Shown in pieces: positions 1 through 64,000 of a DNA stretch of 64,000 bases (positions within the stretch are counted from its first letter, which is position 1; each line of letters begins with the position of its first letter). Below the pieces are notes generated by a model. The model saw only the letters and a program-made list of their open reading frames with translations, was not told where the DNA came from and ran no database searches. The DNA is from an uncultured Eubacteriales bacterium. GTDB taxonomy: Bacteria; Bacillota; Clostridia; Christensenellales; UBA1242. Both the position numbers and the translations under genes were made by a program. The stretch is taken from positions 15,353 through 79,352 of the forward strand of contig CATLAM010000001.1 of assembly GCA_949878485.1 (NCBI GenBank), given 5' to 3'.

Positions 1-12
1 AATATAAAAAAC

Positions 13-738
13 TTGTCTTTTGGAATTTTGCAGGACAAATTAGGAGATGTTTACGAAAAATTTGTAGTGAATACTCTCGAAAATAAAGATTATATTGCAT
101 CATATAGAACTTCTAAATCTATGAAAGATTGGGAATTTAATTTATTCTCGGACATTTTGAACGGATATAATATCAATTGTACTAATGTTAATAAAATTAC
201 AGCAACAGATCCTGTGCCTGTAAGAATGTCTCATGGATTATCTAAAACTGATGTTATTATGACATTAAATGAGAGAGACAAATTCCCAATAAGTGTTAAA
301 CAATCTACAGCGAAGAAAGTTGCCTTTGCAGAATTTGATGTTGATACAATTGTTAAAGAAGTAGGCATAACCGACCCCCAATTAATAAGATTATTAAAAA
401 AACATCAAACAGATGCTTCAGCAAAAAATTTTACAAAAGAAGAAAAAGAATCTTTAACTGAAAAATTAAAACCTATTGCTAGAAATTTTGTTAGATGGGT
501 CATTACAGGATCTCCTGTTGTTAGTAATGATATTAGGATCCCAACAATGATAGTTAAATTTGACATTAATAAGAACAACAATTCTCTAAAATCATATAAA
601 GTTTACAACATTGAAGAATATATTGACTCAATCATGTATGATAAGCACGGTAATGTAAAGAAAGGTGGATTTGGAACAGGTTTAAGTTGGACTTATGCGA
701 CTGGTTCAAAAGGCAAGAAAATACAGTTTAAAGCATAA
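13..738 (+). CDS. type II restriction endonuclease candidate (PD-(D/E)XK-like, HinP1I/MspI-like by recollection)
   Basis: The frame is open to the window's left edge, so the 5' end is uncertain (the track start is TTG). 'SKTDVIMTL...ISVKQS' fits a D-Xn-(S/Q/N)-x-K active-site pattern. The C-terminal '...KKGGFG...KKIQFKA' tail resembles HinP1I as I remember it. The gene is convergent with two DNA MTase genes. Confidence 0.45.
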   Translation: MSFGILQDKLGDVYEKFVVNTLENKDYIASYRTSKSMKDWEFNLFSDILNGYNINCTNVNKITATDPVPVRMSHGLSKTDVIMTLNERDKFPISVKQSTAKKVAFAEFDVDTIVKEVGITDPQLIRLLKKHQTDASAKNFTKEEKESLTEKLKPIARNFVRWVITGSPVVSNDIRIPTMIVKFDINKNNNSLKSYKVYNIEEYIDSIMYDKHGNVKKGGFGTGLSWTYATGSKGKKIQFKA

Positions 739-740
739 AA

Positions 741-773
741 AATGGAGTTCAAATAAACTCCTATTTTTTTAAT
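741..773. terminator. bidirectional intrinsic terminator between convergent genes
   Basis: Hairpin GGAGTT-loop-AACTCC is flanked by an A-run upstream and a T-run downstream. Confidence 0.55.
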
Positions 774-2101
774 TTTTTTATCGCTTCCACAAAACTTCTT
801 GCAAGAGCCTTTGCCATTATTACTGGAATTGCATCTCCAATTTGTTCGTATTTATCTTGTTGTGGATCACTATGAAATTTAACATATGGACCTTCAAAAG
901 TATACCAATCCGGAAACCCTTGAAGTCTTGCAACTTCTCTTGGTGTTAATTGTCTATTTTCTGTTGGATGAACCATTTCATCTAGACAATGAGATGTTAC
1001 TGTGTAACTTGGCTCGTTCTCTTTTAATCGTCTGTTCCGAGAACTATATATTTTATTAGGGAAACACTCCTTGACTATGTCAGATTTACCTTCAGAAATT
1101 AATCTATCAACTGCTGACTGCATTCCTTCCCCTTGCTTAATATTCTCAAAACGCATAATCATTTTTTTGCTATGGTTCAGAGACTTTTGATATGTGGTTT
1201 TTTGCTTATCATAACTTGTTTTTTCGCAATATTCATCGCCATATATAAATCTGTAATAAAGATAAGCACCCTCTGTAATATTACCATTTTTGTAATCTTC
1301 TTCATAGTTTGGCTGAGAAATCATTTCTTCCGCACCGTCATTGCTATGAATTTTAGGTAAATATCTAAATGCATCTTTTACAGTTATGTTATTAAACTTT
1401 CTACCTTTACCATGTGTTTTTTCTGGGTATGTGAAAGTATTTTCTTTGTATTTGCTGTTACAACCAACTATAAATAATCTCTCTCTTTTTTGTGGTGTGC
1501 CATAATCTGATGCAAGACATTTATAAACTTCCTTGTCTTTACTTGCCAAATTATAATGGGTATGAGTTATCGGATCATCTTTTTCAAACTCATTTATGAC
1601 ATATTCAATCTGACCTCCAGCTTTACCATTTCGTTTTTTTGTTAATAATCCCGGCACATTTTCAAACATAACAAACTTTGCATCAACACAATGTCCAATT
1701 CTTAATATGTTTGAAAAGAGGTCATTTCTCTTGTCATTCTCTAATCTCTTTCCAGCCATTGAAAAACTTTCGCAAGGAGCACCGCCTGTTACTATATCAA
1801 CTGAATCTTCATTAAATTTCTTTTTTAAGATTTCTTTAATGAGTTCGTTGGAAAAATTATTTATGTCCCCGTGGATAACACATGTTTTATCAGTCTTAGA
1901 TAAAACGTTTTCTAATTGACCTATATTTTTAACTAAATCCTCTAATTCATATATTTCTGCATTGTGAGATTCTGCATAAGTTTTCACTGTGAATTCACTA
2001 AAATCTACTGCGATTCTTGGTATTAGTCCTTCACTTTTAAATCCAGTACATAATCCTCCAGGTCCAGAGAATAAGTCGATATATGTTATAAGTTCTTTCA
2101 T
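761..2101 (-). CDS. DNA (cytosine-5)-methyltransferase
   Basis: m5C MTase motifs are present: I 'DLFSGPGGL', IV 'GGAPCESFS', VI 'ENVPGLL', VIII 'QKRERLFIVG', X 'GDAIPV'. The start is chosen at ATG 2101 (AAGGAG SD upstream), giving an ATGA overlap with the upstream MTase stop. Confidence 0.9.
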   Translation of the reverse strand: MKELITYIDLFSGPGGLCTGFKSEGLIPRIAVDFSEFTVKTYAESHNAEIYELEDLVKNIGQLENVLSKTDKTCVIHGDINNFSNELIKEILKKKFNEDSVDIVTGGAPCESFSMAGKRLENDKRNDLFSNILRIGHCVDAKFVMFENVPGLLTKKRNGKAGGQIEYVINEFEKDDPITHTHYNLASKDKEVYKCLASDYGTPQKRERLFIVGCNSKYKENTFTYPEKTHGKGRKFNNITVKDAFRYLPKIHSNDGAEEMISQPNYEEDYKNGNITEGAYLYYRFIYGDEYCEKTSYDKQKTTYQKSLNHSKKMIMRFENIKQGEGMQSAVDRLISEGKSDIVKECFPNKIYSSRNRRLKENEPSYTVTSHCLDEMVHPTENRQLTPREVARLQGFPDWYTFEGPYVKFHSDPQQDKYEQIGDAIPVIMAKALARSFVEAIKKLKK

Positions 2102-2862
2102 TTTGTCTCCTTTAAAATACGGTGCATAGCTAACTCGCAATATTGTATTTCTTTATCAATTCCTATGCCGTTTCTGTTTAACTGCTTAGCAGCTATCACT
2201 GTTGAGCCACTACCCATGAACGGATCTAAAATAGTGTCACCTACATAGGAAAATAGCTTTATACATCTTTTGGGAAGTTCAACAGGAAATGGTGCAGGGT
2301 GTCCAATTTTCTTTTTGCTTTCTCCCTTAAAAGTCCATACACCATTTGTCCAACTTACAAATTCTTCTTTGGTAATATCATTTTTTCTTGAGCCAGAAAT
2401 CTTTTTCCAATTGCCTTTATATAAAACTATAATTAATTCTACAGGCGCAATTACATATGGAGAAGATGCACTTAACCAAGAACCCCAAGCTGATGACTTA
2501 GAAATATTTCCTTCATTCCAGACAATAGTTGAGTGGTATTTCCAGCCAACATTTTTAGCAATTGTTGTAATATCTGCACCAATGCTACGATGTCCACCCT
2601 TATTTGTATCCAATGGAATATTTAAACACATTCTTCCATCATCTTTTAATAAGTCTAAGCATTTTTTTAGCCACTTCTTAGTGAATTTTAAATAATCTTC
2701 ATAGTTTAAGTTATCATCAGTGGATGTATATTCAATGTTTAGATTATAAGGAGGTGATGTCACAATGAGATCTACACTTTCAGGTTTAACAAATGAAGTT
2801 GTCAAAATATTGTCGCACAATATTTTTGCATTTTCCTCTTCAAAGTAAATCCTATTTTTCAT
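2098..2862 (-). CDS. beta-class N4-cytosine/N6-adenine DNA methyltransferase
   Basis: Motif IV 'TSPPYNL' precedes the AdoMet motif 'FMGSGST' (beta-class order). The start is chosen at ATG 2862, preceded by GGAGGG. Confidence 0.85.
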   Translation of the reverse strand: MKNRIYFEEENAKILCDNILTTSFVKPESVDLIVTSPPYNLNIEYTSTDDNLNYEDYLKFTKKWLKKCLDLLKDDGRMCLNIPLDTNKGGHRSIGADITTIAKNVGWKYHSTIVWNEGNISKSSAWGSWLSASSPYVIAPVELIIVLYKGNWKKISGSRKNDITKEEFVSWTNGVWTFKGESKKKIGHPAPFPVELPKRCIKLFSYVGDTILDPFMGSGSTVIAAKQLNRNGIGIDKEIQYCELAMHRILKETK

Positions 2863-2998
2863 GTTCCCTCCATAAGTATTTAACATATCTTTTAATTTTT
2901 TGTATCAAACAGCCAAAGAATTAGATACTGAACTATATCAAACATATTAAGCCGTAAAACAATTGAAAAGTCTAGCGATTTAGTGATTTTTAGTAAAT

Positions 2999-4381
2999 TT
3001 ATATCTTACCTAGCAGATTCTTTGATATTAAGTTTAAAACGTCTGACCCTGGCTGCATGTTTATAATGCTATATTTTTTGCTCAAAACAGCAGGAATTAT
3101 TGAATTACTAAACATATCGCTATCAAAATCATCTAAGAATTTAATATATCTATCTAGATCTTTATAATTTTTTATATTTGATTTTTCGTTCTTAAACACT
3201 TGAAGATTCGATTTATCTCTATATGGATAAGGTATTTGAAAAACCTTGATTTTACCTTTGCTATTTTTATAGATAAAATCTTGTCCATAAAAAGTTTCAT
3301 TGCCAAATGTTGTTCCTGATTCGATTTTATGGTAATCTATATATTTAGCTCTGAACTCATCTGAAACACAACATATTGTCGAATTTAATAAATGCTTATT
3401 TAAAAAGTTGGCGTAAGACAGGACAGAAGAGCTTTCAACTATACCTATTATCATTAATCTATTAAAGCCATGATCTTCCAAGTCCTTATTAATATCGTAG
3501 ATAAACTTCTGCATACTACTATAAAAACTTGCAGGTGTTCCATATATAGCAAGTGAACCATTTATAACGAAAATTGAATCACTAAGTATAGTTCTATAGT
3601 TCTCCGAATTTAGCAATTTAATCATCCTAATGTTATGGGCCAATAATAAATGTTTTATAAAGTTATCAAACCTTGTCAAAGGTGAGATATTGCTAGCTGA
3701 ATCTTCATTAATTTCTTCCCATAATCTCAAAACGTCACTTGGATACAATATACAATGACACTCTTTACAAAATTGTTTCTCATTTACATTAAATACTTTT
3801 ACATTTTTAGCTTTGCAAGAAGGACATCTACTCAAAGTTATTATGTTTGGATTTTCACCATTTTTTAACGAATTTAAATAAAATAATGTTGCCAATAAAG
3901 AAGTCTCTTCATTTGCCTCATCCGTTTTATAACTTTTTAACATTTCATATAGTCTTAACCTAAAACTATCGGTAACAGTTTTTTCATCTTTGTAAAGCAT
4001 ATTACTACTTGGGAGAATAAAAGTATACGCCTCTTTTTCTTTTTGCAGTCTAGCCACTTCAAACGGATCTAAGAATCTTCGATTCTCTAATGAGGTTATT
4101 CTATTTTTTCTTAATAAAAAGTTAGATACCTTAATATAACCTACATTTGTGAATGGTATATCATCCCGTACTTTTGCCTCATAGTGATCAGAAGCAATGG
4201 CTATTATATTGTTAGGATATATTTCACTTTCATTAATATGTAAATCATTGAAGTAACTCTTAATTTTTTCCAATTCGTTATCATTTGGTTCATGCATAAA
4301 TTGACATGATTTTAAAAATTCTGCAACTTCGATATTTTTTGTTATTTCTAAAAAGCCTGCTTGTCCATCAAAATTACTCAT
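2999..4381 (-). CDS. NurA-like nuclease candidate with inserted CxxC...CxxC zinc ribbon (tentative)
   Basis: 'IIAIASDHYE', 'VINGSLAIYG' and 'IIGIVESSSV' resemble the NurA strand motifs (xDGS / DGSL / GvxK-S) as I recall them. The zinc ribbon reads 'CPSCKAKN...CKECHC'. ATG 4381 has an AAGGAG SD and overlaps the HerA stop by 8 nt. Confidence 0.35.
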   Translation of the reverse strand: MSNFDGQAGFLEITKNIEVAEFLKSCQFMHEPNDNELEKIKSYFNDLHINESEIYPNNIIAIASDHYEAKVRDDIPFTNVGYIKVSNFLLRKNRITSLENRRFLDPFEVARLQKEKEAYTFILPSSNMLYKDEKTVTDSFRLRLYEMLKSYKTDEANEETSLLATLFYLNSLKNGENPNIITLSRCPSCKAKNVKVFNVNEKQFCKECHCILYPSDVLRLWEEINEDSASNISPLTRFDNFIKHLLLAHNIRMIKLLNSENYRTILSDSIFVINGSLAIYGTPASFYSSMQKFIYDINKDLEDHGFNRLMIIGIVESSSVLSYANFLNKHLLNSTICCVSDEFRAKYIDYHKIESGTTFGNETFYGQDFIYKNSKGKIKVFQIPYPYRDKSNLQVFKNEKSNIKNYKDLDRYIKFLDDFDSDMFSNSIIPAVLSKKYSIINMQPGSDVLNLISKNLLGKI

Positions 4382-6416
4382 TTTTAACTCCTTTGACAAA
4401 ATTTGACGGATCAAACTTGTCTATTTGGATTGGAATAACGAAAGGACTTGACAATGTCTTCACTCTAGTAAAACCAATATCTTGTGATTTTAACAATGAT
4501 TGACTAAAATCACCAAAATCATAAAATTTTGCAAGCTCTTTTATTTCTTTCTCACTATTTAAATGACTAACAAACCAGTTTTCAGTATTTGCAAGTATAT
4601 TTGGATGAATAGAAGAAACCTCTTGGGTAGCATATACTAAACCAATTCTATATTTAGCTCCTTCTTTTGCAATTCTTGGCCATGTATTGGTTAACTCCAT
4701 ATTTTTACCAATTAGATTGTGCGCTTCTTCTATATATATAACTATATTTTTTGGTTTCTTTCCCTCTGTGAATATTTTCATCGATTGATTGAAAATGTAC
4801 TCTGCGATATCTTTACTAATTCTTTCTCTAATTAATGCATTACCTACTGAGAGATCAATTATGACAATTTTTCCTTCGCACAGACTATTATAAATTTCTT
4901 CTCGCACATCAGAATCTCTTTCAAAACTGTGATATTTCTGAGCTTCAGTAATTGCTTTATAGCCATTAAAATAGCCGTCAGAGTCATTTCTCATACACAA
5001 CATATTTAACATTATTCTGCATTCTTCTGTAATCCAATGGTCTATTATATCTGCGTCAGTTGGATTATATTTGCGTTCTTCTTTTGATTTTTTATTCCTA
5101 GCAATATCTGTAATTTCTTTTTTTATCTCTTGGCTAATTCTTCTTAAATTAGTAAACCATATTTTACTTTCATATAATGTCAATCCATCTTTAGGATCTA
5201 CATCTGGATTTACTAATCTCCGAATATCCTTATTTGCTTCAAAATAGACTTTATAGTTACTAGGGGCTGAAAATTTCGCCGCATAAAGCAATGTTTTATA
5301 CAGTGCAACTTTTTGATTCCATCTAACCGTTTCTCCCTTGTTTCCTTCTGGTGGTTTATCAAAAGAGATACTATTCATAAATAAATTTAAATCTGCGGCA
5401 CCGCTACTACCATATTTTTCTCTAATACAATCACAAATAATTGAATGTCCTTCTTCTAACTGAGTATAAAAATTGTTTAAAAGAGGCTTAAACCCTTCAG
5501 TTTTAACACTTCGATACCTTATACAGTCGTCTTTGTAGATCTCCGCAATAGAACCTTTATCTTGGTCATTTGCGTTTGCATATTCTCCATTTATATCATA
5601 AATTATTTGTCCGATATCTAAAGTACACTCTTCTGAAACCTGTTTTACAACAGATACTGTCTGTTTAATCATATTAGATTTGCCAGTTCTAGTCATACCT
5701 AATACAGCAGTTCTTCTGGCCAAAAAATCAGAAGGTTGTATTGAAAATGGTATTAAATCATTTAAATCTGACCTGTGCAACCTATCTGTAGAAGTATAAC
5801 GAACAGTCCCTATGCGAAAAGGGTCTACATCTTTTGTAATACCTAACTCCTTAAAATCTTCTTTGAATTTTTCCTTTCGAATAGGATCAACATAATTAAC
5901 AATTTCTTGTAGCGACTCGCCATCTGGCATATAAACTTTCATCTTTAAAGCGGTTGAATAATTCTCAATATCACTACCAAGGTATAAATTCTCATTTTTT
6001 AGATAAAAAGTCCCTAGAACTCTGCATTCCAAGCCACTAAATTGCATTTTATTTTTTGTTAAGATATCATAATCTTGCTGATTAGGAAGATCCTCAACTT
6101 GTTGCTGATTTTGATAATTGTCGATTCTTGTCTTTATCATATCGTCATCTTGTGGCAACTTACAAGAATTTGTTACTCTTAAGAGAATAACTTCTTTATC
6201 TATCTCCTGCGTTGTGGCAAATTTTTCCGTGTCTAGAGATGTGGCAATTAAAAAACTATTATGAGGAATGCCTCTAACATTTGATTTCCATTCATCATTT
6301 GTCATTATAAGGGCATTTTCGTAGTCAATTGAAAATACCCAACCAACAAAATTATCCTTTTGCACCAGATTACATAACTTATTATTTTTAGAAATGGTTT
6401 CTATCAGATTATTCAT
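4374..6416 (-). CDS. HerA/FtsK-superfamily (DUF87-type) ATPase
   Basis: Walker A is 'GMTRTGKSN' and Walker B is 'IVIYIEEAHNL'. 'GLVYATQEVSSI' is typical of HerA. The N-terminal region looks barrel-like. A strong GGAGG SD is present, and the start overlaps the Dam stop by 8 nt. Confidence 0.75.
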   Translation of the reverse strand: MNNLIETISKNNKLCNLVQKDNFVGWVFSIDYENALIMTNDEWKSNVRGIPHNSFLIATSLDTEKFATTQEIDKEVILLRVTNSCKLPQDDDMIKTRIDNYQNQQQVEDLPNQQDYDILTKNKMQFSGLECRVLGTFYLKNENLYLGSDIENYSTALKMKVYMPDGESLQEIVNYVDPIRKEKFKEDFKELGITKDVDPFRIGTVRYTSTDRLHRSDLNDLIPFSIQPSDFLARRTAVLGMTRTGKSNMIKQTVSVVKQVSEECTLDIGQIIYDINGEYANANDQDKGSIAEIYKDDCIRYRSVKTEGFKPLLNNFYTQLEEGHSIICDCIREKYGSSGAADLNLFMNSISFDKPPEGNKGETVRWNQKVALYKTLLYAAKFSAPSNYKVYFEANKDIRRLVNPDVDPKDGLTLYESKIWFTNLRRISQEIKKEITDIARNKKSKEERKYNPTDADIIDHWITEECRIMLNMLCMRNDSDGYFNGYKAITEAQKYHSFERDSDVREEIYNSLCEGKIVIIDLSVGNALIRERISKDIAEYIFNQSMKIFTEGKKPKNIVIYIEEAHNLIGKNMELTNTWPRIAKEGAKYRIGLVYATQEVSSIHPNILANTENWFVSHLNSEKEIKELAKFYDFGDFSQSLLKSQDIGFTRVKTLSSPFVIPIQIDKFDPSNFVKGVKNE

Positions 6417-7290
6417 TAGTTCCTCCTAAAAAATTTATTGATGTATTTAATTGTTTTAATTCTTCTTCGCTTGGCCATAAACTATTATTTGACAAGAAAA
6501 TAATTTCTTCCGTTTTTCCAGTATTTGCTGCGCTATGATTGATTCTATAAGTCTTGATTAGATATTCACTATATATTTTTTTTATACTTTCTTCATTATC
6601 ATAAGTCACCATCCAATAATCACTTATACCTTTTATCTTTTTACTTAATTCTATATGATCTCTATCCGTAAAGAAGTTTTTATATAAATCTTTTCCTTTT
6701 TTGTAATATGGTGGATCAAAGTAAATAAAGTGGTTTGGATACTTTGGCAAAATCTTATCAATAAAAGTGCGGACCTCTTTGTTATATAAATGAATTTTAT
6801 TTTTGTATCTTGAAATTAACTTAATTTTATTAATTAAGTCATTTTTATTAAATCTCGCATCTATTTTGTATAAACCATTTTGTTTTATTCCTCCAATTGG
6901 TCCAGCTTTAATAATCCCAGAATGATTGGTTCTATTTAGATAAAATGTCGCAAATCCCAACTCTAAAGAAAACTTGCTGTTTCTCGTCAAATAAATTTGT
7001 CTTTGTTTTTCCCTTTCCTCGACAGATACAGGAGTTCTCTCTAATAACTCTATAAATTGCTTTGGGTAAGATAAGATAGATTTCCAGAACGAATAAATCG
7101 ATTTATCATAGTCATTGATAACAATACTATCAACAACACCATCCAAAAGTAAATCTAAAGCAACTCCTGCACCTCCCGCAAATGGTTCGATGTATACTAA
7201 ATCCCTAGTAGATTTGTTTATCATACATTTTACCAATGGTGCAATTTTAGCTTTTCCACCTGGATATCTTAATGGGGAATAATTTTTCAT
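6409..7290 (-). CDS. Dam-type (D12 class) N6-adenine DNA methyltransferase
   Basis: 'RYPGGKAK', 'EPFAGGAGV' (AdoMet motif) and 'FDPPYYKKG' (DPPY) are present. There is an ATGA overlap with the upstream ORF. Confidence 0.85.
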   Translation of the reverse strand: MKNYSPLRYPGGKAKIAPLVKCMINKSTRDLVYIEPFAGGAGVALDLLLDGVVDSIVINDYDKSIYSFWKSILSYPKQFIELLERTPVSVEEREKQRQIYLTRNSKFSLELGFATFYLNRTNHSGIIKAGPIGGIKQNGLYKIDARFNKNDLINKIKLISRYKNKIHLYNKEVRTFIDKILPKYPNHFIYFDPPYYKKGKDLYKNFFTDRDHIELSKKIKGISDYWMVTYDNEESIKKIYSEYLIKTYRINHSAANTGKTEEIIFLSNNSLWPSEEELKQLNTSINFLGGTNE

Positions 7291-8138
7291 ACAAACTCCT
7301 TGTAAAATTTTTTATCAATTTCAAAATAATCCTCTTTGTTCTGGTCATCGATCAGTATAAGATAAATCAACTCAATATTATCTTTCACAATATTCATCAA
7401 ACCTTTTGACTTGTAATAAATATTTTTATTCAAATATGCTTTTGCACCAACAACAATTTGATTTTCTCTGTCTAGGCAAAAAATTCCGTCCTTAGGAGTA
7501 GTTTCAACATAACATTCTTCTATAACAAATTCATTTTCACTGGAAACTATCTTTAGATTTATTCTTTTAATCCTTACTTCATTAGAAGAGTTGTTTTTTA
7601 AGGTAATATTGAATGTGTGTGTAAATTTGCTGTATACTCGTTTCAATTTATTAACATTTATACACAATTTATCTTTTCTGTCATACATTTTATCTATATC
7701 TGTACGATTAGCAATATGATTTGTAGCATTTTTTCTAATATATATTTCGCCTTTTCTCAATTTATCTGATCCAAGTGACTTATATTCCTTTTTTATAATA
7801 TAAGGCTTTTCATCTGCTGAGTCAAAAATCTGAATGTATCCTATTTTCTTACCATCAATTGTTTTATTACCTACAGAAAAGTGAATAGTTGGTTCTACAT
7901 ATGTATCTACGATCTGTTGCAAATTTGAAATGTCTGGCAAATCATCTGTTATACCACATACATTAAAAGTAGCATTTTCAATACCAAATACAATGTATCT
8001 GTCTCCAGGAGCAATGCAATTTGCAAATGAGATCATATCTTTAACTAAATCATAATACTTACTTTTATCATAAAACTTCAGTTTGACATCCAAATTATCG
8101 GATTCTTGTTTTTTACTTAATAGCATTTCTAAATCCAT
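7287..8138 (-). CDS. AlbA_2 / Schlafen-type domain protein with an uncharacterised C-terminal domain
   Basis: The N-terminus 'ESDNLDVKLKF...MISFANCIAPGDRYIVFGIE...GEIYIRKNATN' matches the AlbA_2 pattern (E..lefK ... aFaN..GG.iv.Gv ... G.vyiR). It is the first gene of the overlapping four-gene operon. Confidence 0.55.
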   Translation of the reverse strand: MDLEMLLSKKQESDNLDVKLKFYDKSKYYDLVKDMISFANCIAPGDRYIVFGIENATFNVCGITDDLPDISNLQQIVDTYVEPTIHFSVGNKTIDGKKIGYIQIFDSADEKPYIIKKEYKSLGSDKLRKGEIYIRKNATNHIANRTDIDKMYDRKDKLCINVNKLKRVYSKFTHTFNITLKNNSSNEVRIKRINLKIVSSENEFVIEECYVETTPKDGIFCLDRENQIVVGAKAYLNKNIYYKSKGLMNIVKDNIELIYLILIDDQNKEDYFEIDKKFYKEFV

Positions 8139-8393
8139 ATTTATACCTTTTGTGATTACTCCCTACGATGTAATTATAACATAAATTCCCGCAAACTGTT
8201 AATATTTAAAAAGATTTATTAAATTTTATTTTTAACAAATATTTTGTAGGTTTAGAATTTTTATAGAAAAGAACAAAACTCTATATATAGCAGCCGCTTA
8301 GGAGAACTTTGCATTATCCTTTAGAAATATCTTCAAAAGAGTTGCAAAAGATTTTTATTTAAGTTAAAACACAAAGCAACTCGAGGAGGAGTT

Positions 8394-8627
8394 ATGAAAA
8401 ATTTAATTGATTTAGTTAATAAATCGTTTATCGCTTCTGATGAACTGAATGGCAAGTTGACAAAGGCAAATGAAATGAAAATGAACTTTGTTTCGAGCTT
8501 AAATGACAAACAATGCATTGAATTTTTGAAGCTTTGTTCTGAGCTAGAAGAATTGCAAGATATGAAACTAAAAGAATACATCAATCATACTTACAAGGTT
8601 TGCAAAGAAGCCTTTAAGTTGAGATAA
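8394..8627 (+). CDS. small hypothetical protein (paralog A, 77 aa)
   Basis: A GGAGGAG SD lies 3-9 nt upstream of the ATG. It shares N-terminal 'L(I/L)xLV' and C-terminal 'VCK(E/D)xFxLR' with the ORF at 9049-9288. Confidence 0.5.
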   Translation: MKNLIDLVNKSFIASDELNGKLTKANEMKMNFVSSLNDKQCIEFLKLCSELEELQDMKLKEYINHTYKVCKEAFKLR

Positions 8628-8726
8628 CTTAATTCAATCATATAGTAATCGTAATTTTGTTGTATATTTTCTCCAGATAGTTGCATTTTTTACAACTTTC
8701 TGGAGCAAATCCACATTGGAGGACTT

Positions 8727-9092
8727 ATGAAAGCAATTTTTTTGTGCGATGTTCCAAACGCTCGGTTGTTAAGGAATCACCTTGACAAAGACAAAGGGCT
8801 GGCGGTCGAATATGTAATTGAAGGAGTTATTTATTTGTCTAAGCGATATTTTATTCCCTTTCGTGAACATCTTATGAAAGCTACACCCTTTGTGTCTTGT
8901 CACAAAGAAGATATGTTTATTGATGAACAAGGTGTTTGGCATGTATTGATGTTCTGCTGTTTACAATCGGACATTATATTGCTTGTAAATAGCAATGGCG
9001 AAGATTATGCCAAGTATTGTAGCATTATTTCAAATGGAGGTGAGAAAGTTGAACCACGTTTTACAACTAGTCAGAGATATATTAGAAAATGA
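8727..9092 (+). CDS. hypothetical protein (121 aa)
   Basis: A TGGAGGA SD lies upstream of the ATG. I recognised no family. Confidence 0.4.
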   Translation: MKAIFLCDVPNARLLRNHLDKDKGLAVEYVIEGVIYLSKRYFIPFREHLMKATPFVSCHKEDMFIDEQGVWHVLMFCCLQSDIILLVNSNGEDYAKYCSIISNGGEKVEPRFTTSQRYIRK

Positions 9093-9288
9093 AAAAAGAG
9101 CTGCTGAAGAGCAGTTGCAATTAAATAAAGTCTGTGAACTTGAAGACAAGTTTGTTAAAGACTTTTCAAAAGAAAAATGGAAAGAGTCCTTTGATTTAGA
9201 TATAGAAAAAGGTCAACTTCATAATCTTGAAATTGAACGCGTGATTGAGATTACATGCAATGTTTGTAAAGATTTATTTCTTAGATGA
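9049..9288 (+). CDS. small hypothetical protein (paralog B, ~79 aa)
   Basis: An in-frame TTG at 9049 is preceded by GGAGGTG. ATG 9034 is an alternative start. The C-terminus 'NVCKDLFLR' parallels 'KVCKEAFKLR' of paralog A. Confidence 0.4.
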   Translation: MNHVLQLVRDILENEKRAAEEQLQLNKVCELEDKFVKDFSKEKWKESFDLDIEKGQLHNLEIERVIEITCNVCKDLFLR

Positions 9289-10005
9289 TTTTTTCTGATT
9301 AGTTTTTAGATTTGTTTTTTCTTTGGATTTAAATTTACTGCTATTTACAATTAAATCGTTAATAATTTCTTCATGCTCCACATCATATTTTAATTCAGCA
9401 TTTGCGATATGATAAACTTCACGTATGTAAACAATTAAAAATAATATTTCCTTGTTTATTACTTTTTCACACACTTCTTTTTCTTCGGCTTTTGCATTTT
9501 TGAGCAGTTTAATATTATCTTGTATATCTCTCAAAATTAATAACACATTATTTGGCACATTCATAAATATATAACTTAAATCATCTTTGAATATTTTATA
9601 ATTATAGTTCCCTCTTTTTAACTCGATTAAATATTGTATGATGATATAGATGGAATTATCAAATCTATCATGTTGCTCATCATTTCTTTTTTTGTTTGTA
9701 CTATAAATAACTCCAACAACACTTAATACTCCAACAATTAATGCGACAATGCCTCCTGTTCTGGAAGGAGCTTCTACAGACCAAAAAATTAAAAGAGCAA
9801 CTAGAAAAAGTATCACACTGATTCCTGCTAAACAAGTTATTATTATCCCTAACCAAGCTAAAGAAGCAAGCAATGTGATACCAAATGTATCGAAATCTTT
9901 TTCTATTATCAACTTGCTATCTTTGTTTTTTCTATATTTTTTTATTCGCTTTTTAAATACCCAAGCCTTTATGTCAGAAATTAAACTATGGTATAATGTG
10001 AACAT
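9274..10005 (-). CDS. hypothetical membrane protein (2-3 TM helices plus a helical cytoplasmic domain)
   Basis: AAGGAG SD. Hydrophobic stretches include 'ITLLASLAWLGIIITCLAGISVILFLVALLIFW' and 'IVALIVGVLSVVGVIY'. Confidence 0.55.
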   Translation of the reverse strand: MFTLYHSLISDIKAWVFKKRIKKYRKNKDSKLIIEKDFDTFGITLLASLAWLGIIITCLAGISVILFLVALLIFWSVEAPSRTGGIVALIVGVLSVVGVIYSTNKKRNDEQHDRFDNSIYIIIQYLIELKRGNYNYKIFKDDLSYIFMNVPNNVLLILRDIQDNIKLLKNAKAEEKEVCEKVINKEILFLIVYIREVYHIANAELKYDVEHEEIINDLIVNSSKFKSKEKTNLKTNQKKSSKK

Positions 10006-10261
10006 GTAAATACTCCTTTTGAGAGATTATAACATATAGAGCACTAAAATTCATCAAAAATTTAACAAAAAATCTCAAATTGTACCCAAACCTTAAAACT
10101 ACCCAAAAAGTCACCATTTCTGTACCGTGGATTTGGTAGAGTTTCTGTTTATAGTGCAAAAGTTAGAAAAGTTGATTGGAATTTTGTAAGTTAAGTGGTA
10201 TAATGTTTGTATAAATTGCGAAAGTGAGAGATAGAAAAGTTAAAACAACTAGATTTTATTG

Positions 10262-10306
10262 CTCCTAAACCGCAGGTCGGAGGTTCGAATCCTCTCGGGA
10301 ACACCA
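10262..10306 (+). pseudogene. 3' half of tRNA-Arg(CCU): anticodon loop to CCA only, att-like remnant
   Basis: The fragment reads CTCCTAA (loop with anticodon CCT, U33, A37), ACCGC, AGGTC, T-arm GGAGG-TTCGAAT-CCTCT, acceptor 3' strand CGGGAAC, then A-CCA. The complementary 5' acceptor strand GTTCCCG and a D-arm are absent upstream. Confidence 0.7.
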
Positions 10307-10437
10307 TCAAATATAAATGCTGAGTAACGCTTGCAAATAACAAAAATTTCACTTATCTATTTTTGTGAAAATTTTAAAATAATTTCACAAAAGCATAAAT
10401 TCTCTGTTCAACTTTTTCTCTTCTTAAAGCGTAGTTT

Positions 10438-10478
10438 TCCTAAAACACAAGTTGGAGGTTGTTCCAACATGGGACGAA
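10438..10478 (+). repeat. degenerate second copy of the tRNA-Arg 3'-half/att sequence
   Basis: 'TCCTAAAACACAAGTTGGAGGTT...' aligns with 'TCCTAAACCGCAGGTCGGAGGTT...' (19 of the first 23 positions identical) and then diverges. Confidence 0.35.
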
Positions 10479-10506
10479 TCTTCTCAATCATCAAGATATT
10501 CTTAAT

Positions 10507-10535
10507 AAAAAACTTGAAATGAATCAAGTTTTTTT
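10507..10535. terminator. intrinsic terminator downstream of the GT-C gene
   Basis: The sequence is A-run, AACTTGA, AATGAA, TCAAGTT, T-run. Confidence 0.55.
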
Positions 10536-12303
10536 ATTTAAAACAAACTATATAACTTCCAAATTTTTCAGTTTTCCAATCTTCTTTAATCTCAATGCCA
10601 GAACCATCTTTTAAAATATAAATATCGCTCTCAGCCATTTCCTCATCCACATTAAGTTTAAAGTGCGATACTGATTTTACTTGTCTAATACCCACTGTTT
10701 CGTCTTCATAACAAACAGTTTCCTGAAATTCAAAAGGTGAAATTTGTGCTAATGAACATAAAATCACATAATAACTTCCGCCACAATCAATAGAAATATT
10801 TTCATTTTCACTTCGTTTTTCTTCAGCAAAGTTTACAGCATCTTCAATTCCTTGACTGAACCAATTATATGTAGTTTGCTTAAAAGTTGGTCCAAAGTAA
10901 CAACTTAAAAAACAGACAGAACACACCAAATATAAACTTCCAATAGACAACAAAATTTTCTTTAGGTTTCCACTAAACCACAAAATACCTTTTGCAATCA
11001 CAAAAATCATAGCAGGTAAAACATAATTAAAATGATTTATGGCAACACCCGCTACAGCAAATCCCGTTATAAGCCCAACTGCAAACCATAAAAACATAAA
11101 AAACTCAATAATATTTTCTTTCCAAATTTTCTTTATGTTTTTTAAAAAGTAAATAAATCCACAAACAATAAATGGCAGACTTATAGGAAAAAGAGCACCA
11201 AAAGGCAAAATTCTATTCCAGATTAATCCATCATCTTGCAATACAAAAATTCTATAAAGTGTGTTAATTTTAGATAAAATTCCATCACTGAAACCACCAG
11301 GTCTAAACTGGGAAAGTTTTGGCACGGAAAACAGACCAAAAATTTTAAACTCTTCCAAAATACCCAAATTTACCATTAAAAATAATAAAAGAGGCATAGC
11401 AAACAGAAGCAAAATAACATTTCCTAAAATAAATTGTGTCCATTTAATTTTCTTTTTTATTAATAATATTATGTAAACGCAAATAAGGAATATAGGCAAG
11501 AAAAACCAATTTAAACCATAGGTATAAAGAGATAAGCCATAAAAGAAACCAGACAATAAAAACCACCACCAATTGTCTTTTACCGCTTTAACAAAAAATA
11601 AAGTGCCAAAAATTAAGAATGCGGGAAGTAAATTACAATCCAATCCCCACCTTGCATTCATCATGTCCCAAGGTAAAATGGCAAAAAGAAGCATACACAC
11701 AAAAGCCATTTTTACATCACAGACTTTCTTAACCAAAAAGAACAATGCAATAATAGACAAAATTGACACAAAACAAATAGCAAGTGCGCCAGAAACTTGA
11801 TTTATTCCGAACATTAAAACAAAAGGAATAGTAAGATATGCAAGCAGAACACTTTGACCACTACCCCAAGCCTTTAAATAAACTGGGAAAGAATAACCAT
11901 TTCTATCAACTCCAAAATGTCCAAGGCACCACGAATCATACAGCATTGACCATTCATCTAACATCATTCCATTTGGAAAACTTGTCAAACAAACCGTCCT
12001 AACTAAGATTGCTGTAATTAAAACAGCAAAAAAGCAAATTATGCAACCTTTTTTAGTTTTTAACCAATGCTTTTCTCCCCCCCCGTCTACATCTTTAACA
12101 GTTTTATTAGATTTAATAATTATATATAAAAACAAACCCAAAAGAGCAACTAATACTACATCCATAATAATAATATAAGCCAAATTGACTTCATTTCTCT
12201 TAATAGAGTTTAGAGTGATTAAAGTTATAAATAAAGAAAACAAAACAATTGCAGTAATTCCAATTATCCATTTCTTAGCATTTGAACCTAAATTAATTTT
12301 CAT
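10534..12303 (-). CDS. GT-C fold glycosyltransferase (family 39 / ArnT-PMT-like) membrane protein
   Basis: It is a polytopic membrane protein. The first-loop acidic motif 'MMLDEWSMLYDSW' and overall layout are typical of the ArnT/PMT family. ATG 12303 is chosen over the track's TTG at 12315. Confidence 0.5.
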   Translation of the reverse strand: MKINLGSNAKKWIIGITAIVLFSLFITLITLNSIKRNEVNLAYIIIMDVVLVALLGLFLYIIIKSNKTVKDVDGGGEKHWLKTKKGCIICFFAVLITAILVRTVCLTSFPNGMMLDEWSMLYDSWCLGHFGVDRNGYSFPVYLKAWGSGQSVLLAYLTIPFVLMFGINQVSGALAICFVSILSIIALFFLVKKVCDVKMAFVCMLLFAILPWDMMNARWGLDCNLLPAFLIFGTLFFVKAVKDNWWWFLLSGFFYGLSLYTYGLNWFFLPIFLICVYIILLIKKKIKWTQFILGNVILLLFAMPLLLFLMVNLGILEEFKIFGLFSVPKLSQFRPGGFSDGILSKINTLYRIFVLQDDGLIWNRILPFGALFPISLPFIVCGFIYFLKNIKKIWKENIIEFFMFLWFAVGLITGFAVAGVAINHFNYVLPAMIFVIAKGILWFSGNLKKILLSIGSLYLVCSVCFLSCYFGPTFKQTTYNWFSQGIEDAVNFAEEKRSENENISIDCGGSYYVILCSLAQISPFEFQETVCYEDETVGIRQVKSVSHFKLNVDEEMAESDIYILKDGSGIEIKEDWKTEKFGSYIVCFK

Positions 12304-12640
12304 TTTTGACCCCAATTTAAAATTTACTATTTTATAGTAAAAAATTATACGATATTTGTCAACTAAATTTATTTAAATTATTTTTATTTTGTTTTACTTG
12401 TTTTTTAAGATTATATTTGTAATAGTTACATCTTCATTAGCAAAAGCATAAAAGTCCATGTTTATATCGAATACTCAACGGATTTAACAGTGGATTTTTT
12501 ATTTTTACTGTTTATAACTTAAAAATAACAAAAATAGACATATTTGTATATATTATATATACTTTTTTGTATATATTAGGGTTATATATCCTATTATAAT
12601 AGTATATATAGATATTATAATATTAGTTGAGAGGTATGCA

Positions 12641-12946
12641 ATGGAATTAAACGAAATAATAAATCGTATAAGTCAACTTCGCACACGTGCTGGACTGTCG
12701 GCCAGAGAACTAAGCCTCAGAATAGGAAAAAATGAAGCATACATCAACAGACTGGAATATCGCAAAAACTTTGAACCTTCAATTTCAGTTATAAATGATA
12801 TTGCAGAAGTGTGCAACTCTTCACTTGAAGAATTTTTCTATTATGATTTAAGTCAATACTCTAAGGATAAACATTTAATTAGCCTTCTTCAAAAATCAAG
12901 GCCTGAAATAAAAGATTCTCTTACTAAAATTTTAGAAAATTCTTAA
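12641..12946 (+). CDS. XRE-family helix-turn-helix transcriptional regulator
   Basis: 'LRTRAGLSARELSLRIGKNEAYINRLEYRK' is an HTH_3-type motif. It lies immediately upstream of the GT2 gene. Confidence 0.8.
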   Translation: MELNEIINRISQLRTRAGLSARELSLRIGKNEAYINRLEYRKNFEPSISVINDIAEVCNSSLEEFFYYDLSQYSKDKHLISLLQKSRPEIKDSLTKILENS

Positions 12947-12982
12947 AACAACATTTAACAAAATTATAAATCGAGGAAAACT

Positions 12983-14455
12983 ATGTGGGAAATAACTTTA
13001 TATAATGTTTTATTTATTATAAATAATGTAATATTAATTTTAATCGGAATACCTTTCTTTATGCAATTCATTTTCATGTTTTTGTTTTGGCTTCCAAAGA
13101 AAGTCTTTCCAAAATCAGAAAAGAAAAATAAAATCTGTGTTTTAATTCCTGCTCACAATGAAGCAGATGTAATTCATGACACAGTAAAGCGTCTGTTTGA
13201 TTTACAAACTTATCCAAAGGAAATGTTCGATGTCTATGTTGTTGCACACAACTGCGATGATAACACCGCCGACCTTGCAAGAAAAGCAGGAGCAAATGTT
13301 TTTGAACTTAATGACCCAGACCCAAAACACCGCATTGCTTCTTATGCCCTTAAACATGGTTATGAACAGATTTTGGCAACAGGCATTGATTATGATTTTT
13401 CAATCAGACTTGATGCCGACAACCACATCAATGACGAATTTTTTGATTTGATGAACGATGCCTATAATACAGGTGTTGAAATTGCAAGACCATATGAGTC
13501 AGCACTTAACATGACACAAAACAAATTTACTAAAGCATGTGGCCTTTATTACACGTTCGACTCCAGATTTTCTTCCAGAGTAAGAGAAAGATTACATCTC
13601 GATGCCCATGTAAATGGTCCAGGATCTATGACAAAATTCCAAATCATCAGAGATATTGGCGGATATGACACCACAAGCATAACTGAAGACACAGAATTTT
13701 GCTTTAAGCGTATGCTTGAAGGACACAGAGCACACTTTGTTGAAGACGCAGTTGTTTATGAAGATTTGCCATCCACATTTAAAGACACTTTTTCAAGAAA
13801 TAAGCGTATTGCGTCTGGAAATATAAGATTGCTTGCAAAATATACTCCAAAACTTCTTTGGAAATTCTGCACAACCTTAAACTTCTCTTATATAGAACAA
13901 ATTCTCACCTATTTCTTCAATGTCATTTGTGTCATTCTTTGCACTTGGATTCCTGCTTATTATGTATATAATGTTGTTTACCTTTGGGCAACTGGAATAT
14001 TCACAGACGCTCAAGCCGCCGCTGTTGGAATAAACGCTTCTGGACTTTATAACCAACTTATCTTGATTGGAATCATTTTACTTGTTTTATTCTTGCTTGC
14101 TGGAATTGGTCAAGGTGTGCTTCTTGTTATGTTGGACTATAAAAAACTTGGTGCGACCAAACGCCGACAACTTATGGATGGAGCAATCTTATTCCCAGCA
14201 TTTACAGTTGTTTATTGTTTAACAATGTGTCTTGGTGCATTCACAAAACCAAAATGGAACAAAATTAACAGAAATAAAGAAGCGCAAACAACATACACTG
14301 CAGTCACCGTTTCAGACAACTCTATTGAAGAATCACCAATTATTGAACCTGTAGAAATGGAAGAAACAGAAAGTTTGGAAGATTTGGAAAAAAGCGTTCA
14401 AGAACTTGAAGAAATGCTGGACAACATTGAAGAACACAAGAAAAAAGGTGCTTAA
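12983..14455 (+). CDS. membrane-embedded family 2 glycosyltransferase (processive synthase-like)
   Basis: 'VLIPAHNEADVI', 'RLDADNH' and 'SITEDTEF' are present, with 'SRNKRIASG' at the position of QxxRW. There is an N-terminal TM helix, several C-terminal TM helices, and an acidic tail. Confidence 0.75.
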   Translation: MWEITLYNVLFIINNVILILIGIPFFMQFIFMFLFWLPKKVFPKSEKKNKICVLIPAHNEADVIHDTVKRLFDLQTYPKEMFDVYVVAHNCDDNTADLARKAGANVFELNDPDPKHRIASYALKHGYEQILATGIDYDFSIRLDADNHINDEFFDLMNDAYNTGVEIARPYESALNMTQNKFTKACGLYYTFDSRFSSRVRERLHLDAHVNGPGSMTKFQIIRDIGGYDTTSITEDTEFCFKRMLEGHRAHFVEDAVVYEDLPSTFKDTFSRNKRIASGNIRLLAKYTPKLLWKFCTTLNFSYIEQILTYFFNVICVILCTWIPAYYVYNVVYLWATGIFTDAQAAAVGINASGLYNQLILIGIILLVLFLLAGIGQGVLLVMLDYKKLGATKRRQLMDGAILFPAFTVVYCLTMCLGAFTKPKWNKINRNKEAQTTYTAVTVSDNSIEESPIIEPVEMEETESLEDLEKSVQELEEMLDNIEEHKKKGA

Positions 14456-14464
14456 ATTTAATTA

Positions 14465-14492
14465 AAAAAACATCTCAAAAGAGATGTTTTTT
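14465..14492. terminator. bidirectional intrinsic terminator
   Basis: AAAAAACATCTC-AAAA-GAGATGTTTTTT lies between convergent genes. Confidence 0.7.
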
Positions 14493-14501
14493 ATTAATAT
14501 T

Positions 14502-15980
14502 TTACAACAATATGCAAAGCACTCCGCCCTTACCTTCATTGATGATTCTGCCAAGAGTTTTACGCATTTTGCGTTGAGCGTCTGCTGGCATCATAACAAT
14601 CTTAGATGAAATGTTGTCATCAATCATTGAATAAAGGCTCTTACCAAGAAGATTGGTATCCCAAATTCCTTGTGGGTCATTTTCAAATTTGTCATTTAAA
14701 AATGCAGCAAGGTCTTGACTTTGATTTTCATTTCCAACAAGTGGAGTAACTTCGCTTTCAACATCAACTTTGATGATGTGCAAACTTGGTGCTGTCGCCT
14801 TAATCTTAACACCAAACTTGTTGCCTTGTTTAACAACTTCTGGTTGTTGTAAAACATATTCATCTTTGTTTGGAACAACAATTCCATATCCATTTTGTTC
14901 CACTTCTTCCAAAGCGTTTTTAAGTTTGTCGTATTCCACTTTTGCAACAGCCAAATTTTTGATGTATGAAACAAGTTCATAGTCATCTCCAATTCTGAAT
15001 CCGCATTCATCAGAAAGCACATCATAGAAAAGATTTTCCTTTGGAACAATGTTAAATCTGATTACACCTTCACCCATTTCAACATTAGAGAATGTGATTG
15101 GGTCAAAACTGTTGCTTTCCGTAAACACAACTGTATCCTTATTTGCATCTCCAACTTTTTTCACGCTGTCAGCAAACCTTCTGATTTCGCCAACCATTTC
15201 TGTGATGATTGGATTTGAATAAGAAAGTGCTTGCAACCATTTTGGCATTTTAACTTTAATGCTTTTAACAGGAAATTCCAATAAAATGCTGGCAAAAATT
15301 TTGTCAATGTCGCCTTCTTTAAGGTCTGAAACATTCATGGCAAGCACTTGTGATTCATATTTTTCTGACAAGTTTGATGCCAATTTTTTGCTTTCTGCAC
15401 TGTTTGGATTTTTGCAGTTCAAAACAATGACATAAGGTTTTCCGCTTGCTTTCATTTCAGACACAACACGCTCTTCTGCTTCAATATAGTTTGCTCTTTC
15501 AATGTCAGAAACAGAGCCATCAGTTGTGACAACAATGCCGATTGTCGAATGTTCTTCAATCACCTTTTTGGTGCCAACTTCTGCGGCTTTTTCAAAAGGC
15601 ATTTCTTCATCTGACCAAGGTGTTTTAACAAGTCTTGGCTTGTCATTTTCTGTTGTTCCCATTGCACCTGACACAAGATAGCCAACACAATCAATAAGTC
15701 TGACTTTCAAGTTGATTTTGTCTGCAACTGAAATTCTTACTGCTTCATTTGGCACAAAGCGTGGTTGTGTTGTCATAACTGTTTTGCCATCAGCACTTTG
15801 TGGTAACTCGTCAATCGCACGTTGTTTAACATTTTTATTTTCAATGTTTGGAATGACAAGTTTTTTCATAAACTCGGAAATAAAAGTGGATTTACCAACT
15901 CTTACAGGTCCGACTACGCCAACATAAATATCGCCGTTGGTGCGGGATTTTATATCTTCGTAAATTTGTTCTTTTTCCAT
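14502..15980 (-). CDS. spoIVA: stage IV sporulation protein A
   Basis: 'MEKEQIYEDIKSRTNGDIYVGVVGPVRVGKSTFI...ELPQSADGKTVMTTQPRFVPN' is closely parallel to B. subtilis SpoIVA. The product is 492 aa from ATG 15980, which has a GGAGG SD. Confidence 0.95.
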   Translation of the reverse strand: MEKEQIYEDIKSRTNGDIYVGVVGPVRVGKSTFISEFMKKLVIPNIENKNVKQRAIDELPQSADGKTVMTTQPRFVPNEAVRISVADKINLKVRLIDCVGYLVSGAMGTTENDKPRLVKTPWSDEEMPFEKAAEVGTKKVIEEHSTIGIVVTTDGSVSDIERANYIEAEERVVSEMKASGKPYVIVLNCKNPNSAESKKLASNLSEKYESQVLAMNVSDLKEGDIDKIFASILLEFPVKSIKVKMPKWLQALSYSNPIITEMVGEIRRFADSVKKVGDANKDTVVFTESNSFDPITFSNVEMGEGVIRFNIVPKENLFYDVLSDECGFRIGDDYELVSYIKNLAVAKVEYDKLKNALEEVEQNGYGIVVPNKDEYVLQQPEVVKQGNKFGVKIKATAPSLHIIKVDVESEVTPLVGNENQSQDLAAFLNDKFENDPQGIWDTNLLGKSLYSMIDDNISSKIVMMPADAQRKMRKTLGRIINEGKGGVLCILL

Positions 15981-16049
15981 GTAAACCTCCAAGATACCAT
16001 AATTTATGTAAGTCCACAATCGTTTAGAACGATATATAAAAAAATCAGC

Positions 16050-17291
16050 CTATTTTTGCTGATTTTCTTTAATTTCTGTTTGCTGACTTTCCATTTTAAC
16101 CGTTTCAGTTTGTTCAACTGTTAAATTTTCGGTTAAAGATTTGTCGCAATCACCGCCATTTTTCTTTAAAATCATTCTACAACAAAAAAGCATAATTAAA
16201 CTGCTGGTCATGCCAATGGCAAATTGCAATTCAAAAATAGGAAAAGCAAACCACCATAAATACATTAAATCTTTTGCTGGAAGTATGTAGCAATCTCGGT
16301 AAACCATGCCATCAAATTGATTGTCATCATAACGCAATTTCTTGCAAAAAGCACCAAACATAGGCACAAACAAAAGTGGAAAACTGATGGCAATTAAACA
16401 ACTGCAAACATACAGAACAATAGGAACTTTGACGATTAAAATAACAACACAACCAATCAAAAATATTGCAACACTTACACAGCAACTTAAAACAGACAAC
16501 TTTCTTTTAACCAAGAATTTGGCTAGTAAATTTGAGCCAATTTTACAAACTTCAACCAAAACCATAATAATTGCTATTGACTGAAAATTGAGATTGTTCA
16601 CATAGAGATATATTGGCAAAACTACATCCATTACACTTTGGAATATTCCAAAACAAATATGAAAAATGTTGAATGGAAGATAACTCTTTTGATCCACTTT
16701 TTGTGGATTTTTCGTTTTTTCAATGTAAGATTCTTTAAGTAAGTTATAACCAAAAATAAGTGGAACAGAAGAAATCAAATAAAGCACAACTGCAACAATA
16801 CACAAAATTAAAAGATTATTTTTAAAATCCACACTTAAGACGTAACCACTTAAAAGCAAAAATATCATTTTTCCAACATTTGTGGCTATTTGAAATTTTG
16901 CGACATTGGTATTTTTGTCTGTAAAAGTAAAAATTAAATTTAGTGGCACAGAGTAAAGCACTTGAGAAAGGCTTAGAATTAAAGCAATCACAAGACATAA
17001 CCACCAAGTAGTCGACACAGTTGACAGCAAAACTTGAACAGCAATAACTGGAATAATATGTAAAATTATGGCTATAACACCATATTTTTGCAAAAATTTT
17101 TTAAGAACCAAATTTAGAATTCCGCACAATAAATAATAAACATTAAGATACATAAAAACCAAAAGCAAACTTCCAGAATTTTTATATATAATAAGCGGTA
17201 TAAAAGCTTTAATTAAACTGTCAGCAAATGCCTTAATAAGTTTATGTGTAAAAATTAAGTTAGTCTTGTTTTTCATCTGTGGAAATTTCAT
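16050..17291 (-). CDS. MFS-like polytopic membrane transporter (substrate unknown)
   Basis: About 12 hydrophobic segments, with a hydrophilic C-terminal tail. The start is uncertain (17312 TTG, 17291 ATG or 17276 ATG), and it overlaps the plsY 3' end. Confidence 0.5.
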   Translation of the reverse strand: MKFPQMKNKTNLIFTHKLIKAFADSLIKAFIPLIIYKNSGSLLLVFMYLNVYYLLCGILNLVLKKFLQKYGVIAIILHIIPVIAVQVLLSTVSTTWWLCLVIALILSLSQVLYSVPLNLIFTFTDKNTNVAKFQIATNVGKMIFLLLSGYVLSVDFKNNLLILCIVAVVLYLISSVPLIFGYNLLKESYIEKTKNPQKVDQKSYLPFNIFHICFGIFQSVMDVVLPIYLYVNNLNFQSIAIIMVLVEVCKIGSNLLAKFLVKRKLSVLSCCVSVAIFLIGCVVILIVKVPIVLYVCSCLIAISFPLLFVPMFGAFCKKLRYDDNQFDGMVYRDCYILPAKDLMYLWWFAFPIFELQFAIGMTSSLIMLFCCRMILKKNGGDCDKSLTENLTVEQTETVKMESQQTEIKENQQK

Positions 17292-18000
17292 TATTATCAA
17301 CCTTTTGTTCAACTATTTCCATATTTTCATTGTTTTTTGATTTTTTCTTTCTCAATTTATCAATAAAATGCACTCTGTTTTCTGTGCCATTGAAAAGTCT
17401 TTGGAAATTTGATCTATGTTTAAACAATAATAAAACCAAATTTACTATTAAGATTAAAATGATAAACAAAAACAAAAATCTTTGTTCAATTCCATAAACA
17501 CAACAAGCATACACAGTAAGCGTCAAAGAAAATGTAAGTGAAATGATAAACATATAGTCAATAAAGAAAACCAAAATAAAACAAATGGCAAAAACTGCCA
17601 AAGCAAACCACCAGCAATCAGGGTTAAACAAAAACATACCAAATGTGCAAGCAATTCCTTTTCCACCTTTAAACTTATAGAAAACAGGAAAACAATGACC
17701 TAAAATGACACCAAAGGCTGTCATATAGAAAGCCAAATCACCCCAACCAGCAAAGAAATGTTCAATTAAGAAATAACAAGCAAGTGCAGGAAGACCACTT
17801 TTAATTCCCTCCATTGCAAGAGTAAGCATTGCTTCACCAAATCCCCTTGTGCGGAGCATATTCATAGTCCCAGGGTTTTTACTTCCGACAGTTGTTATAT
17901 CTTTTTTACCAAAAGCCCAAGAAAAAATCCTTGCAAAGTTGATGTTTCCAATTAAATAACCAACAAGCATGCCAATAAATAAATATAAAACGACAATCAT
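17260..18000 (-). CDS. plsY: glycerol-3-phosphate acyltransferase PlsY
   Basis: 'GSKNPGTMNMLRT' and 'FKGGKGIA' motifs in a ~200-aa membrane core, plus a charged C-terminal extension. Confidence 0.9.
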   Translation of the reverse strand: MIVVLYLFIGMLVGYLIGNINFARIFSWAFGKKDITTVGSKNPGTMNMLRTRGFGEAMLTLAMEGIKSGLPALACYFLIEHFFAGWGDLAFYMTAFGVILGHCFPVFYKFKGGKGIACTFGMFLFNPDCWWFALAVFAICFILVFFIDYMFIISLTFSLTLTVYACCVYGIEQRFLFLFIILILIVNLVLLLFKHRSNFQRLFNGTENRVHFIDKLRKKKSKNNENMEIVEQKVDNNEISTDEKQD

Positions 18001-19301
18001 TCTTCCTCCTTTCCTTTAAACACAAGGTTTATCGGAGTCCCTGAAAAATCTACTCTTTCGCGAAGTCTGTTTTCCAAATAGCGTTCATAAGAAAAATTAA
18101 TAAATTCTGGGTCTTTGCAAAAGAACACAAATTTAGGTGGATTTGTGTCTGGTTGAGTGACAAACATAATTTTGCTTCTCTTTCCATTTTTCGAAGGTGG
18201 CTCGAAATTTAAAATCGCATCACGCAAAATATCATTCAAAACACCAGTTGGAATTCTTCTTGAAGCATTTTCATAGACTTTGTCGACATTTTCCATAATA
18301 CTTGAAAGTCCAGCACCTGTAAGAGCCGAAACAAAGATAACTTTGAAATAAGACATAAATGAAAGTTTATCTTGCAAAATTTTTGTAAAGGCTTCTTTGC
18401 TCATAACTTTCTCATCCCATTTATTGACAACGACAACGTTGGCTTTTTGTGCTTCATGCACAAACCCAGCAATTCTCACATCTTGTTCGGAAACTTCTTT
18501 AGTTGCATCCAAAACAATTAAAACCACATCACTAAGTTCAATGGCAGACATACTTCTAATGACAGAATAACCTTCCACCGATTGTTTTTCAACCGAACGT
18601 TGTCGCCTTAAACCTGCTGTGTCAATTAAAAAATAATCTTTTTTGTTGCATCTAAAAGGCACAGTGACACTGTCACGAGTTGTGCCTTCCACATCACTTA
18701 CAACCAATCGCTTTTTACCAAGTAAACGATTGATAAGCGAACTTTTGCCGACATTCGGTCTTCCAACTAAACTTATTTTTATGCCATTTTCTTCTTCAAC
18801 TTTCAAGTTTTCAGGGAAATATGAAATCACTTTGTCAAGCACATCACCAAGACCTTTGCTTTGAGCACATGAAATTGGCATAGGCTCGCCAAGTCCAAGC
18901 GAATAGAATTCATAAGTTGCAGAAACATCAAAAGTGTCAAGTTTGTTGACAACCAACACAACAGGCACTTTTTGTTTTCTTAAAATTTTTGCAACATCTT
19001 CATCTGACTGAGTAATTCCAGTTTTTCCATCCACAATGAAAATTATGACATTGGCGTTTTCAAGTGCCAAACAAACTTGCTGAAAAATTTCTTCTTGGAA
19101 AACATCATCACTGCCAAGTTCCACTCCGCCAGTGTCAACAAGTGTGAAATCTTTTCCAGACCACGTTGCGTCGGCATAAAGCCTGTCGCGAGTAACTCCC
19201 GCAACATCATCCACAATGCTTATCCTTTTTCCGCAAACTTTATTGAAAAATGTTGATTTTCCAACATTGGCTCTGCCAACAACTGCAACGACTGGTTTCA
19301 T
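17997..19301 (-). CDS. der: ribosome-associated GTPase Der/EngA
   Basis: Tandem G domains ('GRANVGKST', 'GRPNVGKSS') plus a KH-like C-terminus. ATG 19301 is chosen, and the track's TTG at 19337 is possible. Confidence 0.93.
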   Translation of the reverse strand: MKPVVAVVGRANVGKSTFFNKVCGKRISIVDDVAGVTRDRLYADATWSGKDFTLVDTGGVELGSDDVFQEEIFQQVCLALENANVIIFIVDGKTGITQSDEDVAKILRKQKVPVVLVVNKLDTFDVSATYEFYSLGLGEPMPISCAQSKGLGDVLDKVISYFPENLKVEEENGIKISLVGRPNVGKSSLINRLLGKKRLVVSDVEGTTRDSVTVPFRCNKKDYFLIDTAGLRRQRSVEKQSVEGYSVIRSMSAIELSDVVLIVLDATKEVSEQDVRIAGFVHEAQKANVVVVNKWDEKVMSKEAFTKILQDKLSFMSYFKVIFVSALTGAGLSSIMENVDKVYENASRRIPTGVLNDILRDAILNFEPPSKNGKRSKIMFVTQPDTNPPKFVFFCKDPEFINFSYERYLENRLRERVDFSGTPINLVFKGKEEE

Positions 19302-19357
19302 ATAAAGAGAATAACACAATGTTGCCCTAAAAATCAAATTTTTAACACAAAATGCTT

Positions 19358-21448
19358 TTATTTTTTATGGCATCTTTTGTTGGAACAATTTTGACAATTT
19401 CCGCACAATTTTTTATGTTTTATTTTTTTTGCAATAAAAACAACTGCAACTAAGAATGCCATGACAGTCATTAAAACTGAAAAACACTTGATAAAACCAA
19501 AAATTTCAAAAGCAAAAGCCACATTATAGACAATAAGTGCCACAACATAAGCAGTTACAAGTTGCAAGACAATGGAAATAATTGTCCATTTTTTACCTAT
19601 TTCTTGCAAAAGCATGGAAATTGAAGCCACACATGGCGTGTAAAGCAAACAGAAAACTAAAAACGCCAAAACGCTTGCTTTTGACTTGAAAAACACCAAA
19701 CTTGAAGAAAGCAAGATTGAACTGGAAATTAACTTATTTGCTCCCGCGTCTATTCCGTTGAACATTGCAATGGAAGAAACAACAACTTCTTTAGCCACAA
19801 GCCCTGCAACAAGTGATGCCACAATCGCCCAGTTTCCAAAACCAAGCGGAACAAAAATTGGAGTTATAAATTTGCCTATGGTTTCCAACATGCTTCCATG
19901 ACTGTCCGCAACATACGAAAAAGAAAAACTAAATGAAGAAAGCACCCAGATTATGATGTTCATGGCAATCATGACAGAGCCAACTCTGATTAAAAATTCT
20001 TTGACATTTTTCCATAAAATTTTTCCAACTCGTTTAGGGCTTGTCATGCGATAAGGTGGAAATTCCAGAATAAAACTTTGCTTCTTGCTTTTCAAAACTG
20101 TGACATCTAAAAGTTTGGAAATTGCAAGAGCGACAACCACTCCCAAGAAATAAAGCCCCATAATAACTAGAATGTTGCTGGCACCAAAAAATGCTCCACC
20201 AATCACTGTGTAAATTGGAATCTTTGCCGAACAACTCATGTAAGGACAAAGAACAGCCGTTTTAATTTTTGCATTTTTGTCATCCATGTTTCTGGCAGTC
20301 ATAATGGCTGTTGTCGAACACCCAAAACCCATAAGAAGCGTGTAAACACTTTTGCCAGAAAGACCAATCTTACCTAAAATGTCTTCAAAGATAAATGCTA
20401 TTCGTGACAAATAACCACTGTCTTCCAACACCGACAAAAAGAAGAACAAAAGCACAACTTGAGGCAAGAACGACAGCACTGTTCCCACACCACCAAACAC
20501 AGCAGTATTTATAAGTTCATAAAACCAGCCTTTTCCAATTGCACCTTCCAATGCACCTAAAACTGTATTTGTAAAAAGCCCAAGCAAACTTTCCAGAATG
20601 CCAGAAAGAAATGCTCCGAGTGAGAAAAAAGTTAAATAAAATATGCCCGCCATAACAGACAAAAAAATCGGAAAATAAAGCCATTTATTTAAAATTAATT
20701 TGTCAAGTTTGCTCTGACCATAGACTTTATCTGTTCGTTTAGTGCATTCATTTAAAACACTTTCAATAAAATCAAATCTCAGTTTAGCCAAAATCTGAGC
20801 GCTGTCTTTTGGAACATTTTCAAAAAGAGTTTTCGTCTCCTTTCTTCCAGAATTAAAAAAATATTTTTCATCTTGTTCATATAATTTAATTAGATTGTAA
20901 AAATCTTTATTCAAATTGGTTTTATTTAATAAATTTGCATCCAATTGTCTAAAATAAGGCAATTTTTGTGTTTTTCTAGGCATTTTTAACGCTTTTTTTA
21001 AATTATCAAGACCTATTTTCTTTTCTGCATTAATTCCAACAACAGGCACTCCCAACTGTTCACTTAACTTTTTGTAATCAACTTTATAAATTGGTTTTCT
21101 GTCAATTTCATTGACTGCCACTACCACATCGCAACCTTTTTCCAACAAACATAAAGTCAAATATAGATTTCTTTGCAGATTGTTTTGGTCACAAATGTTT
21201 ATAATTTTTCTCTCGCTTGAAAAAATAGTTTTAACAGCCACTTCTTCTTCAAAAGAAAGTGGACAAAGAGAATAAATACCAGGGGTGTCAACAAGAATGT
21301 GTTCTTCACCATTTGCAAAGAAAGACTTAGCCTTAGTGTCAACTGTGACGCCGTGCCAGTTGCCCACATGTTCATTTGAACGCGTAAGGCTGTTAAACAA
21401 AGTTGTTTTACCAGAATTTGGATTACCAACAAGCAAAAGTTCAGTCAT
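19358..21448 (-). CDS. feoB: ferrous iron transporter FeoB
   Basis: N-terminal G domain 'GNPNSGKTTLFN' and a polytopic membrane domain. The Cys-rich C-terminus reads 'CGNCQNCSNKRCHKK'. Confidence 0.95.
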   Translation of the reverse strand: MTELLLVGNPNSGKTTLFNSLTRSNEHVGNWHGVTVDTKAKSFFANGEEHILVDTPGIYSLCPLSFEEEVAVKTIFSSERKIINICDQNNLQRNLYLTLCLLEKGCDVVVAVNEIDRKPIYKVDYKKLSEQLGVPVVGINAEKKIGLDNLKKALKMPRKTQKLPYFRQLDANLLNKTNLNKDFYNLIKLYEQDEKYFFNSGRKETKTLFENVPKDSAQILAKLRFDFIESVLNECTKRTDKVYGQSKLDKLILNKWLYFPIFLSVMAGIFYLTFFSLGAFLSGILESLLGLFTNTVLGALEGAIGKGWFYELINTAVFGGVGTVLSFLPQVVLLFFFLSVLEDSGYLSRIAFIFEDILGKIGLSGKSVYTLLMGFGCSTTAIMTARNMDDKNAKIKTAVLCPYMSCSAKIPIYTVIGGAFFGASNILVIMGLYFLGVVVALAISKLLDVTVLKSKKQSFILEFPPYRMTSPKRVGKILWKNVKEFLIRVGSVMIAMNIIIWVLSSFSFSFSYVADSHGSMLETIGKFITPIFVPLGFGNWAIVASLVAGLVAKEVVVSSIAMFNGIDAGANKLISSSILLSSSLVFFKSKASVLAFLVFCLLYTPCVASISMLLQEIGKKWTIISIVLQLVTAYVVALIVYNVAFAFEIFGFIKCFSVLMTVMAFLVAVVFIAKKIKHKKLCGNCQNCSNKRCHKK

Positions 21449-21671
21449 CTTTCACCTGCACTTTTGCAAGCAAACTTGCCCGCACACTTAAAAGATATCC
21501 CCTTATCTGAACAAGAAAAACTTTCTTAGAAAGTGAAGTAGAAACAATTTTCACCTTTTGCCCAACTGTGAAACCAAGTTCCCAAAAACGGCGTAAAACA
21601 CCATCCACAGCACTGTCAAAGCCACAAATGGTATATTGCTTATTCTTCTTACATTTGCTTAAATTCGTCAT
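21441..21671 (-). CDS. feoA: FeoA-domain protein
   Basis: 76 aa, containing 'GFTVGQKVKIVS'. It overlaps the feoB start. Confidence 0.8.
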   Translation of the reverse strand: MTNLSKCKKNKQYTICGFDSAVDGVLRRFWELGFTVGQKVKIVSTSLSKKVFLVQIRGYLLSVRASLLAKVQVKDD

Positions 21672-21755
21672 AAAATAATCTATGGACAGGCTTAAAGCAA
21701 TATTCTTGCATCAATTAAAATAATTATATTTTTTCTATGAATTGTGTAAAAACAT

Positions 21756-21785
21756 TTGCTAAAACACAAAATATTGTGTTAAAAT
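21756..21785 (+). promoter_or_regulatory. nrdR promoter with an NrdR-box-like palindrome in the spacer
   Basis: -35 TTGCTA (21756-61) and extended -10 TGtTAAAAT (21777-85). The palindrome ACACAA-AATA-TTGTGT sits at 21764-21779. Confidence 0.45.
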
Positions 21786-21827
21786 ATTTACGGATAACAA
21801 AAGAATTGTTATAAGGAGAAATTAAAA

Positions 21828-22271
21828 ATGAAATGTGTATATTGCCAATGTGAAGAAAGCAAAGTTTTGGATTCAAGAAGCACTGAAGAAACAAACTCAA
21901 TCAGAAGAAGACGCGAATGTCTTGGCTGTGGAAAAAGATTTACAACTTACGAAACAATTGAAACAGTGCCAATTTTGGTTGTAAAAAAAGATGGAAGCCG
22001 TCAAGCATTCAACATTGAAAAAATCAGAAGTGGAATGATCAGAGCCTGTGAAAAACGTCCAGTTTCAATCGCACAAATTGACACCATGGCAGAAGATATT
22101 GAAAAATCAATTCAAAATTCTTTAAGACAAGAAATCCCATCTCAAGAAATTGGAGAACTTGTAATGCAAAAACTTAAAGCAGTTGATGAAATTGCCTATG
22201 TTCGCTTTGCATCTGTCTATCGCCAATTTAAAGATGTAACAAACTTCATCAAACTCATCACAGAAATGTAA
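21828..22271 (+). CDS. nrdR: transcriptional repressor NrdR
   Basis: The zinc ribbon 'CVYCQC...CLGCGKRFTTYE' is followed by an ATP-cone. AAGGAG SD. Confidence 0.95.
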   Translation: MKCVYCQCEESKVLDSRSTEETNSIRRRRECLGCGKRFTTYETIETVPILVVKKDGSRQAFNIEKIRSGMIRACEKRPVSIAQIDTMAEDIEKSIQNSLRQEIPSQEIGELVMQKLKAVDEIAYVRFASVYRQFKDVTNFIKLITEM

Positions 22272-22327
22272 ATAAAATAAAACAGCCGTTAATCACGGGA
22301 GTTTGAAACTAGCGAAAAAAACAAAGA

Positions 22328-22363
22328 AAAACATAGACCAAAACAGCCTATGTTTTCTTTTTT
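22328..22363 (+). terminator. nrdR intrinsic terminator
   Basis: AAAACATAG-11 nt-CTATGTTTT is followed by CTTTTTT. Confidence 0.6.
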
Positions 22364-22523
22364 ACCCTTACTCTCTCTTAACTGCAAAATAAAACGAATA
22401 TCTCTGCCGTTGTCATAGGTTGTCGTTGATATAACACACATTACAAATAACAAGACACTCACATTGACCTTGACAACAAAGAATATTCGCTTACACTAGA
22501 AAATAGAGAGAAGAAAACAAAAA

Positions 22524-22646
22524 GCAAAAGAGCGGTTTGCGTTTTGCTCTGCCAGCAACCGCTCTTTTGCAACAAAATTGAGTTATAGGCGTGTGCTTGT
22601 CTGCCGAGCGCAGCGGAGGCACTCGTTATATACAAGCACACGCCTA
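22524..22646 (-). ncRNA. candidate small structured RNA: two long perfect hairpins (strand assignment tentative)
   Basis: A 14-bp stem pairs 22524-22537 with 22557-22570. A 15-bp stem pairs 22586-22600 with 22632-22646. On the minus strand the 14-bp hairpin is followed directly by TTTTTGTTTTCTTC. The segment is GC-rich in an AT-rich 360-nt non-coding gap. Confidence 0.25.
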
Positions 22647-22726
22647 AATGCCATTTTAGTGTTTTTTTGATTATTTGATATACAAATTTGAAATACCTAT
22701 GCTATAATAAATTTGAGGTGAGTGTT

Positions 22727-23068
22727 ATGAAAATAGATATAAATAAAGTAAAAATATTTGTAACAATACCATTAGAGGATGTAGAAAATGTAAGAAATGC
22801 AATTTGTGAAGTGGGAGCAGGTATAATCGGAAATTATTCTCACTGCACTACTTCTGTAAAGAGTATTGGAACTTTTTTGCCAAATGATGAAGCAAATCCA
22901 CATATTGGACAGAAAAATAAATTAGAGTATGTTGAAGAAGAAAAGTTAGAAGTCATATGCGATATCGAAAACGTTAAACGGGCTGTAACAAGGTTAAGAG
23001 AGGTTCATCCATACGAAGAGCCAGCAATAGATATTGTTCCTTTGATAGACGAAACTTGTTTTTACTAA
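22727..23068 (+). CDS. small YqfO/Nif3-insert-like (PII-like fold) protein, function unknown
   Basis: 'KIFVTIPLEDVENVRNAICEVGAGIIGNYSHC...REVHPYEEPAIDIVPL' resembles the stand-alone Nif3/YqfO C-terminal domain family. ATG 22727 has a GAGGTG SD. Confidence 0.45.
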   Translation: MKIDINKVKIFVTIPLEDVENVRNAICEVGAGIIGNYSHCTTSVKSIGTFLPNDEANPHIGQKNKLEYVEEEKLEVICDIENVKRAVTRLREVHPYEEPAIDIVPLIDETCFY

Positions 23069-23076
23069 GATTTATT

Positions 23077-23108
23077 AAAAAAAAGAGGATGTTATTATCC
23101 TCTTTTTT
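23077..23108. terminator. bidirectional intrinsic terminator
   Basis: AAAAGAGGAT-GTTATT-ATCCTCTTTT lies between convergent genes. Confidence 0.65.
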
Positions 23109-23131
23109 GCTAGTTTCAAAATTTATAGCCG

Positions 23132-23446
23132 TTAAGGCTGTTTTTTATCATTGTTTTTATCTTTATTTGGAGAACTTAAAATATATGGATTGTTTTTATT
23201 CCCCGGATTTGAAAACAGTTCCACAAGCACAGTGTCTTCCCCAACTTTACAAATCTGGCAAAGCGGAATAAAAAGTTCCATTCCACCTTTAAAAACATTC
23301 CAAAATGATTTTTCTCCTGGAACAACAATTCCTTTAATGCAACCACTTTCCAAATCAAAAACTATGTCAACAATATGTCCCAGTCTGCGACCGTCAACAA
23401 CATTGACAACTTCTTTACACCTAAGTTCCAAAAATGAAGTATCCAT
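23132..23446 (-). CDS. YlmC/YmxH-family PRC-barrel sporulation protein
   Basis: 'ELRCKEVVNVVDGRRLGHIVDIVFDLESGCIKGIVVPG' parallels B. subtilis YlmC. The start is chosen at the internal ATG 23446. Confidence 0.8.
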   Translation of the reverse strand: MDTSFLELRCKEVVNVVDGRRLGHIVDIVFDLESGCIKGIVVPGEKSFWNVFKGGMELFIPLCQICKVGEDTVLVELFSNPGNKNNPYILSSPNKDKNNDKKQP

Positions 23447-23485
23447 GTTTGAAATATATGTCACATTATGTCAAAAAAGACTATA

Positions 23486-24895
23486 TCAACTGAAAAATTT
23501 TATTTTCTTTTCAATCATTTCGTCAATGCGGTCAATATAATCGCCGATAAACTTGCAATTTGGTTCTCGCTCTATACGATTTTCCAAATTAAACACACGC
23601 TTAGAAATTGCACCAGCACCAATGCCAATCACTGAAGAAACATCTTCCATGCTGTCGATATTGAAAATGCAAACAGTGTCATCTCGGAAATATCCAACAT
23701 TTTCCAGTCCACCAATTTGATGTTTTTGACGATAGATATAATAAGGCTTATAACCATTTTCAATCAAAGTTTTTTCTGCATAGTCAACCATTTTGACAAC
23801 ATCACTTTTAAACTTAATCTCTTCACCTTTAATTTTTGCAGCATTTTTGACTGACAAAGTGTGAACAGTTATGTTGTGCGGATAAAGTTCCAAAAGCGTG
23901 CTTATTGTGCGTTTAAATATTCCAAAACGCTCTTCCGACAATCCTGCAATGATGTCCATGTTTACATTAAAGTCAAATTCCATTGCAATCATATAAGCGT
24001 CCAAGACTTGTTTATTGGTTATCTTTCTTCCAATTCTTTTAAGTGTAGTTTCGCAAAAAGTTTGTGGATTTATTGAAATGCGTGTTACGCCATATTTCTT
24101 CAAAACTTCCAATTTTTCACGCGTTATTGTGTCCGCTCTGCCACATTCAACAGTAAACTCTGTCACAGGATATGAAATCTGTGACAACAATTTTTCCAAC
24201 TGAACGGCAGTTAAAACTGTCGGAGTTCCCCCACCTATATAAATTGTGCGAACAATATATGCTTGCTCGGTTATCATCTTTTTAACTGCTTGCAATTCTT
24301 TCAAAACCGCATCCAAATAAAGTTCGACTTTATCTTTTACTGTGCAAAGTTCGTTGGAAATAAATGAACAATAATTGCAACGAGTTGGACAGATTGGAAT
24401 GTTTATAAACAAATCCACCAACTTATCATTTTTGATTATGCACTTTTGATTTTTCAAAATTTGCATAACAAGTTTGGCTTTATCGGAAGAAACATGATAA
24501 TCACGCACAAGCACTTCTGAAATCAGATGTGGCTTAACTTCTCCGCGTTCCACAAGGTCACGAGCAAACTTTGTTGGACGCACCCCCGTGAGAGAACCCC
24601 ATGGAAGTGATTTTTTAGAAGCCAAAGTCAAAACTTCATAAAGATGATTTTTTAAATTACGCTTAGTCAAACTTTTTCTTAAAAGCAAATTGTCTGTTTC
24701 TGGCAATGTAAACTGCTTTTCATATTCCTTAACATGTCCGTCTGAATTTAAAACAACTGTGCTTAAAAGCGAATTTTCATTTTGTTTTATTTTATGCTCC
24801 ACAGAAAAAGGCTGGTCATTCTCGTCATAAAACAGATTGACCAAATCTTGTAAATCTTTTTCATATTCAGATTCCAAGCATAACAATTTCATCAT
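23486..24895 (-). CDS. radical SAM HemN/HemZ-family coproporphyrinogen-III-oxidase-like protein
   Basis: CxxxCxxC cluster 'CPTRCNYCSF', an N-terminal extension as in HemZ, and 'IYIGGGTPT'. There is an ATGA overlap with the RSH stop. Confidence 0.8.
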   Translation of the reverse strand: MMKLLCLESEYEKDLQDLVNLFYDENDQPFSVEHKIKQNENSLLSTVVLNSDGHVKEYEKQFTLPETDNLLLRKSLTKRNLKNHLYEVLTLASKKSLPWGSLTGVRPTKFARDLVERGEVKPHLISEVLVRDYHVSSDKAKLVMQILKNQKCIIKNDKLVDLFINIPICPTRCNYCSFISNELCTVKDKVELYLDAVLKELQAVKKMITEQAYIVRTIYIGGGTPTVLTAVQLEKLLSQISYPVTEFTVECGRADTITREKLEVLKKYGVTRISINPQTFCETTLKRIGRKITNKQVLDAYMIAMEFDFNVNMDIIAGLSEERFGIFKRTISTLLELYPHNITVHTLSVKNAAKIKGEEIKFKSDVVKMVDYAEKTLIENGYKPYYIYRQKHQIGGLENVGYFRDDTVCIFNIDSMEDVSSVIGIGAGAISKRVFNLENRIEREPNCKFIGDYIDRIDEMIEKKIKFFS

Positions 24896-26976
24896 TCACT
24901 CCTGTAAACTTTAATTACATGTTTAATTTGTTCAAAATTATTAATAATAGTGTTTAAATCGTCTTTATTTGAAATCTGAACAGTGATTTCAAACACAAGT
25001 TCCCCATTTAATTCCTTATAAGCAAAGGCTTTTAAGTTGTTTTTCAAAGCACGAGAAGCATTGTTTAAAGCGTTGACAACAGAATTTGAGTTTTCTGCAA
25101 CAACTTTGACAGTGGCAATAAAGTTTGCCACCACGCTGTCTTGCCATTCGGCTTTAATAAGTCTTTCTTGTTCCAAATGTTTTAAATTTGGGCATTCGCT
25201 TCTATGAATTGTAACACCACGACCGTGAGAAATGTAACCTATGATTTCATCTCCAGTTACAGGACTGCAACAACCAGCATAACGAATTAAAAGTCCGCTG
25301 TCACCGTCAATCAACACACCTTCTTTGTTTCTTTCCACCCTTATGGTGTTTGATTTAAGTTGAGTTGATTTTTCTTTGCTGTAAAGATTGATAAGTCTGC
25401 CAACAACACTGCCTGCTGATAAACTGCCTGCACCAATTTCAGCATAAAGCACATCCAATTCATCAATCATCATATTTTTGGCAACTTGAAGCAGATATTC
25501 TTCCTTTGAAGTTTTGGTAAACGTCAAATTTCTTGCCTTAATTTGTTGTTCCACAATTGCCTTGCCAATTCGAATGTTTTCGTCTTTAAGTTCACTTTTA
25601 AAGAATGCTTTAATCTTAGACCTTGCACTTGAAGTCTTGACATAAGAAAGCCAATCACGAGAAGGACCTTTACTGTGCTGATTTGTCAATATTTCAATTA
25701 CATCACCATTAGAAAGTGTGGTTGTAATTGGAACAATCTTTCCATTGATTTTTGCACCCACACAGTTGTTTCCAACATCAGAATGAATTGCATAAGCAAA
25801 GTCCACAACTGTTGCACCAAGTGGAAATTCCAAAATCTTTCCTTTTGGTGTTTGAACAACAATGGCTTCGCCATATAAGTCAACTTTCAATGTTTCCAAA
25901 AATTCATCAGACGACATCTCATTAGAATTTTCCAAAACTTGTCTGAACCATGCCATTTTTTGGTCAAATTTATTTTGCCCACGGCGTTTATATTCTTTAT
26001 AAATCCAATGTGCAGCAACACCATATTCAGATTGTCTGTGCATATCAAATGTGCGAATTTGAATTTCAAGTGGTCTGTTGTTGTCTGCAATAATTGTAGT
26101 GTGCAAAGATTGATATCCGTTTGGTTTTGGGTTTGCTATGTAATCTTTTACTCTGCCTGGCATAGGTTTATAGATAGCGTGAATTTTTCCAAGCACTGCA
26201 TAACAATCTTCAACATTATCAACAAGCACTCTCATGGCAATAAGGTCATAGACTTTTCCAAGAGTTATGTTTTTTCTTACCAACTTTTTATAAACACTTG
26301 AAAAGTGTTTTTGTCTGCCTTGAATTTCCCCTTTCTTGCCAATTTCTTCCAAAATCTGTTCCAACTTTTTGCGAGTAATTTCCATCTGCTTTTGGTTGTC
26401 TTCTGCTTTAAGCAATGCATTGTTTTTCAACAGTTGAAAAGCATCAGGCTCTAGAAGTTCAAAACATAGGTCTTCATAACTTCCTTTAAATTTTGAAAGA
26501 CCCAATCTTTCTGCCAACGGAGCAAAAATTTCTTTCACCATATTGACAAATTTAGTTTCTTGGTCATTCATAGGATTATGAATTTGTTGTAAGTCAAAAA
26601 GGATGGTTGCAAATTTAACAATGACAACCCTAAGGTCTTGGCAAATGGCAACAAACATTCGTCTGATGTCTTCTGCTTCACCGCCTTTAGTCAAAGAATC
26701 CACATCTTTCAAAATTTTGAAAGTTTCATAAATCTTTTGTTGTTCGGCATTCAATTTGCTTTTCAAACTGTCTGCGTTTTTCTCTTCAAATTTTGAAAAT
26801 TGAAAAAGAACATAAGGCACTAAAAATTCATTTTGAATGTGATATTCAATCATAGTGTCAATGACAAATTCCAATCTTGGTTGATTAATTCTTTTGTCAA
26901 GACACAGAGAAATTATGTCTTCATCTTTTTGACTTAACTTGAAATTTTGCTTAATTTTATTTAAAAGATTCTCCAT
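24892..26976 (-). CDS. long RelA/SpoT homologue ((p)ppGpp synthetase) with a degenerate hydrolase domain
   Basis: Synthetase block 'YKPMPGRVKDYIANPKPNGYQSLHTTI...AAHWIYKE', TGS domain ('GDVIEILT') and a C-terminal ACT-like region. The N-terminal 150 aa lack the HD dipeptide and have 'KFATILFDLQ' where Rel has 'KLADRLHNMRT'. Confidence 0.88.
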   Translation of the reverse strand: MENLLNKIKQNFKLSQKDEDIISLCLDKRINQPRLEFVIDTMIEYHIQNEFLVPYVLFQFSKFEEKNADSLKSKLNAEQQKIYETFKILKDVDSLTKGGEAEDIRRMFVAICQDLRVVIVKFATILFDLQQIHNPMNDQETKFVNMVKEIFAPLAERLGLSKFKGSYEDLCFELLEPDAFQLLKNNALLKAEDNQKQMEITRKKLEQILEEIGKKGEIQGRQKHFSSVYKKLVRKNITLGKVYDLIAMRVLVDNVEDCYAVLGKIHAIYKPMPGRVKDYIANPKPNGYQSLHTTIIADNNRPLEIQIRTFDMHRQSEYGVAAHWIYKEYKRRGQNKFDQKMAWFRQVLENSNEMSSDEFLETLKVDLYGEAIVVQTPKGKILEFPLGATVVDFAYAIHSDVGNNCVGAKINGKIVPITTTLSNGDVIEILTNQHSKGPSRDWLSYVKTSSARSKIKAFFKSELKDENIRIGKAIVEQQIKARNLTFTKTSKEEYLLQVAKNMMIDELDVLYAEIGAGSLSAGSVVGRLINLYSKEKSTQLKSNTIRVERNKEGVLIDGDSGLLIRYAGCCSPVTGDEIIGYISHGRGVTIHRSECPNLKHLEQERLIKAEWQDSVVANFIATVKVVAENSNSVVNALNNASRALKNNLKAFAYKELNGELVFEITVQISNKDDLNTIINNFEQIKHVIKVYRSE

Positions 26977-29327
26977 CAGTTTTTCTCCGTTGATTTTTTA
27001 ATTAATAAAAGTTTGTTGTATAAAGAAGAGTCAGTCAAAGGTTTTTTAACATTTTTATTCTGTGTAATTTGCAGATAAGTTTCCCCGCCAACAAAAATTA
27101 AACCCAACTGCTTAAACACCAAAAATGCCACAAAAAAGGTGTCAAAATTGATGTTTTCCTTCATTTTTTGCTGATAAACATCAAAAATGGTGTAACAACT
27201 TGAAAAATTTCTTGAAGTCAAAACTTTAAAAACTTTGGCAAAAGTTTCTCTGGAAAGGTCAAGATTTGCATATCTTTCTGTGTCCATTGTTCTTTCAACA
27301 GGAAGAAAAATTTCAGCATTTGTCACTGTCTGAAGTTCGGCAATAAAACCTTCATCCAAAACAGGAGAAAGGAAAACTATGTTGTTGAAATTCTTTGCCC
27401 ATTCCGTTCCAACAGGCGAAAGAAGCAAACTGTTAAACCCACTGCATTCTTCATCGAAAATACCAATATGGTAAATGTTATCCTTCGAAAAACTTTTTGA
27501 AAAATTGACAAAATCATAAGCCGAATAGCACACAAACGCTGTGCCAAAAACACTGTGTTGTGTTCTTGCAACAAACTGCAAAAATTGGTCTTTCAAAAAA
27601 TAAGAAAATTTTGCAGGTCTGTTTTCGTTATATTCAAGTTGTTGATATTGAATTGGATATGTGAACATATGAGCGTTTTCCACAATGAAACTTCCCATGT
27701 CAAATTCATCAACAACACCCTTTTTCCCTTCCCCTTGAAATTCAAAAATAAACGATTTATATCTTGCAAATTTTAAAGCATTGTAACTTTGCGTGAAGTT
27801 GAAATAAATAAGTTCCAAATCATCAATTTTGACATCACAATGTGTTGGGCAATATTTTCTTGGTTTAATTTCCACATTCTCTGCACTGATTCTAAACTTA
27901 GGACGCGTGTTTCCGCAACCAAAAGGTTCCAGCATTTTCAACTCTTCCAAAAATTGGTCAGTGATTTCACTTGATTTAATGTCAAGGTCATAATATTTAA
28001 TTGGCATAAAAACTTTGTCATTAACTTTTTCAAAAACAAAAGAGTTTACTCTGTTGCAAAAATCTTCATAATTTTTTCTTTTAAGAGTCAACCCTGCAGC
28101 CATGGTGTGGCCACCAAAAGTTTCCAAAATGTCTGGCATACTTGACAAGAGTTCGTGAATGTTTATGTCATCAATGCTTCTTCCTGAGCCATGCAAAGTG
28201 TCGCCAACTTGTGAAAACAAAAACACAGGTCGGTTATACATCTCCACCAGCCTTGCACAAGCAATTCCCAATATTCCTTGGTCCCAAACCTTGGAAGCAA
28301 GACAAATAACTCTTTTTGTTGAAAGGTCAATTTTAGAAATCGCTTTTTGACAATCTTCCATAATCTTTGAAGAAAGTTCTTGTCTTTTTTGATTATGCTT
28401 TTTAATTTTTTCGATATAAGTAAGTGCCTCTGCAACATCTTCTGTCATATAAAGCATCAAACTGTCGCCCGCATCCCCCATTCTTCCTGAAGAATTAATC
28501 TTAGGTGCAATTTTAAAAGCAATGTCAGTGGATGTCACACTTGAAAGTGATAACTTATTGTCTTTAAACAAAAGTTTCAACCCAACAGGCAACTTGTCAA
28601 GACTTTTAAGTCCGCGTTTAACAATGTTTCTGTTTTCACCAGTAAGTGAAACGATGTCTGCAATGGTGGCAACCGCCGCAATAGGCAAAAATTCTTCTGC
28701 TTTTTTCTGCCCAAGAAGTGCTTCTGAAATTTTGTATGCAAGCCCAGTTCCACAAAGTTCTGTGAAAGGATAGTCCTGTCCTTCAATTTTGGCATTTAAA
28801 ACAATGGTGTCTGGAAGCACATCAGGGATTTCATGGTGGTCAGTCACGCAAATTTCAATACCTTTTTCTTTGGCATATTTAACTTCTTCTGCACACGAAA
28901 TGCCACAATCCACCGTTATGATTAAATCAGGGGCATATTTCTTTTCTATCTTGTCAATTACATCGCATGTTAAACCATAACCGTCTACATAACGGTTAGG
29001 AAGATAATATTGTGCATCGATACCCAGTTTCTTGAGTGTTTTAAGCATTATGGCAGTGGCACTGATTCCGTCCACATCATAATCGCCAAAAATAAGCACC
29101 TTGTCGCCAAGTTGTTTTGCCAAATGTATTCTTTCACACAACTGCTTCATATTTCTGATTAAAAACGGGTCAAGCAGTTTACACACTGAAAGATATTCTT
29201 CAATTTCTTGCTGACTTGAAAGTCCTTTAGATAAAATTAAATACATTGTAGTTGGCAAAACATTGAATTTTCTTGCATACTCAACACACAGGTCGGCATT
29301 TTTGTTAAAAAACTTTTTGAAAATCAT
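26976..29327 (-). CDS. recJ: single-stranded-DNA-specific exonuclease RecJ
   Basis: DHH family motifs 'GDYDVDGISA', 'TVDCG' and 'VTDHHE', in a 783-aa long Firmicute-type form. Confidence 0.9.
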   Translation of the reverse strand: MIFKKFFNKNADLCVEYARKFNVLPTTMYLILSKGLSSQQEIEEYLSVCKLLDPFLIRNMKQLCERIHLAKQLGDKVLIFGDYDVDGISATAIMLKTLKKLGIDAQYYLPNRYVDGYGLTCDVIDKIEKKYAPDLIITVDCGISCAEEVKYAKEKGIEICVTDHHEIPDVLPDTIVLNAKIEGQDYPFTELCGTGLAYKISEALLGQKKAEEFLPIAAVATIADIVSLTGENRNIVKRGLKSLDKLPVGLKLLFKDNKLSLSSVTSTDIAFKIAPKINSSGRMGDAGDSLMLYMTEDVAEALTYIEKIKKHNQKRQELSSKIMEDCQKAISKIDLSTKRVICLASKVWDQGILGIACARLVEMYNRPVFLFSQVGDTLHGSGRSIDDINIHELLSSMPDILETFGGHTMAAGLTLKRKNYEDFCNRVNSFVFEKVNDKVFMPIKYYDLDIKSSEITDQFLEELKMLEPFGCGNTRPKFRISAENVEIKPRKYCPTHCDVKIDDLELIYFNFTQSYNALKFARYKSFIFEFQGEGKKGVVDEFDMGSFIVENAHMFTYPIQYQQLEYNENRPAKFSYFLKDQFLQFVARTQHSVFGTAFVCYSAYDFVNFSKSFSKDNIYHIGIFDEECSGFNSLLLSPVGTEWAKNFNNIVFLSPVLDEGFIAELQTVTNAEIFLPVERTMDTERYANLDLSRETFAKVFKVLTSRNFSSCYTIFDVYQQKMKENINFDTFFVAFLVFKQLGLIFVGGETYLQITQNKNVKKPLTDSSLYNKLLLIKKSTEKN

Positions 29328-29446
29328 GTCTTAAACCTTACTCTTATAAAGATATTATATAATTTTTTGACGTTTTAAGCAAACAAATTCGTAAATAAAT
29401 ATATATTTTTTATTTTATAATATTTTATAATTCTTTAATAAATAAT

Positions 29447-29475
29447 TTGACTAATTTGACTTAACATGCTAGAAT
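29447..29475 (+). promoter_or_regulatory. sigma-A-type promoter of the aspS-gatCAB operon
   Basis: -35 TTGACT (29447-52), 17-nt spacer, extended -10 TGcTAGAAT (29467-75). Confidence 0.55.
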
Positions 29476-29501
29476 AGTGTTGAAACTTTATGGAGCATTA
29501 A

Positions 29502-29555
29502 ATGGACAAACAGAATAATCAAAACAACAATAATTTAAGCAGAGATATTTTTTAG
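29502..29555 (+). promoter_or_regulatory. candidate leader peptide ORF MDKQNNQNNNNLSRDIF (6 Asn, 2 Gln, 2 Asp codons)
   Basis: GGAG at 29492-95 lies 6 nt before the ATG. There are 17 codons and a TAG stop. It lies between the promoter and a terminator hairpin upstream of aspS. Confidence 0.4.
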
Positions 29556-29592
29556 AAAATGTTTCTTTTACGCTGTTGTTCTGTCGTTCAAG

Positions 29593-29621
29593 CGGAGTAG
29601 GAGAAAACTATTCCGTTTTTT
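29593..29621 (+). terminator. leader (attenuator) intrinsic terminator 19 nt before the aspS start
   Basis: CGGAGTAG-GAGAAAA-CTATTCCG (8 bp including one G-T pair) is followed by TTTTTT. The aspS SD AAGGAG follows. Confidence 0.6.
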
Positions 29622-29639
29622 AATAAAAGGAGAAAAAAT

Positions 29640-31388
29640 ATGAGCCAGATTTCACAAAACATTTACAGAACCCACACTTGTGGAGAATTAAGAAAAGAAA
29701 ATGATGGTCAAACTGTCACCTTAAGCGGTTGGATTAACACCATTCGTGATCATGGTGGCATTACTTTCATTGACCTTCGTGACCATTATGGAAGAACACA
29801 ACTTGTCCTTAACTCTTTGCCTGCCTTCAAACTTTCAAAAGAAAGTGTCATCAAAGTGGAAGGAAAAGTTCGTATGCGTTCGGACAACAATTTCAACGAA
29901 AAACTTCCAACAGGACAAATTGAAGTTGTGGCAGATAAAATTGAATTGCTTGGAGAATGCAAGCAAACTCTTCCATTTGAAATTGAAAACAGCAGAAATG
30001 TCAATGAAGAAGTGCGTCTTAAATACAGATTTTTGGATTTAAGAAATCCAGAACTTCAAAACAATATCATTTTCCGTTCAAAAGTTATTCAAGATTTAAG
30101 AAACGAAATGATTGCACTTGGATTTAACGAAATTCAAACCCCTATCTTGACAGTTTCTTCACCAGAAGGTGCAAGAGACTACATCGTTCCAAGCAGATTG
30201 CACCCAGGAAAATTCTATGCTCTTCCACAAGCACCACAACAATTTAAACAACTTTTGATGGTTGCTGGAATGGATAAATATTTCCAAATTGCACCTTGTT
30301 TCCGTGATGAAGACGCTCGTGCTGACAGATGCCCTGGGGAATTCTATCAACTTGATATGGAAATGAGTTTCGCAACACAAGAAGATGTGTTCGCTGTAAT
30401 GGAAACAGTTTTGCCAAAAATCTTTGAAAAATACGGCAAAAGCAAAGTTGACCATGTTCCTTTCGTTCGCATTCCTTATCGTGAAGCCATGGATAAATAT
30501 GGCACAGACAAACCTGACCTTAGAAACCCACTTGTGATTACAAACATCACAAATGTTTTCAGACAAACAACATTCAAAGCATTTGAAAACAAAACAGTTA
30601 AAGCTATTTGTGCCCCAGCCGCTTCTCTTCCAAGAAGAGGTTTTGACGAACTTACAAACTTTGCTTTGGAAAACGGAGCAAAAGGTCTTGCATGGGTTAA
30701 AGTTGGAGAAAACAACGAACTTACTGGACCAATCATCAAGTTTATGACTGAAACAGAACAAAAAGAAATGATTGAAACTTTGAACGCAAAAAATGGAGAT
30801 GCCATTTTCATTGTTGCTGACGAAGACAAAGTTTGTGCAAAAGTGCTTGGACTTTTAAGAACAATGCTTTGTGACAAACTTGGACTTTTGGAAACAGGAG
30901 TTTACAAATTCTGTTGGATTGTTGATTTCCCTATGTATGAACTTAATGAAGAAAGTGGCGAAATAGATTTTTGTCACAACCCATTCAGCATGCCACAAGG
31001 TGGTTTAGAAGCTCTTGAAACAAAACAACCACTTGACATTTTGGCTTATCAATATGACATCATCGTAAATGGTGTGGAACTTTCTTCTGGTGCTGTTCGT
31101 AACCATGACATCAACATCATGCTTAAAGCATTTGAAATTGCTGGCTATGACGAAAAAACAATCGAATCAAAATTCTCCGCACTTTACAACGCTTTCAAAT
31201 TTGGTGCTCCACCTCACGCAGGCATTGCACCAGGTGTTGACAGAATGATTATGCTTCTTTTGGAAGAAAGTTCAATTCGCGAAGTTGTAACCTTCCCTAT
31301 GAACAAGAAAGCACAAGATCTTATGATGAATGCCCCAGGAGAAGTTACAGAAAAACAACTTAGAGAAGTCCACATAAAACTTAGATAA
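29640..31388 (+). CDS. aspS: aspartyl-tRNA synthetase (bacterial type)
   Basis: Class II motifs 'CFRDEDARADRCPGEFYQLDME' and 'GIAPGVDRMIMLL', 582 aa. Confidence 0.95.
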   Translation: MSQISQNIYRTHTCGELRKENDGQTVTLSGWINTIRDHGGITFIDLRDHYGRTQLVLNSLPAFKLSKESVIKVEGKVRMRSDNNFNEKLPTGQIEVVADKIELLGECKQTLPFEIENSRNVNEEVRLKYRFLDLRNPELQNNIIFRSKVIQDLRNEMIALGFNEIQTPILTVSSPEGARDYIVPSRLHPGKFYALPQAPQQFKQLLMVAGMDKYFQIAPCFRDEDARADRCPGEFYQLDMEMSFATQEDVFAVMETVLPKIFEKYGKSKVDHVPFVRIPYREAMDKYGTDKPDLRNPLVITNITNVFRQTTFKAFENKTVKAICAPAASLPRRGFDELTNFALENGAKGLAWVKVGENNELTGPIIKFMTETEQKEMIETLNAKNGDAIFIVADEDKVCAKVLGLLRTMLCDKLGLLETGVYKFCWIVDFPMYELNEESGEIDFCHNPFSMPQGGLEALETKQPLDILAYQYDIIVNGVELSSGAVRNHDINIMLKAFEIAGYDEKTIESKFSALYNAFKFGAPPHAGIAPGVDRMIMLLLEESSIREVVTFPMNKKAQDLMMNAPGEVTEKQLREVHIKLR

Positions 31389-31399
31389 ATGGAGTAAAT

Positions 31400-31672
31400 A
31401 TGGATAAAATTGAACATTTAGAATATCTCAGCAAACTGGAATTTACTGGCGAAGAAAAAGAAAATTTTAAAAAAGAATTTGAAAACATCTTAAAATTCGT
31501 GGATGAGATTGCAAGTTTAGAACTTCCAGAAGGTCTTGATAAAGACACACCAATCACGCTTGACGATCTTAGAACAGACGAGCCACAAGCAAGCATTCCA
31601 CAAGAAGAAGCACTTTCAAATGCACCAAAACAAAAGGACGGATGTTACCTAACTCCGCTGGTGGTGGAATAA
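31400..31672 (+). CDS. gatC: Asp/Glu-tRNA amidotransferase subunit C
   Basis: 90 aa, 'LSKLEFTGEEKENFKKEFENILKFVDEI', located between aspS and gatA. Confidence 0.9.
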   Translation: MDKIEHLEYLSKLEFTGEEKENFKKEFENILKFVDEIASLELPEGLDKDTPITLDDLRTDEPQASIPQEEALSNAPKQKDGCYLTPLVVE

Positions 31673-33093
31673 TGAATTTTTCAGAATTGACAGTTTTGCA
31701 AATTAAAGATTTAATTGCAAACAAAAAAGTGACAAGTGAAGAAGTTGTAAAACACTTCATAAAAGTTTGCGAAGATAAAAAAGTTTTAAACGCTGTTGTT
31801 GAAATTTTTTATGACGCCATTGACAGAGCAAAAGAAATCGACCAAAAAATTGCAAAAGGCGAAAAAATTGGCGCTCTTGCTGGCGTTCCTGTTGCAATTA
31901 AGGACAACATTTTATTTAAAGGCAAAAAAATGGGTTGTGCAAGTAAATTCTTGCAAGATTTTGTCGCACCTTACACATCAACAATTGTTGAAAAATTGTT
32001 AAAAGAAGATGCCATAATCATCGGCAGAACAAACATGGATGAATTTGCCATGGGTTCAAGTTGTGAAAACACCTGTTATGGTGCTTGCCACAACGCACTT
32101 AACCCAGAATATGTTGCTGGCGGAAGCAGTGGCGGAAGTGCATCTGCTGTTACTGGCGGTCTTGTGCCTTGTGCAATCGGAACAGACACAGGTGGCTCTA
32201 TTCGTCAACCTGCATCACTTTGCGGAATTGTAGGTGTGAAACCAACTTATGGAACAGTTTCAAGATTTGGGATTGTCGCTTTTGCAAGTTCACTTGACCA
32301 AGCGTCACCTTTAACAAAAGATATAGAAAGTTCACTTTATGTGCTTAAAATCATGGCTGGAAAAGATGCTCATGACGGCACAACCATAGACAACAAATTT
32401 GAAAAGAATTTAAAACAAAAATACACTCTTGGCGTTTGCAAACAACTTATGCAAACATTTAAAAATGCATCAAACGACAAACATTTCGATGAAACGATTG
32501 AAAAATTAAAGAACAATTTTGATATTGTTGAAGTGGATGTTCCACACATAACAAATTCATTGGCTTCTTATTACATCCTTGCTCCAGCGGAAGCGACATC
32601 CAACCTTGCTCGTTTTGACGGAGTTAAATATACTCGCCGTGCAGAAAACACAAAAGACCTTGAAAGCGTTTATGTAAAAAGCAGAAGTGAAGGTTTTGGG
32701 AAAGAAGTTAAACGCAGAATTATGCTTGGTAACTTTGTTTTATCAAGTGGATATTTTGACGCATATTACAACAAAGCAAAAAAAGTTCAACGCCTTATAA
32801 GACAAGAATTAAAGGAAGCATTTAAAGCATGCGATGCAATAATTATGCCAACAACATTTGGAACTGCGTTTAAACTTGGAGAAAAACTTAATAACCCACT
32901 TGCCATGTATCTTGAAGATTTGTTTACAGTGCCAGCAAACATTGCAGGAATTCCTGCAATTTCCGTGCCTTATGCAACAGCAGATAACGGTTTACCACTT
33001 GGTATGCAATTCTTTGCTGATGAAAGAGAAGAAGAAAAGATGTATGACATTGCAAAAACCTTTGAACAAACAATTAAAGGGGGTGCTTTATGA
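31672..33093 (+). CDS. gatA: Asp/Glu-tRNA amidotransferase subunit A
   Basis: Amidase signature 'GGSSGGSASAV'. The start is at ATG 31672 (TAATG overlap with gatC). Confidence 0.95.
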   Translation: MNFSELTVLQIKDLIANKKVTSEEVVKHFIKVCEDKKVLNAVVEIFYDAIDRAKEIDQKIAKGEKIGALAGVPVAIKDNILFKGKKMGCASKFLQDFVAPYTSTIVEKLLKEDAIIIGRTNMDEFAMGSSCENTCYGACHNALNPEYVAGGSSGGSASAVTGGLVPCAIGTDTGGSIRQPASLCGIVGVKPTYGTVSRFGIVAFASSLDQASPLTKDIESSLYVLKIMAGKDAHDGTTIDNKFEKNLKQKYTLGVCKQLMQTFKNASNDKHFDETIEKLKNNFDIVEVDVPHITNSLASYYILAPAEATSNLARFDGVKYTRRAENTKDLESVYVKSRSEGFGKEVKRRIMLGNFVLSSGYFDAYYNKAKKVQRLIRQELKEAFKACDAIIMPTTFGTAFKLGEKLNNPLAMYLEDLFTVPANIAGIPAISVPYATADNGLPLGMQFFADEREEEKMYDIAKTFEQTIKGGAL

Positions 33094-34511
33094 GTTTTTT
33101 AGAACAATATGATGTTGTAATCGGTTTGGAAATCCATGCCGAACTTAACACAAAAACAAAAGTTTTTTGTGGCTGCAAAAACCAATTCGGTCAAACACCA
33201 AACACAAACACCTGCCCTGTTTGCACAGGAATGCCAGGGGCATTACCAATCTTAAATAAACACGCTGTAGAACTTGCCATAAAATCTGGGCTTTCATTTG
33301 GATGTGAAATTTCTCCTTATTCAGTGTTTGAAAGAAAAAATTATTTCTATCCAGATTTAAGCAAAGCATATCAAATAAGCCAACTTGTTTATCCCCTTTG
33401 TGTTGGTGGTCACATAACACTTGACAGCGGAAAAACAATTCGCCTTAACAGAATTCATTTGGAAGAAGATGCTGGAAAACTCACCCACCTTGGAAAAGCA
33501 ACAGGCTCACTTGTTGATTATAACCGTGGTGGCACTCCACTTATTGAAATGGTTACAGAGCCAGATTTGTCGTCAGCAAACGAAGCAGTTGAATTTTTGA
33601 AGAAAGTCCGTGAAGCACTTATCTTTGAAGAAATTGCAAATTGTAAAATGGAAGAAGGCGGAATGCGTTGCGATGTCAACCTTTCATTGATGAAAAAAGG
33701 CAGTAAAGAATATGGCACAAGAACAGAAATGAAAAACCTTAACTCTTTCAAAAGTGTTCAAAGAGCCATTGAATACGAAGCCGAACGCCAAGCAGAAGTG
33801 CTTGCTTCTGGCGGAGTAATTGTTCAAGAAACAAGAAAATGGGATGATGAAAAAGGCGAAAGTTTTGCCATGAGAAGCAAAGAACAAGCACAGGACTATC
33901 GTTATTTCCCTGACCCTGACTTGCTTCCAATTCAAATTTCAAAAGAAAACATAGAACACATCAAAAGTGAAATGGTTATGCTTCCAAGCGACCGAAGAAC
34001 TCGCTATATGGAAGAATTTGGACTGCCAGAATATGACGCCCAAATATTGACTTCAACAAGATATATCTCTGACTATTTTGAAAAGTGCGTTCAACATTTC
34101 AATGCTCCAAAGAAAATCAGCAACTGGATTATGGTTGACCTTCTTAAACTTGTTAAAGACCAAGAAGAATTCACCTTCCCTGTAAGCGAAGAACATCTTT
34201 CAACAATCATCAAAATGGTGGAAGAAAAAACAATAAACAAAACAGTTGGGCTTCAACTTTTGGATAAAGTCATTGAAACTGGAAAAGAGCCACTTGCCCT
34301 TGCCAAAGAAATGAATTTGCTTGTCACAATTACTGACGAACAAATCATTGAATTACTTGAAAAATTAAAGAGCGAAAATGCAAAGGTTGTTGACGACTTT
34401 AAGAAAACACCAGAAAAAGTAATCGGCTTTATTGTAGGTTATGTTATGAAAAACACTGGTGGAAAAGCCAACTCCAATCGCGTCCGCGAACTTATAGCCG
34501 AAAAATTTTAA
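33090..34511 (+). CDS. gatB: Asp/Glu-tRNA amidotransferase subunit B
   Basis: 'VIGLEIHAELNTKTKVFCGC...CPVCTGMPGALP', with an ATGA overlap with gatA. Confidence 0.95.
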   Translation: MSFLEQYDVVIGLEIHAELNTKTKVFCGCKNQFGQTPNTNTCPVCTGMPGALPILNKHAVELAIKSGLSFGCEISPYSVFERKNYFYPDLSKAYQISQLVYPLCVGGHITLDSGKTIRLNRIHLEEDAGKLTHLGKATGSLVDYNRGGTPLIEMVTEPDLSSANEAVEFLKKVREALIFEEIANCKMEEGGMRCDVNLSLMKKGSKEYGTRTEMKNLNSFKSVQRAIEYEAERQAEVLASGGVIVQETRKWDDEKGESFAMRSKEQAQDYRYFPDPDLLPIQISKENIEHIKSEMVMLPSDRRTRYMEEFGLPEYDAQILTSTRYISDYFEKCVQHFNAPKKISNWIMVDLLKLVKDQEEFTFPVSEEHLSTIIKMVEEKTINKTVGLQLLDKVIETGKEPLALAKEMNLLVTITDEQIIELLEKLKSENAKVVDDFKKTPEKVIGFIVGYVMKNTGGKANSNRVRELIAEKF

Positions 34512-34533
34512 GGGTCAATTTCCCCTTTCATTT

Positions 34534-34567
34534 AAAAAAAGATGGTTTAACCATCTTTTATTTTTTT
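34534..34567. terminator. intrinsic terminator after gatB (convergent with ppa)
   Basis: AAAAGATGG-TTTA-ACCATCTTTT plus a T-run. Confidence 0.65.
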
Positions 34568-34610
34568 AATATATTTGTTCCAAATTTTACATATCAGAAA
34601 ATTGAAACCT

Positions 34611-35150
34611 TTATTTACCTTTCTTTCCAAAAGTTTTCTTATATAATTCTTTGGCATTTTTAATGCATTCAATTGCATCTTCTCTGCCACCAAGTTTCCC
34701 TATGTTAACTTTCTTGTTTTCAAGTTGTTTGTAAACTGTTAAAAAGTGCATAAGTTCATCGAAAATATGTTGAGGCAACGCATTAATGTCACGATAACAA
34801 TTATAAGATGGGTCAGCAAAAGGTATTGCAATAATCTTTTCGTCATGTTCTCCCCTGTCAAGCATGCTGACAACACCAATAGGATAGCAACGAACAAGAC
34901 TGTTCATCTTTATTGATTCACTGCAAAGCACAAAAACATCCAAAGGGTCTTTGTCATCACAATAAGTCTTTGGAATAAAACCATAGTTCATAGGATAGTG
35001 TGTTGCAGTATAAAGCACTCTGTCCATAATGATAAGCCCAGTTTCTTTGTCAAGTTCATATTTAACTTTACACCCTTTTTCAATTTCAATAAAAGCAATA
35101 AAGTCATCAGGTGCAATTCTTTTTTCGTCAATTTCTTTCCAAATATTCAT
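34611..35150 (-). CDS. ppa: family I inorganic pyrophosphatase
   Basis: 'KVKYELDKETG' and 'DPLDVFVL', 179 aa. Confidence 0.9.
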   Translation of the reverse strand: MNIWKEIDEKRIAPDDFIAFIEIEKGCKVKYELDKETGLIIMDRVLYTATHYPMNYGFIPKTYCDDKDPLDVFVLCSESIKMNSLVRCYPIGVVSMLDRGEHDEKIIAIPFADPSYNCYRDINALPQHIFDELMHFLTVYKQLENKKVNIGKLGGREDAIECIKNAKELYKKTFGKKGK

Positions 35151-35484
35151 TTCATCTTCTCCGTAAAATTATTTTTCTTTTTCAAGCATAATATTATAAA
35201 ACAAAACAACTTTATTTGTCAAATTAAAAAGATATATCATAAAAATATTAATTACATAAATTTATGTAAAACACTTGCCAAAAAACTTTTTTTATGATAA
35301 AATAATGCGGTAGCAATTAAAAAATGCCGAAGTGGCGGATAACTCATCAAAATAATTTTAGAAACATAAAATTGATTATCACACTTTCGACAATAAGCAT
35401 CGTTTAATCGTTGCGAAGAAACTTTGTTTCTTCTAGTGCAGACGGTGCGCCTGCCATTCCATATGGCAAAACTCAATTTAATAT

Positions 35485-35570
35485 GCCGAAGTGGCGGAAT
35501 GGCAGACGCACGGGACTCAAAATCCCGCGAGGGCAACTTCATGTGGGTTCGACTCCCACCTTCGGCACCA
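35485..35570 (+). tRNA. tRNA-Leu(CAA), type II with long variable arm and encoded CCA
   Basis: GCCGAAG acceptor pairs with CTTCGGC. D-arm is GGCGGAATGGCAGACGC. The anticodon stem-loop CGGGA-CTCAAAA-TCCCG carries anticodon CAA. There is a long variable arm and the T-arm GTGGGTTCGACTCCCAC. Length is 86 nt. Confidence 0.9.
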
Positions 35571-35684
35571 GTAACTATGCAAAGCATAGTTTTTTTATTT
35601 CTTAAACAAAAACAGGAAATATTTAAACCATGTTGACGATTATTACTTCAATTTACAACTTTATAAAAACTTAATTATATAATT

Positions 35685-35708
35685 AAAAAACTAGGATAAC
35701 TCCTAGTT
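35685..35708 (-). terminator. intrinsic terminator after the 35713-36657 gene
   Basis: The minus strand reads AACTAGGA-GTTA-TCCTAGTT-TTTT. Confidence 0.5.
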
Positions 35709-35712
35709 CTTT

Positions 35713-36657
35713 TTAAGCCTTTGTTTTATCTTTTCCAATTTTGATTCCATGAGTTTTTAAAGGCAATTTTGAGATATTCTTTAAAATAGATTTTGAATGT
35801 AACCCTAACATAGCATCATCTTTATATACAAGAGAATTATATGCGAATGCATAAGGCAAATAATATTCTCCATTAACTTCAGAATTTTTTAATGACCTGT
35901 TTAAAAACTTATATAATTGAACTTTAATATCATAACTATCTGTGATAACATCATTTTTGTTTTTCTTTTCTATGGTCAATGTGTGACAAGGTTTTGGATA
36001 TGAAATTCTTAAAGCGCCATCCACAAAATATCTTAAATTAAGAAATTCATAGGCATCCATAGGGCTTTTTGAATCTTTATAAGCGTTTAAATACGCAGAT
36101 TGAGCATTAATTAAATTCTTTACATAAACAGTGTTATTGAAAATTTTGTCAAATTTATGTTGGATTATTTTAAGTTCCTCAATGCTTTTTAAATAAAATC
36201 CTAAACTTTCAATTGATCTTGACATTGAAAAAAGATATCCGTCATTGAGATGCATTTTATCAATAAGTGTTTTAATAGAAAATTTTTCGTTTCCAACATC
36301 AATCATATCATGTAAATGTAATCCAGCAATTATTTTCAAAATTTCAGGATTTTCTTTGTTTCCATGTTCTTCAAACTTACTTGCATATTCGCGCACATCT
36401 TCATCCAATTTGCCAACATTAAAAAGATAATAAGCAAGTGCAGAATTGCAACCATTTAAAGCAAGAGTCTTCATAGCGTCTTTAACATTGTCAAAATTTA
36501 AAGATATTTCAGAAAATGAAGCAAGTTTCAAAAAATCTTCATATGCATCATTAAATCTTTTTTCTTCCAATTTTATTCTTAATTCTTCTCTTGAATTTGT
36601 TGAATCAAGAATATTCATTATTTTCAATTCATTATTATCATTTCCATAAAACTTCAT
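35713..36657 (-). CDS. hypothetical protein, tandem paralog 1
   Basis: It starts 'MKFYG' (GGGAG SD). It shares 'DFLKLAS', 'ALAYYLFN', 'AGLH.HD' and 'YYLPYA..Y.SLV(Y/H)K' with the neighbouring ORF. Confidence 0.6.
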   Translation of the reverse strand: MKFYGNDNNELKIMNILDSTNSREELRIKLEEKRFNDAYEDFLKLASFSEISLNFDNVKDAMKTLALNGCNSALAYYLFNVGKLDEDVREYASKFEEHGNKENPEILKIIAGLHLHDMIDVGNEKFSIKTLIDKMHLNDGYLFSMSRSIESLGFYLKSIEELKIIQHKFDKIFNNTVYVKNLINAQSAYLNAYKDSKSPMDAYEFLNLRYFVDGALRISYPKPCHTLTIEKKNKNDVITDSYDIKVQLYKFLNRSLKNSEVNGEYYLPYAFAYNSLVYKDDAMLGLHSKSILKNISKLPLKTHGIKIGKDKTKA

Positions 36658-36740
36658 TTGGCACTCCCTAACTGACACATTATAACATTTTTAAACCAAT
36701 AATACAATATCTTATTTTAAAATATTTTGACTTTTTTAAT

Positions 36741-36767
36741 AAAAAAAGACCAAATTTTTTTGGCCTT
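36741..36767 (-). terminator. intrinsic terminator after the 36778-37647 gene
   Basis: The minus strand reads GGCCAAA-AAAA-TTTGGTC followed by a T-run. Confidence 0.5.
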
Positions 36768-36777
36768 CCAATACAGA

Positions 36778-37647
36778 TTACTTGATAAATTTTGAATCAT
36801 TAAATTTAATAGATTCATTAAATGGTAGTTTTGCAATTGACTTTAAAACACTTTTAGAATATAATTTTAAATTAGTTTCATTCTTATGAACTAGAGAATA
36901 ATAATGATATGCATAAGGTAAATAATAACGACCATTAAGTTTTGATTCCTTTAATGCTCTATTCAATTTCATCATTCCTAACTTGATTTGGTTTTCACTC
37001 ATTTCGGTTGATAGTGTGTTATTTTCAAAATCATATGAACTTAAATTCATCCATTCACAAAAAGCCATTAATCTTTTACTGTCAGGTTCGTTTTTATTTT
37101 TATAGATATTAAGATAAGAATCCATAGCATTATTTAAATATTTTATAAACTCACTATTATTTAATAAAACTCTCAACTGAGCATATTGTTCTAACTGAGT
37201 TTCACTTGGAAATGTAAAAGCACTTTTTCTCATTTGGTCAACAGATTTGACAAATTCTATTGCACTTTTTATAGATATAACAGATTCACCTTGAAAATTT
37301 ACAAAGTTATCATGATAATGTAGACCTGCAAGAACTTTTAAAACTTCTGGTTTATCTTTGTCTCCATATTTTTCCACAAAAAAAGCATGTCTAACCATAT
37401 CTGCATCTATTTCATCTGCATTGAAAAGATAATAAGCAAGAGCATCATCTTGTCCTCTTGTTGAAAGTTTTTTCAAACCGTCTTTAATATTATAAAACTT
37501 ATTTGTTGTTTCGTAATATGAAGCAAGTTTCAAAAAATCTTGATATAACATTGATTTATTTTCTTCGTCGGTCATTACAACAGGAACTTCTTCTTCGGTA
37601 AGCAAAACAGGATGACGGCGTTTTTCTATTAAACCATAAAATTTCAT
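36778..37647 (-). CDS. hypothetical protein, tandem paralog 2
   Basis: It starts 'MKFYG' (GAGG SD). See paralog 1 for the shared blocks. Confidence 0.6.
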   Translation of the reverse strand: MKFYGLIEKRRHPVLLTEEEVPVVMTDEENKSMLYQDFLKLASYYETTNKFYNIKDGLKKLSTRGQDDALAYYLFNADEIDADMVRHAFFVEKYGDKDKPEVLKVLAGLHYHDNFVNFQGESVISIKSAIEFVKSVDQMRKSAFTFPSETQLEQYAQLRVLLNNSEFIKYLNNAMDSYLNIYKNKNEPDSKRLMAFCEWMNLSSYDFENNTLSTEMSENQIKLGMMKLNRALKESKLNGRYYLPYAYHYYSLVHKNETNLKLYSKSVLKSIAKLPFNESIKFNDSKFIK

Positions 37648-37733
37648 AGTAAACCTCACTTAACATGGCTATTATAACATAAAAGTTTAAACTTTTCAAT
37701 ATCAAAATCTAATTTATTTTGACATTTTTTAAG

Positions 37734-37763
37734 AAAAAAAGACCACTATAAAATGGTCTTTTT
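37734..37763 (-). terminator. rpoC intrinsic terminator
   Basis: The minus strand reads AAAGACCA-TTTTATA-TGGTCTTT followed by a T-run. Confidence 0.65.
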
Positions 37764-37772
37764 GTTTCTGAT

Positions 37773-40700
37773 TTAGTTTGCTAAAACATCTTTATTTTCG
37801 ACTTTAACAGGAACAACTGTTCTGTATTTTTTAAGTCCAGTTCCCGCTGGGATAAGTTTACCGATAATGACATTTTCTTTGATTCCGATAAGATTATCAA
37901 CCTTACCTTTCAAAGCAGCATCTGTCAAAACTCTTGATGTTTCTTGGAAAGAAGAAGCAGACAAGAATGATTCTGTTGAAAGTGAAGCCTTAGTAATACC
38001 AAGAAGAATTCTTCTAACGATTGCAGGTCTTCCACCTTCTTTCAACACTCTTTCATTTTCTTCTTCACAACGAGAGATATCAACAACATCACCAGTAAGA
38101 AGATTTGTGTCACCAGAATCTTCAATCTTAACTTTCTTAAGCATTTGTCTGATTATAATTTCAATGTGTTTATCGTTAACTTTAACATCTTGACTTCTGT
38201 AAACAGAGATAACTTCTGAAAGCAAATATTGTTGAAGTCCTTTAAGCCCCTTTGTAACGAGAAGGTCAGAAGGATTGATTGCACCAGCAGTGATTTGAGT
38301 TCCTGGTTCAACAGTGTCACCATTTTTAACTTTCAATACAGCAGGTTTTCTTACTTCATAATCTACATCGCCTTCACCAGTAATGATTGTAATAAGATAA
38401 TTCTTAGCATCTTCTTTAATCTTAACTTTTCCAGCAACTTCGCACAATACACATTCACCTTTTGGTCTTCTTGCTTCAAAAATTTCTTCAACTCTAGGCA
38501 AACCTTGTGTAATATCGGCAGCAACCGCAGCACCACCAGTGTGGAATGTTCTCATAGTCAACTGTGTTCCTGGTTCACCAATTGATTGAGCAGCGATAAT
38601 ACCAACTGCTTCACCATGTGTAACCATATCTTTACCAGCCAAGTTTCTTCCATAACATTTTGCACAAACGCCATGTTTGCAACGGCAAGTAATGAGAGAA
38701 CGAATTTGAACTTCTTTAATTCCTGCTTTAACAACTTGTGTTGCTTGGTCTTTAGAAATCATAGTATTTGCAGGAACAATAATTTCTTTAGTTTTTGGAT
38801 TAATTACATCTTCAACAGCAACTCTTCCGTAAATTCTTTCGTCCAAAGTTTCTTGAATGAAACCATCAACAATAAGGTCACTTACAGTAACGCCCTTAAC
38901 TTTTTCGCCTGCATCAGCAAAACAGTCTTCAGTTGTAATTACCACATCTTGAGCGATGTCAACAAGTCTTCTTGTCAAGTAACCAGAGTCAGCAGTTTTA
39001 AGCGCTGTATCTGACAAACCTTTTCTGGAACCACGAGAGTTAATAAAGTATTCAATAGGTGTCAAACCTTGCTTAAATGAAGATTTGATTGGTGTGTCAT
39101 TCTTAACACCAGAAGCAGTGGCTTTAATACCAATCATACCGCAGTCTTGGTTCAACTGAGTGTTGTTACCACGAGCACCAGAAAGCACCATCAAACTAAA
39201 TGGATTGAAAGTATCTAAGTCCTTAACTACTGCATTTTGAACTTCGTTTACCGCTTCGTTCCAAATAACGATGTTTTCGCTGACTTTTTCATCTTGAGTA
39301 ATAAGTCCACGACGAAGCAATTTTTCATTTTCCAAAACTTTTGCTTCTGCTTCTTTCAAGATTTCAGCCTTTTCCTTTGGTTCTTGAATGTCATAGATGT
39401 TAACTGAAATTGAAGCCAAAGTTGAATATTTATAACCGATGTCCTTAATTCTGTCAACAAGTTTAGAACATTCACTTGTTCCAAATTTGTCATAGCAATC
39501 AGCAACGATTTTCTTAAGTTCTTTCTTCATAACAGGTTTATTGATTTCAAGTTCGCAAATGTTATCTGGATTTGAACGATCAACATAACCTAAGTTTTGT
39601 GGAATAATATTGTTAAACAAAATTCTTCCAACAGAAGTTGTAATTCTCTTTGTATAAGTTTTTCCATCAACTTCTTTAGAAAGTCTAACAGTAATTTCTG
39701 CCTGCAAATCCAAGTTTTTGGTTTGATAAGCATAAATTACTTCATTTTTAGATGCATAAATAGAGCCTTCACCCTTAGCACCTGGTTTCAAAAGTGTTAA
39801 ATAATAACATCCAAGCACAACGTCCTGAGCAGGTGTAACAATAGGTTCACCGTCAGCAAGTTTTAAGATGTTGTTTGAAGCAAGCATCAATGTTCTTGCT
39901 TCTGTTCTTGCATCAATTGAAAGTGGAATATGAACAGGCATTTGGTCACCATCGAAGTCCGCGTTGAACGCAGCACAAACAGAAGGGTGAAGTTTAATCG
40001 CCTTACCTTCAACAAGCACTGGTTCGAAAGCCTGAACAGAAAGTCTGTGAAGTGTTGGTGCTCTGTTTAAAAGAACAGGATGATCTTTAATAACATCAGC
40101 CAAAACGTCCCAAACGATTGGTTTTTCTCTTTCAATCATGCGTTTAGCACTCTTGATGTTGTTTGATTGATTAAGGTCAATCAATCTGTTTATGATAAAT
40201 GGTTTGAAAAGTTCCAAAGCCATTTCTTTAGGAAGACCGCATTGATACATTTTAAGTTCTGGTCCAACAACGATAACTGAACGTCCAGAATAGTCAACAC
40301 GCTTTCCAAGCAAGTTTTGTCTGAAACGACCTTGCTTACCGCTGAGCATAGCAGTTAAAGATTTAAGATCTCTTTGCTTAGAGCCTTGAACAGGTTTTCC
40401 ACGTTTACCGTTATCAATCAAGTTGTCAACTGCTTCTTGCAACATTCTCTTTTCGTTTCTAACGATAACTTCAGGAGCGCCAAGTTCCATAAGTTTTTTC
40501 AATCTGTTGTTTCTGTTGATAACACGACGATAAAGGTCGTTAAGGTCAGAAGTTGCATATCTTCCACCATCCAATGGAACCATAGGTCTAAGATCTGGCG
40601 GAATAACAGGAATTACATCCAAAATCATCCAAGTAGGATTGTTTCCGCTCTTTCTGAAAGATTCAACAATGTCAAGTTTCTTAGCAGCCTTAATTTTGCC

Positions 40701-41306
40701 TTGACCCTTAGCATTTTCAATCTGTTTTTTAAGTTGTTCACTTTCTTTTTCAAGGTCAACATGTGAAAGAAGGACTTTAATTACTTCTGCACCCATGCCA
40801 GCATCAAAACTGCCATAACCAAATTTTTCAACGGCATCACGATATTCTTTGTCGTTTAAAATTTGCTTATATTCAAGATCTGTATTCTTTGGATCTGTAA
40901 CAATGTAATTGATATAATAAACAATTTGTTCCAAAGTCTTAGGAGTTAAGTCCAAAAGAGTACCTATTCTGGATGGAACAGATCTGAAATACCAAATATG
41001 AGTAACAGGACAAGCAAGTTCGATGTGACCCATTCTTTCACGACGAACTTTGCTTCTTGTAACTTCAACGCCACATTTATCGCAGACAACGCCACGGTAA
41101 CGTATTCTCTTATACTTACCACAATGACATTCCCAGTCTTTTTTAGGTCCAAAAATCTTTTCACAGAAAAGGCCATCTTTTTCTGGCTTTTGAGTTCTGT
41201 AATTGATAGTTTCTGGTTTTGTAACTTCACCATGAGACCATTCTCTGATTTTTTCAGGTGAAGCAATACCTATTCTAATTTTTTCAAAGTTGTTTAATTC
41301 AAACAT
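37773..41306 (-). CDS. rpoC: DNA-directed RNA polymerase subunit beta'
   Basis: Zinc motif '[23 protein letters not shown]' and catalytic 'NADFDGDQM', 1177 aa. Confidence 0.98.
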
Positions 41307-41434
41307 TCTTTCTCTCCAAAATTTTATTTTACTCTTTCAAAGTTCATTTAAAAATACTAAGTTTATCAACTTTCTTACAAAGCCACACTTCGTAAGAAAG
41401 TCGCCGCAAACTCGCCAATGAAATGCGAGTTTCG

Positions 41435-44400
41435 TTACTCGTCAAAATCATCAAAGTCGTCAAACATATCAATGTCGTCTACGCCAGCAGGATTTGTTTC
41501 TTCTTCAATTTCAAGTTCGACATCACTCTTTTCGTCGCCACCGACATCGCTGATGACATCATCAATGTCAATAGTAATTTTCTTAAGGTCATTTTCAACA
41601 TCTGTTTCTGGTCCAATCTTGTCTTGTTCGTCTTGTGAAAGTTCTGGCAAGTCGATTTCTTCGTCATTTTCTGTCAAAATCTTGACATCAAGTGCAAGGG
41701 CTTGCAATTCTTTAACCAAAACTTTAAATGATTCTGGAATACCAGGTTCAGCAATAGGTTGCCCCTTAACAATTGCTTCAAAAGTCTTAACTCTTCCGAC
41801 AACGTCATCGGACTTAACAGTAAGCATTTCTTGCAACACATGAGAAGCACCATATGCTTCCAACGCCCAAACTTCCATTTCACCGAATCTTTGACCACCA
41901 AACAAAGCTTTACCGCCAAGTGGTTGTTGAGTGATAAGTGAGTATGGACCAATTGAACGAGCATGAATTTTACTGTCAACCATGTGGTTAAGTTTAAGCA
42001 TATATTCATAACCAATAGTTGTTTTATTTTCAAAAGGTTCGCCAGTTCTTCCGTCATAAAGTTGAACTTTACCGTCTTCTGGGAAATTGTTTTCTTTCAA
42101 AAGTTGTTGAATCTTTTCAGCATCCGCACCATCAAAGTTTGGAGTAGCCACTTTCCAACCAAGTGAACCAGCAACAAGTCCCAAATGAACTTCAAGCACC
42201 TGACCCAAATTCATACGAGAAGGAACGCCAAGTGGGTTCAAAACGATGTCAAGTGGACGACCATTTGCCATATAAGGCATATCTGCTTCTGGCATAACAA
42301 TGGAAATACATCCTTTGTTACCATAACGACCTGCCATCTTATCGCCGACAGAGAGTTTTCTCTTCTGAGCAATGAAAACTTTAACAAGTTCGTTTACACC
42401 AGGTTCAAGTTCGTCTTTATCTTTTCTTGAGAAGACTTGAACATCGACAACAACACCACCTTTACCATGTTGAACACGAAGAGATGTGTCGCGAACTTCT
42501 CTTGCCTTTTCTCCGAAAATAGCACGAAGAAGTCTTTCTTCAGGAGAAAGTTCTGTTTCACCCTTAGGTGTAACTTTACCAACCAAGATATCGCCAGATC
42601 TTACTTCAGCACCAATTCTGATGATTCCGTTTTCATCCAAGTTTTTCAAAGCGTCTTCGCCCAAGTTTGGAATGTCACGAGTGATAACTTCGTCGCCAAG
42701 TTTAGTTGTTCTGCATTTCAATTCTTCAACTTTCAAGCAGATTGATGTGTAAACATCTTCGCGAACAAGTCTTTCATTGATTAAAATCGCGTCTTCATAG
42801 TTATATCCTTCCCAGTTCATGTAACCAACAAGGACATTTTTACCAAGAGCAAGTTCTCCATTATCTGTTGAGTAACCGTCAATGATAACGTCACTCTTCT
42901 TTACTTTTTCGCCTTTAACAACACAAGGCTTTTGGTTGAAACAAGTTTCATCATTTGTCTTGTCAAATTTAATAAGTGTATATATGTCCGTTTCACCATT
43001 TATATTTTTAATTCTAACTTCGTCAGCACTTACATATTCAACAACACCATCTTCTCTTGCAAGTTGTGTGTAACCACAGTCATGAGCAACTTTTGCTTCC
43101 ATACCTGTTCCAACGATTGGAGATTCAGGACGGAGAAGTGGCACTGCTTGTCTCTGCATGTTTGCACCCATAAGCGCACGGTTAGCTTCGTTTGAGTTAA
43201 CGAAAGGAATAAGTGAAGTAGCCACAGAAATAAATTGTCTTGGAGAAGCATCCACAAAATCAACTTGTTTTGCAGGCACTTCAACAGCATAATCTTTGTG
43301 ACGGCAGATAATTCTTTTGTTTATAAATCTACCTTCTTCATCAAGTGGTTCTGTTGCTTGTGCAATATAAGCATTGTCTTCAATGTCAGCCATGAAATAT
43401 TCACATTTGTCAGAAACAACACCAGTTTCTTTGTCCACTCTTCTATATGGAGTTTCAAGGAAACCATATTCATTAACTTTGGCAAAACTTGTCAAAGTGT
43501 TAACCAAACCTATGGCTTGACCTTCAGGAGTTTCAATTGGGCAGATACGGCCATAGTTTGTATAGTGAATATCACGAACTTCAGCGTCTGCTCTTTCTTT
43601 TCTGATACCGCCAGGTCCAACAGCAGAAACACGGCGTTTTTGTGTAATTCCTGAAAGTGGATTTACTTGATCCATAAGTTGTGAAAGTTGTGAAGAAGCA
43701 ACAAATTCTCTCAATGCTCTGTTCACAGCCTTAGGGTTTACGATTTGTCTTGGAGTAACTTCTGAAAGTTCTTTACCTTGCAAAGTTTCTCTGATGTTTG
43801 TAACAAGTCTTGTTACACCAGAACGGAAATGATCATATAAAAGTTCGCCTACTGTTGCAATGCGTTTGTTGGACAAGTGTTCAATCTTATCAACACCGCT
43901 AATATCTTCCAAAACATCAAGATACATGCTGATTGAAGCCAAGATGTCATCCATAGTAAGAGTTGTAATCATTAAATCTTTGGCATGTTCTTTGATTGCT
44001 TGCATTCTCTTTTCTTTTGTTTTGTTGTCTTTCAACAATTCAGCCAAAACAGGATAATAAACTTCTTCCAAAATTCCTAAACTCTTTTCATCGCAAGGGA
44101 AAACATCAGAAAGTCTAACTCTGTTGTTGCCTCTCATGAGATATTTTTTGTCTGGAAGTTGAATCCAAACTTCATTTACACCGCTTGCTTTAATTTTATG
44201 AGCAATTTCAGCAGTTGCAACTGTGCCCGCCTTAGCAATAAGTTCGCCATCTGGAGAAACAACATCTTCAGCAATAGTGTGACCTTCAACTCTTTTTTCA
44301 ATAGACAATTTTTTGTTAAGGTTATATCTTCCAACTCTTGACAAATTATACCATTGATCAGAGAAGAACCAAAGGTTAAGATAACTTCTTGTGGTTTCAG

Positions 44401-45142
44401 CAGAAGGAACATCAGCAGGACGAGTCTTTCTTGCAAATTCAATAAGTGCTTCTTCTTGAGTGTTTTGAGTTTCTTTTTCAAGAACATTCTTAACCAGTCT
44501 GTGGTCACCAAACATCTTAGAAATTTCGTCTGCAGTGTAACCAAAACATTTCAAGAAAAGACCAAGAGTGATTTTATGGCGTCTGTCAAGAACAACTTTC
44601 AAAACTTCGTTTGCACCTTGTTCAAATTCAATATACATACCACGTTTAGGGATGATTTGTCCACGAAGAGTAGAATTATCTCTTGCTTTATCTCTTAAAA
44701 GATAATAGTTTGGAGATTTGATAATTTGATTTACGACAACTCTTTCAACACCATTGAAAATGAAAGAACAATCTTCGGTCATATAAGGAATATCACCCAA
44801 GAAAACAGTATCTTCAACCGCTTGTCCAGTTTCTTCAACGACAAAACGAGTCTTAACATTAAGTGGAATTGAATAAGTTGCACTTCTTCTCTTGCATTCT
44901 TTCTTGTCATATTTTGGAGTTAAATCCAAAATAGGTTCAAGGAAATGCAATTCTGCCTTTCCAGAATAGTCCACAACAGGAGAAAATTCTTGAAGAACTT
45001 CTTTAATTCCATTTGAAATGAAATCTTTATAAGAATCTTTTTGAATTTCAAGAAGTGGTGGAATGTCGATATAATCTTTAAGTTGTGCAAAAGTATATCT
45101 TTCTGCTTTTCCAAATTTCTGTTTTTTCATAATGTTAGACAT
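41435..45142 (-). CDS. rpoB: DNA-directed RNA polymerase subunit beta
   Basis: '[12 protein letters not shown]', '[12 protein letters not shown]' and '[15 protein letters not shown]', with an acidic C-terminal tail. AAGGAG SD. Confidence 0.98.
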
Positions 45143-45520
45143 ATTTCAATCTCCTTATAAACTTTGCGTATTCATATTTACCATTAAAGTTCAATAAAAT
45201 TTTCCAAAAACACCTTTCTTGCTTCAAAATAGCAAAAAAAAGACCTTGGAGACAAAAAAGCCCCAAAACCCCATAATTTTAAGTTATTTTTGGTAAATAT
45301 TCTTGAACATCACGCATTAACTAAACGATTATAACAAAACGACATTAAAAAGTCAACGCTTTTTAATAACAAATTTTAAATTTTTGTATTTTTTTTGAAA
45401 AATTAAAGAAAATCAATGCGGATTTTATCTGTGGTAATCAAAATAAATATAAATTTCTTCCACACATCTAAATATTAACATATTTTCATTCAAACATACA
45501 AACAATTTTCAACAATTTTC

Positions 45521-45554
45521 AAAAAAAATCACCGCTTTAAGAAAAAGCGATGAT
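45521..45554 (-). terminator. intrinsic terminator after the giant lipoprotein gene
   Basis: A 10-bp stem with one mismatch (ATCATCGCTT/AAGCGGTGAT on the minus strand) is followed by eight T. Confidence 0.55.
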
Positions 45555-45559
45555 TTAAT

Positions 45560-48500
45560 TTAAAATGAATGATCAAATTTCAAGGCCGTGCCAGTAGTTG
45601 TTCCAAAGAAATCGGCAAAAAGAATGTAATTACTTCCGCCTTGTTCAGGTCTTGTGAAAGATATGTCACAGAAGCACACTGAATTGTCAGCAGGAGAAAC
45701 TGATTCTGTTATATAATTTGATTTTGGAACTTCCAATTCTCCATAACTGTCGTTTAAAGTTTCATCCGTAGATTTTAAAGTTATGTTTATGTCAGAACTT
45801 GCAATACCTTTGTCAACCGCATTGACCGTTCCAACAATGGATGAATCAACTTTTTCAAATGTAAATGATGCTCCATTATCAAATCCAATAATTGCCCCCA
45901 TATAAACTTTTACAGTGTTTGTGTAAACTCCTACATAAATTCCATAATTTGGAACAATATCAGTGCCAGTTGATGTAACTTCAAATTTATTACGCAACTG
46001 CTCATCACTTGTAGACATGAAGATGTTTACATTTCTGCTTACCGAGCCAGCCAGACCACCAACCCCAACTTCACATTCTTGTTCGTAAAGTCCGCCAACT
46101 TGCAAGTTTGCCAAAACATCAACATTTTCCAAAGTAAGAGTCGCATTTGTTGTTGCCTTCACTGTTCCTGCAACACCACCTACATAATGATAACCAATTA
46201 AGTCTGCTTTTACATAAATGTTATTTAAAACAGCAGAAGCATTGACCAAACCAGCAATTCCACCCAAAGACTCAAATCCTTTGCTTGCACTTATTGTGCT
46301 TACAGAAATTGACTGTGTAGTTTTAATGTAGTCTAAAGTTCCACCACTTACAAGACCAGCAAAACCACCAATAGCATTTGCAGTATAAGGAACATTTGAG
46401 AAGTTTTTGAAATATTCTCCTGTGCCTATGATTTCCACATTTGACGCATTTCCTTTACTTTCTCCACAAATAAGTCCGCCATAGTTGTAGGCATTTACAA
46501 CATTTTCATTATACATTTTAAGTGTAACTTTATCAACCGTCGCACTTCTGTCAATAAGTCCAAACATTAATCCTGCTTTTGCACCCAAAACAGAAACCAC
46601 TGTATCTTTAACTGTGTTGATTGTCTTTCCGTTTCCACTTAAAACGCCAAAAACAGAACCTGCAAATGAATAAGATGAATAATCTGTAGAACTGCTGTTG
46701 AAATCATTTAAAATAATGCTTTGGTTTCTTGCAACAGCGTCCACACTTGAATAAACATTTTGGAATTTATAATTTCCAAGTGCAAGCCCGGCAACACCAC
46801 CAACAATGTTAAGCCCAGACACACTTATGTTTTTATTTGTGCTTAAATCGCTGTCAACAAAACTGGAATCTGTTAATATGTTGATGTTGACAAGTGTTCC
46901 GCTGTCAACTTTGCCTGCTAATGTTCCCACAACTCTTGTGTTAGAGAAAGAAACAACTTTAGGCAAAATAGTTAAATTCATAACAGTGCCAACAGAATTG
47001 TTACTTGCGCCGCCAATTTCAGCAAACATCCCACCATAAATCAAAGATTCACCAGAAGTTAATGTAATGCCCTTAATTGACATAAAGTTACCTTCCATAT
47101 AACCCATAAATCTGGTTTTGTTAAGCCTGCTGACATCAGAATATTCCGCATAATCAATGTCAGAAATTAATCTGTAATGTTTTTCATTTAAACCAGTAAT
47201 TTGGCTGTTTTCAGAAACAATCAAATTTTCAAAGTTTTCAGCATTATTGAGAAGAATTGGGTTGTAAACTGAGCCATAACTGTTTCCAGTGTAAGCATAA
47301 CTGTAAACAACTGAAACTGACCCTTCTTCACCAACCACTTCACTCACTCCAATCAGATCTCTTTGAGAGCGCGCAACAATGTTTGGAGCAACAAGTTCTA
47401 TTCTGCCAGTGTTAAACTCGCTTTCATTGAAATTGGAAGTGTCACTTACATTTTTATTAAAGAACCAAACCGAGTTTACATCTCTGCCTTCAGCCACAAC
47501 AAAATCGTCAAAATATTCAGAAATATTTCCAAAATCTTTAATTTGAAGTTCTTTAATGTCTGTAAACTGATCTTGTGGAATTCTTTCTATGCTGACATTA
47601 ATTGGTGTTTCATAGTCAGCATCCGAAAGATAATAACAATCTTTAATCACGCCATTTGTAGCGTTTCCATTTCCTGTAGACCCACTTTCCAATTTATTTG
47701 ACCTTGCAAAACCAAATGATGATGCTTGATTACTTGCCAAAACACTGGTTGAGAAACATCTTTCAATATTTCCAACATTTTCATAAACAAACCCAGAAGC
47801 AAAGAAACCACGGTGTTCCAAGTTGATGTTGGAATAACAATCCTTAATGTCGCCTGTGTTGGAGTAAGCAAAACCTGAAATTTGATAACCAGATGAAATT
47901 CTGTTTTCAGTGCCTTCATAGAACACAGAATTCTTATCAGCCACACCACTTACATAAGATGTATAAATTTTTCCGTTGTTTACAACAACAAACCCAGCAG
48001 TGTTTCTTACAGCAGTGGAGTTTAAAATGCTTGAGCCATAATAATAACTGCTTGTAATTACACCAGACGAGCCGTTTGTGCCAACCAAACCTGCGATATT
48101 TGCATTACCTCTGATGTTAACCTTAGAACGAGAGTGAGTTATATATGCATTGTTTGTTCCTACAAGTCCGCCTATGTAATTTGATGAAGCATCAGTAAAA
48201 TTATTGACAATCAAACTTGCACCATTCAAAGATTCTGCTTGACAGTTTGTCACAATTCCGTTGTTTGTCGAAGCAAGAAGCCCAATGTTGAATGATTGTG
48301 CATTAATGTTGAAAGTTGTGTCAGATGAAATTCTTATGTTAATATTACTTAAAATTGCTTCATCAACAATTTCAGTAAACAATCCAATTTCAGAATCTTC
48401 AAAAGTATATTCTCCAGAGAAATTGATATTGTATCCATTTCCGTCAAGTCCAGCAATGGATGCAGAAATTGGCATAAACTGGCTTTCTCCTTCATTTGCT

Positions 48501-51500
48501 TGAGCATAAACACTGTCATGCAAATCTATGTCAGAAAGCAAAATATACCAGCCGCCATCTTCCATAGCCATGAAATCTTCATATGTCCTGATTGGAATAG
48601 GGCTGTTTCTTGTGCTTTGTTGACGAATGTTAAACACAAAGCGAGTTTTAATTCTGTCTAAACCATTTACAGAAGCAGTGTAAATTCCACCATTTATGTC
48701 ATAGAATCCTTGACATTCAAAATAATAGACATTTTCGTTGCTTCGATATTCTTTAAGTGCAGTGAAAGTAAACGAATTAATTACATAATAATCATTAGAG
48801 ATTTTTTTGTCATTCTCCAGTTGTGTTCCCATTGGATAGTCATTTACATCAAATAAAGTCCAAGACATTTCTTTTGTCAAGTCATTCACAAATCTTGAAA
48901 CTTGCTGACTAACTCCAGCAATAGAACTGTCAAATTCAATAAATTCGCTTATGTTTGACTTTAATTCAAATGGATTTCCAATAGCAATGTTGATTGAGCC
49001 ATCTTCCATTCCATAGACAATATCTTCATTGACTCCATCGACAAACATATAGTTAAGCACATATTCCATTACATAAATTTTCAAAACATGGTTTGTGATG
49101 ATGTTGACGTTATCCACAACTTTCTTTGCGATTGTTGTAACTTCAACATAGAAACCTGCTTTATCATTTGGATAAATAATAATATCATCAGTTACATTTA
49201 ATGTGAATGTATCTTTGTCAAAAGAAACAACATTATTTGCATTGGTTGAAATTTCCAAAGAATCTGTGGCGAAATCAAAACCATAACTTTCAAGATGCAA
49301 CTTATAAGAAAGTCCCCTTGCAAGATAATAATGTCCATTTTGTTCTTGTTTAGAGTCAAAGACAAGTTTTGCATAACTTTCAAGTTTTGTTGTTAAATCT
49401 ATATGTCTGACAACATTTTCGCCACTAAGCTTTTTGATGGAAACATTAAATCTTACAGAAACTCCGTCCTCAACATTAATTGATGGCAAAGTATAGATTA
49501 AGAAAATCTTTCCAACATAGAAATCTTCGTCTGCTCCATTGATTTCTTCAAGTTTTTTGATCATATCTTCATATGTGAATGTGTAAATTCCATCTACATA
49601 TGTTCCGAAGTTTGGCACTTTGACATAATCCACACTGGAAGAAGCACTATATTTTCTGTATGCAAATTGGAAAGACGCAATTCCCGCACCTGCATTGTTG
49701 TTTTTTGCATCGTTTGAAATTGTAAATCTGTCAAACACCGCTTCAATAGGATCAAGGTCAATTTCCAACAAACCTTCCTTAGACGGAACAACAACTTGGT
49801 CAGATTCAGTAATGTTATTTTTGTTTGAGAAGTTTCTAATTTCAAACGAACTGAGTTCTGATTCTTCCAAGGTCACAACATAAGAAAGTGTTGGAGCACC
49901 TTCCGCATTCAATTCGCTGGCAAAAAATTCAATAACATAATCGCCAAAAATGTCTTCTTTAAATCTGTCTTTAAACAAATCACTGTTGGCATTAACCATT
50001 CCTGTGAAATTAAATTTGTTGCCTTCTCTTGTGAATTTCAAGTTAAAGAGAGTGTCTTTATTGTCAAGAATGCTGTTAATGTAAGATGACCAACTTTGAT
50101 AATTTGGTTTCATCTGTTCACTTAAATTGCCATATTCTGTGTCAGAAATAATGGAATTTAGGTCAACTTTTGATGGAAATCTGCTTTGAATCACTTGACC
50201 AAACTTGTTGGTGATGCGATAGAACAGCAAATCTTCATCATTTGAAGAAGTCACTGTAACTGTGTCAGAGAACTCTTCATTTGTCTTGACAACATATCCA
50301 CCCATCTTTTGAGAAGTGATTTTTGTTGCTCTGTCACGATAGGTCAATTTTAAATTGATTGATGCATTTTCCAAAACATAATAGAAAATAAATTTGTTTC
50401 CATTTTCATCAGTGATTGGAGTCGCCAAAACTGGCACAATTTTGTAATTGTCAATTTCACCGTTGACAACTTCTCCGTCTTTTCTCATGAAAATAATTGT
50501 TTGAGAATCAATGTTGATTAAAGAGAAGAAATCTTCGCTTGTATGATCAGTAAGGTCTTTAACAGTTACATTAGCATTCTTTTGCATCTGATAACTTACA
50601 TTCTTATAAGACAAAACACCATTTTTTGAAATTGAGAACTTAGTTCCATTGAAATCTTTTCCGTTTTGCAATTCATAAGATGGCACAAGATTGATTGATG
50701 TGTCATTATATCCATAGATGTTTACATTGCTTCCACTTGAAATAGGGTTTGAATTTAAACTTGCACCCGTATAGAACATTGATGTTTCTTCTTTGTTGAA
50801 GAAATTGACTACATAAACATAAATCGTTTTTGTCACATTGACATTCAAAATGCTGGACAAGTTAAGCACAGCCACTCTGCCAGAATTTAAAACTGTTAAA
50901 TTTCCATTAGAATCAACGGTCAAAACATCTGTGTTTGAAGAAGTAATTTTAATGTCATTGCTGGAAGCAGAGAAAGCAAATGGATAGAATTCACTTCCAA
51001 CACTGATTGTGTTAAGGTCATTGATTTCATCTTGAACAGAAGCATTTTCACTTCCAAGTCGACCAGAAACAGCAAAATAATACATAAAGAACACATCTAC
51101 ATCAGTTGTTTCGTCAGACGACATCATGAAAGGATTGTTGTCTTTGTCATAATCCATAACAACATTACCTTTCTTGAATGTGTATTGTTGTTGCAACTTA
51201 ATGTCATTGTCTTCATTGTATACAATAATGTAATCGCCATAATAAGTTGTTTTAGACTGAGAAGAAACCGCAACAATAGGTCCAGAAAGTGGAGTTCCTC
51301 TTGAAAGATAAGAATATGCTTCGAAATGATAGCCAGAATAATCCAAACCATTGAAACCACCAATTGCAAAGAACGAATTTGTCACATTTGCAAATAAGTT
51401 GCTTTCAATTCTGGTTTTAATAATCATAGATCCATAGAAGCAAACTCTTCCGTCATCAATGGCAGATATAGTGTTGAAAGAGTTTTCAGAAGAATCTTCA

Positions 51501-54500
51501 AAAATTGTGTAAACTTCTTCGCCATATGATGAGTTGTAAACATCATAACCAGCAATTGCACCAACATTTGCACATGCGCGCAAGAAAACACGCGTTTCAT
51601 TCTTCAAAATTTCGATAGGTTTAACTTTCACACTGTCGATGTAACCTACAATTCCGCCAACATTATCAACAGAAGCAGTGTCAATCTTAGTTGTGTCTAT
51701 TTCCCCGCCTGCCAACAAGTTTTTAAGCGCAATTTTTTCTGTCAATGTAAATCTGTTTGTAATGTAAGAATCACTTTCAGCATAGTTTGAAACCACGCCA
51801 GCAATTCCGCCAACAAATGCTTTATAAGCACTTTCAACTTTAATTAAAGTATAAGCGGAATAAGCAGAATAGCCATAATATTTAAGTTTTTCACTTGTCT
51901 GTCTTTCAATCAAACCACTTGAAGCACCTGCAACACCACCAGCAAAGATTAAATCTGATGAATTAATGGTTAAGAAATCATTAAAATATGTCATATTTTT
52001 TACGCTTTGACCCGCAAAATCATGTTCAAAATCTTCTGGATGTTCTTTAGTTTCATATTGAGTAAAGTCTTGCAAAATTGTTCCATAGTTTGCACCAACA
52101 ACACCACCGATATAGACATTATAAGAAGAATTTGATGGATTTACAACATTCAGAGCAGACTTATTGATTTCTGTTTTGACATTTTTCAGCAATGCCATGT
52201 TCTCGCCACTTAAAAGTCCAATGTAACAATTTGGTATGACTGCTGTGCTTTCGCCAAGATTTGGTAAAGTTAAATCAAAGTTGACGCTTCCAGAAACCGT
52301 CAAATTTTCAATTGTTGCAACAAGTTGATCTTGATTTGAGTAAGCATTAAGTCTGGCAAAAAGTCCAGAATAATAAGACTGAACTACACCAGAGCCAACA
52401 TTTTCACTTAAAACAATTCCGCTTGAAAGATTTACATTGGAAATCTTTGCTTGAGATGTAGTTCCAACAATCGTTCCACTGAAACCAACCAATTCATAGT
52501 CTTCGCCTTTTTGCAAAATTCCGATTGGAAGGAAATTGTCAAAATCAACAGATGACATATCAATGTTTGCCTTGATTTCATAGTGACTTTTCAAGGTTTC
52601 TTCATTGGAATTTATGTCCATAAGATCTGTGGCATTTTCAATTAAATATGGGTTTGCTCTTGACCCATTTCTGTATCTCACATCAATGGCAATAGGAGAA
52701 TTGTCAAAAACACTTGGATCTGTGTAAATTTCGCCCCAATCAAGTGGGAAAATGTAAACTGTTGCCTTAAGTTGTGCATCAATGGTGCTTATGTCAATGC
52801 CGTTTTCTTGACATTCACGATAGAATTTTTCACATGAAATTGTGACAACAAAATTTCCGCTTCCATCTTTAATAAAGTTTCCATTTTGGTCTTTATAAAT
52901 TACTTCCAAGAAATCATAACCAGAAGTGTTTTTAACATTTACAGTAATGCTGTTGTTTGTGGCAATGCTTGGATAAGTAATCACGCTGAAAGTTCTTGAA
53001 AGTTCGCCTTTTTTGCTTGTAAAATCAATGTTTGTAATACTTTCCATCATATAGATGTTTTCAACTGATTGATATTTTGTTGCATTGATGGAAACTGTGT
53101 ATTGTTTGGAAGAATCTCTTTGTCTTAAATTTGCTTCCAAAACCAAATCATAAGAAGCAATATCCTTATTTACATAAGTCATGTTTTCCAAATTAAAGAC
53201 ACCATAATTCCCTGTTCCAACTTGGAATTCATTTGTAAATTGAACAGTATAATTTGTTGTTACACTTCCGTTTTGAACAGTAAAACTCATGTTTTCTGCA
53301 AAGAACATAATTCCACTTGGAAGTGTCAAAACAATTTTCTTGTTGGTGCGATTTTCGCCATCAAACTTAGTTATTGTGACAGTTGTTAATGTGTCTGTTG
53401 TAATGGCATAACCACGATTATTTTTAATGCTGGCATAGAAATCAATAAACCTGTTTCCTTTGTTTGAAAACGCTTCTTTTGACATTCTCAATTCATATTG
53501 ATTAGATTTTGCAGTGTAAGAATAATAATCTTGACCCACAACCTTGGTTGCATCATCAAACATCTTTGCAAGTTCTTCTTCAATAAAGAAATAATGATAG
53601 AAATTTTTGGAATTTTGATTGTTTGCCACAATTTCAAATTCTGCTTGCATATCAGAGGCTTGGATGTTTCCTTCGCCATAATAAATTGTGTTGTTTCGTG
53701 CATCTCCACGGCTGTTTGTCAAAGCAAAATCATTAATTAACGAATAAGAACTTACATTAATTTTTAATGTCAAAGTTTTGTCGTCATGACGAGTAAATGT
53801 TTCTTTATCAACGCTGTAACCCACCAAAGTAACCAAGACATTTTCATCCCCATTTGCTGTTGTAATAATGTTGATTTGAGAGTTTCCAGAATTTACAACA
53901 TTTAAGCAATTTTGGTCATATTCTGGTTGAGAAATTGATTGAGCATTTGAAATAATGTTGACAACCGCCCTGCTTCCAAAAGTTACTGAATTGGAATCAG
54001 AAGCATTCAAGATTTCCAAATCCAAATTGTTTTCAAATTTGGAATTTTCATCGGCATAGAAATTGTGATATTTAACAGCATCATTTCCTGTGCCTGCAAG
54101 TTGCATCTGTGTTGTTTGTTCATTTAAAGTTTTCACAACTTCAAAAATAACTTGTGTGTAAACACCATTGTCAAGATAAATGGTATATCTTCCTTGTCCA
54201 ACTGCTTTTGGAGAAACTTTAATGTCAAGATAATAATCTGTTCCAACTTCTATGAAACTTCCAGTTTTAAAATCAACAACATTGCCAGATCCGCTTTCAT
54301 AGACCACAGAAATTGATTCAAATTCATGGTCAGCATAAAGTTTTCCAAAAGTTATATTTTTCTCGCCATAATAATCAATATACAAAATTTCAGTATTGCT
54401 TCCACCAAGAATTTCATTTGCACCAGCACGAATGTCGCAATTTACTGTTATGGAAATTCTGTCGTCATTACTTTCCAAAACATCACTAACAAGATAGATT

Positions 54501-55993
54501 TGAATGTTGGACTCGCCAGTGAAGTTGCTTCTTGTTGTTCCTCTTACAAAAAATGTTTCATTGATGTCATAAAGTTTTGCACCAGATCTGATGCTTTCAC
54601 CTAAACTGTTTTCAATTTTAATTTCGTTGCCGAATTCAAAATAGAAATAATCAAAGTTTGGAGAAGTACTTATTCCAGAACTTACAGACAAATTTAATTC
54701 TTTCCAACCATAATCAGAACTTGAAACAGTTGTTTCATCATAATAGTTGTAAAGCACATATTTTTCTGGTGTAGTAGTGCCGTTCACCAACAATTCTTTA
54801 GGGGCAATTTTAACTTCAATGTCAAAATTTTTTCTATAGTTGACACTGTCGTCGCCTTCAATTTCTTTTGCAAGGTCATAATATATATGTAAAGACGCAT
54901 TCCCCTTCACTTGAGTCATAACTTCTCTGGATACTTTATAATATTTTACAATTGATGCATCAGAGGTTGTGTCATTTTGATATTCATAGTCAATGAATGA
55001 GATGCAATCAGAATTTTCATATTCCATTTTAACATCAGTGCCGTAAACTTCAGCCTTTATAATGTAATTGCCTTTATAGGCATTGTTTGGAACAATGACA
55101 ATGTTGTCTTCAATATTCGAAAACTCAACATTTTTATTAATTTCATAACCACCTGAAAGTTTAACATCGATGCTTGGCAAAACATTTACAGAACTTATGG
55201 TATACAAGAAATTAGGAGCAACATCCAAATATTCATCCCCAATTGAATAATCATAGACACAAAGAATGAAGAATTTATTGTTTAAAGCAATGCTTATTAA
55301 TTCTTGGCCATTCAAATAAAGATAAGGAACATTTCCATCATCCGTCTTTTTCAAAACAACTTTATCAAACTCTGTAATTTCTGCATCAACGCCAAAGGCT
55401 TGATTGGTGAGTCTGACTTTGTTGTTGACAAAATCTGCATTTTCTTTTTTCAAGGTGTAATCACTGTCAATCTCGCGTTCGGCATCCAAATAGAAATATG
55501 TAACCGCTTTTTCTGTTGTGTCAGAATCAAAAACAAAATTGTCAACAGTTGGAACAAAATCAGTAGTGTTAGAAAGATACAAAACGGTGTCCTTATTTTC
55601 AGACATCGTTTGAGAATACTTTTTAACAAAAATTTCCACTTCGCATTTTTTTGCCGACTCAAAAGTTGTGGCAACAAGTTTGCTTGAACCACCAAACTTA
55701 CCTGTTACATCAACTCTTATTTGATTGTCGCTTATGCGATTTTGTGTATATTCAAAATTTGCTGGACCATTAAAACTCAGCATAATTGTGTTGTTGTAAC
55801 CATCACGATAGTTGTCCAATGTAAACACAATCGATTCCGAATCACCATTAGCATAGATTTCGACATAAGCCTTGTCACTGGAAATGGTAATGTCGCTGTA
55901 ATCTTCATTGCATCCAACGAATAAGAAACCCATGAGCAAGAGTGAAATTGCCCCAATGACAGATATTAAGACTTTTTTCAAGGACTTTGCCAT
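45560..55993 (-). CDS. giant (3477 aa) surface lipoprotein with three GLUG-motif repeat modules
   Basis: The signal peptide and lipobox read 'LLLMGFLFVG|C'. Repeated 'GG(I/L/V)(A/V)G' motifs are embedded in 'N.G.I..(C/S)Y' periodicity, for example 'IGGLVGTNNAYITHS', 'IAGLVGTNGSSGVITSSY', 'ISGFAYSNTGDIKDCYS' and 'ASGFVYENVGNIERCFS'. No LPXTG motif was seen. An AAGGAAA SD lies 20 nt after the upstream stop. Confidence 0.85.
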   Translation of the reverse strand: MAKSLKKVLISVIGAISLLLMGFLFVGCNEDYSDITISSDKAYVEIYANGDSESIVFTLDNYRDGYNNTIMLSFNGPANFEYTQNRISDNQIRVDVTGKFGGSSKLVATTFESAKKCEVEIFVKKYSQTMSENKDTVLYLSNTTDFVPTVDNFVFDSDTTEKAVTYFYLDAEREIDSDYTLKKENADFVNNKVRLTNQAFGVDAEITEFDKVVLKKTDDGNVPYLYLNGQELISIALNNKFFILCVYDYSIGDEYLDVAPNFLYTISSVNVLPSIDVKLSGGYEINKNVEFSNIEDNIVIVPNNAYKGNYIIKAEVYGTDVKMEYENSDCISFIDYEYQNDTTSDASIVKYYKVSREVMTQVKGNASLHIYYDLAKEIEGDDSVNYRKNFDIEVKIAPKELLVNGTTTPEKYVLYNYYDETTVSSSDYGWKELNLSVSSGISTSPNFDYFYFEFGNEIKIENSLGESIRSGAKLYDINETFFVRGTTRSNFTGESNIQIYLVSDVLESNDDRISITVNCDIRAGANEILGGSNTEILYIDYYGEKNITFGKLYADHEFESISVVYESGSGNVVDFKTGSFIEVGTDYYLDIKVSPKAVGQGRYTIYLDNGVYTQVIFEVVKTLNEQTTQMQLAGTGNDAVKYHNFYADENSKFENNLDLEILNASDSNSVTFGSRAVVNIISNAQSISQPEYDQNCLNVVNSGNSQINIITTANGDENVLVTLVGYSVDKETFTRHDDKTLTLKINVSSYSLINDFALTNSRGDARNNTIYYGEGNIQASDMQAEFEIVANNQNSKNFYHYFFIEEELAKMFDDATKVVGQDYYSYTAKSNQYELRMSKEAFSNKGNRFIDFYASIKNNRGYAITTDTLTTVTITKFDGENRTNKKIVLTLPSGIMFFAENMSFTVQNGSVTTNYTVQFTNEFQVGTGNYGVFNLENMTYVNKDIASYDLVLEANLRQRDSSKQYTVSINATKYQSVENIYMMESITNIDFTSKKGELSRTFSVITYPSIATNNSITVNVKNTSGYDFLEVIYKDQNGNFIKDGSGNFVVTISCEKFYRECQENGIDISTIDAQLKATVYIFPLDWGEIYTDPSVFDNSPIAIDVRYRNGSRANPYLIENATDLMDINSNEETLKSHYEIKANIDMSSVDFDNFLPIGILQKGEDYELVGFSGTIVGTTSQAKISNVNLSSGIVLSENVGSGVVQSYYSGLFARLNAYSNQDQLVATIENLTVSGSVNFDLTLPNLGESTAVIPNCYIGLLSGENMALLKNVKTEINKSALNVVNPSNSSYNVYIGGVVGANYGTILQDFTQYETKEHPEDFEHDFAGQSVKNMTYFNDFLTINSSDLIFAGGVAGASSGLIERQTSEKLKYYGYSAYSAYTLIKVESAYKAFVGGIAGVVSNYAESDSYITNRFTLTEKIALKNLLAGGEIDTTKIDTASVDNVGGIVGYIDSVKVKPIEILKNETRVFLRACANVGAIAGYDVYNSSYGEEVYTIFEDSSENSFNTISAIDDGRVCFYGSMIIKTRIESNLFANVTNSFFAIGGFNGLDYSGYHFEAYSYLSRGTPLSGPIVAVSSQSKTTYYGDYIIVYNEDNDIKLQQQYTFKKGNVVMDYDKDNNPFMMSSDETTDVDVFFMYYFAVSGRLGSENASVQDEINDLNTISVGSEFYPFAFSASSNDIKITSSNTDVLTVDSNGNLTVLNSGRVAVLNLSSILNVNVTKTIYVYVVNFFNKEETSMFYTGASLNSNPISSGSNVNIYGYNDTSINLVPSYELQNGKDFNGTKFSISKNGVLSYKNVSYQMQKNANVTVKDLTDHTSEDFFSLINIDSQTIIFMRKDGEVVNGEIDNYKIVPVLATPITDENGNKFIFYYVLENASINLKLTYRDRATKITSQKMGGYVVKTNEEFSDTVTVTSSNDEDLLFYRITNKFGQVIQSRFPSKVDLNSIISDTEYGNLSEQMKPNYQSWSSYINSILDNKDTLFNLKFTREGNKFNFTGMVNANSDLFKDRFKEDIFGDYVIEFFASELNAEGAPTLSYVVTLEESELSSFEIRNFSNKNNITESDQVVVPSKEGLLEIDLDPIEAVFDRFTISNDAKNNNAGAGIASFQFAYRKYSASSSVDYVKVPNFGTYVDGIYTFTYEDMIKKLEEINGADEDFYVGKIFLIYTLPSINVEDGVSVRFNVSIKKLSGENVVRHIDLTTKLESYAKLVFDSKQEQNGHYYLARGLSYKLHLESYGFDFATDSLEISTNANNVVSFDKDTFTLNVTDDIIIYPNDKAGFYVEVTTIAKKVVDNVNIITNHVLKIYVMEYVLNYMFVDGVNEDIVYGMEDGSINIAIGNPFELKSNISEFIEFDSSIAGVSQQVSRFVNDLTKEMSWTLFDVNDYPMGTQLENDKKISNDYYVINSFTFTALKEYRSNENVYYFECQGFYDINGGIYTASVNGLDRIKTRFVFNIRQQSTRNSPIPIRTYEDFMAMEDGGWYILLSDIDLHDSVYAQANEGESQFMPISASIAGLDGNGYNINFSGEYTFEDSEIGLFTEIVDEAILSNINIRISSDTTFNINAQSFNIGLLASTNNGIVTNCQAESLNGASLIVNNFTDASSNYIGGLVGTNNAYITHSRSKVNIRGNANIAGLVGTNGSSGVITSSYYYGSSILNSTAVRNTAGFVVVNNGKIYTSYVSGVADKNSVFYEGTENRISSGYQISGFAYSNTGDIKDCYSNINLEHRGFFASGFVYENVGNIERCFSTSVLASNQASSFGFARSNKLESGSTGNGNATNGVIKDCYYLSDADYETPINVSIERIPQDQFTDIKELQIKDFGNISEYFDDFVVAEGRDVNSVWFFNKNVSDTSNFNESEFNTGRIELVAPNIVARSQRDLIGVSEVVGEEGSVSVVYSYAYTGNSYGSVYNPILLNNAENFENLIVSENSQITGLNEKHYRLISDIDYAEYSDVSRLNKTRFMGYMEGNFMSIKGITLTSGESLIYGGMFAEIGGASNNSVGTVMNLTILPKVVSFSNTRVVGTLAGKVDSGTLVNINILTDSSFVDSDLSTNKNISVSGLNIVGGVAGLALGNYKFQNVYSSVDAVARNQSIILNDFNSSSTDYSSYSFAGSVFGVLSGNGKTINTVKDTVVSVLGAKAGLMFGLIDRSATVDKVTLKMYNENVVNAYNYGGLICGESKGNASNVEIIGTGEYFKNFSNVPYTANAIGGFAGLVSGGTLDYIKTTQSISVSTISASKGFESLGGIAGLVNASAVLNNIYVKADLIGYHYVGGVAGTVKATTNATLTLENVDVLANLQVGGLYEQECEVGVGGLAGSVSRNVNIFMSTSDEQLRNKFEVTSTGTDIVPNYGIYVGVYTNTVKVYMGAIIGFDNGASFTFEKVDSSIVGTVNAVDKGIASSDINITLKSTDETLNDSYGELEVPKSNYITESVSPADNSVCFCDISFTRPEQGGSNYILFADFFGTTTGTALKFDHSF

Positions 55994-56013
55994 AAGTTTC
56001 CTTAAATTTTAAA

Positions 56014-58725
56014 CTATTTGCCTTCAAACAACTGTTTTACATAATCTTGTGCGATGATTTGCACAGTTGTTCTTGCAGTAGGGCTGGTAATCAAGAAGGC
56101 TTGACCACGCCCTGCAGTAACGATGGAGTTTTGTTCTTCTTCATTGATACCGCCCGACTTTTCATAAAGTTGAACCAAGTCATTCAAGTCACTTGGTGAC
56201 AACGAGAAAATAAGTGAATATTGACAAGCATTAATGATTGCAGTAGATTGTCTTCTGATTTCTTCCGAGCCAATAAAGTCGGAAATGTTTTGTGTGATGA
56301 CAATTTGCATACCACCATACTTTCTGATACGCTTAGCCATCTGAGCCATGAAGTCCAAAGCGATTGGATATTTTGGATTGATGAAGATGTGCGCTTCATC
56401 GACTGCAACAATAATCTTTCTGTTTTTGTGATATTTCTTGTTGAAATCTTTGTTGTTAATGATTTCGTTGTTCAAATATCTGAAAACCAAAAGCATTTGA
56501 GCGTTTGTAAGTTGTGCGTTGTTTCCTGCAACCAATGATTGAAAGTTGAAAGTAACAAAGTTTTCGTTGGTTTCAATGGAAGTTGGTCCGTTCCACAAAG
56601 CGGAGTTTCTTCCACCAGCAGCAAACTTCTTGATGTAGGTTTCCACTGTCATAAGGTTTCTAAGTGAAAACTCATCCTTGGCTTCTTTAATTCTTCTTAA
56701 AATTAAAGCATACAAATCATCAAAGATTGGATAATCTTGTGGTTTAAGTCTTGCCAAGTTTGTGCGATAGTCAATTCCTTTTTCTTTGTAAACATCAGTT
56801 AAAAGCGAGTTCAAAACTTCAAAAGCATCCGAGTTAATTCCTTCCAAAATAACTCTGAAGAATTGTTCCAAGAATTGCAAGTGTTGAGAAAATGAGTCAT
56901 CATGTTTTTCAATCTTGATTTTTTTCTTTTCAACAGGGCGACCAAAATCATCAAATTCTTGTTCTTCTTCATCCCCACCTTCATCTTCAGATGCTTCCAA
57001 AGATGAAATAACGTGGAATGGATTGATAATTCCATATACAGAAGAACCAACATCAATAAACTTTCCGCCAAGACTGTTAACCAAGTCTTTATATTCGTTT
57101 TCAGGGTCAAGAATGAAAATCTTACAGTTGTCGGCAGCAAGGTTTGTCAAAAGTGTCTTTGTGGCATAACTCTTACCAGAACCAGATTTTCCGATGACCA
57201 TCATGTTGGAGTTAACTCTTTCGTTGTCACGCTTAAAGAAATCGACAAACACAGGATATTCATTATCGCCAATGTAGATTCCATTTGGGTCTTGCAAAGC
57301 ATTTGAAATGAATGGGAAAGTTGCTGCCAAAGTGGATGTTGGAATTCCCCTAAGTGTGCCTTTAATTGCATCTCGTCTTGAAATGTTGGAAGAAATGAAA
57401 CCATCAATTTGACGAGAGAAAAGTTCGGAATATTTGAAGCCTTGTTGTTTAAGCATCGCTCTGACATCTTTCTTTGCTGCATCTTCACAAACAACAAAAG
57501 TGTTGACATTGAAAAGTGACTGGTTGTTGTTTTTCAAGTTTTGAAGCAATCCCCTTAAAGTGTCCACGTGAGTTTGCAATTCAATTTGAGTAGAACTTTT
57601 CCCTGCTTTAAAAAGTTTTGCTTCCATTTCCATAATCGCACGGTCGATTTGTCTTTCAGATTCAATTTTTGGAATTGGATTGAATTTCATGACAATTTTT
57701 GTTCTGTCCAAAAGGAAGAACTGAGCCCCCCAAGCATTCCCAACTTGCAAAGGATAGTCTGCAATGCTGTAACAACGATAACATTGGTCGTCAACAAAAT
57801 AACGCGCGATGTTAAATTTGATTTTGTCTGGGTTTGCCCAATTTACATATTCAGTAATTGGAGTGACTTCCAATTCTCTTTCATCAAGTTCCTTGCTGAA
57901 ATTTGCTTTCAAGAAAACGACAAGGTCTGTACCTTCCAATCTTCTGGAATGAATTGGATTCAAAGAATTTGCCATAGAACTTATCATACCAGAAGTGGTG
58001 TTTTCCAAAATTTCCATATCTTTGTCATAAACAACCAAATAGAAATGGTCTTTAAAAATTTTGGATTGACGATTCATAAATTCATAAAGCGAAACTCTTT
58101 CTTCAAAGATTGGCGCACGAGCATCAATTTCTTCTTGAGAAATTTGACCGTCATATTGCATGTCATAAAGGACATCATATTTTTTGTTTTCGTTGTGTAT
58201 GTAATTATCCAAAATCATTGGCTTGCTGATTTTAACAATCGAACAAGTTTGATCCATGTTTAAACGACGAAGCGCATTTGCAAAAGATTCAATAACATTG
58301 TCTTGATAATATTCAGTCAAAAGAGTAAAGAACATTGGTTGAATTTCAATAACCTGTGCATAGTAAGGTCCAAAGTTGATGAAACGGTCTTGATATATTC
58401 CTTCATAAGCGATGATTTCTTTTATGTTGCTTTTATCTTTCTTGTTTCCTTCTTTACCGGCTTTTGTAAATTTCTTTTTCTGAACAGAATATCTCATCAA
58501 GAAAACAATCGTGGTGTAAAAGCGTTCGTTGTCAGCAGGTTTCATAAACATTGAAACAGCCACAATACACCAAGCAACGCCAACCCATGCACTGTAAGCA
58601 AAGTTGGCAATGAAAAGCACAATTGCGACTGCAATAAAAATGATGCCCAGAACCAAATCTAATCCTGTGACACCTCTGACAAATTCTGATTTAACTTTTG
58701 TTTTTCTAGGAATAATTCTAACCAT
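56014..58725 (-). CDS. VirB4/TrsE/PrgJ-like conjugation-type ATPase with an N-terminal PrgI/VirB3-like two-TM segment
   Basis: The N-terminus has two TM helices ('LVLGIIFIAVAIVLFIANF', 'WVGVAWCIVAVSMF'). 'YSIADYPLQVGNAWGAQFF' is typical of Gram-positive VirB4. Walker A is 'VIGKSGSGKSYATK', with 'ILDPENEY' and Walker B 'IVAVDEAHIF'. Confidence 0.7.
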   Translation of the reverse strand: MVRIIPRKTKVKSEFVRGVTGLDLVLGIIFIAVAIVLFIANFAYSAWVGVAWCIVAVSMFMKPADNERFYTTIVFLMRYSVQKKKFTKAGKEGNKKDKSNIKEIIAYEGIYQDRFINFGPYYAQVIEIQPMFFTLLTEYYQDNVIESFANALRRLNMDQTCSIVKISKPMILDNYIHNENKKYDVLYDMQYDGQISQEEIDARAPIFEERVSLYEFMNRQSKIFKDHFYLVVYDKDMEILENTTSGMISSMANSLNPIHSRRLEGTDLVVFLKANFSKELDERELEVTPITEYVNWANPDKIKFNIARYFVDDQCYRCYSIADYPLQVGNAWGAQFFLLDRTKIVMKFNPIPKIESERQIDRAIMEMEAKLFKAGKSSTQIELQTHVDTLRGLLQNLKNNNQSLFNVNTFVVCEDAAKKDVRAMLKQQGFKYSELFSRQIDGFISSNISRRDAIKGTLRGIPTSTLAATFPFISNALQDPNGIYIGDNEYPVFVDFFKRDNERVNSNMMVIGKSGSGKSYATKTLLTNLAADNCKIFILDPENEYKDLVNSLGGKFIDVGSSVYGIINPFHVISSLEASEDEGGDEEEQEFDDFGRPVEKKKIKIEKHDDSFSQHLQFLEQFFRVILEGINSDAFEVLNSLLTDVYKEKGIDYRTNLARLKPQDYPIFDDLYALILRRIKEAKDEFSLRNLMTVETYIKKFAAGGRNSALWNGPTSIETNENFVTFNFQSLVAGNNAQLTNAQMLLVFRYLNNEIINNKDFNKKYHKNRKIIVAVDEAHIFINPKYPIALDFMAQMAKRIRKYGGMQIVITQNISDFIGSEEIRRQSTAIINACQYSLIFSLSPSDLNDLVQLYEKSGGINEEEQNSIVTAGRGQAFLITSPTARTTVQIIAQDYVKQLFEGK

Positions 58726-58919
58726 AAATTTCCTCTTGAAATTATGATACTACAAATACTCTTAAAAATACAAATAAATTAAAGGAAAAATTAAAAATAA
58801 ATATTTATTAATATTTAACAACAAAATTGCTATACATCCATAATTAAGCGAAGAATAAATATTTTGAAATAATAAAAATTAATTTTTTTATTTATTTTTT
58901 TATTTTAAATAAATTTTTG

Positions 58920-59591
58920 TTAATTTTTTCGATTTAATGCAAAAAATAATTGATTTAATTTGTTATGCACCTTTGCTTTTTCCACAACTTCTTTTGAAAT
59001 AACTTCCCCTTTTGCAATAATTCTTTCATTGTTATAACCGAAAATATCCATATCACTTGTTTTTCCAATGTAATATTTTGTGGAAAGATTCACTTTCTCT
59101 GGCAAAGTAACTTCATTTTGAATTTGCACAGATAAATCTGAATCAAATCTTGGAAAACTTAATTCTTTCTTTTTTGTTTTTTGTTTTTTAAAAGAAACCA
59201 AAACAAAATCTTGCCCAACATTCAAAAGATGTTTACTTAAAATTTCACACTTTTCAGTCGCAATTTTTTTCAATGTTTTGTTTTTAAAATAAAGATTTTT
59301 AATCACTCCCAAATAAAGACAGTCTGTGGAAACAACACGCTTTCCAAGAAGTTGCGGATTTTCATTTAACACAAAATCAAATTTTGTTTCTTCGTCCACC
59401 AAAATAAAGTCATCACCATAAGCAAGACAATCATCAAGACTTAAAAACATTTCACTTTCGCTTTCTTCATCCACCACATAATAACCAGTTTTCTTTTTGC
59501 TTTCCAAATCCACAACAACATTTAAAACATAACCTATCTGCTTTCCAGCATTAGTCAAAACTATTTTAGAAATATTTTCCACGGCAATCAT
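58920..59591 (-). CDS. PRC-barrel-like domain protein (two repeats), function unknown
   Basis: 'AGKQIGYVLNVVVDLESKKKTGYYVVDEE' and 'LGKRVVSTDCLYLGVIKNLYF' resemble PRC-barrel/YlmC-type strands. Confidence 0.4.
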   Translation of the reverse strand: MIAVENISKIVLTNAGKQIGYVLNVVVDLESKKKTGYYVVDEESESEMFLSLDDCLAYGDDFILVDEETKFDFVLNENPQLLGKRVVSTDCLYLGVIKNLYFKNKTLKKIATEKCEILSKHLLNVGQDFVLVSFKKQKTKKKELSFPRFDSDLSVQIQNEVTLPEKVNLSTKYYIGKTSDMDIFGYNNERIIAKGEVISKEVVEKAKVHNKLNQLFFALNRKN

Positions 59592-59721
59592 CCCCTTAAC
59601 ATTTCTCTATGCTTCAAAAATTCAAAATATTTTCAAAATCACTCTTTCGTTTATTTGCGACATTTTTCTACATTTTTTGCAAACTAAAATTAAAGTTTAT
59701 TTTTCAAATTCTGTCAACCTT

Positions 59722-59750
59722 TTGACAAACTTGAAAAGATGTGTTAAAAT
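59722..59750 (+). promoter_or_regulatory. sigma-A-type promoter
   Basis: -35 TTGACA, 17-nt spacer, extended -10 TGtTAAAAT, about 28 nt upstream of the 59778 ATG. Confidence 0.55.
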
Positions 59751-59777
59751 GACAAAGAAAATCTGAAAGGAGAAATT

Positions 59778-59981
59778 ATGAAAAAGAAAACAACAATCAC
59801 AAAAGATATGACTATTGGCGAAGTTTTAAAAGTAAACGAAAAACTTGGTGAAGTGTTCCTTGGTTTTGGAATGCATTGCCTTTCTTGCCCTGTAAGTCAA
59901 ATGGAAACTATTGAAGAAGCCAGCATGGTTCATGGTGTAGATGTTGAATTTTTGCTTAAAAAACTTAATGAAAACGCATAA
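59778..59981 (+). CDS. DUF1858-type small redox-disulfide-like protein
   Basis: 67 aa, 'ITKDMTIGEVLKVNEKLGEVFLGFGMHCLSCPVSQMETIEEA'. GGAG SD. Confidence 0.75.
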   Translation: MKKKTTITKDMTIGEVLKVNEKLGEVFLGFGMHCLSCPVSQMETIEEASMVHGVDVEFLLKKLNENA

Positions 59982-60031
59982 CAAAAATTTTATAAATTCA
60001 AATAAAATTTAAAAAAATTATTAAAAAACAC

Positions 60032-60061
60032 AAAAAAACTGCCATTTTAGGCAGTTTTTTT
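60032..60061. terminator. bidirectional intrinsic terminator
   Basis: AAAAAACTGCC-ATTTTA-GGCAGTTTTTT. Confidence 0.7.
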
Positions 60062-61139
60062 AATTTAAATATTCTTTAATCAACATTTTTAATTTGTCAA
60101 TATTGTTTTTATTTTTGGTTGAAAACAAAATTTGATTCTTTTCAATTTCAATTGGCTTAGTCAATAAATCACATTTGTTTAAAATAACAATACGCTTATC
60201 TGTTGCACCAAGGTCATCCAAAATTTTGTTTGTGATTTCAATGTTTCGCTTAAAGAAATTGTCAGCCACATCCACCACATGTAAAATTAAATCTGCATTT
60301 TTCACTTCTTCCAATGTTGCCGAAAAACTTTCCACAAGTTCATGTGGAAGTTTACTTATAAATCCCACTGTGTCGGTCAAAATGCAAAACTCATTGTCAC
60401 CTAAAAACAATCGCCTGCTTGTTGTGTCAAGTGTGGCAAAAAGTTTGTCATCTGCATAAATGCTTTCTTTTGTCAAAAGGTTAAACAGCGAACTTTTTCC
60501 TGCATTGGTATATCCACCCAAAACCACGCTTTTAATTCCGTTTTTCTCACGCAAAATTTTGTTTTGTTTTCGGTTGTTTTTAATCTTTTCAATTTCTTTT
60601 TCAAGAGTGACAATTTCGCTTTCAATCTTTCTTCTGTCAAGTTCCAATTTGGTTTCCCCTGGTCCACGCATTCCTGCTCCCTTTCCACCAAAACGCCCCT
60701 GACTTCCCGCAAGTGAAGAAAGCCTTGTAAGAAGATATTTGTTTTGTGCAAGTTTAATTTCTGTCTTTCCTTCGCTTGACTTGGCATTCAAAGCAAAAAT
60801 GTCTATAATAAGCAAAATTCTGTCAAGCACCTTGACACCAAGTTCATCTGAAAGATTTTTCATTTGCGAGCCAGTAAGTTGAAAATCTACAACCAATAAA
60901 TCACATGGATTGTCACGCAAAAATTCTTTAATTTCTTCAACCTTACCGCTTCCCATAACGGTGCGTCTATTGAAAGCGTCCACGCTTTGGCTGAAAATTT
61001 TTACAACTTCCAAATCCGCAGAAAAACATAGTCTGCTTATTTCTGCAAACTGATATTCCTTATCTCTGTCATCTTTAATCGGACAAAAAACAATTGCTTT
61101 TTCAATTTCTTTTTTGTCAACTTCATATGTTTTACTCAT
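60060..61139 (-). CDS. hflX: GTPase HflX (short form)
   Basis: HflX N-domain 'RRTVMGSGKVEEIK', G domain 'GYTNAGKSSLFN', 'TDTVGFI' and 'NKCD'. Confidence 0.9.
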   Translation of the reverse strand: MSKTYEVDKKEIEKAIVFCPIKDDRDKEYQFAEISRLCFSADLEVVKIFSQSVDAFNRRTVMGSGKVEEIKEFLRDNPCDLLVVDFQLTGSQMKNLSDELGVKVLDRILLIIDIFALNAKSSEGKTEIKLAQNKYLLTRLSSLAGSQGRFGGKGAGMRGPGETKLELDRRKIESEIVTLEKEIEKIKNNRKQNKILREKNGIKSVVLGGYTNAGKSSLFNLLTKESIYADDKLFATLDTTSRRLFLGDNEFCILTDTVGFISKLPHELVESFSATLEEVKNADLILHVVDVADNFFKRNIEITNKILDDLGATDKRIVILNKCDLLTKPIEIEKNQILFSTKNKNNIDKLKMLIKEYLN

Positions 61140-61188
61140 AAAAATATTTTAACACAAAAATATAAATCTACAAAGCAAAAAGCAAAAT

Positions 61189-61857
61189 TTAGTTTGATTT
61201 AGCAAGGATATTTCCAGTTTCCGCTGAAATAATAATGGAATAATTTTCGCCATCAACATTGAAAACAGTGAAACACCAAAAGATTTCATCAAAATTGTTG
61301 GCATTCTTGTCAAGCACACGCAAATAAAATTCCGAATTCAAATTCATACCAGATTTCTTTAAAAGAATTTTCGTTTCAAACTCTTTGCTGGCAATTTCCA
61401 AAGCCTTATCGCTTGTTACGGCAAAATCATTTGACACAGCCACCATTTCAACAGTTTGGTCATTTAATGTCATTGAAATGTTTTCTTCGCCTGTAAGTTG
61501 TCTTTCAAAATCATACATATAAGTCCCATTAAGCGTATTTAACTCCATGTCTACAACTTGTTTTTCGTCATCAATTTCAATGTTTATTCTCACCAAAGAA
61601 GAATTAGGTGCTGACACAAATTTAATGCAAAGCAAGGCAAAGTCCACAACTTCTCCGCTTACACCGTTGGTTTCATAATCTTCTTCTCTCACACCCGAAC
61701 TTAATGTGCAATAAAAATCTTCCGTTTCCCCACAAAAATAGGTTTTAGTCCATTCAGACATATTTGCTTTAACCGCTTCCAAGGTTGAAGTCTTGCAACC
61801 AAAAAAAGAGAAGCAGACGGCAACAAGCAAACAAAGCAAAAACATTTTCTTTTTCAT
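61189..61857 (-). CDS. lipoprotein with PepSY-like repeats (tentative)
   Basis: Lipobox 'FSFFG|C'. The C-terminal 'IISAETGNILAKSN' resembles a PepSY terminal motif. GGAG SD before ATG 61857. Confidence 0.5.
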   Translation of the reverse strand: MKKKMFLLCLLVAVCFSFFGCKTSTLEAVKANMSEWTKTYFCGETEDFYCTLSSGVREEDYETNGVSGEVVDFALLCIKFVSAPNSSLVRINIEIDDEKQVVDMELNTLNGTYMYDFERQLTGEENISMTLNDQTVEMVAVSNDFAVTSDKALEIASKEFETKILLKKSGMNLNSEFYLRVLDKNANNFDEIFWCFTVFNVDGENYSIIISAETGNILAKSN

Positions 61858-61945
61858 AAAAACTCCATAAAACTTTTTATTAACCAAATATATGTTTGAA
61901 AATTTTTAAAAATGTGCTAAAATGGTTAAGTTAAAAGGAAAATTT

Positions 61946-62866
61946 ATGAAAACATTAAAATTCTATCTTAAAGATTGCAACAAAAATGGTTATTGTCTTG
62001 GTGCTTACAATTTCATTAACATGGAATATATTAAAGGAATTTGTGAAGGATGCAAAGCCAGCAATTCCCCTGCGTTTCTTTCAGTCAGTGAAGGAGCATT
62101 CGACTATATGGACGCAAATTTTGTTAAAGCAATGTTCGACACTGTGAAAAAAGAATATAAACTTCCATTATTTTTGCATCTTGACCATGGCAAAAGTTTT
62201 GAAATGTGCAAAAAAGCAATAAATTATGGATTTGACAGCGTTATGATTGACGGAAGTTCATTATCCTTTGAAGAAAACATCAAACTCACCAAAAAAGTGG
62301 TGGAATATGCACACAAACATGATGTCGTTGTTGAAGCCGAACTTGGCGTGCTCGCTGGCGTTGAAGACACAGTTAAGGCTGATAAGTCCATTTATACCGA
62401 CCCACAAAAAGCCAAAGAGTTTGTTGAAAAAACTGGCTGTGACACATTGGCTGTTGCCATCGGCACAAGTCACGGAGCATATAAATTTAAAGGCGAACAA
62501 AAAATTCGTTTTGACATCTTGAAAGAGATTGAAAAATTGATTCCAAACACACCCCTTGTGCTTCACGGTGCATCCAGCGTTCCGCAAGAATATGTGGAAA
62601 TCATCAATCAAAATGGTGGAGAACTTCAAGGAGCAGTTGGCATTCCAGAAAAGTTTTTAACCAAAGCAGCAACAAACCATCACATATTTAAAATCAACAC
62701 CGACACTGATTTGAGATTGGCTTATATGTCCACATTAAGAAAACACATGACAGAAAATCCAAAAAATTTTGACATAAGAAAAGCAAACAAATTGGCAATT
62801 GAAGAGATTGCAAAATTGGTAATTAAGAAAAACACAAAGGTGTTTAAATGCAACGACAGAATATAA
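61946..62866 (+). CDS. fba: class II fructose-bisphosphate aldolase
   Basis: 'LHLDHG', 'VMIDGS', 'EAELG', 'AIGTSHGAYKF' and 'LVLHGASSVP'. Confidence 0.9.
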   Translation: MKTLKFYLKDCNKNGYCLGAYNFINMEYIKGICEGCKASNSPAFLSVSEGAFDYMDANFVKAMFDTVKKEYKLPLFLHLDHGKSFEMCKKAINYGFDSVMIDGSSLSFEENIKLTKKVVEYAHKHDVVVEAELGVLAGVEDTVKADKSIYTDPQKAKEFVEKTGCDTLAVAIGTSHGAYKFKGEQKIRFDILKEIEKLIPNTPLVLHGASSVPQEYVEIINQNGGELQGAVGIPEKFLTKAATNHHIFKINTDTDLRLAYMSTLRKHMTENPKNFDIRKANKLAIEEIAKLVIKKNTKVFKCNDRI

Positions 62867-63600
62867 GAAGAAACAACGATGTTTCACATGACGGTCACCG
62901 CATAAGACTGACAGATTTAGTGGAAAAAGCAGGCATAGAAAATGTCAGCAACATTCAATCTGTCGAGTTTTTCTTGACCTACATATTTCCGCGTGGAGAT
63001 GTCAATCCCCTTGCACACCGACTGCTTGACAGATATGGCAACTTTGGCAACATCATTGATGCCAGTGTAAACGATTTAATTAAGGTAGACGGATTAAACA
63101 AACGAAGTGCAAAGAAAATTAAGTTGTTTGGAGAGTTGATGTATCTTTATTCATCATCCAAAATGACAAAAAGTTTAAGCATAAACAACACAGGCGAATT
63201 TTTGGACGCTATGGAAGAACTTTTGCGTTTTCACAACACTGAAAGTTTGTTTTTATTTGCTTTCGACCACGGCTATAATTTCATCCAAAAACGCAGATAT
63301 GATTTAAAACAAGTCCGTGAAGTCGGAATTGACCCTTTGGAATTTTATGAGTTTATCTATTCCACAAGACTTTCCTATTTGGCTGTGGCTCACAACCATC
63401 CAAGTGGCACAGCACTGCCATCGCCAGACGACCATAACGCTGTTCACAGAATCGACAGTTTAATGGTCAACCTTTCATGCGAATTTTTTGACAGTTTCAT
63501 TGTTGGCAGAGATGGAATTTACAGCCAACGCCAAGAAAGTTTTGTCAGAATTTTCGAATCTGTGGACAACATAATAAACTTCATTCAAACCAAACATTAA
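62848..63600 (+). CDS. radC: RadC-family JAB/MPN domain protein
   Basis: HhH-like 'LIKVDGLNKRSAKKI' and JAMM motif 'VAHNHPSGTALPSPDD'. It overlaps the fba 3' end by 19 nt. Confidence 0.85.
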   Translation: MQRQNIRRNNDVSHDGHRIRLTDLVEKAGIENVSNIQSVEFFLTYIFPRGDVNPLAHRLLDRYGNFGNIIDASVNDLIKVDGLNKRSAKKIKLFGELMYLYSSSKMTKSLSINNTGEFLDAMEELLRFHNTESLFLFAFDHGYNFIQKRRYDLKQVREVGIDPLEFYEFIYSTRLSYLAVAHNHPSGTALPSPDDHNAVHRIDSLMVNLSCEFFDSFIVGRDGIYSQRQESFVRIFESVDNIINFIQTKH

Positions 63601-63628
63601 AAAAACAGACTGAATTGTCTGTTTTTTA
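63600..63628. terminator. bidirectional intrinsic terminator
   Basis: AAAAACAGAC-TGAATT-GTCTGTTTTTT. Confidence 0.65.
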
Positions 63629-64000
63629 TTTCAACTTAAAAAATGTTGTTGGGCGTGTCAAGGCAACATCAATTTTAAAGCCGTCCCCTTCCACCAAATC
63701 ATGTTGTGCAAGGCGGTCGGTTATGTAATTAAATGCCAAGTCAGGCGAGTTTGTGTCTTTGCTTAAGTGTGCCAAAACAATTTGCTTTGTCCCCGTATGG
63801 ACAAGTTTTTCAATCAATTCTTCACTTGCATCATTGGACAAATGTCCATTCTTTCCTGCGATTCTTAAACGCGTTGCAAGTGGATATTTTTCACAGTTTT
63901 TAAGAAGTGTTTGGTCATAATTTGCTTCCACATAAACCAACTGACTTCCTTTAATGTTTTCAAAAATCTGGTCAGTAGTATGTCCCAAATCGGTTAAAAT
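63626..64000 (-). CDS. MBL-fold metallo-hydrolase (YycJ-like), C-terminal part only
   Basis: 'AGKNGHLSNDASEELIEKL...IVLAHLSKDTNSPDLA'. The frame stays open to the right window edge ('ILTDLGH...'), so the gene is truncated by the window. Confidence 0.7.
   Translation of the reverse strand: MLTDLGHTTDQIFENIKGSQLVYVEANYDQTLLKNCEKYPLATRLRIAGKNGHLSNDASEELIEKLVHTGTKQIVLAHLSKDTNSPDLAFNYITDRLAQHDLVEGDGFKIDVALTRPTTFFKLK

Follow-up and report, generated by a model that had tools for sequence, protein, structure and literature searches.

A mobile methyltransferase-HerA-NurA cassette with an added Schlafen gene and a decayed NurA active site, a candidate two-module anti-invader system

Introduction

In the canonical HerA-NurA complex, the two proteins act in DNA end resection. 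A HerA-like and NurA-like pair also operates in the TdpABC system, where phosphorothioate (PT) reportedly inhibits TdpAB. TdpABC belongs to thermophiles and provides them with a phosphorothioate-based defence (An et al., Nat Chem Biol 2025, cited in PMC12914056), and Tdp structures are available as PDB 8wet, 8wfd, and 8y1k. In SIR2-HerA and DUF4297-HerA (PMC11291478 and PMC11472057), the HerA hexamer works with an effector enzyme other than NurA. Schlafen proteins serve in pSlfn5, a single-gene defence that detects a phage tail assembly chaperone through its Ig-like domain (PMC13056530), and in Cash, which consists of a Schlafen plus Csx15 and in which the E17/D22/K24 triad of CbCash has been proven catalytic by mutation (PMC13462974). 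The Cash paper also describes a cluster of Schlafens "associated with restriction-modification systems" whose C-terminal domains are unknown; HerA and NurA go unmentioned there (PMC13462974). PD-lambda-5 is a two-gene "RM + Abi" system of an E. coli prophage. Here we describe a four-gene cassette found in a 64,000-nucleotide stretch of DNA (the window) from an uncultured Eubacteriales bacterium (contig CATLAM010000001.1) and compare it with these systems.

Results

The cassette is a real operon located on a mobile island (Table 1). The ORF coordinates bear out the four co-directional, overlapping minus-strand reading frames of the preliminary description, with an ATGA overlap at 7287-7290 and overlaps of 8 nt at 6409-6416 and at 4374-4381, and the clear Shine-Dalgarno sequences claimed for three of the four starts are AAGGAG (methylase), AGGAGG (HerA), and AAGGAG (NurA-like gene), that of the Schlafen gene (AAAAGG) being weak. 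The start of the NurA-like gene was taken as the ATG because homologues and gene callers use it; a TTG at 4414, upstream of this ATG, would extend the protein to 471 aa. A promoter-like site lies 35 nt 5' of the first start codon of the operon and scores highest in the interval 600-9400, and it is regarded as a candidate only, since promoter-like sites overall were not commoner than in shuffled sequences. The same gene order was found again in every related locus examined, so the arrangement is not due to chance. Moreover, the same 9.3-kb block recurs, 99% identical, in a second genomic setting, and the adjacent restriction-modification (R-M) cluster, with the two further MTases reported for it, lies in the same defence and mobile island setting.

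Table 1. Features of the operon and its surroundings in the window
Feature	Position	Strand	Remarks
Schlafen/AlbA_2 gene	7287-8138	minus	283 aa, ORF 1 of operon
D12 methylase gene	6409-7290	minus	293 aa
HerA gene	4374-6416	minus	680 aa
NurA-like gene	2999-4381	minus	460 aa counted from ATG
Candidate promoter, TTAACA-18-TATAAT with extended TG	8173..8202	minus	11/12 matches
N4/N6 MTase	2098-2886		neighbouring R-M cluster
C5 MTase	761-2140		neighbouring R-M cluster
MspI-like REase	13-738		neighbouring R-M cluster

All four domain assignments made at the outset hold. Judged by its motifs (FAGGAG at 37, DPPY at 192) and its matches to Pfam MethyltransfD12 (E 1.8e-23) and the PADLOC models PD-Lambda-5_B (E 7.5e-110) and MTase_II (E 7.1e-84), the methylase is a D12-class N6-adenine DNA methyltransferase; DPP[YF] is retained in 72/73 orthologues, and membership in TIGR00571 (dam) fails at 71.5 bits against a cutoff of 114.85. 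The HerA protein carries a Walker A motif (GMTRTGKS, residues 240-247), identical in 78/78 full-length orthologues, and a Walker B motif (IYIEEAH, 560-566). It matches Pfam DUF87 (E 3e-08), gives weak and partial matches to the PADLOC HerA models (at most 67.7 bits), and reaches 23-58 bits with the NCBIfam HerA models, whose cutoffs are 800-970. Among PDB sequences, TdpA (8wet, E 6e-23) matches it best. Its identity between phyla ranges from 43 to 80%, and its dN/dS is 0.03-0.06.

The Schlafen protein is composed of an N-terminal nuclease domain (about residues 1-150) and a variable beta-sandwich/Ig-like C-terminal domain (about 158-273), with matches to Pfam SLFN_AlbA_2 (E 1.4e-14) and PADLOC PDC-S50 (E 1.3e-21). 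In Foldseek searches with its AF2 model (pLDDT 82.7), the N-terminal domain matched the SAMD9 DNA-binding domain and SLFN5/11/13/14, in agreement with the proposed AlbA_2 fold, and the C-terminal half matched ApaG, PCuAC, and PapD-like sandwiches. A profile match to CbCash (9ylu, E 3.3e-05) aligns the catalytic E17/D22/K24 with E12/D17/K19, which is kept in 23/23 complete orthologues; this alignment indicates an intact E-D-K catalytic triad and not a mere accessory binding domain. The mean pairwise identity of the orthologues is 48% in the N-domain versus 23% in the C-domain. The gene is restricted to one Firmicutes clade, and every examined member of the window's Schlafen subfamily lies inside the four-gene cassette, where the reading frames usually overlap or nearly abut.

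The resemblance of the 460-aa protein to NurA, first noticed from strand motifs, is upheld. The protein itself has no Pfam match, and 14 of its 31 homologues match Pfam NurA (PF09376; best E 3.7e-14). With the AF2 model (pLDDT 82.9), the top Foldseek match is TdpB (8wfd_G, E 3.2e-08, 13% identity in the alignment); NurA of Sulfolobus, Thermococcus, Deinococcus, and Pyrococcus come next. The family profile likewise matches TdpB best (E 0.0072), with the two Asp motifs aligned. The predicted structure is that of a NurA/TdpB fold into which a CxxC...CxxC zinc ribbon (C186/C189 and C205/C208) is inserted.

In the wider NurA-like family, D63, E243, and D274 are each at least 90% conserved, and we take E243 and H435 to be the catalytic Glu and His of NurA from motif position, secondary structure, and the structures of NurA. 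All four canonical positions are replaced in the window (A63, K243, N274, K435). The D/E/D residues are retained in 54/54 loci without Schlafen, whereas at least one of them is lost in 21/24 loci with Schlafen, a link with which further loci agree. The three remaining Schlafen-bearing loci (L013, L022, and L023) still have D/E/D, so an active-looking NurA can occur together with Schlafen. On the tree the loss is stepwise, H435 followed by E243, D274, and D63, with D63 and D274 each lost in several branches. No decay is seen outside the Firmicutes clade in which Schlafen was acquired; phylogenetically the link counts as one clade, because there was a single acquisition event, with multiple losses inside the clade. 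The degenerate NurA genes are under strong purifying selection (dN/dS about 0.05-0.08), similar to that on HerA.

The NurA-like family, with 880 representatives at 50% identity, is distributed sporadically over many phyla (124 of 185,579 species searched). HerA is directly upstream of the NurA-like gene in 80/80 loci fetched, and a D12 methylase adjoins the pair in 72 of them, on either side and in some cases on the opposite strand. Among the loci lacking this methylase, L045 and L053 have an N6_N4 MTase and L031 has type I HsdM/HsdS beside the pair, and on a haloarchaeal plasmid the order is DUF87, a NurA-like gene, DNA MTase. The MTase-HerA-NurA trio is a conserved core across many phyla and archaea; the cassette is conserved, and the AlbA_2 gene lies outside its core. 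The trio is located in defence islands and on mobile elements, with neighbours that include type II and type III R-M systems, DpnII with Mrr, GmrSD, OLD-like AAA_15, UvrD-PD-(D/E)XK, and recombinases of the serine or tyrosine type, and the cassette is carried on an integrase-bearing element.

PADLOC v2, NCBIfam, and Pfam hold no model for the NurA-like protein, PD-Lambda-5_A has no match among the cassette proteins in PADLOC, and the membership tests for PD-lambda-5, MADS, SIR2-HerA, and DUF4297-HerA all fail. As had been supposed, the cassette matches no named system in these libraries and tests. The trio is without a name in the searchable libraries and literature, which do not include the original Tdp paper, and the Schlafen gain with NurA decay is a lineage-specific variant on it.

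Discussion

From the genes present, their folds and motif states, and from co-occurrence, selection, and the mobile setting we infer a defence function, and we modestly favour the view that the window carries a two-module anti-invader cassette on an integrative mobile island, with methylation as the self mark, a sensor made of HerA and a dead NurA, and a Schlafen effector. The first module would be the ancient core, in which a DNA methyltransferase is joined by the hexameric translocase HerA and a partner from the NurA/TdpB family. This core may act like an ATP-dependent restriction-modification system and be the methylation counterpart of phosphorothioate-gated TdpABC. The methylase would mark host DNA, the role of self/non-self marker suggested earlier, and it is indeed the constant partner that self-marking requires; HerA-NurA would engage DNA and act on DNA that is unmarked. 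The D-E-D-H site of the NurA partner is intact in most lineages, where this partner presumably degrades DNA. The second module, gained in one Firmicutes clade including the window, would be the Schlafen nuclease, translationally coupled to the methylase, and the NurA active site appears to have decayed after this gain with HerA, the methylase, and the remainder of NurA strongly constrained. In the window, HerA and the catalytically dead NurA would form a methylation-sensitive DNA sensor or scaffold coupled to the Schlafen nuclease as effector; to judge from Cash and pSlfn5, this nuclease probably cuts tRNA and causes growth arrest.

It is conceivable, though we consider it unlikely, that two independent defences share the operon, a pSlfn5-like Schlafen sensor-effector and a methylase-HerA-NurA restriction system degrading DNA via non-canonical residues. 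The single-gene sensing of the phage tail assembly chaperone by pSlfn5 and the listing of the Schlafen match under the single-gene candidate PDC-S50 in PADLOC agree with this, but the window's Schlafen subfamily is found only within the cassette, with closely packed frames. Likewise, the variable C-terminal domain is as expected of a phage-protein sensor, whereas a D-E-D-H loss that is progressive and confined to the Schlafen-bearing clade would not be predicted by mere co-location. The NurA-like residues D216, E222, D341, E362, and D368 stay invariant and might conceivably provide an alternative active site; however, lineages whose canonical site is intact keep them just as strictly, so they are not replacements. 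Rather improbable is the model of the preliminary description, with a NurA-like nuclease effector driven by HerA, a self-marking methylase, and AlbA_2 as a DNA-binding accessory. This is likely to be the ancestral mode: all 54 loci without Schlafen keep D-E-D-H, and TdpAB is the closest relative, but at the window locus a NurA nuclease effector is unlikely because the four conserved catalytic positions are lost, even if D65 might partly substitute for D63; AlbA_2 domains can merely bind DNA, as the SAMD9 match recalls, yet every AlbA_2 orthologue has the full Schlafen triad. Least probable is housekeeping or element maintenance, be it a HerA-NurA resection or repair module beside an orphan methylase or an addiction module stabilizing the island, for although end resection is the established role of HerA-NurA (see also PMC12977600), RefSeq labels distant relatives "DNA double-strand break repair nuclease NurA", and the element bears an integrase, mre11 and rad50 are absent nearby, the distribution is sporadic, a methylase of exchangeable type is the constant partner, the neighbours are defence genes, and a repair nuclease is not expected to lose its active site yet stay under selection, the addiction reading being compatible with defence because R-M-like systems can double as addiction modules.

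Set beside the known systems, the two-module cassette shares with PD-lambda-5 the methylase subfamily, PD-lambda-5 being devoid of HerA, NurA, and Schlafen. SIR2-HerA and DUF4297-HerA offer a precedent for HerA scaffolding or activating an effector; the cassette has no SIR2 or DUF4297 gene, and those systems are not known to have a methylase. With pSlfn5 and Cash the cassette has in common the N-terminal Schlafen nuclease domain with its E-D-K triad, and with pSlfn5 also the pairing of a conserved nuclease domain with a variable C-terminal beta-sandwich/Ig-like domain. Unlike them, the window Schlafen is never alone but leads an operon with the methylase, HerA, and NurA-like genes, and there is no cyclic-oligonucleotide sensor in the cassette. 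The R-M-associated Schlafen cluster of the Cash paper may include the window's family. Since pSlfn5 works as a single gene, the window Schlafen could also act independently of HerA-NurA.

The HerA-NurA end-resection complex has the two protein families and their gene order in common with the cassette, and the model resembles NurA structures of four organisms. However, the cassette has a linked methylase in place of the Mre11/Rad50 partner, is sporadic and on mobile elements, has a zinc-ribbon insert in its NurA partner, and encodes a HerA far under the NCBIfam HerA cutoffs. TdpABC, a close characterized relative, went unnamed in the preliminary description, which cited NurA, SIR2, and DUF4297 partners. 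Both TdpABC and the cassette combine a HerA-family ATPase, a NurA-fold partner, and a single DNA-modifying enzyme, and the window's NurA-like family shares with TdpB an N-terminal MPY start and both Asp motifs. They differ in that the modifier is an N6-adenine (elsewhere other) methyltransferase instead of the PT enzyme TdpC, that the NurA-like protein exceeds TdpB, to which it is only remotely similar, by about 85 residues, and that the window clade has a degenerate nuclease site and the added Schlafen gene. As TdpA and TdpB are the closest solved relatives, the trio looks like a methylation-based counterpart of Tdp.

Organization and genomic setting of the cassette

The preliminary description of this DNA recorded four co-directional ORFs on the minus strand with stop and start overlaps of ATGA, 8 nt and 8 nt, a clear Shine-Dalgarno sequence at three of the four starts, and a position next to a restriction-modification (R-M) cluster, co-directional with two further MTases. 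Each of these observations was reproduced: the overlaps are as described, genes 2 to 4 carry AAGGAG, AGGAGG and AAGGAG, respectively, while gene 1 has merely AAAAGG, and a type II R-M cluster, separate from the operon, adjoins its downstream end. No terminator-like site was found from the stop of the NurA-like gene (2999) to the start of the N4/N6 MTase (2886), which would allow co-transcription of all six minus-strand genes. Inside the island, three small ORFs diverge from the operon. They have no informative family matches, the 121-aa ORF matching phrog_21303, whose function is not known, and they could be regulators or anti-defence cargo.

Features of the cassette and its surroundings (nucleotide positions in the window; the last three rows are residues of the NurA-like family in the numbering of the window protein)
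Feature	Position	Strand	Remarks
Gene 1, Schlafen/AlbA_2	7287-8138	minus	283 aa
Gene 2, D12 methylase	6409-7290	minus	293 aa
Gene 3, HerA/FtsK ATPase	4374-6416	minus	680 aa
Gene 4, NurA-like	2999-4381	minus	460 aa from the ATG used by homologues and gene callers
Promoter-like site	8202-8173		TTAACA-18-TATAAT with TG; best of the region, just 5' of gene 1; pattern match
Terminator-like hairpin	761-744		bidirectional; beyond the two downstream methylase genes; sole such hairpin on the operon strand in the region scanned; pattern match
Type II R-M cluster	13-2886		comprises the next three genes
MspI-like REase	13-738	plus	true start just outside the window
C5 cytosine MTase	761-2101/2140	minus
N4/N6 MTase	2098-2886	minus
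Small ORF	8394-8627	plus	77 aa
Small ORF	8727-9092	plus	121 aa
Small ORF	9034-9288	plus	84 aa
SpoIVA homologue	14502-16019		Pfam SpoIVA domains found on the identical gene in a related locus (L081)
tRNA-Leu(CAA)	35485-35570		sole RNA gene detected in the window
Asp	63		motif AIDGS, strand beta-1
Glu	243		motif xEHL, helix preceding beta-4
Asp	274		motif DGPLA, end of beta-4

A second contig carries the block 1-9294 at 99.06% identity, and the flanks diverge from about position 9294, with Fic, UDG, RmuC and MurB in the second contig and a membrane protein, PMT_2 and SpoIVA in the window genome. Past the window start lie genes for the MspI-like REase, an ASCH protein, a tyrosine integrase, a Ser/Thr kinase, a rolling-circle Rep and an Nmad3 protein. 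The second context of the block and these element genes indicate that the cassette rides an integrative mobile island. Five related loci lie in IMG/VR viral contigs, and neighbours across the homologous loci include type II and type III R-M systems, DpnII with Mrr, GmrSD, OLD-like AAA_15-TOPRIM, UvrD-PD-(D/E)XK, ResIII-REase and serine recombinases. The SpoIVA homologue indicates that the host is a spore-forming Firmicute; its GC content is about 30-38%.

Conservation of the methylase-HerA-NurA-like trio

Gene 2 encodes a D12-class N6-adenine methyltransferase (Pfam E 1.8e-23) with DPPY at 192 and FAGGAG at 37. It scores under the curated Dam threshold of NCBIfam and falls in the methylase subfamily of PD-lambda-5 (PADLOC PD-Lambda-5_B, E 7.5e-110). 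Gene 3 encodes a HerA/FtsK ATPase (Pfam DUF87, E 3e-08), whose closest solved structure by sequence is TdpA (8wet_A, E 6e-23, over the C-terminal ATPase region 512-666) and whose Walker A motif is identical in all 78 full-length orthologues.

An exhaustive profile search for the NurA-like family gave 880 cluster representatives, and the protein occurs in 124 of 185,579 species (one genome per species scanned), belonging to Bacillota, Bacteroidota, Pseudomonadota, Cyanobacteriota, Chloroflexota, Acidobacteriota and Bdellovibrionota, together with an archaeon. HerA is directly upstream of the NurA-like gene in all 80 loci fetched. A D12 methylase gene adjoins in 72 of them, either upstream or downstream and at times on the other strand; such variability of side and strand is typical of R-M gene pairs. 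Three of the eight loci lacking the D12 gene are cut by contig ends, two (L045 and L053) have an N6_N4 methylase immediately downstream, and one (L031, Roseithermus) is flanked by HsdR-like, HsdM and HsdS genes. On a haloarchaeal plasmid the order is DUF87, NurA-like gene and DNA methyltransferase. Methylases of different types can thus stand in for one another, but hardly any locus lacks one, which fits a generic self-marking role. RefSeq names the genes of the trio 'DUF87 domain-containing protein', 'hypothetical protein' or 'NurA', and 'DNA methyltransferase'; the trio is unrecognised as a system.

The four-gene order put forward in the preliminary description survives in part in this survey, in that the trio is conserved but the AlbA_2 gene is confined to one Firmicutes clade (24/80 loci). 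Other lineages have different neighbours. In three cyanobacterial loci (L035, L043 and L061), HerA and the NurA-like gene are separated by a PIN-domain gene of about 150 aa. In 14 loci, mostly of Chloroflexota (L033, L036, L039, L041, L044, L046, L048, L050-L052, L054-L056 and L059), a gene for a UvrD-like helicase that carries a PD-(D/E)XK nuclease domain lies downstream of the NurA-like gene and co-directional with it. An N6_N4 Mod-like MTase often comes after the helicase, along with a ResIII helicase. The arrangement may represent a neighbouring type III-like system or an accessory specific to the clade. Locus L096, a distant relative on the Tolypothrix plasmid NZ_CP050441.1 (25% identity), has genes for an HTH protein, DUF87, NurA and then a large 'exonuclease domain-containing protein', and could represent a further form of the HerA-NurA arrangement; a methylase is absent from its PLSDB gene table, which is incomplete, so that one may be unlisted.

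Probable loss of the active site in the NurA-like protein

On its own, the 460-aa protein has no family match in Pfam, PADLOC, NCBIfam or a single-sequence search of the PDB, there is no model for it in PADLOC v2, NCBIfam, Pfam or PHROGs, and searches of PDB sequences with the single sequence and with a 31-sequence profile returned zinc-ribbon noise only. Its relationship emerges from homologues and structure. Pfam NurA is matched by 14 of 31 homologues. The AlphaFold model (pLDDT 82.9) has as its top structural match TdpB of TdpAB (E 3.2e-08), followed by NurA of Sulfolobus, Thermococcus, Deinococcus and Pyrococcus, which agrees with the NurA-like fold first proposed from strand motifs. A 65-sequence family profile also reaches TdpB by sequence (E 0.0072), in an alignment that spans a shared N-terminal 'MPY' start, the 'DGS' motif and the 'DGPLA' motif, the two Asp motifs of the family aligning with 'VDGG' and 'KDGRLA' of TdpB. 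The family differs from TdpB in having about 85 extra residues with an invariant CxxC...CxxC zinc ribbon.

Conservation reaches at least 90% in three acidic columns of the wider family (D63, E243 and D274), and the family also has a conserved His at position 435. This D...E...D...H layout appears to correspond to the Mn-binding site found in NurA of Pyrococcus and Sulfolobus. In the window protein the four positions are A63, K243, N274 and K435, and judged from these residues it looks catalytically dead. The earlier proposal that a translocase-nuclease is the effector is therefore unlikely at this locus.

The loss follows the presence of the Schlafen gene. In the 80-locus set, the D/E/D residues are kept in all 54 loci without a Schlafen gene and at least one of them is lost in 21 of the 24 loci that have one. 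Additional loci obey the same rule, with DEDH in two loci without Schlafen (L091 and L097), and AKNK, DKNE and DMSQ in three loci with it (L084, L086 and L092, respectively). On a neighbour-joining tree the NurA site decays in an ordered manner, starting at the node at which Schlafen enters: L027, the sister locus that lacks Schlafen, has DEDH, the basal Schlafen-bearing loci (L013, L022 and L023) have DED plus R or K, and later branches have D-M-D, D-M-N/S and D-K/R-N. D63 was then lost in three separate branches, to A in the window and L001, to A in L024, and to N in L004, L007, L016 and L020. Values of dN/dS are 0.05-0.08 for the degenerate NurA genes, 0.03-0.06 for HerA and 0.04-0.11 for the methylase, as taken from divergent pairs with unsaturated dS, the window and its 99%-identical counterpart L082 having too few differences. 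Motifs that stay invariant include GxETYYGQDF, the zinc ribbon and YxxDxLRxxE. Low dN/dS together with the retention of these motifs indicates that the degenerate NurA genes are not decaying as a whole.

The Schlafen protein

Gene 1 belongs to the Schlafen/AlbA_2 family (Pfam PF04326, E 1.4e-14). In the AF2 model (pLDDT 82.7), Foldseek relates the N-terminal domain to the DNA-binding domain of SAMD9 and to the nuclease domains of SLFN5/11/13/14, so that the AlbA_2-type fold first read from the sequence is confirmed as matching Schlafen nuclease domains. The C-terminal half is all-beta, with Foldseek matches, at the level of fold only, to ApaG, PCuAC and PapD-like beta-sandwiches. The family profile matches CbCash (PDB 9ylu, E 3.3e-05), whose active site is formed by E17, D22 and K24 with Mg2+ and in which E17Q, D22N and K24A abolish tRNA cleavage (PMC13462974). 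The aligned residues of gene 1, E12, D17 and K19, are invariant in 17 database homologues and in 23/23 complete orthologues from genome loci, and by this conservation the window protein looks catalytically competent.

The main rival to the model proposed below is that the Schlafen and Ig-like protein acts as a lone sensor of a phage protein and merely shares the operon. It has a precedent in pSlfn5, a single-gene Schlafen and Ig-like defence protein that cleaves tRNA and whose Ig-like domain senses a T5 tail assembly chaperone (PMC13056530). Mean pairwise identity among gene-1 orthologues is 48% in the nuclease domain and 23% in the beta-sandwich domain, and pSlfn5 likewise has a conserved nuclease domain and a variable C-terminal domain (PMC13056530). 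However, pSlfn5 is a single gene, whereas the gene-1 subfamily was met solely as the first gene of the four-gene cassette, a setting also found for two metagenomic relatives (38% and 29% identity) and one relative in a viral contig. More than half of defence-associated Schlafens adjoin R-M systems or other nucleases, their activation being not known; the authors of the Cash study speculate about the sensing of DNA structures and name the activator of R-M-associated prokaryotic Schlafens as an open question (PMC13462974).

Proposed function and significance

The reading that best fits the core trio is an ATP-dependent system of R-M type, homologous to TdpAB, in which the methylase would give the self mark in place of phosphorothioation. 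In the clade of the window, the obligate linkage to a catalytically intact Schlafen nuclease, the progressive loss of the NurA site and the strong purifying selection on the rest of the machinery together point to effector replacement. With effector replacement, HerA and the pseudo-NurA would form a methylation-sensitive DNA sensor or scaffold, and the Schlafen nuclease would be the output of the cassette, probably cleaving tRNA by analogy with Cash and pSlfn5. We infer all the functional steps of this model. The entire reading, that the trio is an unrecognised, phylum-spanning, Tdp-homologous ATP-dependent R-M system and that in one Firmicutes lineage NurA became a pseudo-enzyme and HerA-NurA a methylation-sensitive detector signalling to a Schlafen tRNA nuclease, is one that we put forward tentatively and consider, on balance, doubtful.

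If it is true, restriction by DNA degradation gave way in this lineage to an abortive system that targets translation, with a Schlafen nuclease switched on by a DNA-sensing motor. DNA-linked activation has been proposed for human SLFN11, to which the cassette would offer a bacterial parallel. The Schlafen clade may be a natural experiment in effector replacement, showing stepwise loss of the site with selection kept after a second nuclease joined, and the cassette makes a hypothesis on the activation of R-M-associated prokaryotic Schlafens testable (the open question of PMC13462974). If the trio works, modification-gated HerA-NurA restriction would be a general architecture, extending beyond phosphorothioation in thermophiles and able to use ordinary methylases, D12, N6_N4 and type I MTases being interchangeable. 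The trio spans Firmicutes, Bacteroidota, Proteobacteria, Cyanobacteria, Chloroflexota, Acidobacteriota and archaea, and is missed by current defence finders.

Comparison with known systems

The preliminary description did not recognise the cassette as a named system, and none of the named systems compared here fits: PD-lambda-5, MADS, SIR2-HerA, DUF4297-HerA and the 'capture' systems all fail. No PADLOC Hma model was matched. The HerA/FtsK 'capture' systems, DndFGH and the BREX-related capture systems have no NurA and have different partners. For MADS, which requires MAD6, MAD7 and MAD8 within an operon of roughly eight genes, there was a lone weak mad8 match (E 2.6e-10) in the P-loop region of HerA and no match to other mad models. 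The B component of PD-lambda-5 is matched by the methylase, and the A component was unmatched among the seven proteins scanned (PADLOC). No SIR2 or DUF4297 match was found in the operon with PADLOC and Pfam, and SIR2-HerA of S. thermophilus is unrelated. SIR2-HerA and DUF4297-HerA are precedents for HerA scaffolding a non-NurA effector (PMC11291478; PMC11472057). The canonical HerA-NurA end-resection module is also a poor fit, as HerA scores 23-58 bits against NCBIfam cutoffs of 800-970, the window NurA-like protein has no Pfam NurA match, and no mre11 or rad50 gene is present in the window neighbourhood.

The loci couple a methyltransferase gene to a candidate restriction component, as an R-M system in the broad sense would; self-protection by methylation and restriction activity would be further features of such a system. 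With pSlfn/Cash gene 1 shares the Schlafen/AlbA_2 domain and the catalytic E-D-K triad. TdpABC is the nearest to the trio: its HerA-like ATPase TdpA has a counterpart in gene 3, and its NurA-fold partner fits in fold, although the intact nuclease site is lost in the window protein (A63, N274) and has counterparts in family members outside the Schlafen clade. TdpABC marks with the phosphorothioate enzyme TdpC, whereas the modification gene of the window is a D12 adenine methyltransferase, and no conserved non-methylase modification gene was found beside the HerA-NurA pair in 80 loci. In the full-text literature searched, whose coverage is incomplete and leaves the Tdp paper outside, no methylase-HerA-NurA system is described. 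A modification-gated HerA-NurA pair and Schlafen effectors are both already known; the unusual feature of the cassette appears to be the evolutionary hand-over from a NurA nuclease to a Schlafen nuclease.

Follow-up and report, generated by a model that had tools for sequence, protein, structure and literature searches.

A candidate asparagine-codon leader-peptide attenuator upstream of aspS-gatCAB in an uncultured Clostridia lineage

The aspS-gatCAB locus and its leader ORF

The window, i.e., the whole 64-kb stretch of DNA that was analyzed, originates from an uncultured member of the Clostridia and contains aspS followed by gatC, gatA and gatB, preceded by a short leader with its own promoter and open reading frame. 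The order aspS-gatCAB had been predicted from the DNA letters, and all four genes were recovered with NCBIfam equivalog models (NF001750 for aspS; TIGR00135, TIGR00132 and NF004012 for the gatCAB set). GatCAB makes Asn-tRNA(Asn) and Gln-tRNA(Gln) from mischarged precursors, and the complex encoded here is annotated as a dual Asp/Glu amidotransferase. An aspS-gatCAB operon is typical of the transamidation route, and aminoacyl-tRNA synthetase (aaRS) operons of Firmicutes are normally controlled by T-boxes. The features of the locus are as follows:

29447..29475, + strand: sigma-A type promoter (-35 TTGACT at 29447-52, 17-nt spacer, extended -10 TGcTAGAAT)
29492..29495, + strand: Shine-Dalgarno (SD) sequence GGAG of the leader ORF, 6 nt 5' of the ATG at 29502
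29502..29555, + strand: leader ORF of 17 codons plus stop, reading MDKQNNQNNNNLSRDIF; stop codon UAG at 29553
29514..29534, + strand: candidate regulatory codons AAT AAT (CAA) AAC AAC AAT AAT, six Asn with one Gln between, and a CAG at 29511-13
29640..31388, + strand: aspS, bacterial-type aspartate-tRNA ligase of 582 aa (NF001750, 795 bits), with SD GGAG at 29629-32
31400-31672, + strand: gatC (equivalog model, and gene calls of a relative with 97% AspS identity)
31642 or, more likely by comparison with the relative L161, 31672 (start ATG) to 33093, + strand: gatA (equivalog model)
33090-34511, + strand: gatB (equivalog model)
34537..34569, + strand: operon-end terminator, 10-bp stem followed by a T-run

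The AspS of the window carries an RDHGG motif, with histidine at the position that we take to mark non-discriminating AspRS; no account of such marker residues turned up in the literature searched. No second class-IIb synthetase was found within the 64-kb window. The tRNA gene located after gatB was considered as a tRNA-Asn and rejected, as it is a tRNA-Leu(CAA).

The promoter matches the consensus at 10 of 12 positions and has the additional TG, which makes it the top promoter-like site within 29000-35000; the transcript probably starts near 29482-83, about 20 nt 5' of the leader ORF. Promoter, GGAG, 6-nt spacing and ATG are all present as originally described, so that an ORF with its own SD sequence and start codon lies in the 5' leader, 3' of the promoter. 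As had also been noted, six Asn codons (29514-19 and 29523-34) and two Gln codons (29511-13 and 29520-22) occur among the 17 codons. The cluster is tied to the product of the operon, which makes Asn-tRNA(Asn). The complementarity reported between AACAACA (29523-29) and TGTTGTT (29574-80) is exact.

Predicted structures of the leader

Folding of the leader yielded four structures, listed here with their predicted energies:

29503..29590, + strand: long-range helix A (29503-07/29586-90 and 29510-19/29575-84; -10.4 kcal/mol), contained in the minimum free energy (MFE) and centroid structures
29541..29566, + strand: hairpin B (29541-51/29556-66; -7.3 kcal/mol)
29562..29606, + strand: antiterminator (UUUCUUUUAC at 29562-71 with GUAGGAGAAA at 29597-606, and CUGUU at 29573-77 with AGCGG at 29591-95; 15 pairs)
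29592..29621, + strand: intrinsic terminator (stem 29592-600/29608-16, 9 pairs; 7-nt loop; U6 at 29616-21)

The intrinsic terminator follows the leader ORF and ends 18 nt before aspS, the first structural gene. The hairpin and its TTTTTT run had been predicted with an 8-bp stem; the run is present, while the stem consists of nine pairs, eight of them Watson-Crick and one G-U. The original prediction proposed folding the region in search of mutually exclusive structures, having resolved no antiterminator, and folding did reveal one (29562-77/29591-606). By prediction, this antiterminator cannot coexist with the terminator, with hairpin B or with helix A; its energy is -13.9 kcal/mol versus -12.7 kcal/mol for the terminator. 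The first base of its 29562-71 strand lies 6 nt past the stop codon. Compared with shuffled sequences, the antiterminator duplex gave p = 0.033, and the leader folds better than its own shuffles (z = -2.97). When no ribosome occupies the leader, helix A is predicted to pair the beginning of the ORF with the GUUGUUCUGU segment, and in hairpin B the last ORF codons together with the stop codon would mask the initial bases of the antiterminator strand. The aspS SD sequence is unpaired across all predicted structures of the window.

Conservation of the leader among relatives

Relatives were collected by protein search and contig look-ups; genome and metagenome scans with AspS peptide patterns gave none closer than 71% and 62% among the matches listed. 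We identified six distinct leaders (window/L161, L169/L170, L167/L168, L174, L002 and L006), whose AspS proteins are 61-97% identical. Thus, five other divergent lineages of uncultured Clostridia (AspS 61-89% identical) share the layout of the window, in the order promoter, SD, Asn-run ORF, pyrimidine-rich strand near the stop codon, terminator and aspS. The promoter layout TTGACA-17-TGnTAnnnT is present in all six. The orthologous ORFs have a purine-rich stretch (GGAG, GGG, GGAAG, GGGAG or GGGG) approximately 3-10 nt 5' of the listed start codon, the SD sequence of L167 being weaker (GAG), and encode the peptides MKICVFNDNNNNNNTF, MIFVNINNNNNNNSSNFTN, MFTVLANNNNNNNIIITQ, MVKVILVNNNNNNNFNVTQ and MIRVCLINNNNNNNDNNTLYLMRPFSIVC. 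Conservation of an Asn-rich mini-ORF upstream of aspS was among the checks originally suggested; Asn run and terminator recur in these five further lineages, with the rest of the peptide variable. The run is the sole conserved peptide feature across the six leaders, and the patterns of AAT and AAC vary. Six to seven Asn are consecutive in the other five leaders, whereas the window has 2+4 (NNQNNNN), the shortest run and an interrupted one.

In six of six leaders, the terminator consists of a G+C-rich hairpin with 4-7 U immediately after it. All six also contain a strand complementary to the terminator (-12.9 to -19.9 kcal/mol), with a combined shuffle p = 4e-6 that is optimistic, because the shuffles keep mononucleotide content only and the six leaders are homologous. 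Relative to the last base of the stop codon, this strand starts at -5 to +4 nt in five leaders; in the sixth it lies inside the ORF. A MAFFT alignment brings together promoter, Asn run, pyrimidine strand and terminator. The main partner of the antiterminator strand is the terminator 5' arm in the window and L006 and the loop plus 3' arm in L169, L167, L174 and L002; a single consensus structure for the six leaders was dropped, as the pairing partner differs between them. Two of the lineages carry the leader before aspS alone, without gatCAB, which points to the AspRS gene as the regulated unit, whether or not gatCAB accompanies it. In L167 and L006, 166-175 nt separate the terminator from aspS, and this interval holds another conserved element. 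In the ribosome-free MFE structures of L174, L002 and L006, the CCUUUU strand pairs with the leader's own SD sequence.

The closest relatives, L161/L162 (97% AspS identity), carry a leader ORF identical to that of the window; the assembly of this 97% relative is GCA_949841245.1. Over the leader ORF and structures we counted 0 differences in 122 nt relative to L161, against 7.8% divergence of the aspS DNA and 13 changes in the rest of the spacer (P ~5e-5 to 2e-4 for zero leader changes). On this nucleotide comparison, the leader is judged to be under purifying selection.

T-boxes at the same position

The T-box model RF00230 had no match in the window at the gathering score and none at E <= 10 in 29300-29700. 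The T-box motif GGUGGNACCGCG is absent near the leader; its only match with at most two mismatches in the 64 kb lies inside a gene on the minus strand (38526-37), and one such match is the number expected by chance. The Rfam leader-peptide families (Trp, His, Leu, Thr, Phe and others) gave no covariance-model match in the window, and the orthologous leaders had no Rfam match at gathering score. The observation that no T-box is visible was thus borne out, as the profile search found neither a T-box nor another Rfam family. Two low-scoring candidates, freshwater-2 (24.5 bits vs gathering score 49.9; E 0.1) and SSRC34_2 (19.5 bits vs 48; E 0.88), were dismissed as chance: both alignments cover mainly the terminator hairpin and U-run, that of freshwater-2 also the aspS SD and ATG.

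T-boxes were detected in the relatives L163/L164, L165/L166, L173 and L175 (135-150 bits), which served as a positive control for the search. These relatives (75-89% AspS identity) all have aspS-gatCAB, and their T-boxes lie at the position of the leader. The specifier region is an invariant AAC-A, which we read as Asn. T-box and leader-peptide lineages are interleaved on the AspS tree; the swap is repeated among lineages as close as 88-90% AspS identity, and some lineages have neither. L171 and L172 contain reduced T-box-like leaders (66.8 bits, below the Rfam threshold) with an ambiguous specifier, either AAC (Asn) with one extra purine or, by the Rfam register, ACG/ACA (Thr).

Folding with a ribosome on the leader

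The leaders were modeled by equilibrium folding with a masked ribosome, followed by co-transcriptional truncations and by energies with the terminator forced or forbidden; the ribosome was assumed to cover -15 to +14 nt around the A site. Full-length equilibrium folding gave no switch in five of the six leaders, including the window, and the terminator was kept in every ribosome state. A switch would therefore need kinetically ordered folding, with the antiterminator forming first. The E. coli trp attenuator, in which 3:4 is more stable than 2:3, likewise needs kinetic order. L169 switches even at equilibrium, with a terminator probability of 0.00 at Asn and 0.91 at the stop codon.

With the 3' arm of the terminator not yet made and the ribosome on the last Asn codon, the antiterminator is the predicted MFE structure of the window. 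The pairing probability of the terminator 5' arm at this stage is 0.86-0.89 with the A site on Asn codons vs 0.55 at the stop codon in the window, and 0.74-0.87 vs 0.21 in L006. Moving the ribosome from the stop codon to the last Asn codon reduces the advantage of the terminator by 3-11 kcal/mol in five of six leaders, the effect in L002 being only 1.3 kcal/mol (six-leader range 1.3-10.9). In thermodynamic modeling, an Asn-stalled ribosome thus appears to favor the antiterminator, and one that has reached the stop codon to prevent it.

Proposed mechanism and alternative explanations

Taking sequence comparison and modeling together, we consider it likely that aspS-gatCAB is controlled by a classical ribosome-mediated (leader-peptide) transcription attenuator with specificity for Asn codons. 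A ribosome would load on the 17-codon ORF with RNA polymerase still transcribing ahead of it. Given ample Asn-tRNA(Asn), the ribosome would reach the UAG at 29553 and cover the first bases of the antiterminator strand (29562-71); the terminator (29592-616) with its U6 would form and transcription would end 18 nt before aspS. Under a shortage of Asn-tRNA(Asn), the ribosome would stall on the Asn codons at 29514-34, breaking helix A and hairpin B and leaving 29562-77 free to pair with 29591-606 once the latter is made; the terminator 5' arm would be removed and polymerase would enter aspS-gatCAB. On a leader free of ribosomes, the antiterminator strand would be held by helix A and hairpin B and the terminator would form, so that the default state would be off. 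What is sensed would be the final product of a route in which a non-discriminating AspRS acts first and GatCAB second, in the form in which this product arrives at the ribosome. The analysis shows which elements are present, how they are conserved, how they can pair in alternative ways and that they are exchanged with Asn T-boxes; that the ORF is translated, that ribosomes stall on it, the order in which the RNA folds and the effect on expression are what we infer here. For Bacillus subtilis, weak coupling of transcription and translation has been reported, and a ribosome-timed attenuator would lose plausibility if the present lineage behaves likewise.

The mini-ORF could instead be a chance product of an AT-rich spacer, as the original prediction itself cautioned, with the hairpin acting as a constitutive partial terminator or insulator and without Asn regulation of aspS-gatCAB. 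The window has a G+C content of ~33%, AAT/AAC repeats easily arise in such DNA, and the terminator is thermodynamically favored in all modeled states of the window. However, only one other mini-ORF in the 64-kb window reaches 5 Asn in 8 codons, and it lies inside a gene. Among 20,533 mini-ORFs on both strands of 175 related, mostly AT-rich loci (1.10 Mb), all nine that reach 6 or more Asn in 8 codons are located just upstream of aspS on the same strand; six independent leaders would all land there by chance with a probability of ~5e-10. The Asn-run ORFs are kept over 61-89% AspS identity together with SD, start codon and a stop codon beside the antiterminator strand, the leader is unchanged where aspS has diverged, and the site is interchangeable with an Asn T-box. 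A chance origin is already disfavored by these comparative data, and we regard it as highly improbable. We give still less credence to the view that the ORF is incidental and the leader a cryptic T-box or some other RNA that binds a ligand, a tRNA or a protein. A permissive search (E <= 10) returned nothing T-box-like from the window, no GGUGGNACCGCG motif lies close to the leader, the two Rfam candidates scored far below their gathering scores, and the leader comprises only ~140 nt, of which the ORF takes 54 nt. These observations outweigh the use of T-boxes at the same site by close relatives and the divergent T-boxes that L171/L172 show to exist in the group.

It is quite improbable, in our estimate, that the translated ORF acts on translation or mRNA stability, by opening or closing the aspS ribosome-binding site or with the pyrimidine strand serving mainly as an anti-SD for the leader. 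Such a role would fit the CCUUUU pairing with the leader SD in L174, L002 and L006 and the distant aspS with its intervening conserved element in L167 and L006, but every leader carries the G+C-rich hairpin and U-run signature of an intrinsic terminator, the aspS SD at 29629-32 is unpaired in all predicted structures of the window, and the T-boxes that take the place of the leader act through a terminator and an antiterminator. Sensing of both Asn and Gln, with stalling at CAG/CAA relieving termination as at AAY, was part of the original prediction and now seems unlikely. L169, L167 and L006 have no Gln codons in their leaders. The peptides of L002 and L174 do end in Gln, but this single Gln is the last codon, and stalling there would cover the antiterminator strand and favor termination. 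Gln codons inside the Asn run are confined to the window and its 97% relative, which have Gln at positions 4 and 7, inside or beside the run, so that conservation lends Gln sensing no support. The annotation of GatCAB as a dual amidotransferase would suit a dual sensor; the invariant AAC specifier of the sister-lineage T-boxes and the two lineages with the leader on aspS alone speak against it. The attenuator of aspS-gatCAB originally proposed in place of a T-box therefore retains its Asn part, which is supported by conservation, by the exchange with Asn T-boxes and by the position-dependent antiterminator; its Gln part lacks support from conservation.

Possible significance of Asn sensing by a ribosome

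All that a T-box registers is acylation of the tRNA 3' end, and it would therefore count mischarged Asp-tRNA(Asn) as charged. The ribosome route also depends on acceptance of the aminoacyl-tRNA by EF-Tu and should not count it so: EF-Tu rejects Asp-tRNA(Asn), and the ribosome would stall unless amidation has been completed. An Asn leader may thus read what a T-box cannot, namely the final output of the pathway, inducing gatCAB when amidation or the amide donor is limiting, and swaps between T-box and leader may reflect selection between two control logics; we offer this tentatively and put it somewhat below an even chance. Regulation of AspRS by Asn rather than Asp codons would be indirect evidence that the limiting job of the enzyme is charging tRNA(Asn).

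If the proposed attenuator operates, asparagine would join the short list of amino acids sensed by leader-peptide attenuation, and this would be, within the literature searched, the first such control described for tRNA-dependent transamidation. It would place ribosome-timed attenuators in Firmicutes of the class Clostridia, which is T-box territory, and would bear on how tight transcription-translation coupling is there. An operon that occurs with an Asn T-box, an Asn leader or neither would offer a natural experiment for comparing sensing strategies, including the detection of amidation failure.

Comparison with known systems

The leader resembles trpL, hisL, pheL/pheM, thrL and leuL of E. 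coli in having an SD-led short ORF with a run of cognate codons, a terminator before the first structural gene, a proposed ribosome-dependent antiterminator and a predicted default state that is off without translation. The pheM-pheST operon is a precedent for an aaRS operon under leader-peptide attenuation. In contrast to these attenuators, the codon specificity in the window is Asn, the host is an uncultured member of the Clostridia and not of the Proteobacteria or Actinobacteria, and the target is tRNA-dependent transamidation and not the biosynthesis of a free amino acid; sequence or Rfam similarity to the Trp, His, Phe, Thr and Leu leader families is lacking. No described Asn leader peptide was found in the literature searched.

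Closer parallels are provided by a His leader upstream of hisS paralogues/hisZ in bacilli, where a T-box was noted to have given way to a leader peptide at a syntenic position (Naville & Gautheret 2010, PMC2965389), by the cysS uORFC-8-2 motif of Rhodobacterales, with control by tandem Cys codons (Brewer et al. 2021, PMC8632094), and by the leucine-rich attenuator peptide of S. aureus ilv (PMC5794164). Like the window, these place an aaRS or amino-acid operon under a uORF of cognate codons and a terminator; they differ from it in amino acid, operon and taxon, and in the window an AspRS gene would be governed by Asn, not Asp, codons. With respect to function, the nearest system is that of Clostridium acetobutylicum, for which the account in PMC4206432 (citing Saad et al. 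2012, J Biol Chem, and Saad et al. 2013, PNAS) gives an Asn-specifier T-box on tRNA-dependent amidation genes. The regulated function, AspRS and GatCAB for Asn-tRNA(Asn), and the terminator/antiterminator output correspond to those proposed for the window, whereas the sensor proposed here is a translating ribosome in place of direct tRNA-RNA contact.

Organization of the leader and the operon

Reading of 29200-29800 confirmed every element that the original prediction had placed ahead of aspS, i.e., the promoter, the Shine-Dalgarno (SD) sequence with its ATG, the short ORF, its downstream complementarity and the terminator. The elements are as follows:

29447-29475, + strand: promoter, TTGACT (29447-52), 17-nt spacer and TGcTAGAAT with its last base at 29475
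29492-95, + strand: leader SD (GGAG), 6 nt before the ATG at 29502
29502-29555, + strand: leader ORF, ATG GAC AAA CAG AAT AAT CAA AAC AAC AAT AAT TTA AGC AGA GAT ATT TTT TAG, encoding MDKQNNQNNNNLSRDIF
29592-600/29608-16, + strand: terminator hairpin, with T6 at 29616-21
29640, + strand: ATG start of aspS

The promoter had the top score within 29000-35000 (10/12 matches plus TG), and AACAACA (29523-29) in the ORF is complementary to TGTTGTT (29574-80). The genes 3' of the leader were identified by NCBIfam equivalog models as aspS, encoding the aspartate-tRNA ligase (AspRS), gatC, gatA and gatB; recJ lies divergently upstream, and an inorganic pyrophosphatase gene and tRNA-Leu(CAA) follow the operon.

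Several other features of the window were recorded. A 3-codon ORF (ATG GAG CAT TAA, 29490-29501) overlaps the leader SD and ends one base 5' of the leader ATG; it is probably incidental, and in L161, a 97% relative, a 1-nt deletion alters its frame and stop. The first in-frame ATG of gatA, at 31642, gives a 31-nt overlap with gatC; the gatA call of the 97% relative (473 aa) begins at the gatC stop, equivalent to 31672 in the window (ATGA-type overlap), and the true start is probably there. At 45560-55993 (- strand) there is a very long ORF (3477 aa), next to two others at 37773-45142 (1235 and 1177 aa); the 1177-aa ORF matches in size the RNA-polymerase Rpb1-domain gene (rpoC-like) upstream of aspS in the related loci L163 and L170.

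At gathering thresholds, Rfam detected only the tRNA in the whole 64 kb. A permissive scan of 29300-29700 (E <= 10) yielded three sub-threshold matches, none of them to a T-box or leader family, and due for the most part to the terminator or to the SD/start region of aspS. The T-box signature GGUGGNACCGCG was not found in the 64 kb, save for a 2-mismatch chance match within a distant gene. Profile search thus upheld the view that no T-box is visible in the leader region, and revealed no cryptic T-box or other riboswitch there.

Leader peptides and T-boxes among related loci

Scans of genome and metagenome collections with AspS patterns grouped the window with MAGs of uncultured Clostridia, the closest AspS among the matches listed having 71% identity; the same device was present in 2 of the 160 loci (L002 and L006). 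A protein search returned graded AspS relatives from 97% downward, and the contigs of twelve were taken for comparison.

Sequences preceding aspS in related loci (percentages, AspS identity to the window)
L161/L162 (97%): leader peptide identical to that of the window; aspS-gatCAB
L169/L170 (89% and 88%): leader peptide MKICVFNDNNNNNNTF; aspS-gatCAB
L167/L168 (80%): leader peptide MIFVNINNNNNNNSSNFTN; aspS-gatCAB
L174 (74%): leader peptide MFTVLANNNNNNNIIITQ; aspS alone
L002 (71%): promoter, SD, MVKVILVNNNNNNNFNVTQ, strong terminator; aspS alone
L006 (61%): MIRVCLINNNNNNNDNNTLYLMRPFSIVC, terminator; aspS-gatCAB
L163/L164 (89%), L165/L166 (88%), L173 (77%), L175 (75%): T-box, Rfam 135-150 bits; all aspS-gatCAB
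L171 (79%; 1072-1249): reduced T-box-like leader without most of the stem II region, 66.8 bits against an Rfam gathering score of 93; aspS without gatCAB
L172 (78%; about 2040-2270): reduced T-box-like leader, recognized by eye from a GGGUGGCACCGCG motif and a terminator; aspS without gatCAB
L001 (71%; 2600-2735) and L176 (73%; 2420-2500): no leader ORF and no T-box before aspS

The Asn-rich mini-ORF is conserved upstream of aspS in the loci of the first six lines. Since L001 and L176 have neither sensor, at least three regulatory states of the same operon exist within the group. In L176 the only elements are a promoter and, 8 nt 5' of the SD, a small hairpin (AACCTCGTACACGAGGTT). The four full T-boxes share an invariant specifier region (...AAC-A-CUUYGGAG), and we read its codon, assigned by eye in the Rfam register, as AAC (Asn) plus the usual purine; in L171 and L172 the specifier is ambiguous, either AAC (Asn) plus an extra purine or ACG/ACA (Thr).

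On a neighbour-joining tree of 15 AspS proteins, built with no bootstrap and rooted on the most divergent sequence (L006), the leader types are interleaved: the window, L161 and L169 are nested in a group with the T-box loci L163 and L165, L167 is the next branch out, and L002/L174 pair with L172. In lineages as near as 88-90% AspS identity, the same genes are preceded, at the same position, by either an Asn-run leader peptide or an Asn T-box. Because both sensors share this site in close lineages, there is strong comparative evidence that they do the same job.

A second conserved element is located in L167 (2335-2400) and L006 (2847-2935), in which aspS begins 166-175 nt past the attenuator terminator. 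The gap contains a strong SD (UUUAGGAG) and a small ORF (L167, MRNNINARWGEIS; L006, MKITQKLKTNAQLGENFIK), together with a GC hairpin that is also conserved, AAYGCCC-N4-GGGCGAAA(A)UU; the element could be a second regulatory step or a processing/stability element; the window has no counterpart.

Chance versus selection

As the window has a G+C of ~33%, the concern that AT-rich DNA could yield such an ORF by chance was reasonable and needed testing. Among 20,533 mini-ORFs of 8-45 codons on both strands of 175 distinct loci (1.10 Mb), those with at least 6 Asn in 8 codons were all upstream of aspS (9/9). This target space is only 2.8% of the scanned sequence, which gives a probability of ~5e-10 that the six distinct leaders, taken as independent, all fall there, and a chance origin is disfavoured. 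The sole other ORF of the window with at least 5 Asn in 8 codons sits within a gene.

DNA identity between the window and L161 is 92.2% for aspS, 89.7% for recJ and 89.0% for gatCA. From the leader ATG through the U-run there are no changes in 122 nt, the 13 differences in the 312-nt spacer all lying outside this stretch (13/13); such invariance has a probability of ~5e-5 under the aspS rate of change and of 2e-4 under that of the spacer. The six peptides have in common the Asn run alone, mostly after a few hydrophobic residues, and their AAT/AAC patterns vary, which fits selection on codon identity and not on the peptide product.

Alternative structures of the leader RNA

Predicted pairings in the window leader
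Helix A: 29503-07 with 29586-90 and 29510-19 with 29575-84; -10.4 kcal/mol
Hairpin B: 29541-51 with 29556-66; -7.3 kcal/mol
Terminator: 29592-600 with 29608-16; -12.7 kcal/mol
Antiterminator: UUUCUUUUAC (29562-71) with GUAGGAGAAA (29597-606) and CUGUU (29573-77) with AGCGG (29591-95); -13.9 kcal/mol

Without a ribosome, the minimum-energy fold (z = -2.97) combines helix A and hairpin B with the terminator. No convincing antiterminator had been resolved by eye; folding for mutually exclusive structures yielded a candidate of 15 pairs, having bases in common with the terminator 5' arm, hairpin B and helix A. In each of the six leaders, the RNA free when a ribosome is on the last Asn includes a strand complementary to the terminator, with duplex energies of -12.9 to -19.9 kcal/mol and shuffle p values, mononucleotide content preserved, of 0.033, 0.073, 0.028, 0.004, 0.009 and 0.019; combining them by Fisher's method gives p = 4e-6, an optimistic value given the relatedness of the leaders. 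The window strand reads UUUCUUUUAC, and those of the other leaders resemble UUGG(U)GGGUYYCCUUUU. The main partner of the strand is the 5' arm and loop of the terminator in two leaders (window and L006) and the loop and 3' arm in the remaining four (L169, L167, L174 and L002), the pairing being kept through changes, e.g., UUUCC:GGAAA (L174) versus UUUUC:GAAAA (L002). In ribosome-free folds, hairpin B (window) or the SD region of the leader itself (L174, L002, L006) sequesters the strand, and the terminator forms. Relative to the end of the stop codon, the strand starts at -5 to +4 nt in five leaders, and in L006 it lies within the longer ORF; therefore, a terminating ribosome would mask it in every leader.

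Thermodynamic modelling assumed a ribosome footprint blocking -15 to +14 nt around the A-site codon. With the window transcript cut just before the terminator 3' arm and the ribosome on the last Asn, the minimum-energy fold was exactly the antiterminator, and the terminator 5' arm was paired with P = 0.86-0.89 when the A site was on Asn codons. At the stop codon the ribosome covered 29562-67, the antiterminator was blocked and P dropped to 0.55, a residual value due to a weak pairing with the 5' end. L006 behaved alike (0.74-0.87 on Asn codons versus 0.21 at the stop). With the full hairpin present, equilibrium favoured the terminator in 5/6 leaders; L169 alone flipped, with a terminator P of 0.00 at Asn codons and 0.91 at the stop.

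Difference in free energy (kcal/mol) between the most stable folds without and with the terminator, by ribosome position
Window: last Asn 3.9; stop 10.1
L169: last Asn -7.0; stop 3.9
L167: last Asn 5.5; stop 14.7
L174: last Asn 4.7; stop 10.9
L002: last Asn 15.0; stop 16.3
L006: last Asn 7.6; stop 11.0

Based on this equilibrium preference, the device would need the kinetic order usual for attenuators, the antiterminator forming ahead of transcription of the 3' arm. In the trp attenuator of E. coli, too, the terminator is more stable than the antiterminator, which makes the same kinetic order necessary.

Proposed mechanism and the signal sensed

Classical attenuation of aspS-gatCAB by an Asn leader peptide is the best-supported model, as the original prediction of ribosome-mediated attenuation had proposed. 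The sequences show the elements, their conservation, the alternative pairings and the interchange with T-boxes; leader translation, stalling and regulatory output are inferred. When Asn-tRNA(Asn) is plentiful, the ribosome would reach the UAG and mask the antiterminator strand, and transcription would terminate at 29616-21. When it is scarce, the ribosome would stall at 29514-34 and open helix A and hairpin B, the antiterminator would form and the polymerase would read through into aspS-gatCAB. Absence of translation would lead to termination.

Sensing of both Asn and Gln had been suggested. The Asn run is conserved in the six leaders, and this part of the suggestion stands; the Gln codons (CAG 29511-13, CAA 29520-22) are confined to the window and the 97% relative, the other leaders either lacking Gln or having it as the last codon. 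Dual sensing is therefore a tentative possibility for this lineage only. In L174 and L002 the same leader precedes aspS alone, and thus the AspRS gene itself would be governed by Asn codons. All AspS proteins (15/15) contain RDHGG, whose His we take to mark a non-discriminating bacterial AspRS (P. aeruginosa H31; Leu in E. coli and B. subtilis), and no asnS-type paralogue was found within the 64-kb window. A T-box senses only whether the 3' end of the tRNA is acylated, and Asp-tRNA(Asn) is not accepted by EF-Tu; therefore, a ribosome-based sensor should respond to a failed amidation step, which a T-box cannot see. If true, amidation sensing could explain why the T-box and the leader peptide alternate in this group.

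Comparison with known systems

Leader-peptide attenuators at synthetase genes are known from pheST. They are also described for cysS in Rhodobacterales (PMC8632094), and His leaders occur at hisS paralogues in bacilli (PMC2965389). The genes for tRNA-dependent amidation in C. acetobutylicum are under T-box control according to Saad et al. (2012 and 2013, as cited in PMC4206432), and an earlier survey reported no T-boxes before amidotransferase genes (PMC2494555). In the full-text literature, whose coverage was incomplete, neither a leader peptide with Asn codons nor control of aspS-gatCAB by any leader peptide was found described, which is absence of evidence only. We place the device within the known kind of leader-peptide attenuators, as new in its specificity (Asn), its target (aspS-gatCAB) and its taxon. 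A switch from T-box to leader peptide at a syntenic gene has already been described for hisS (PMC2965389).
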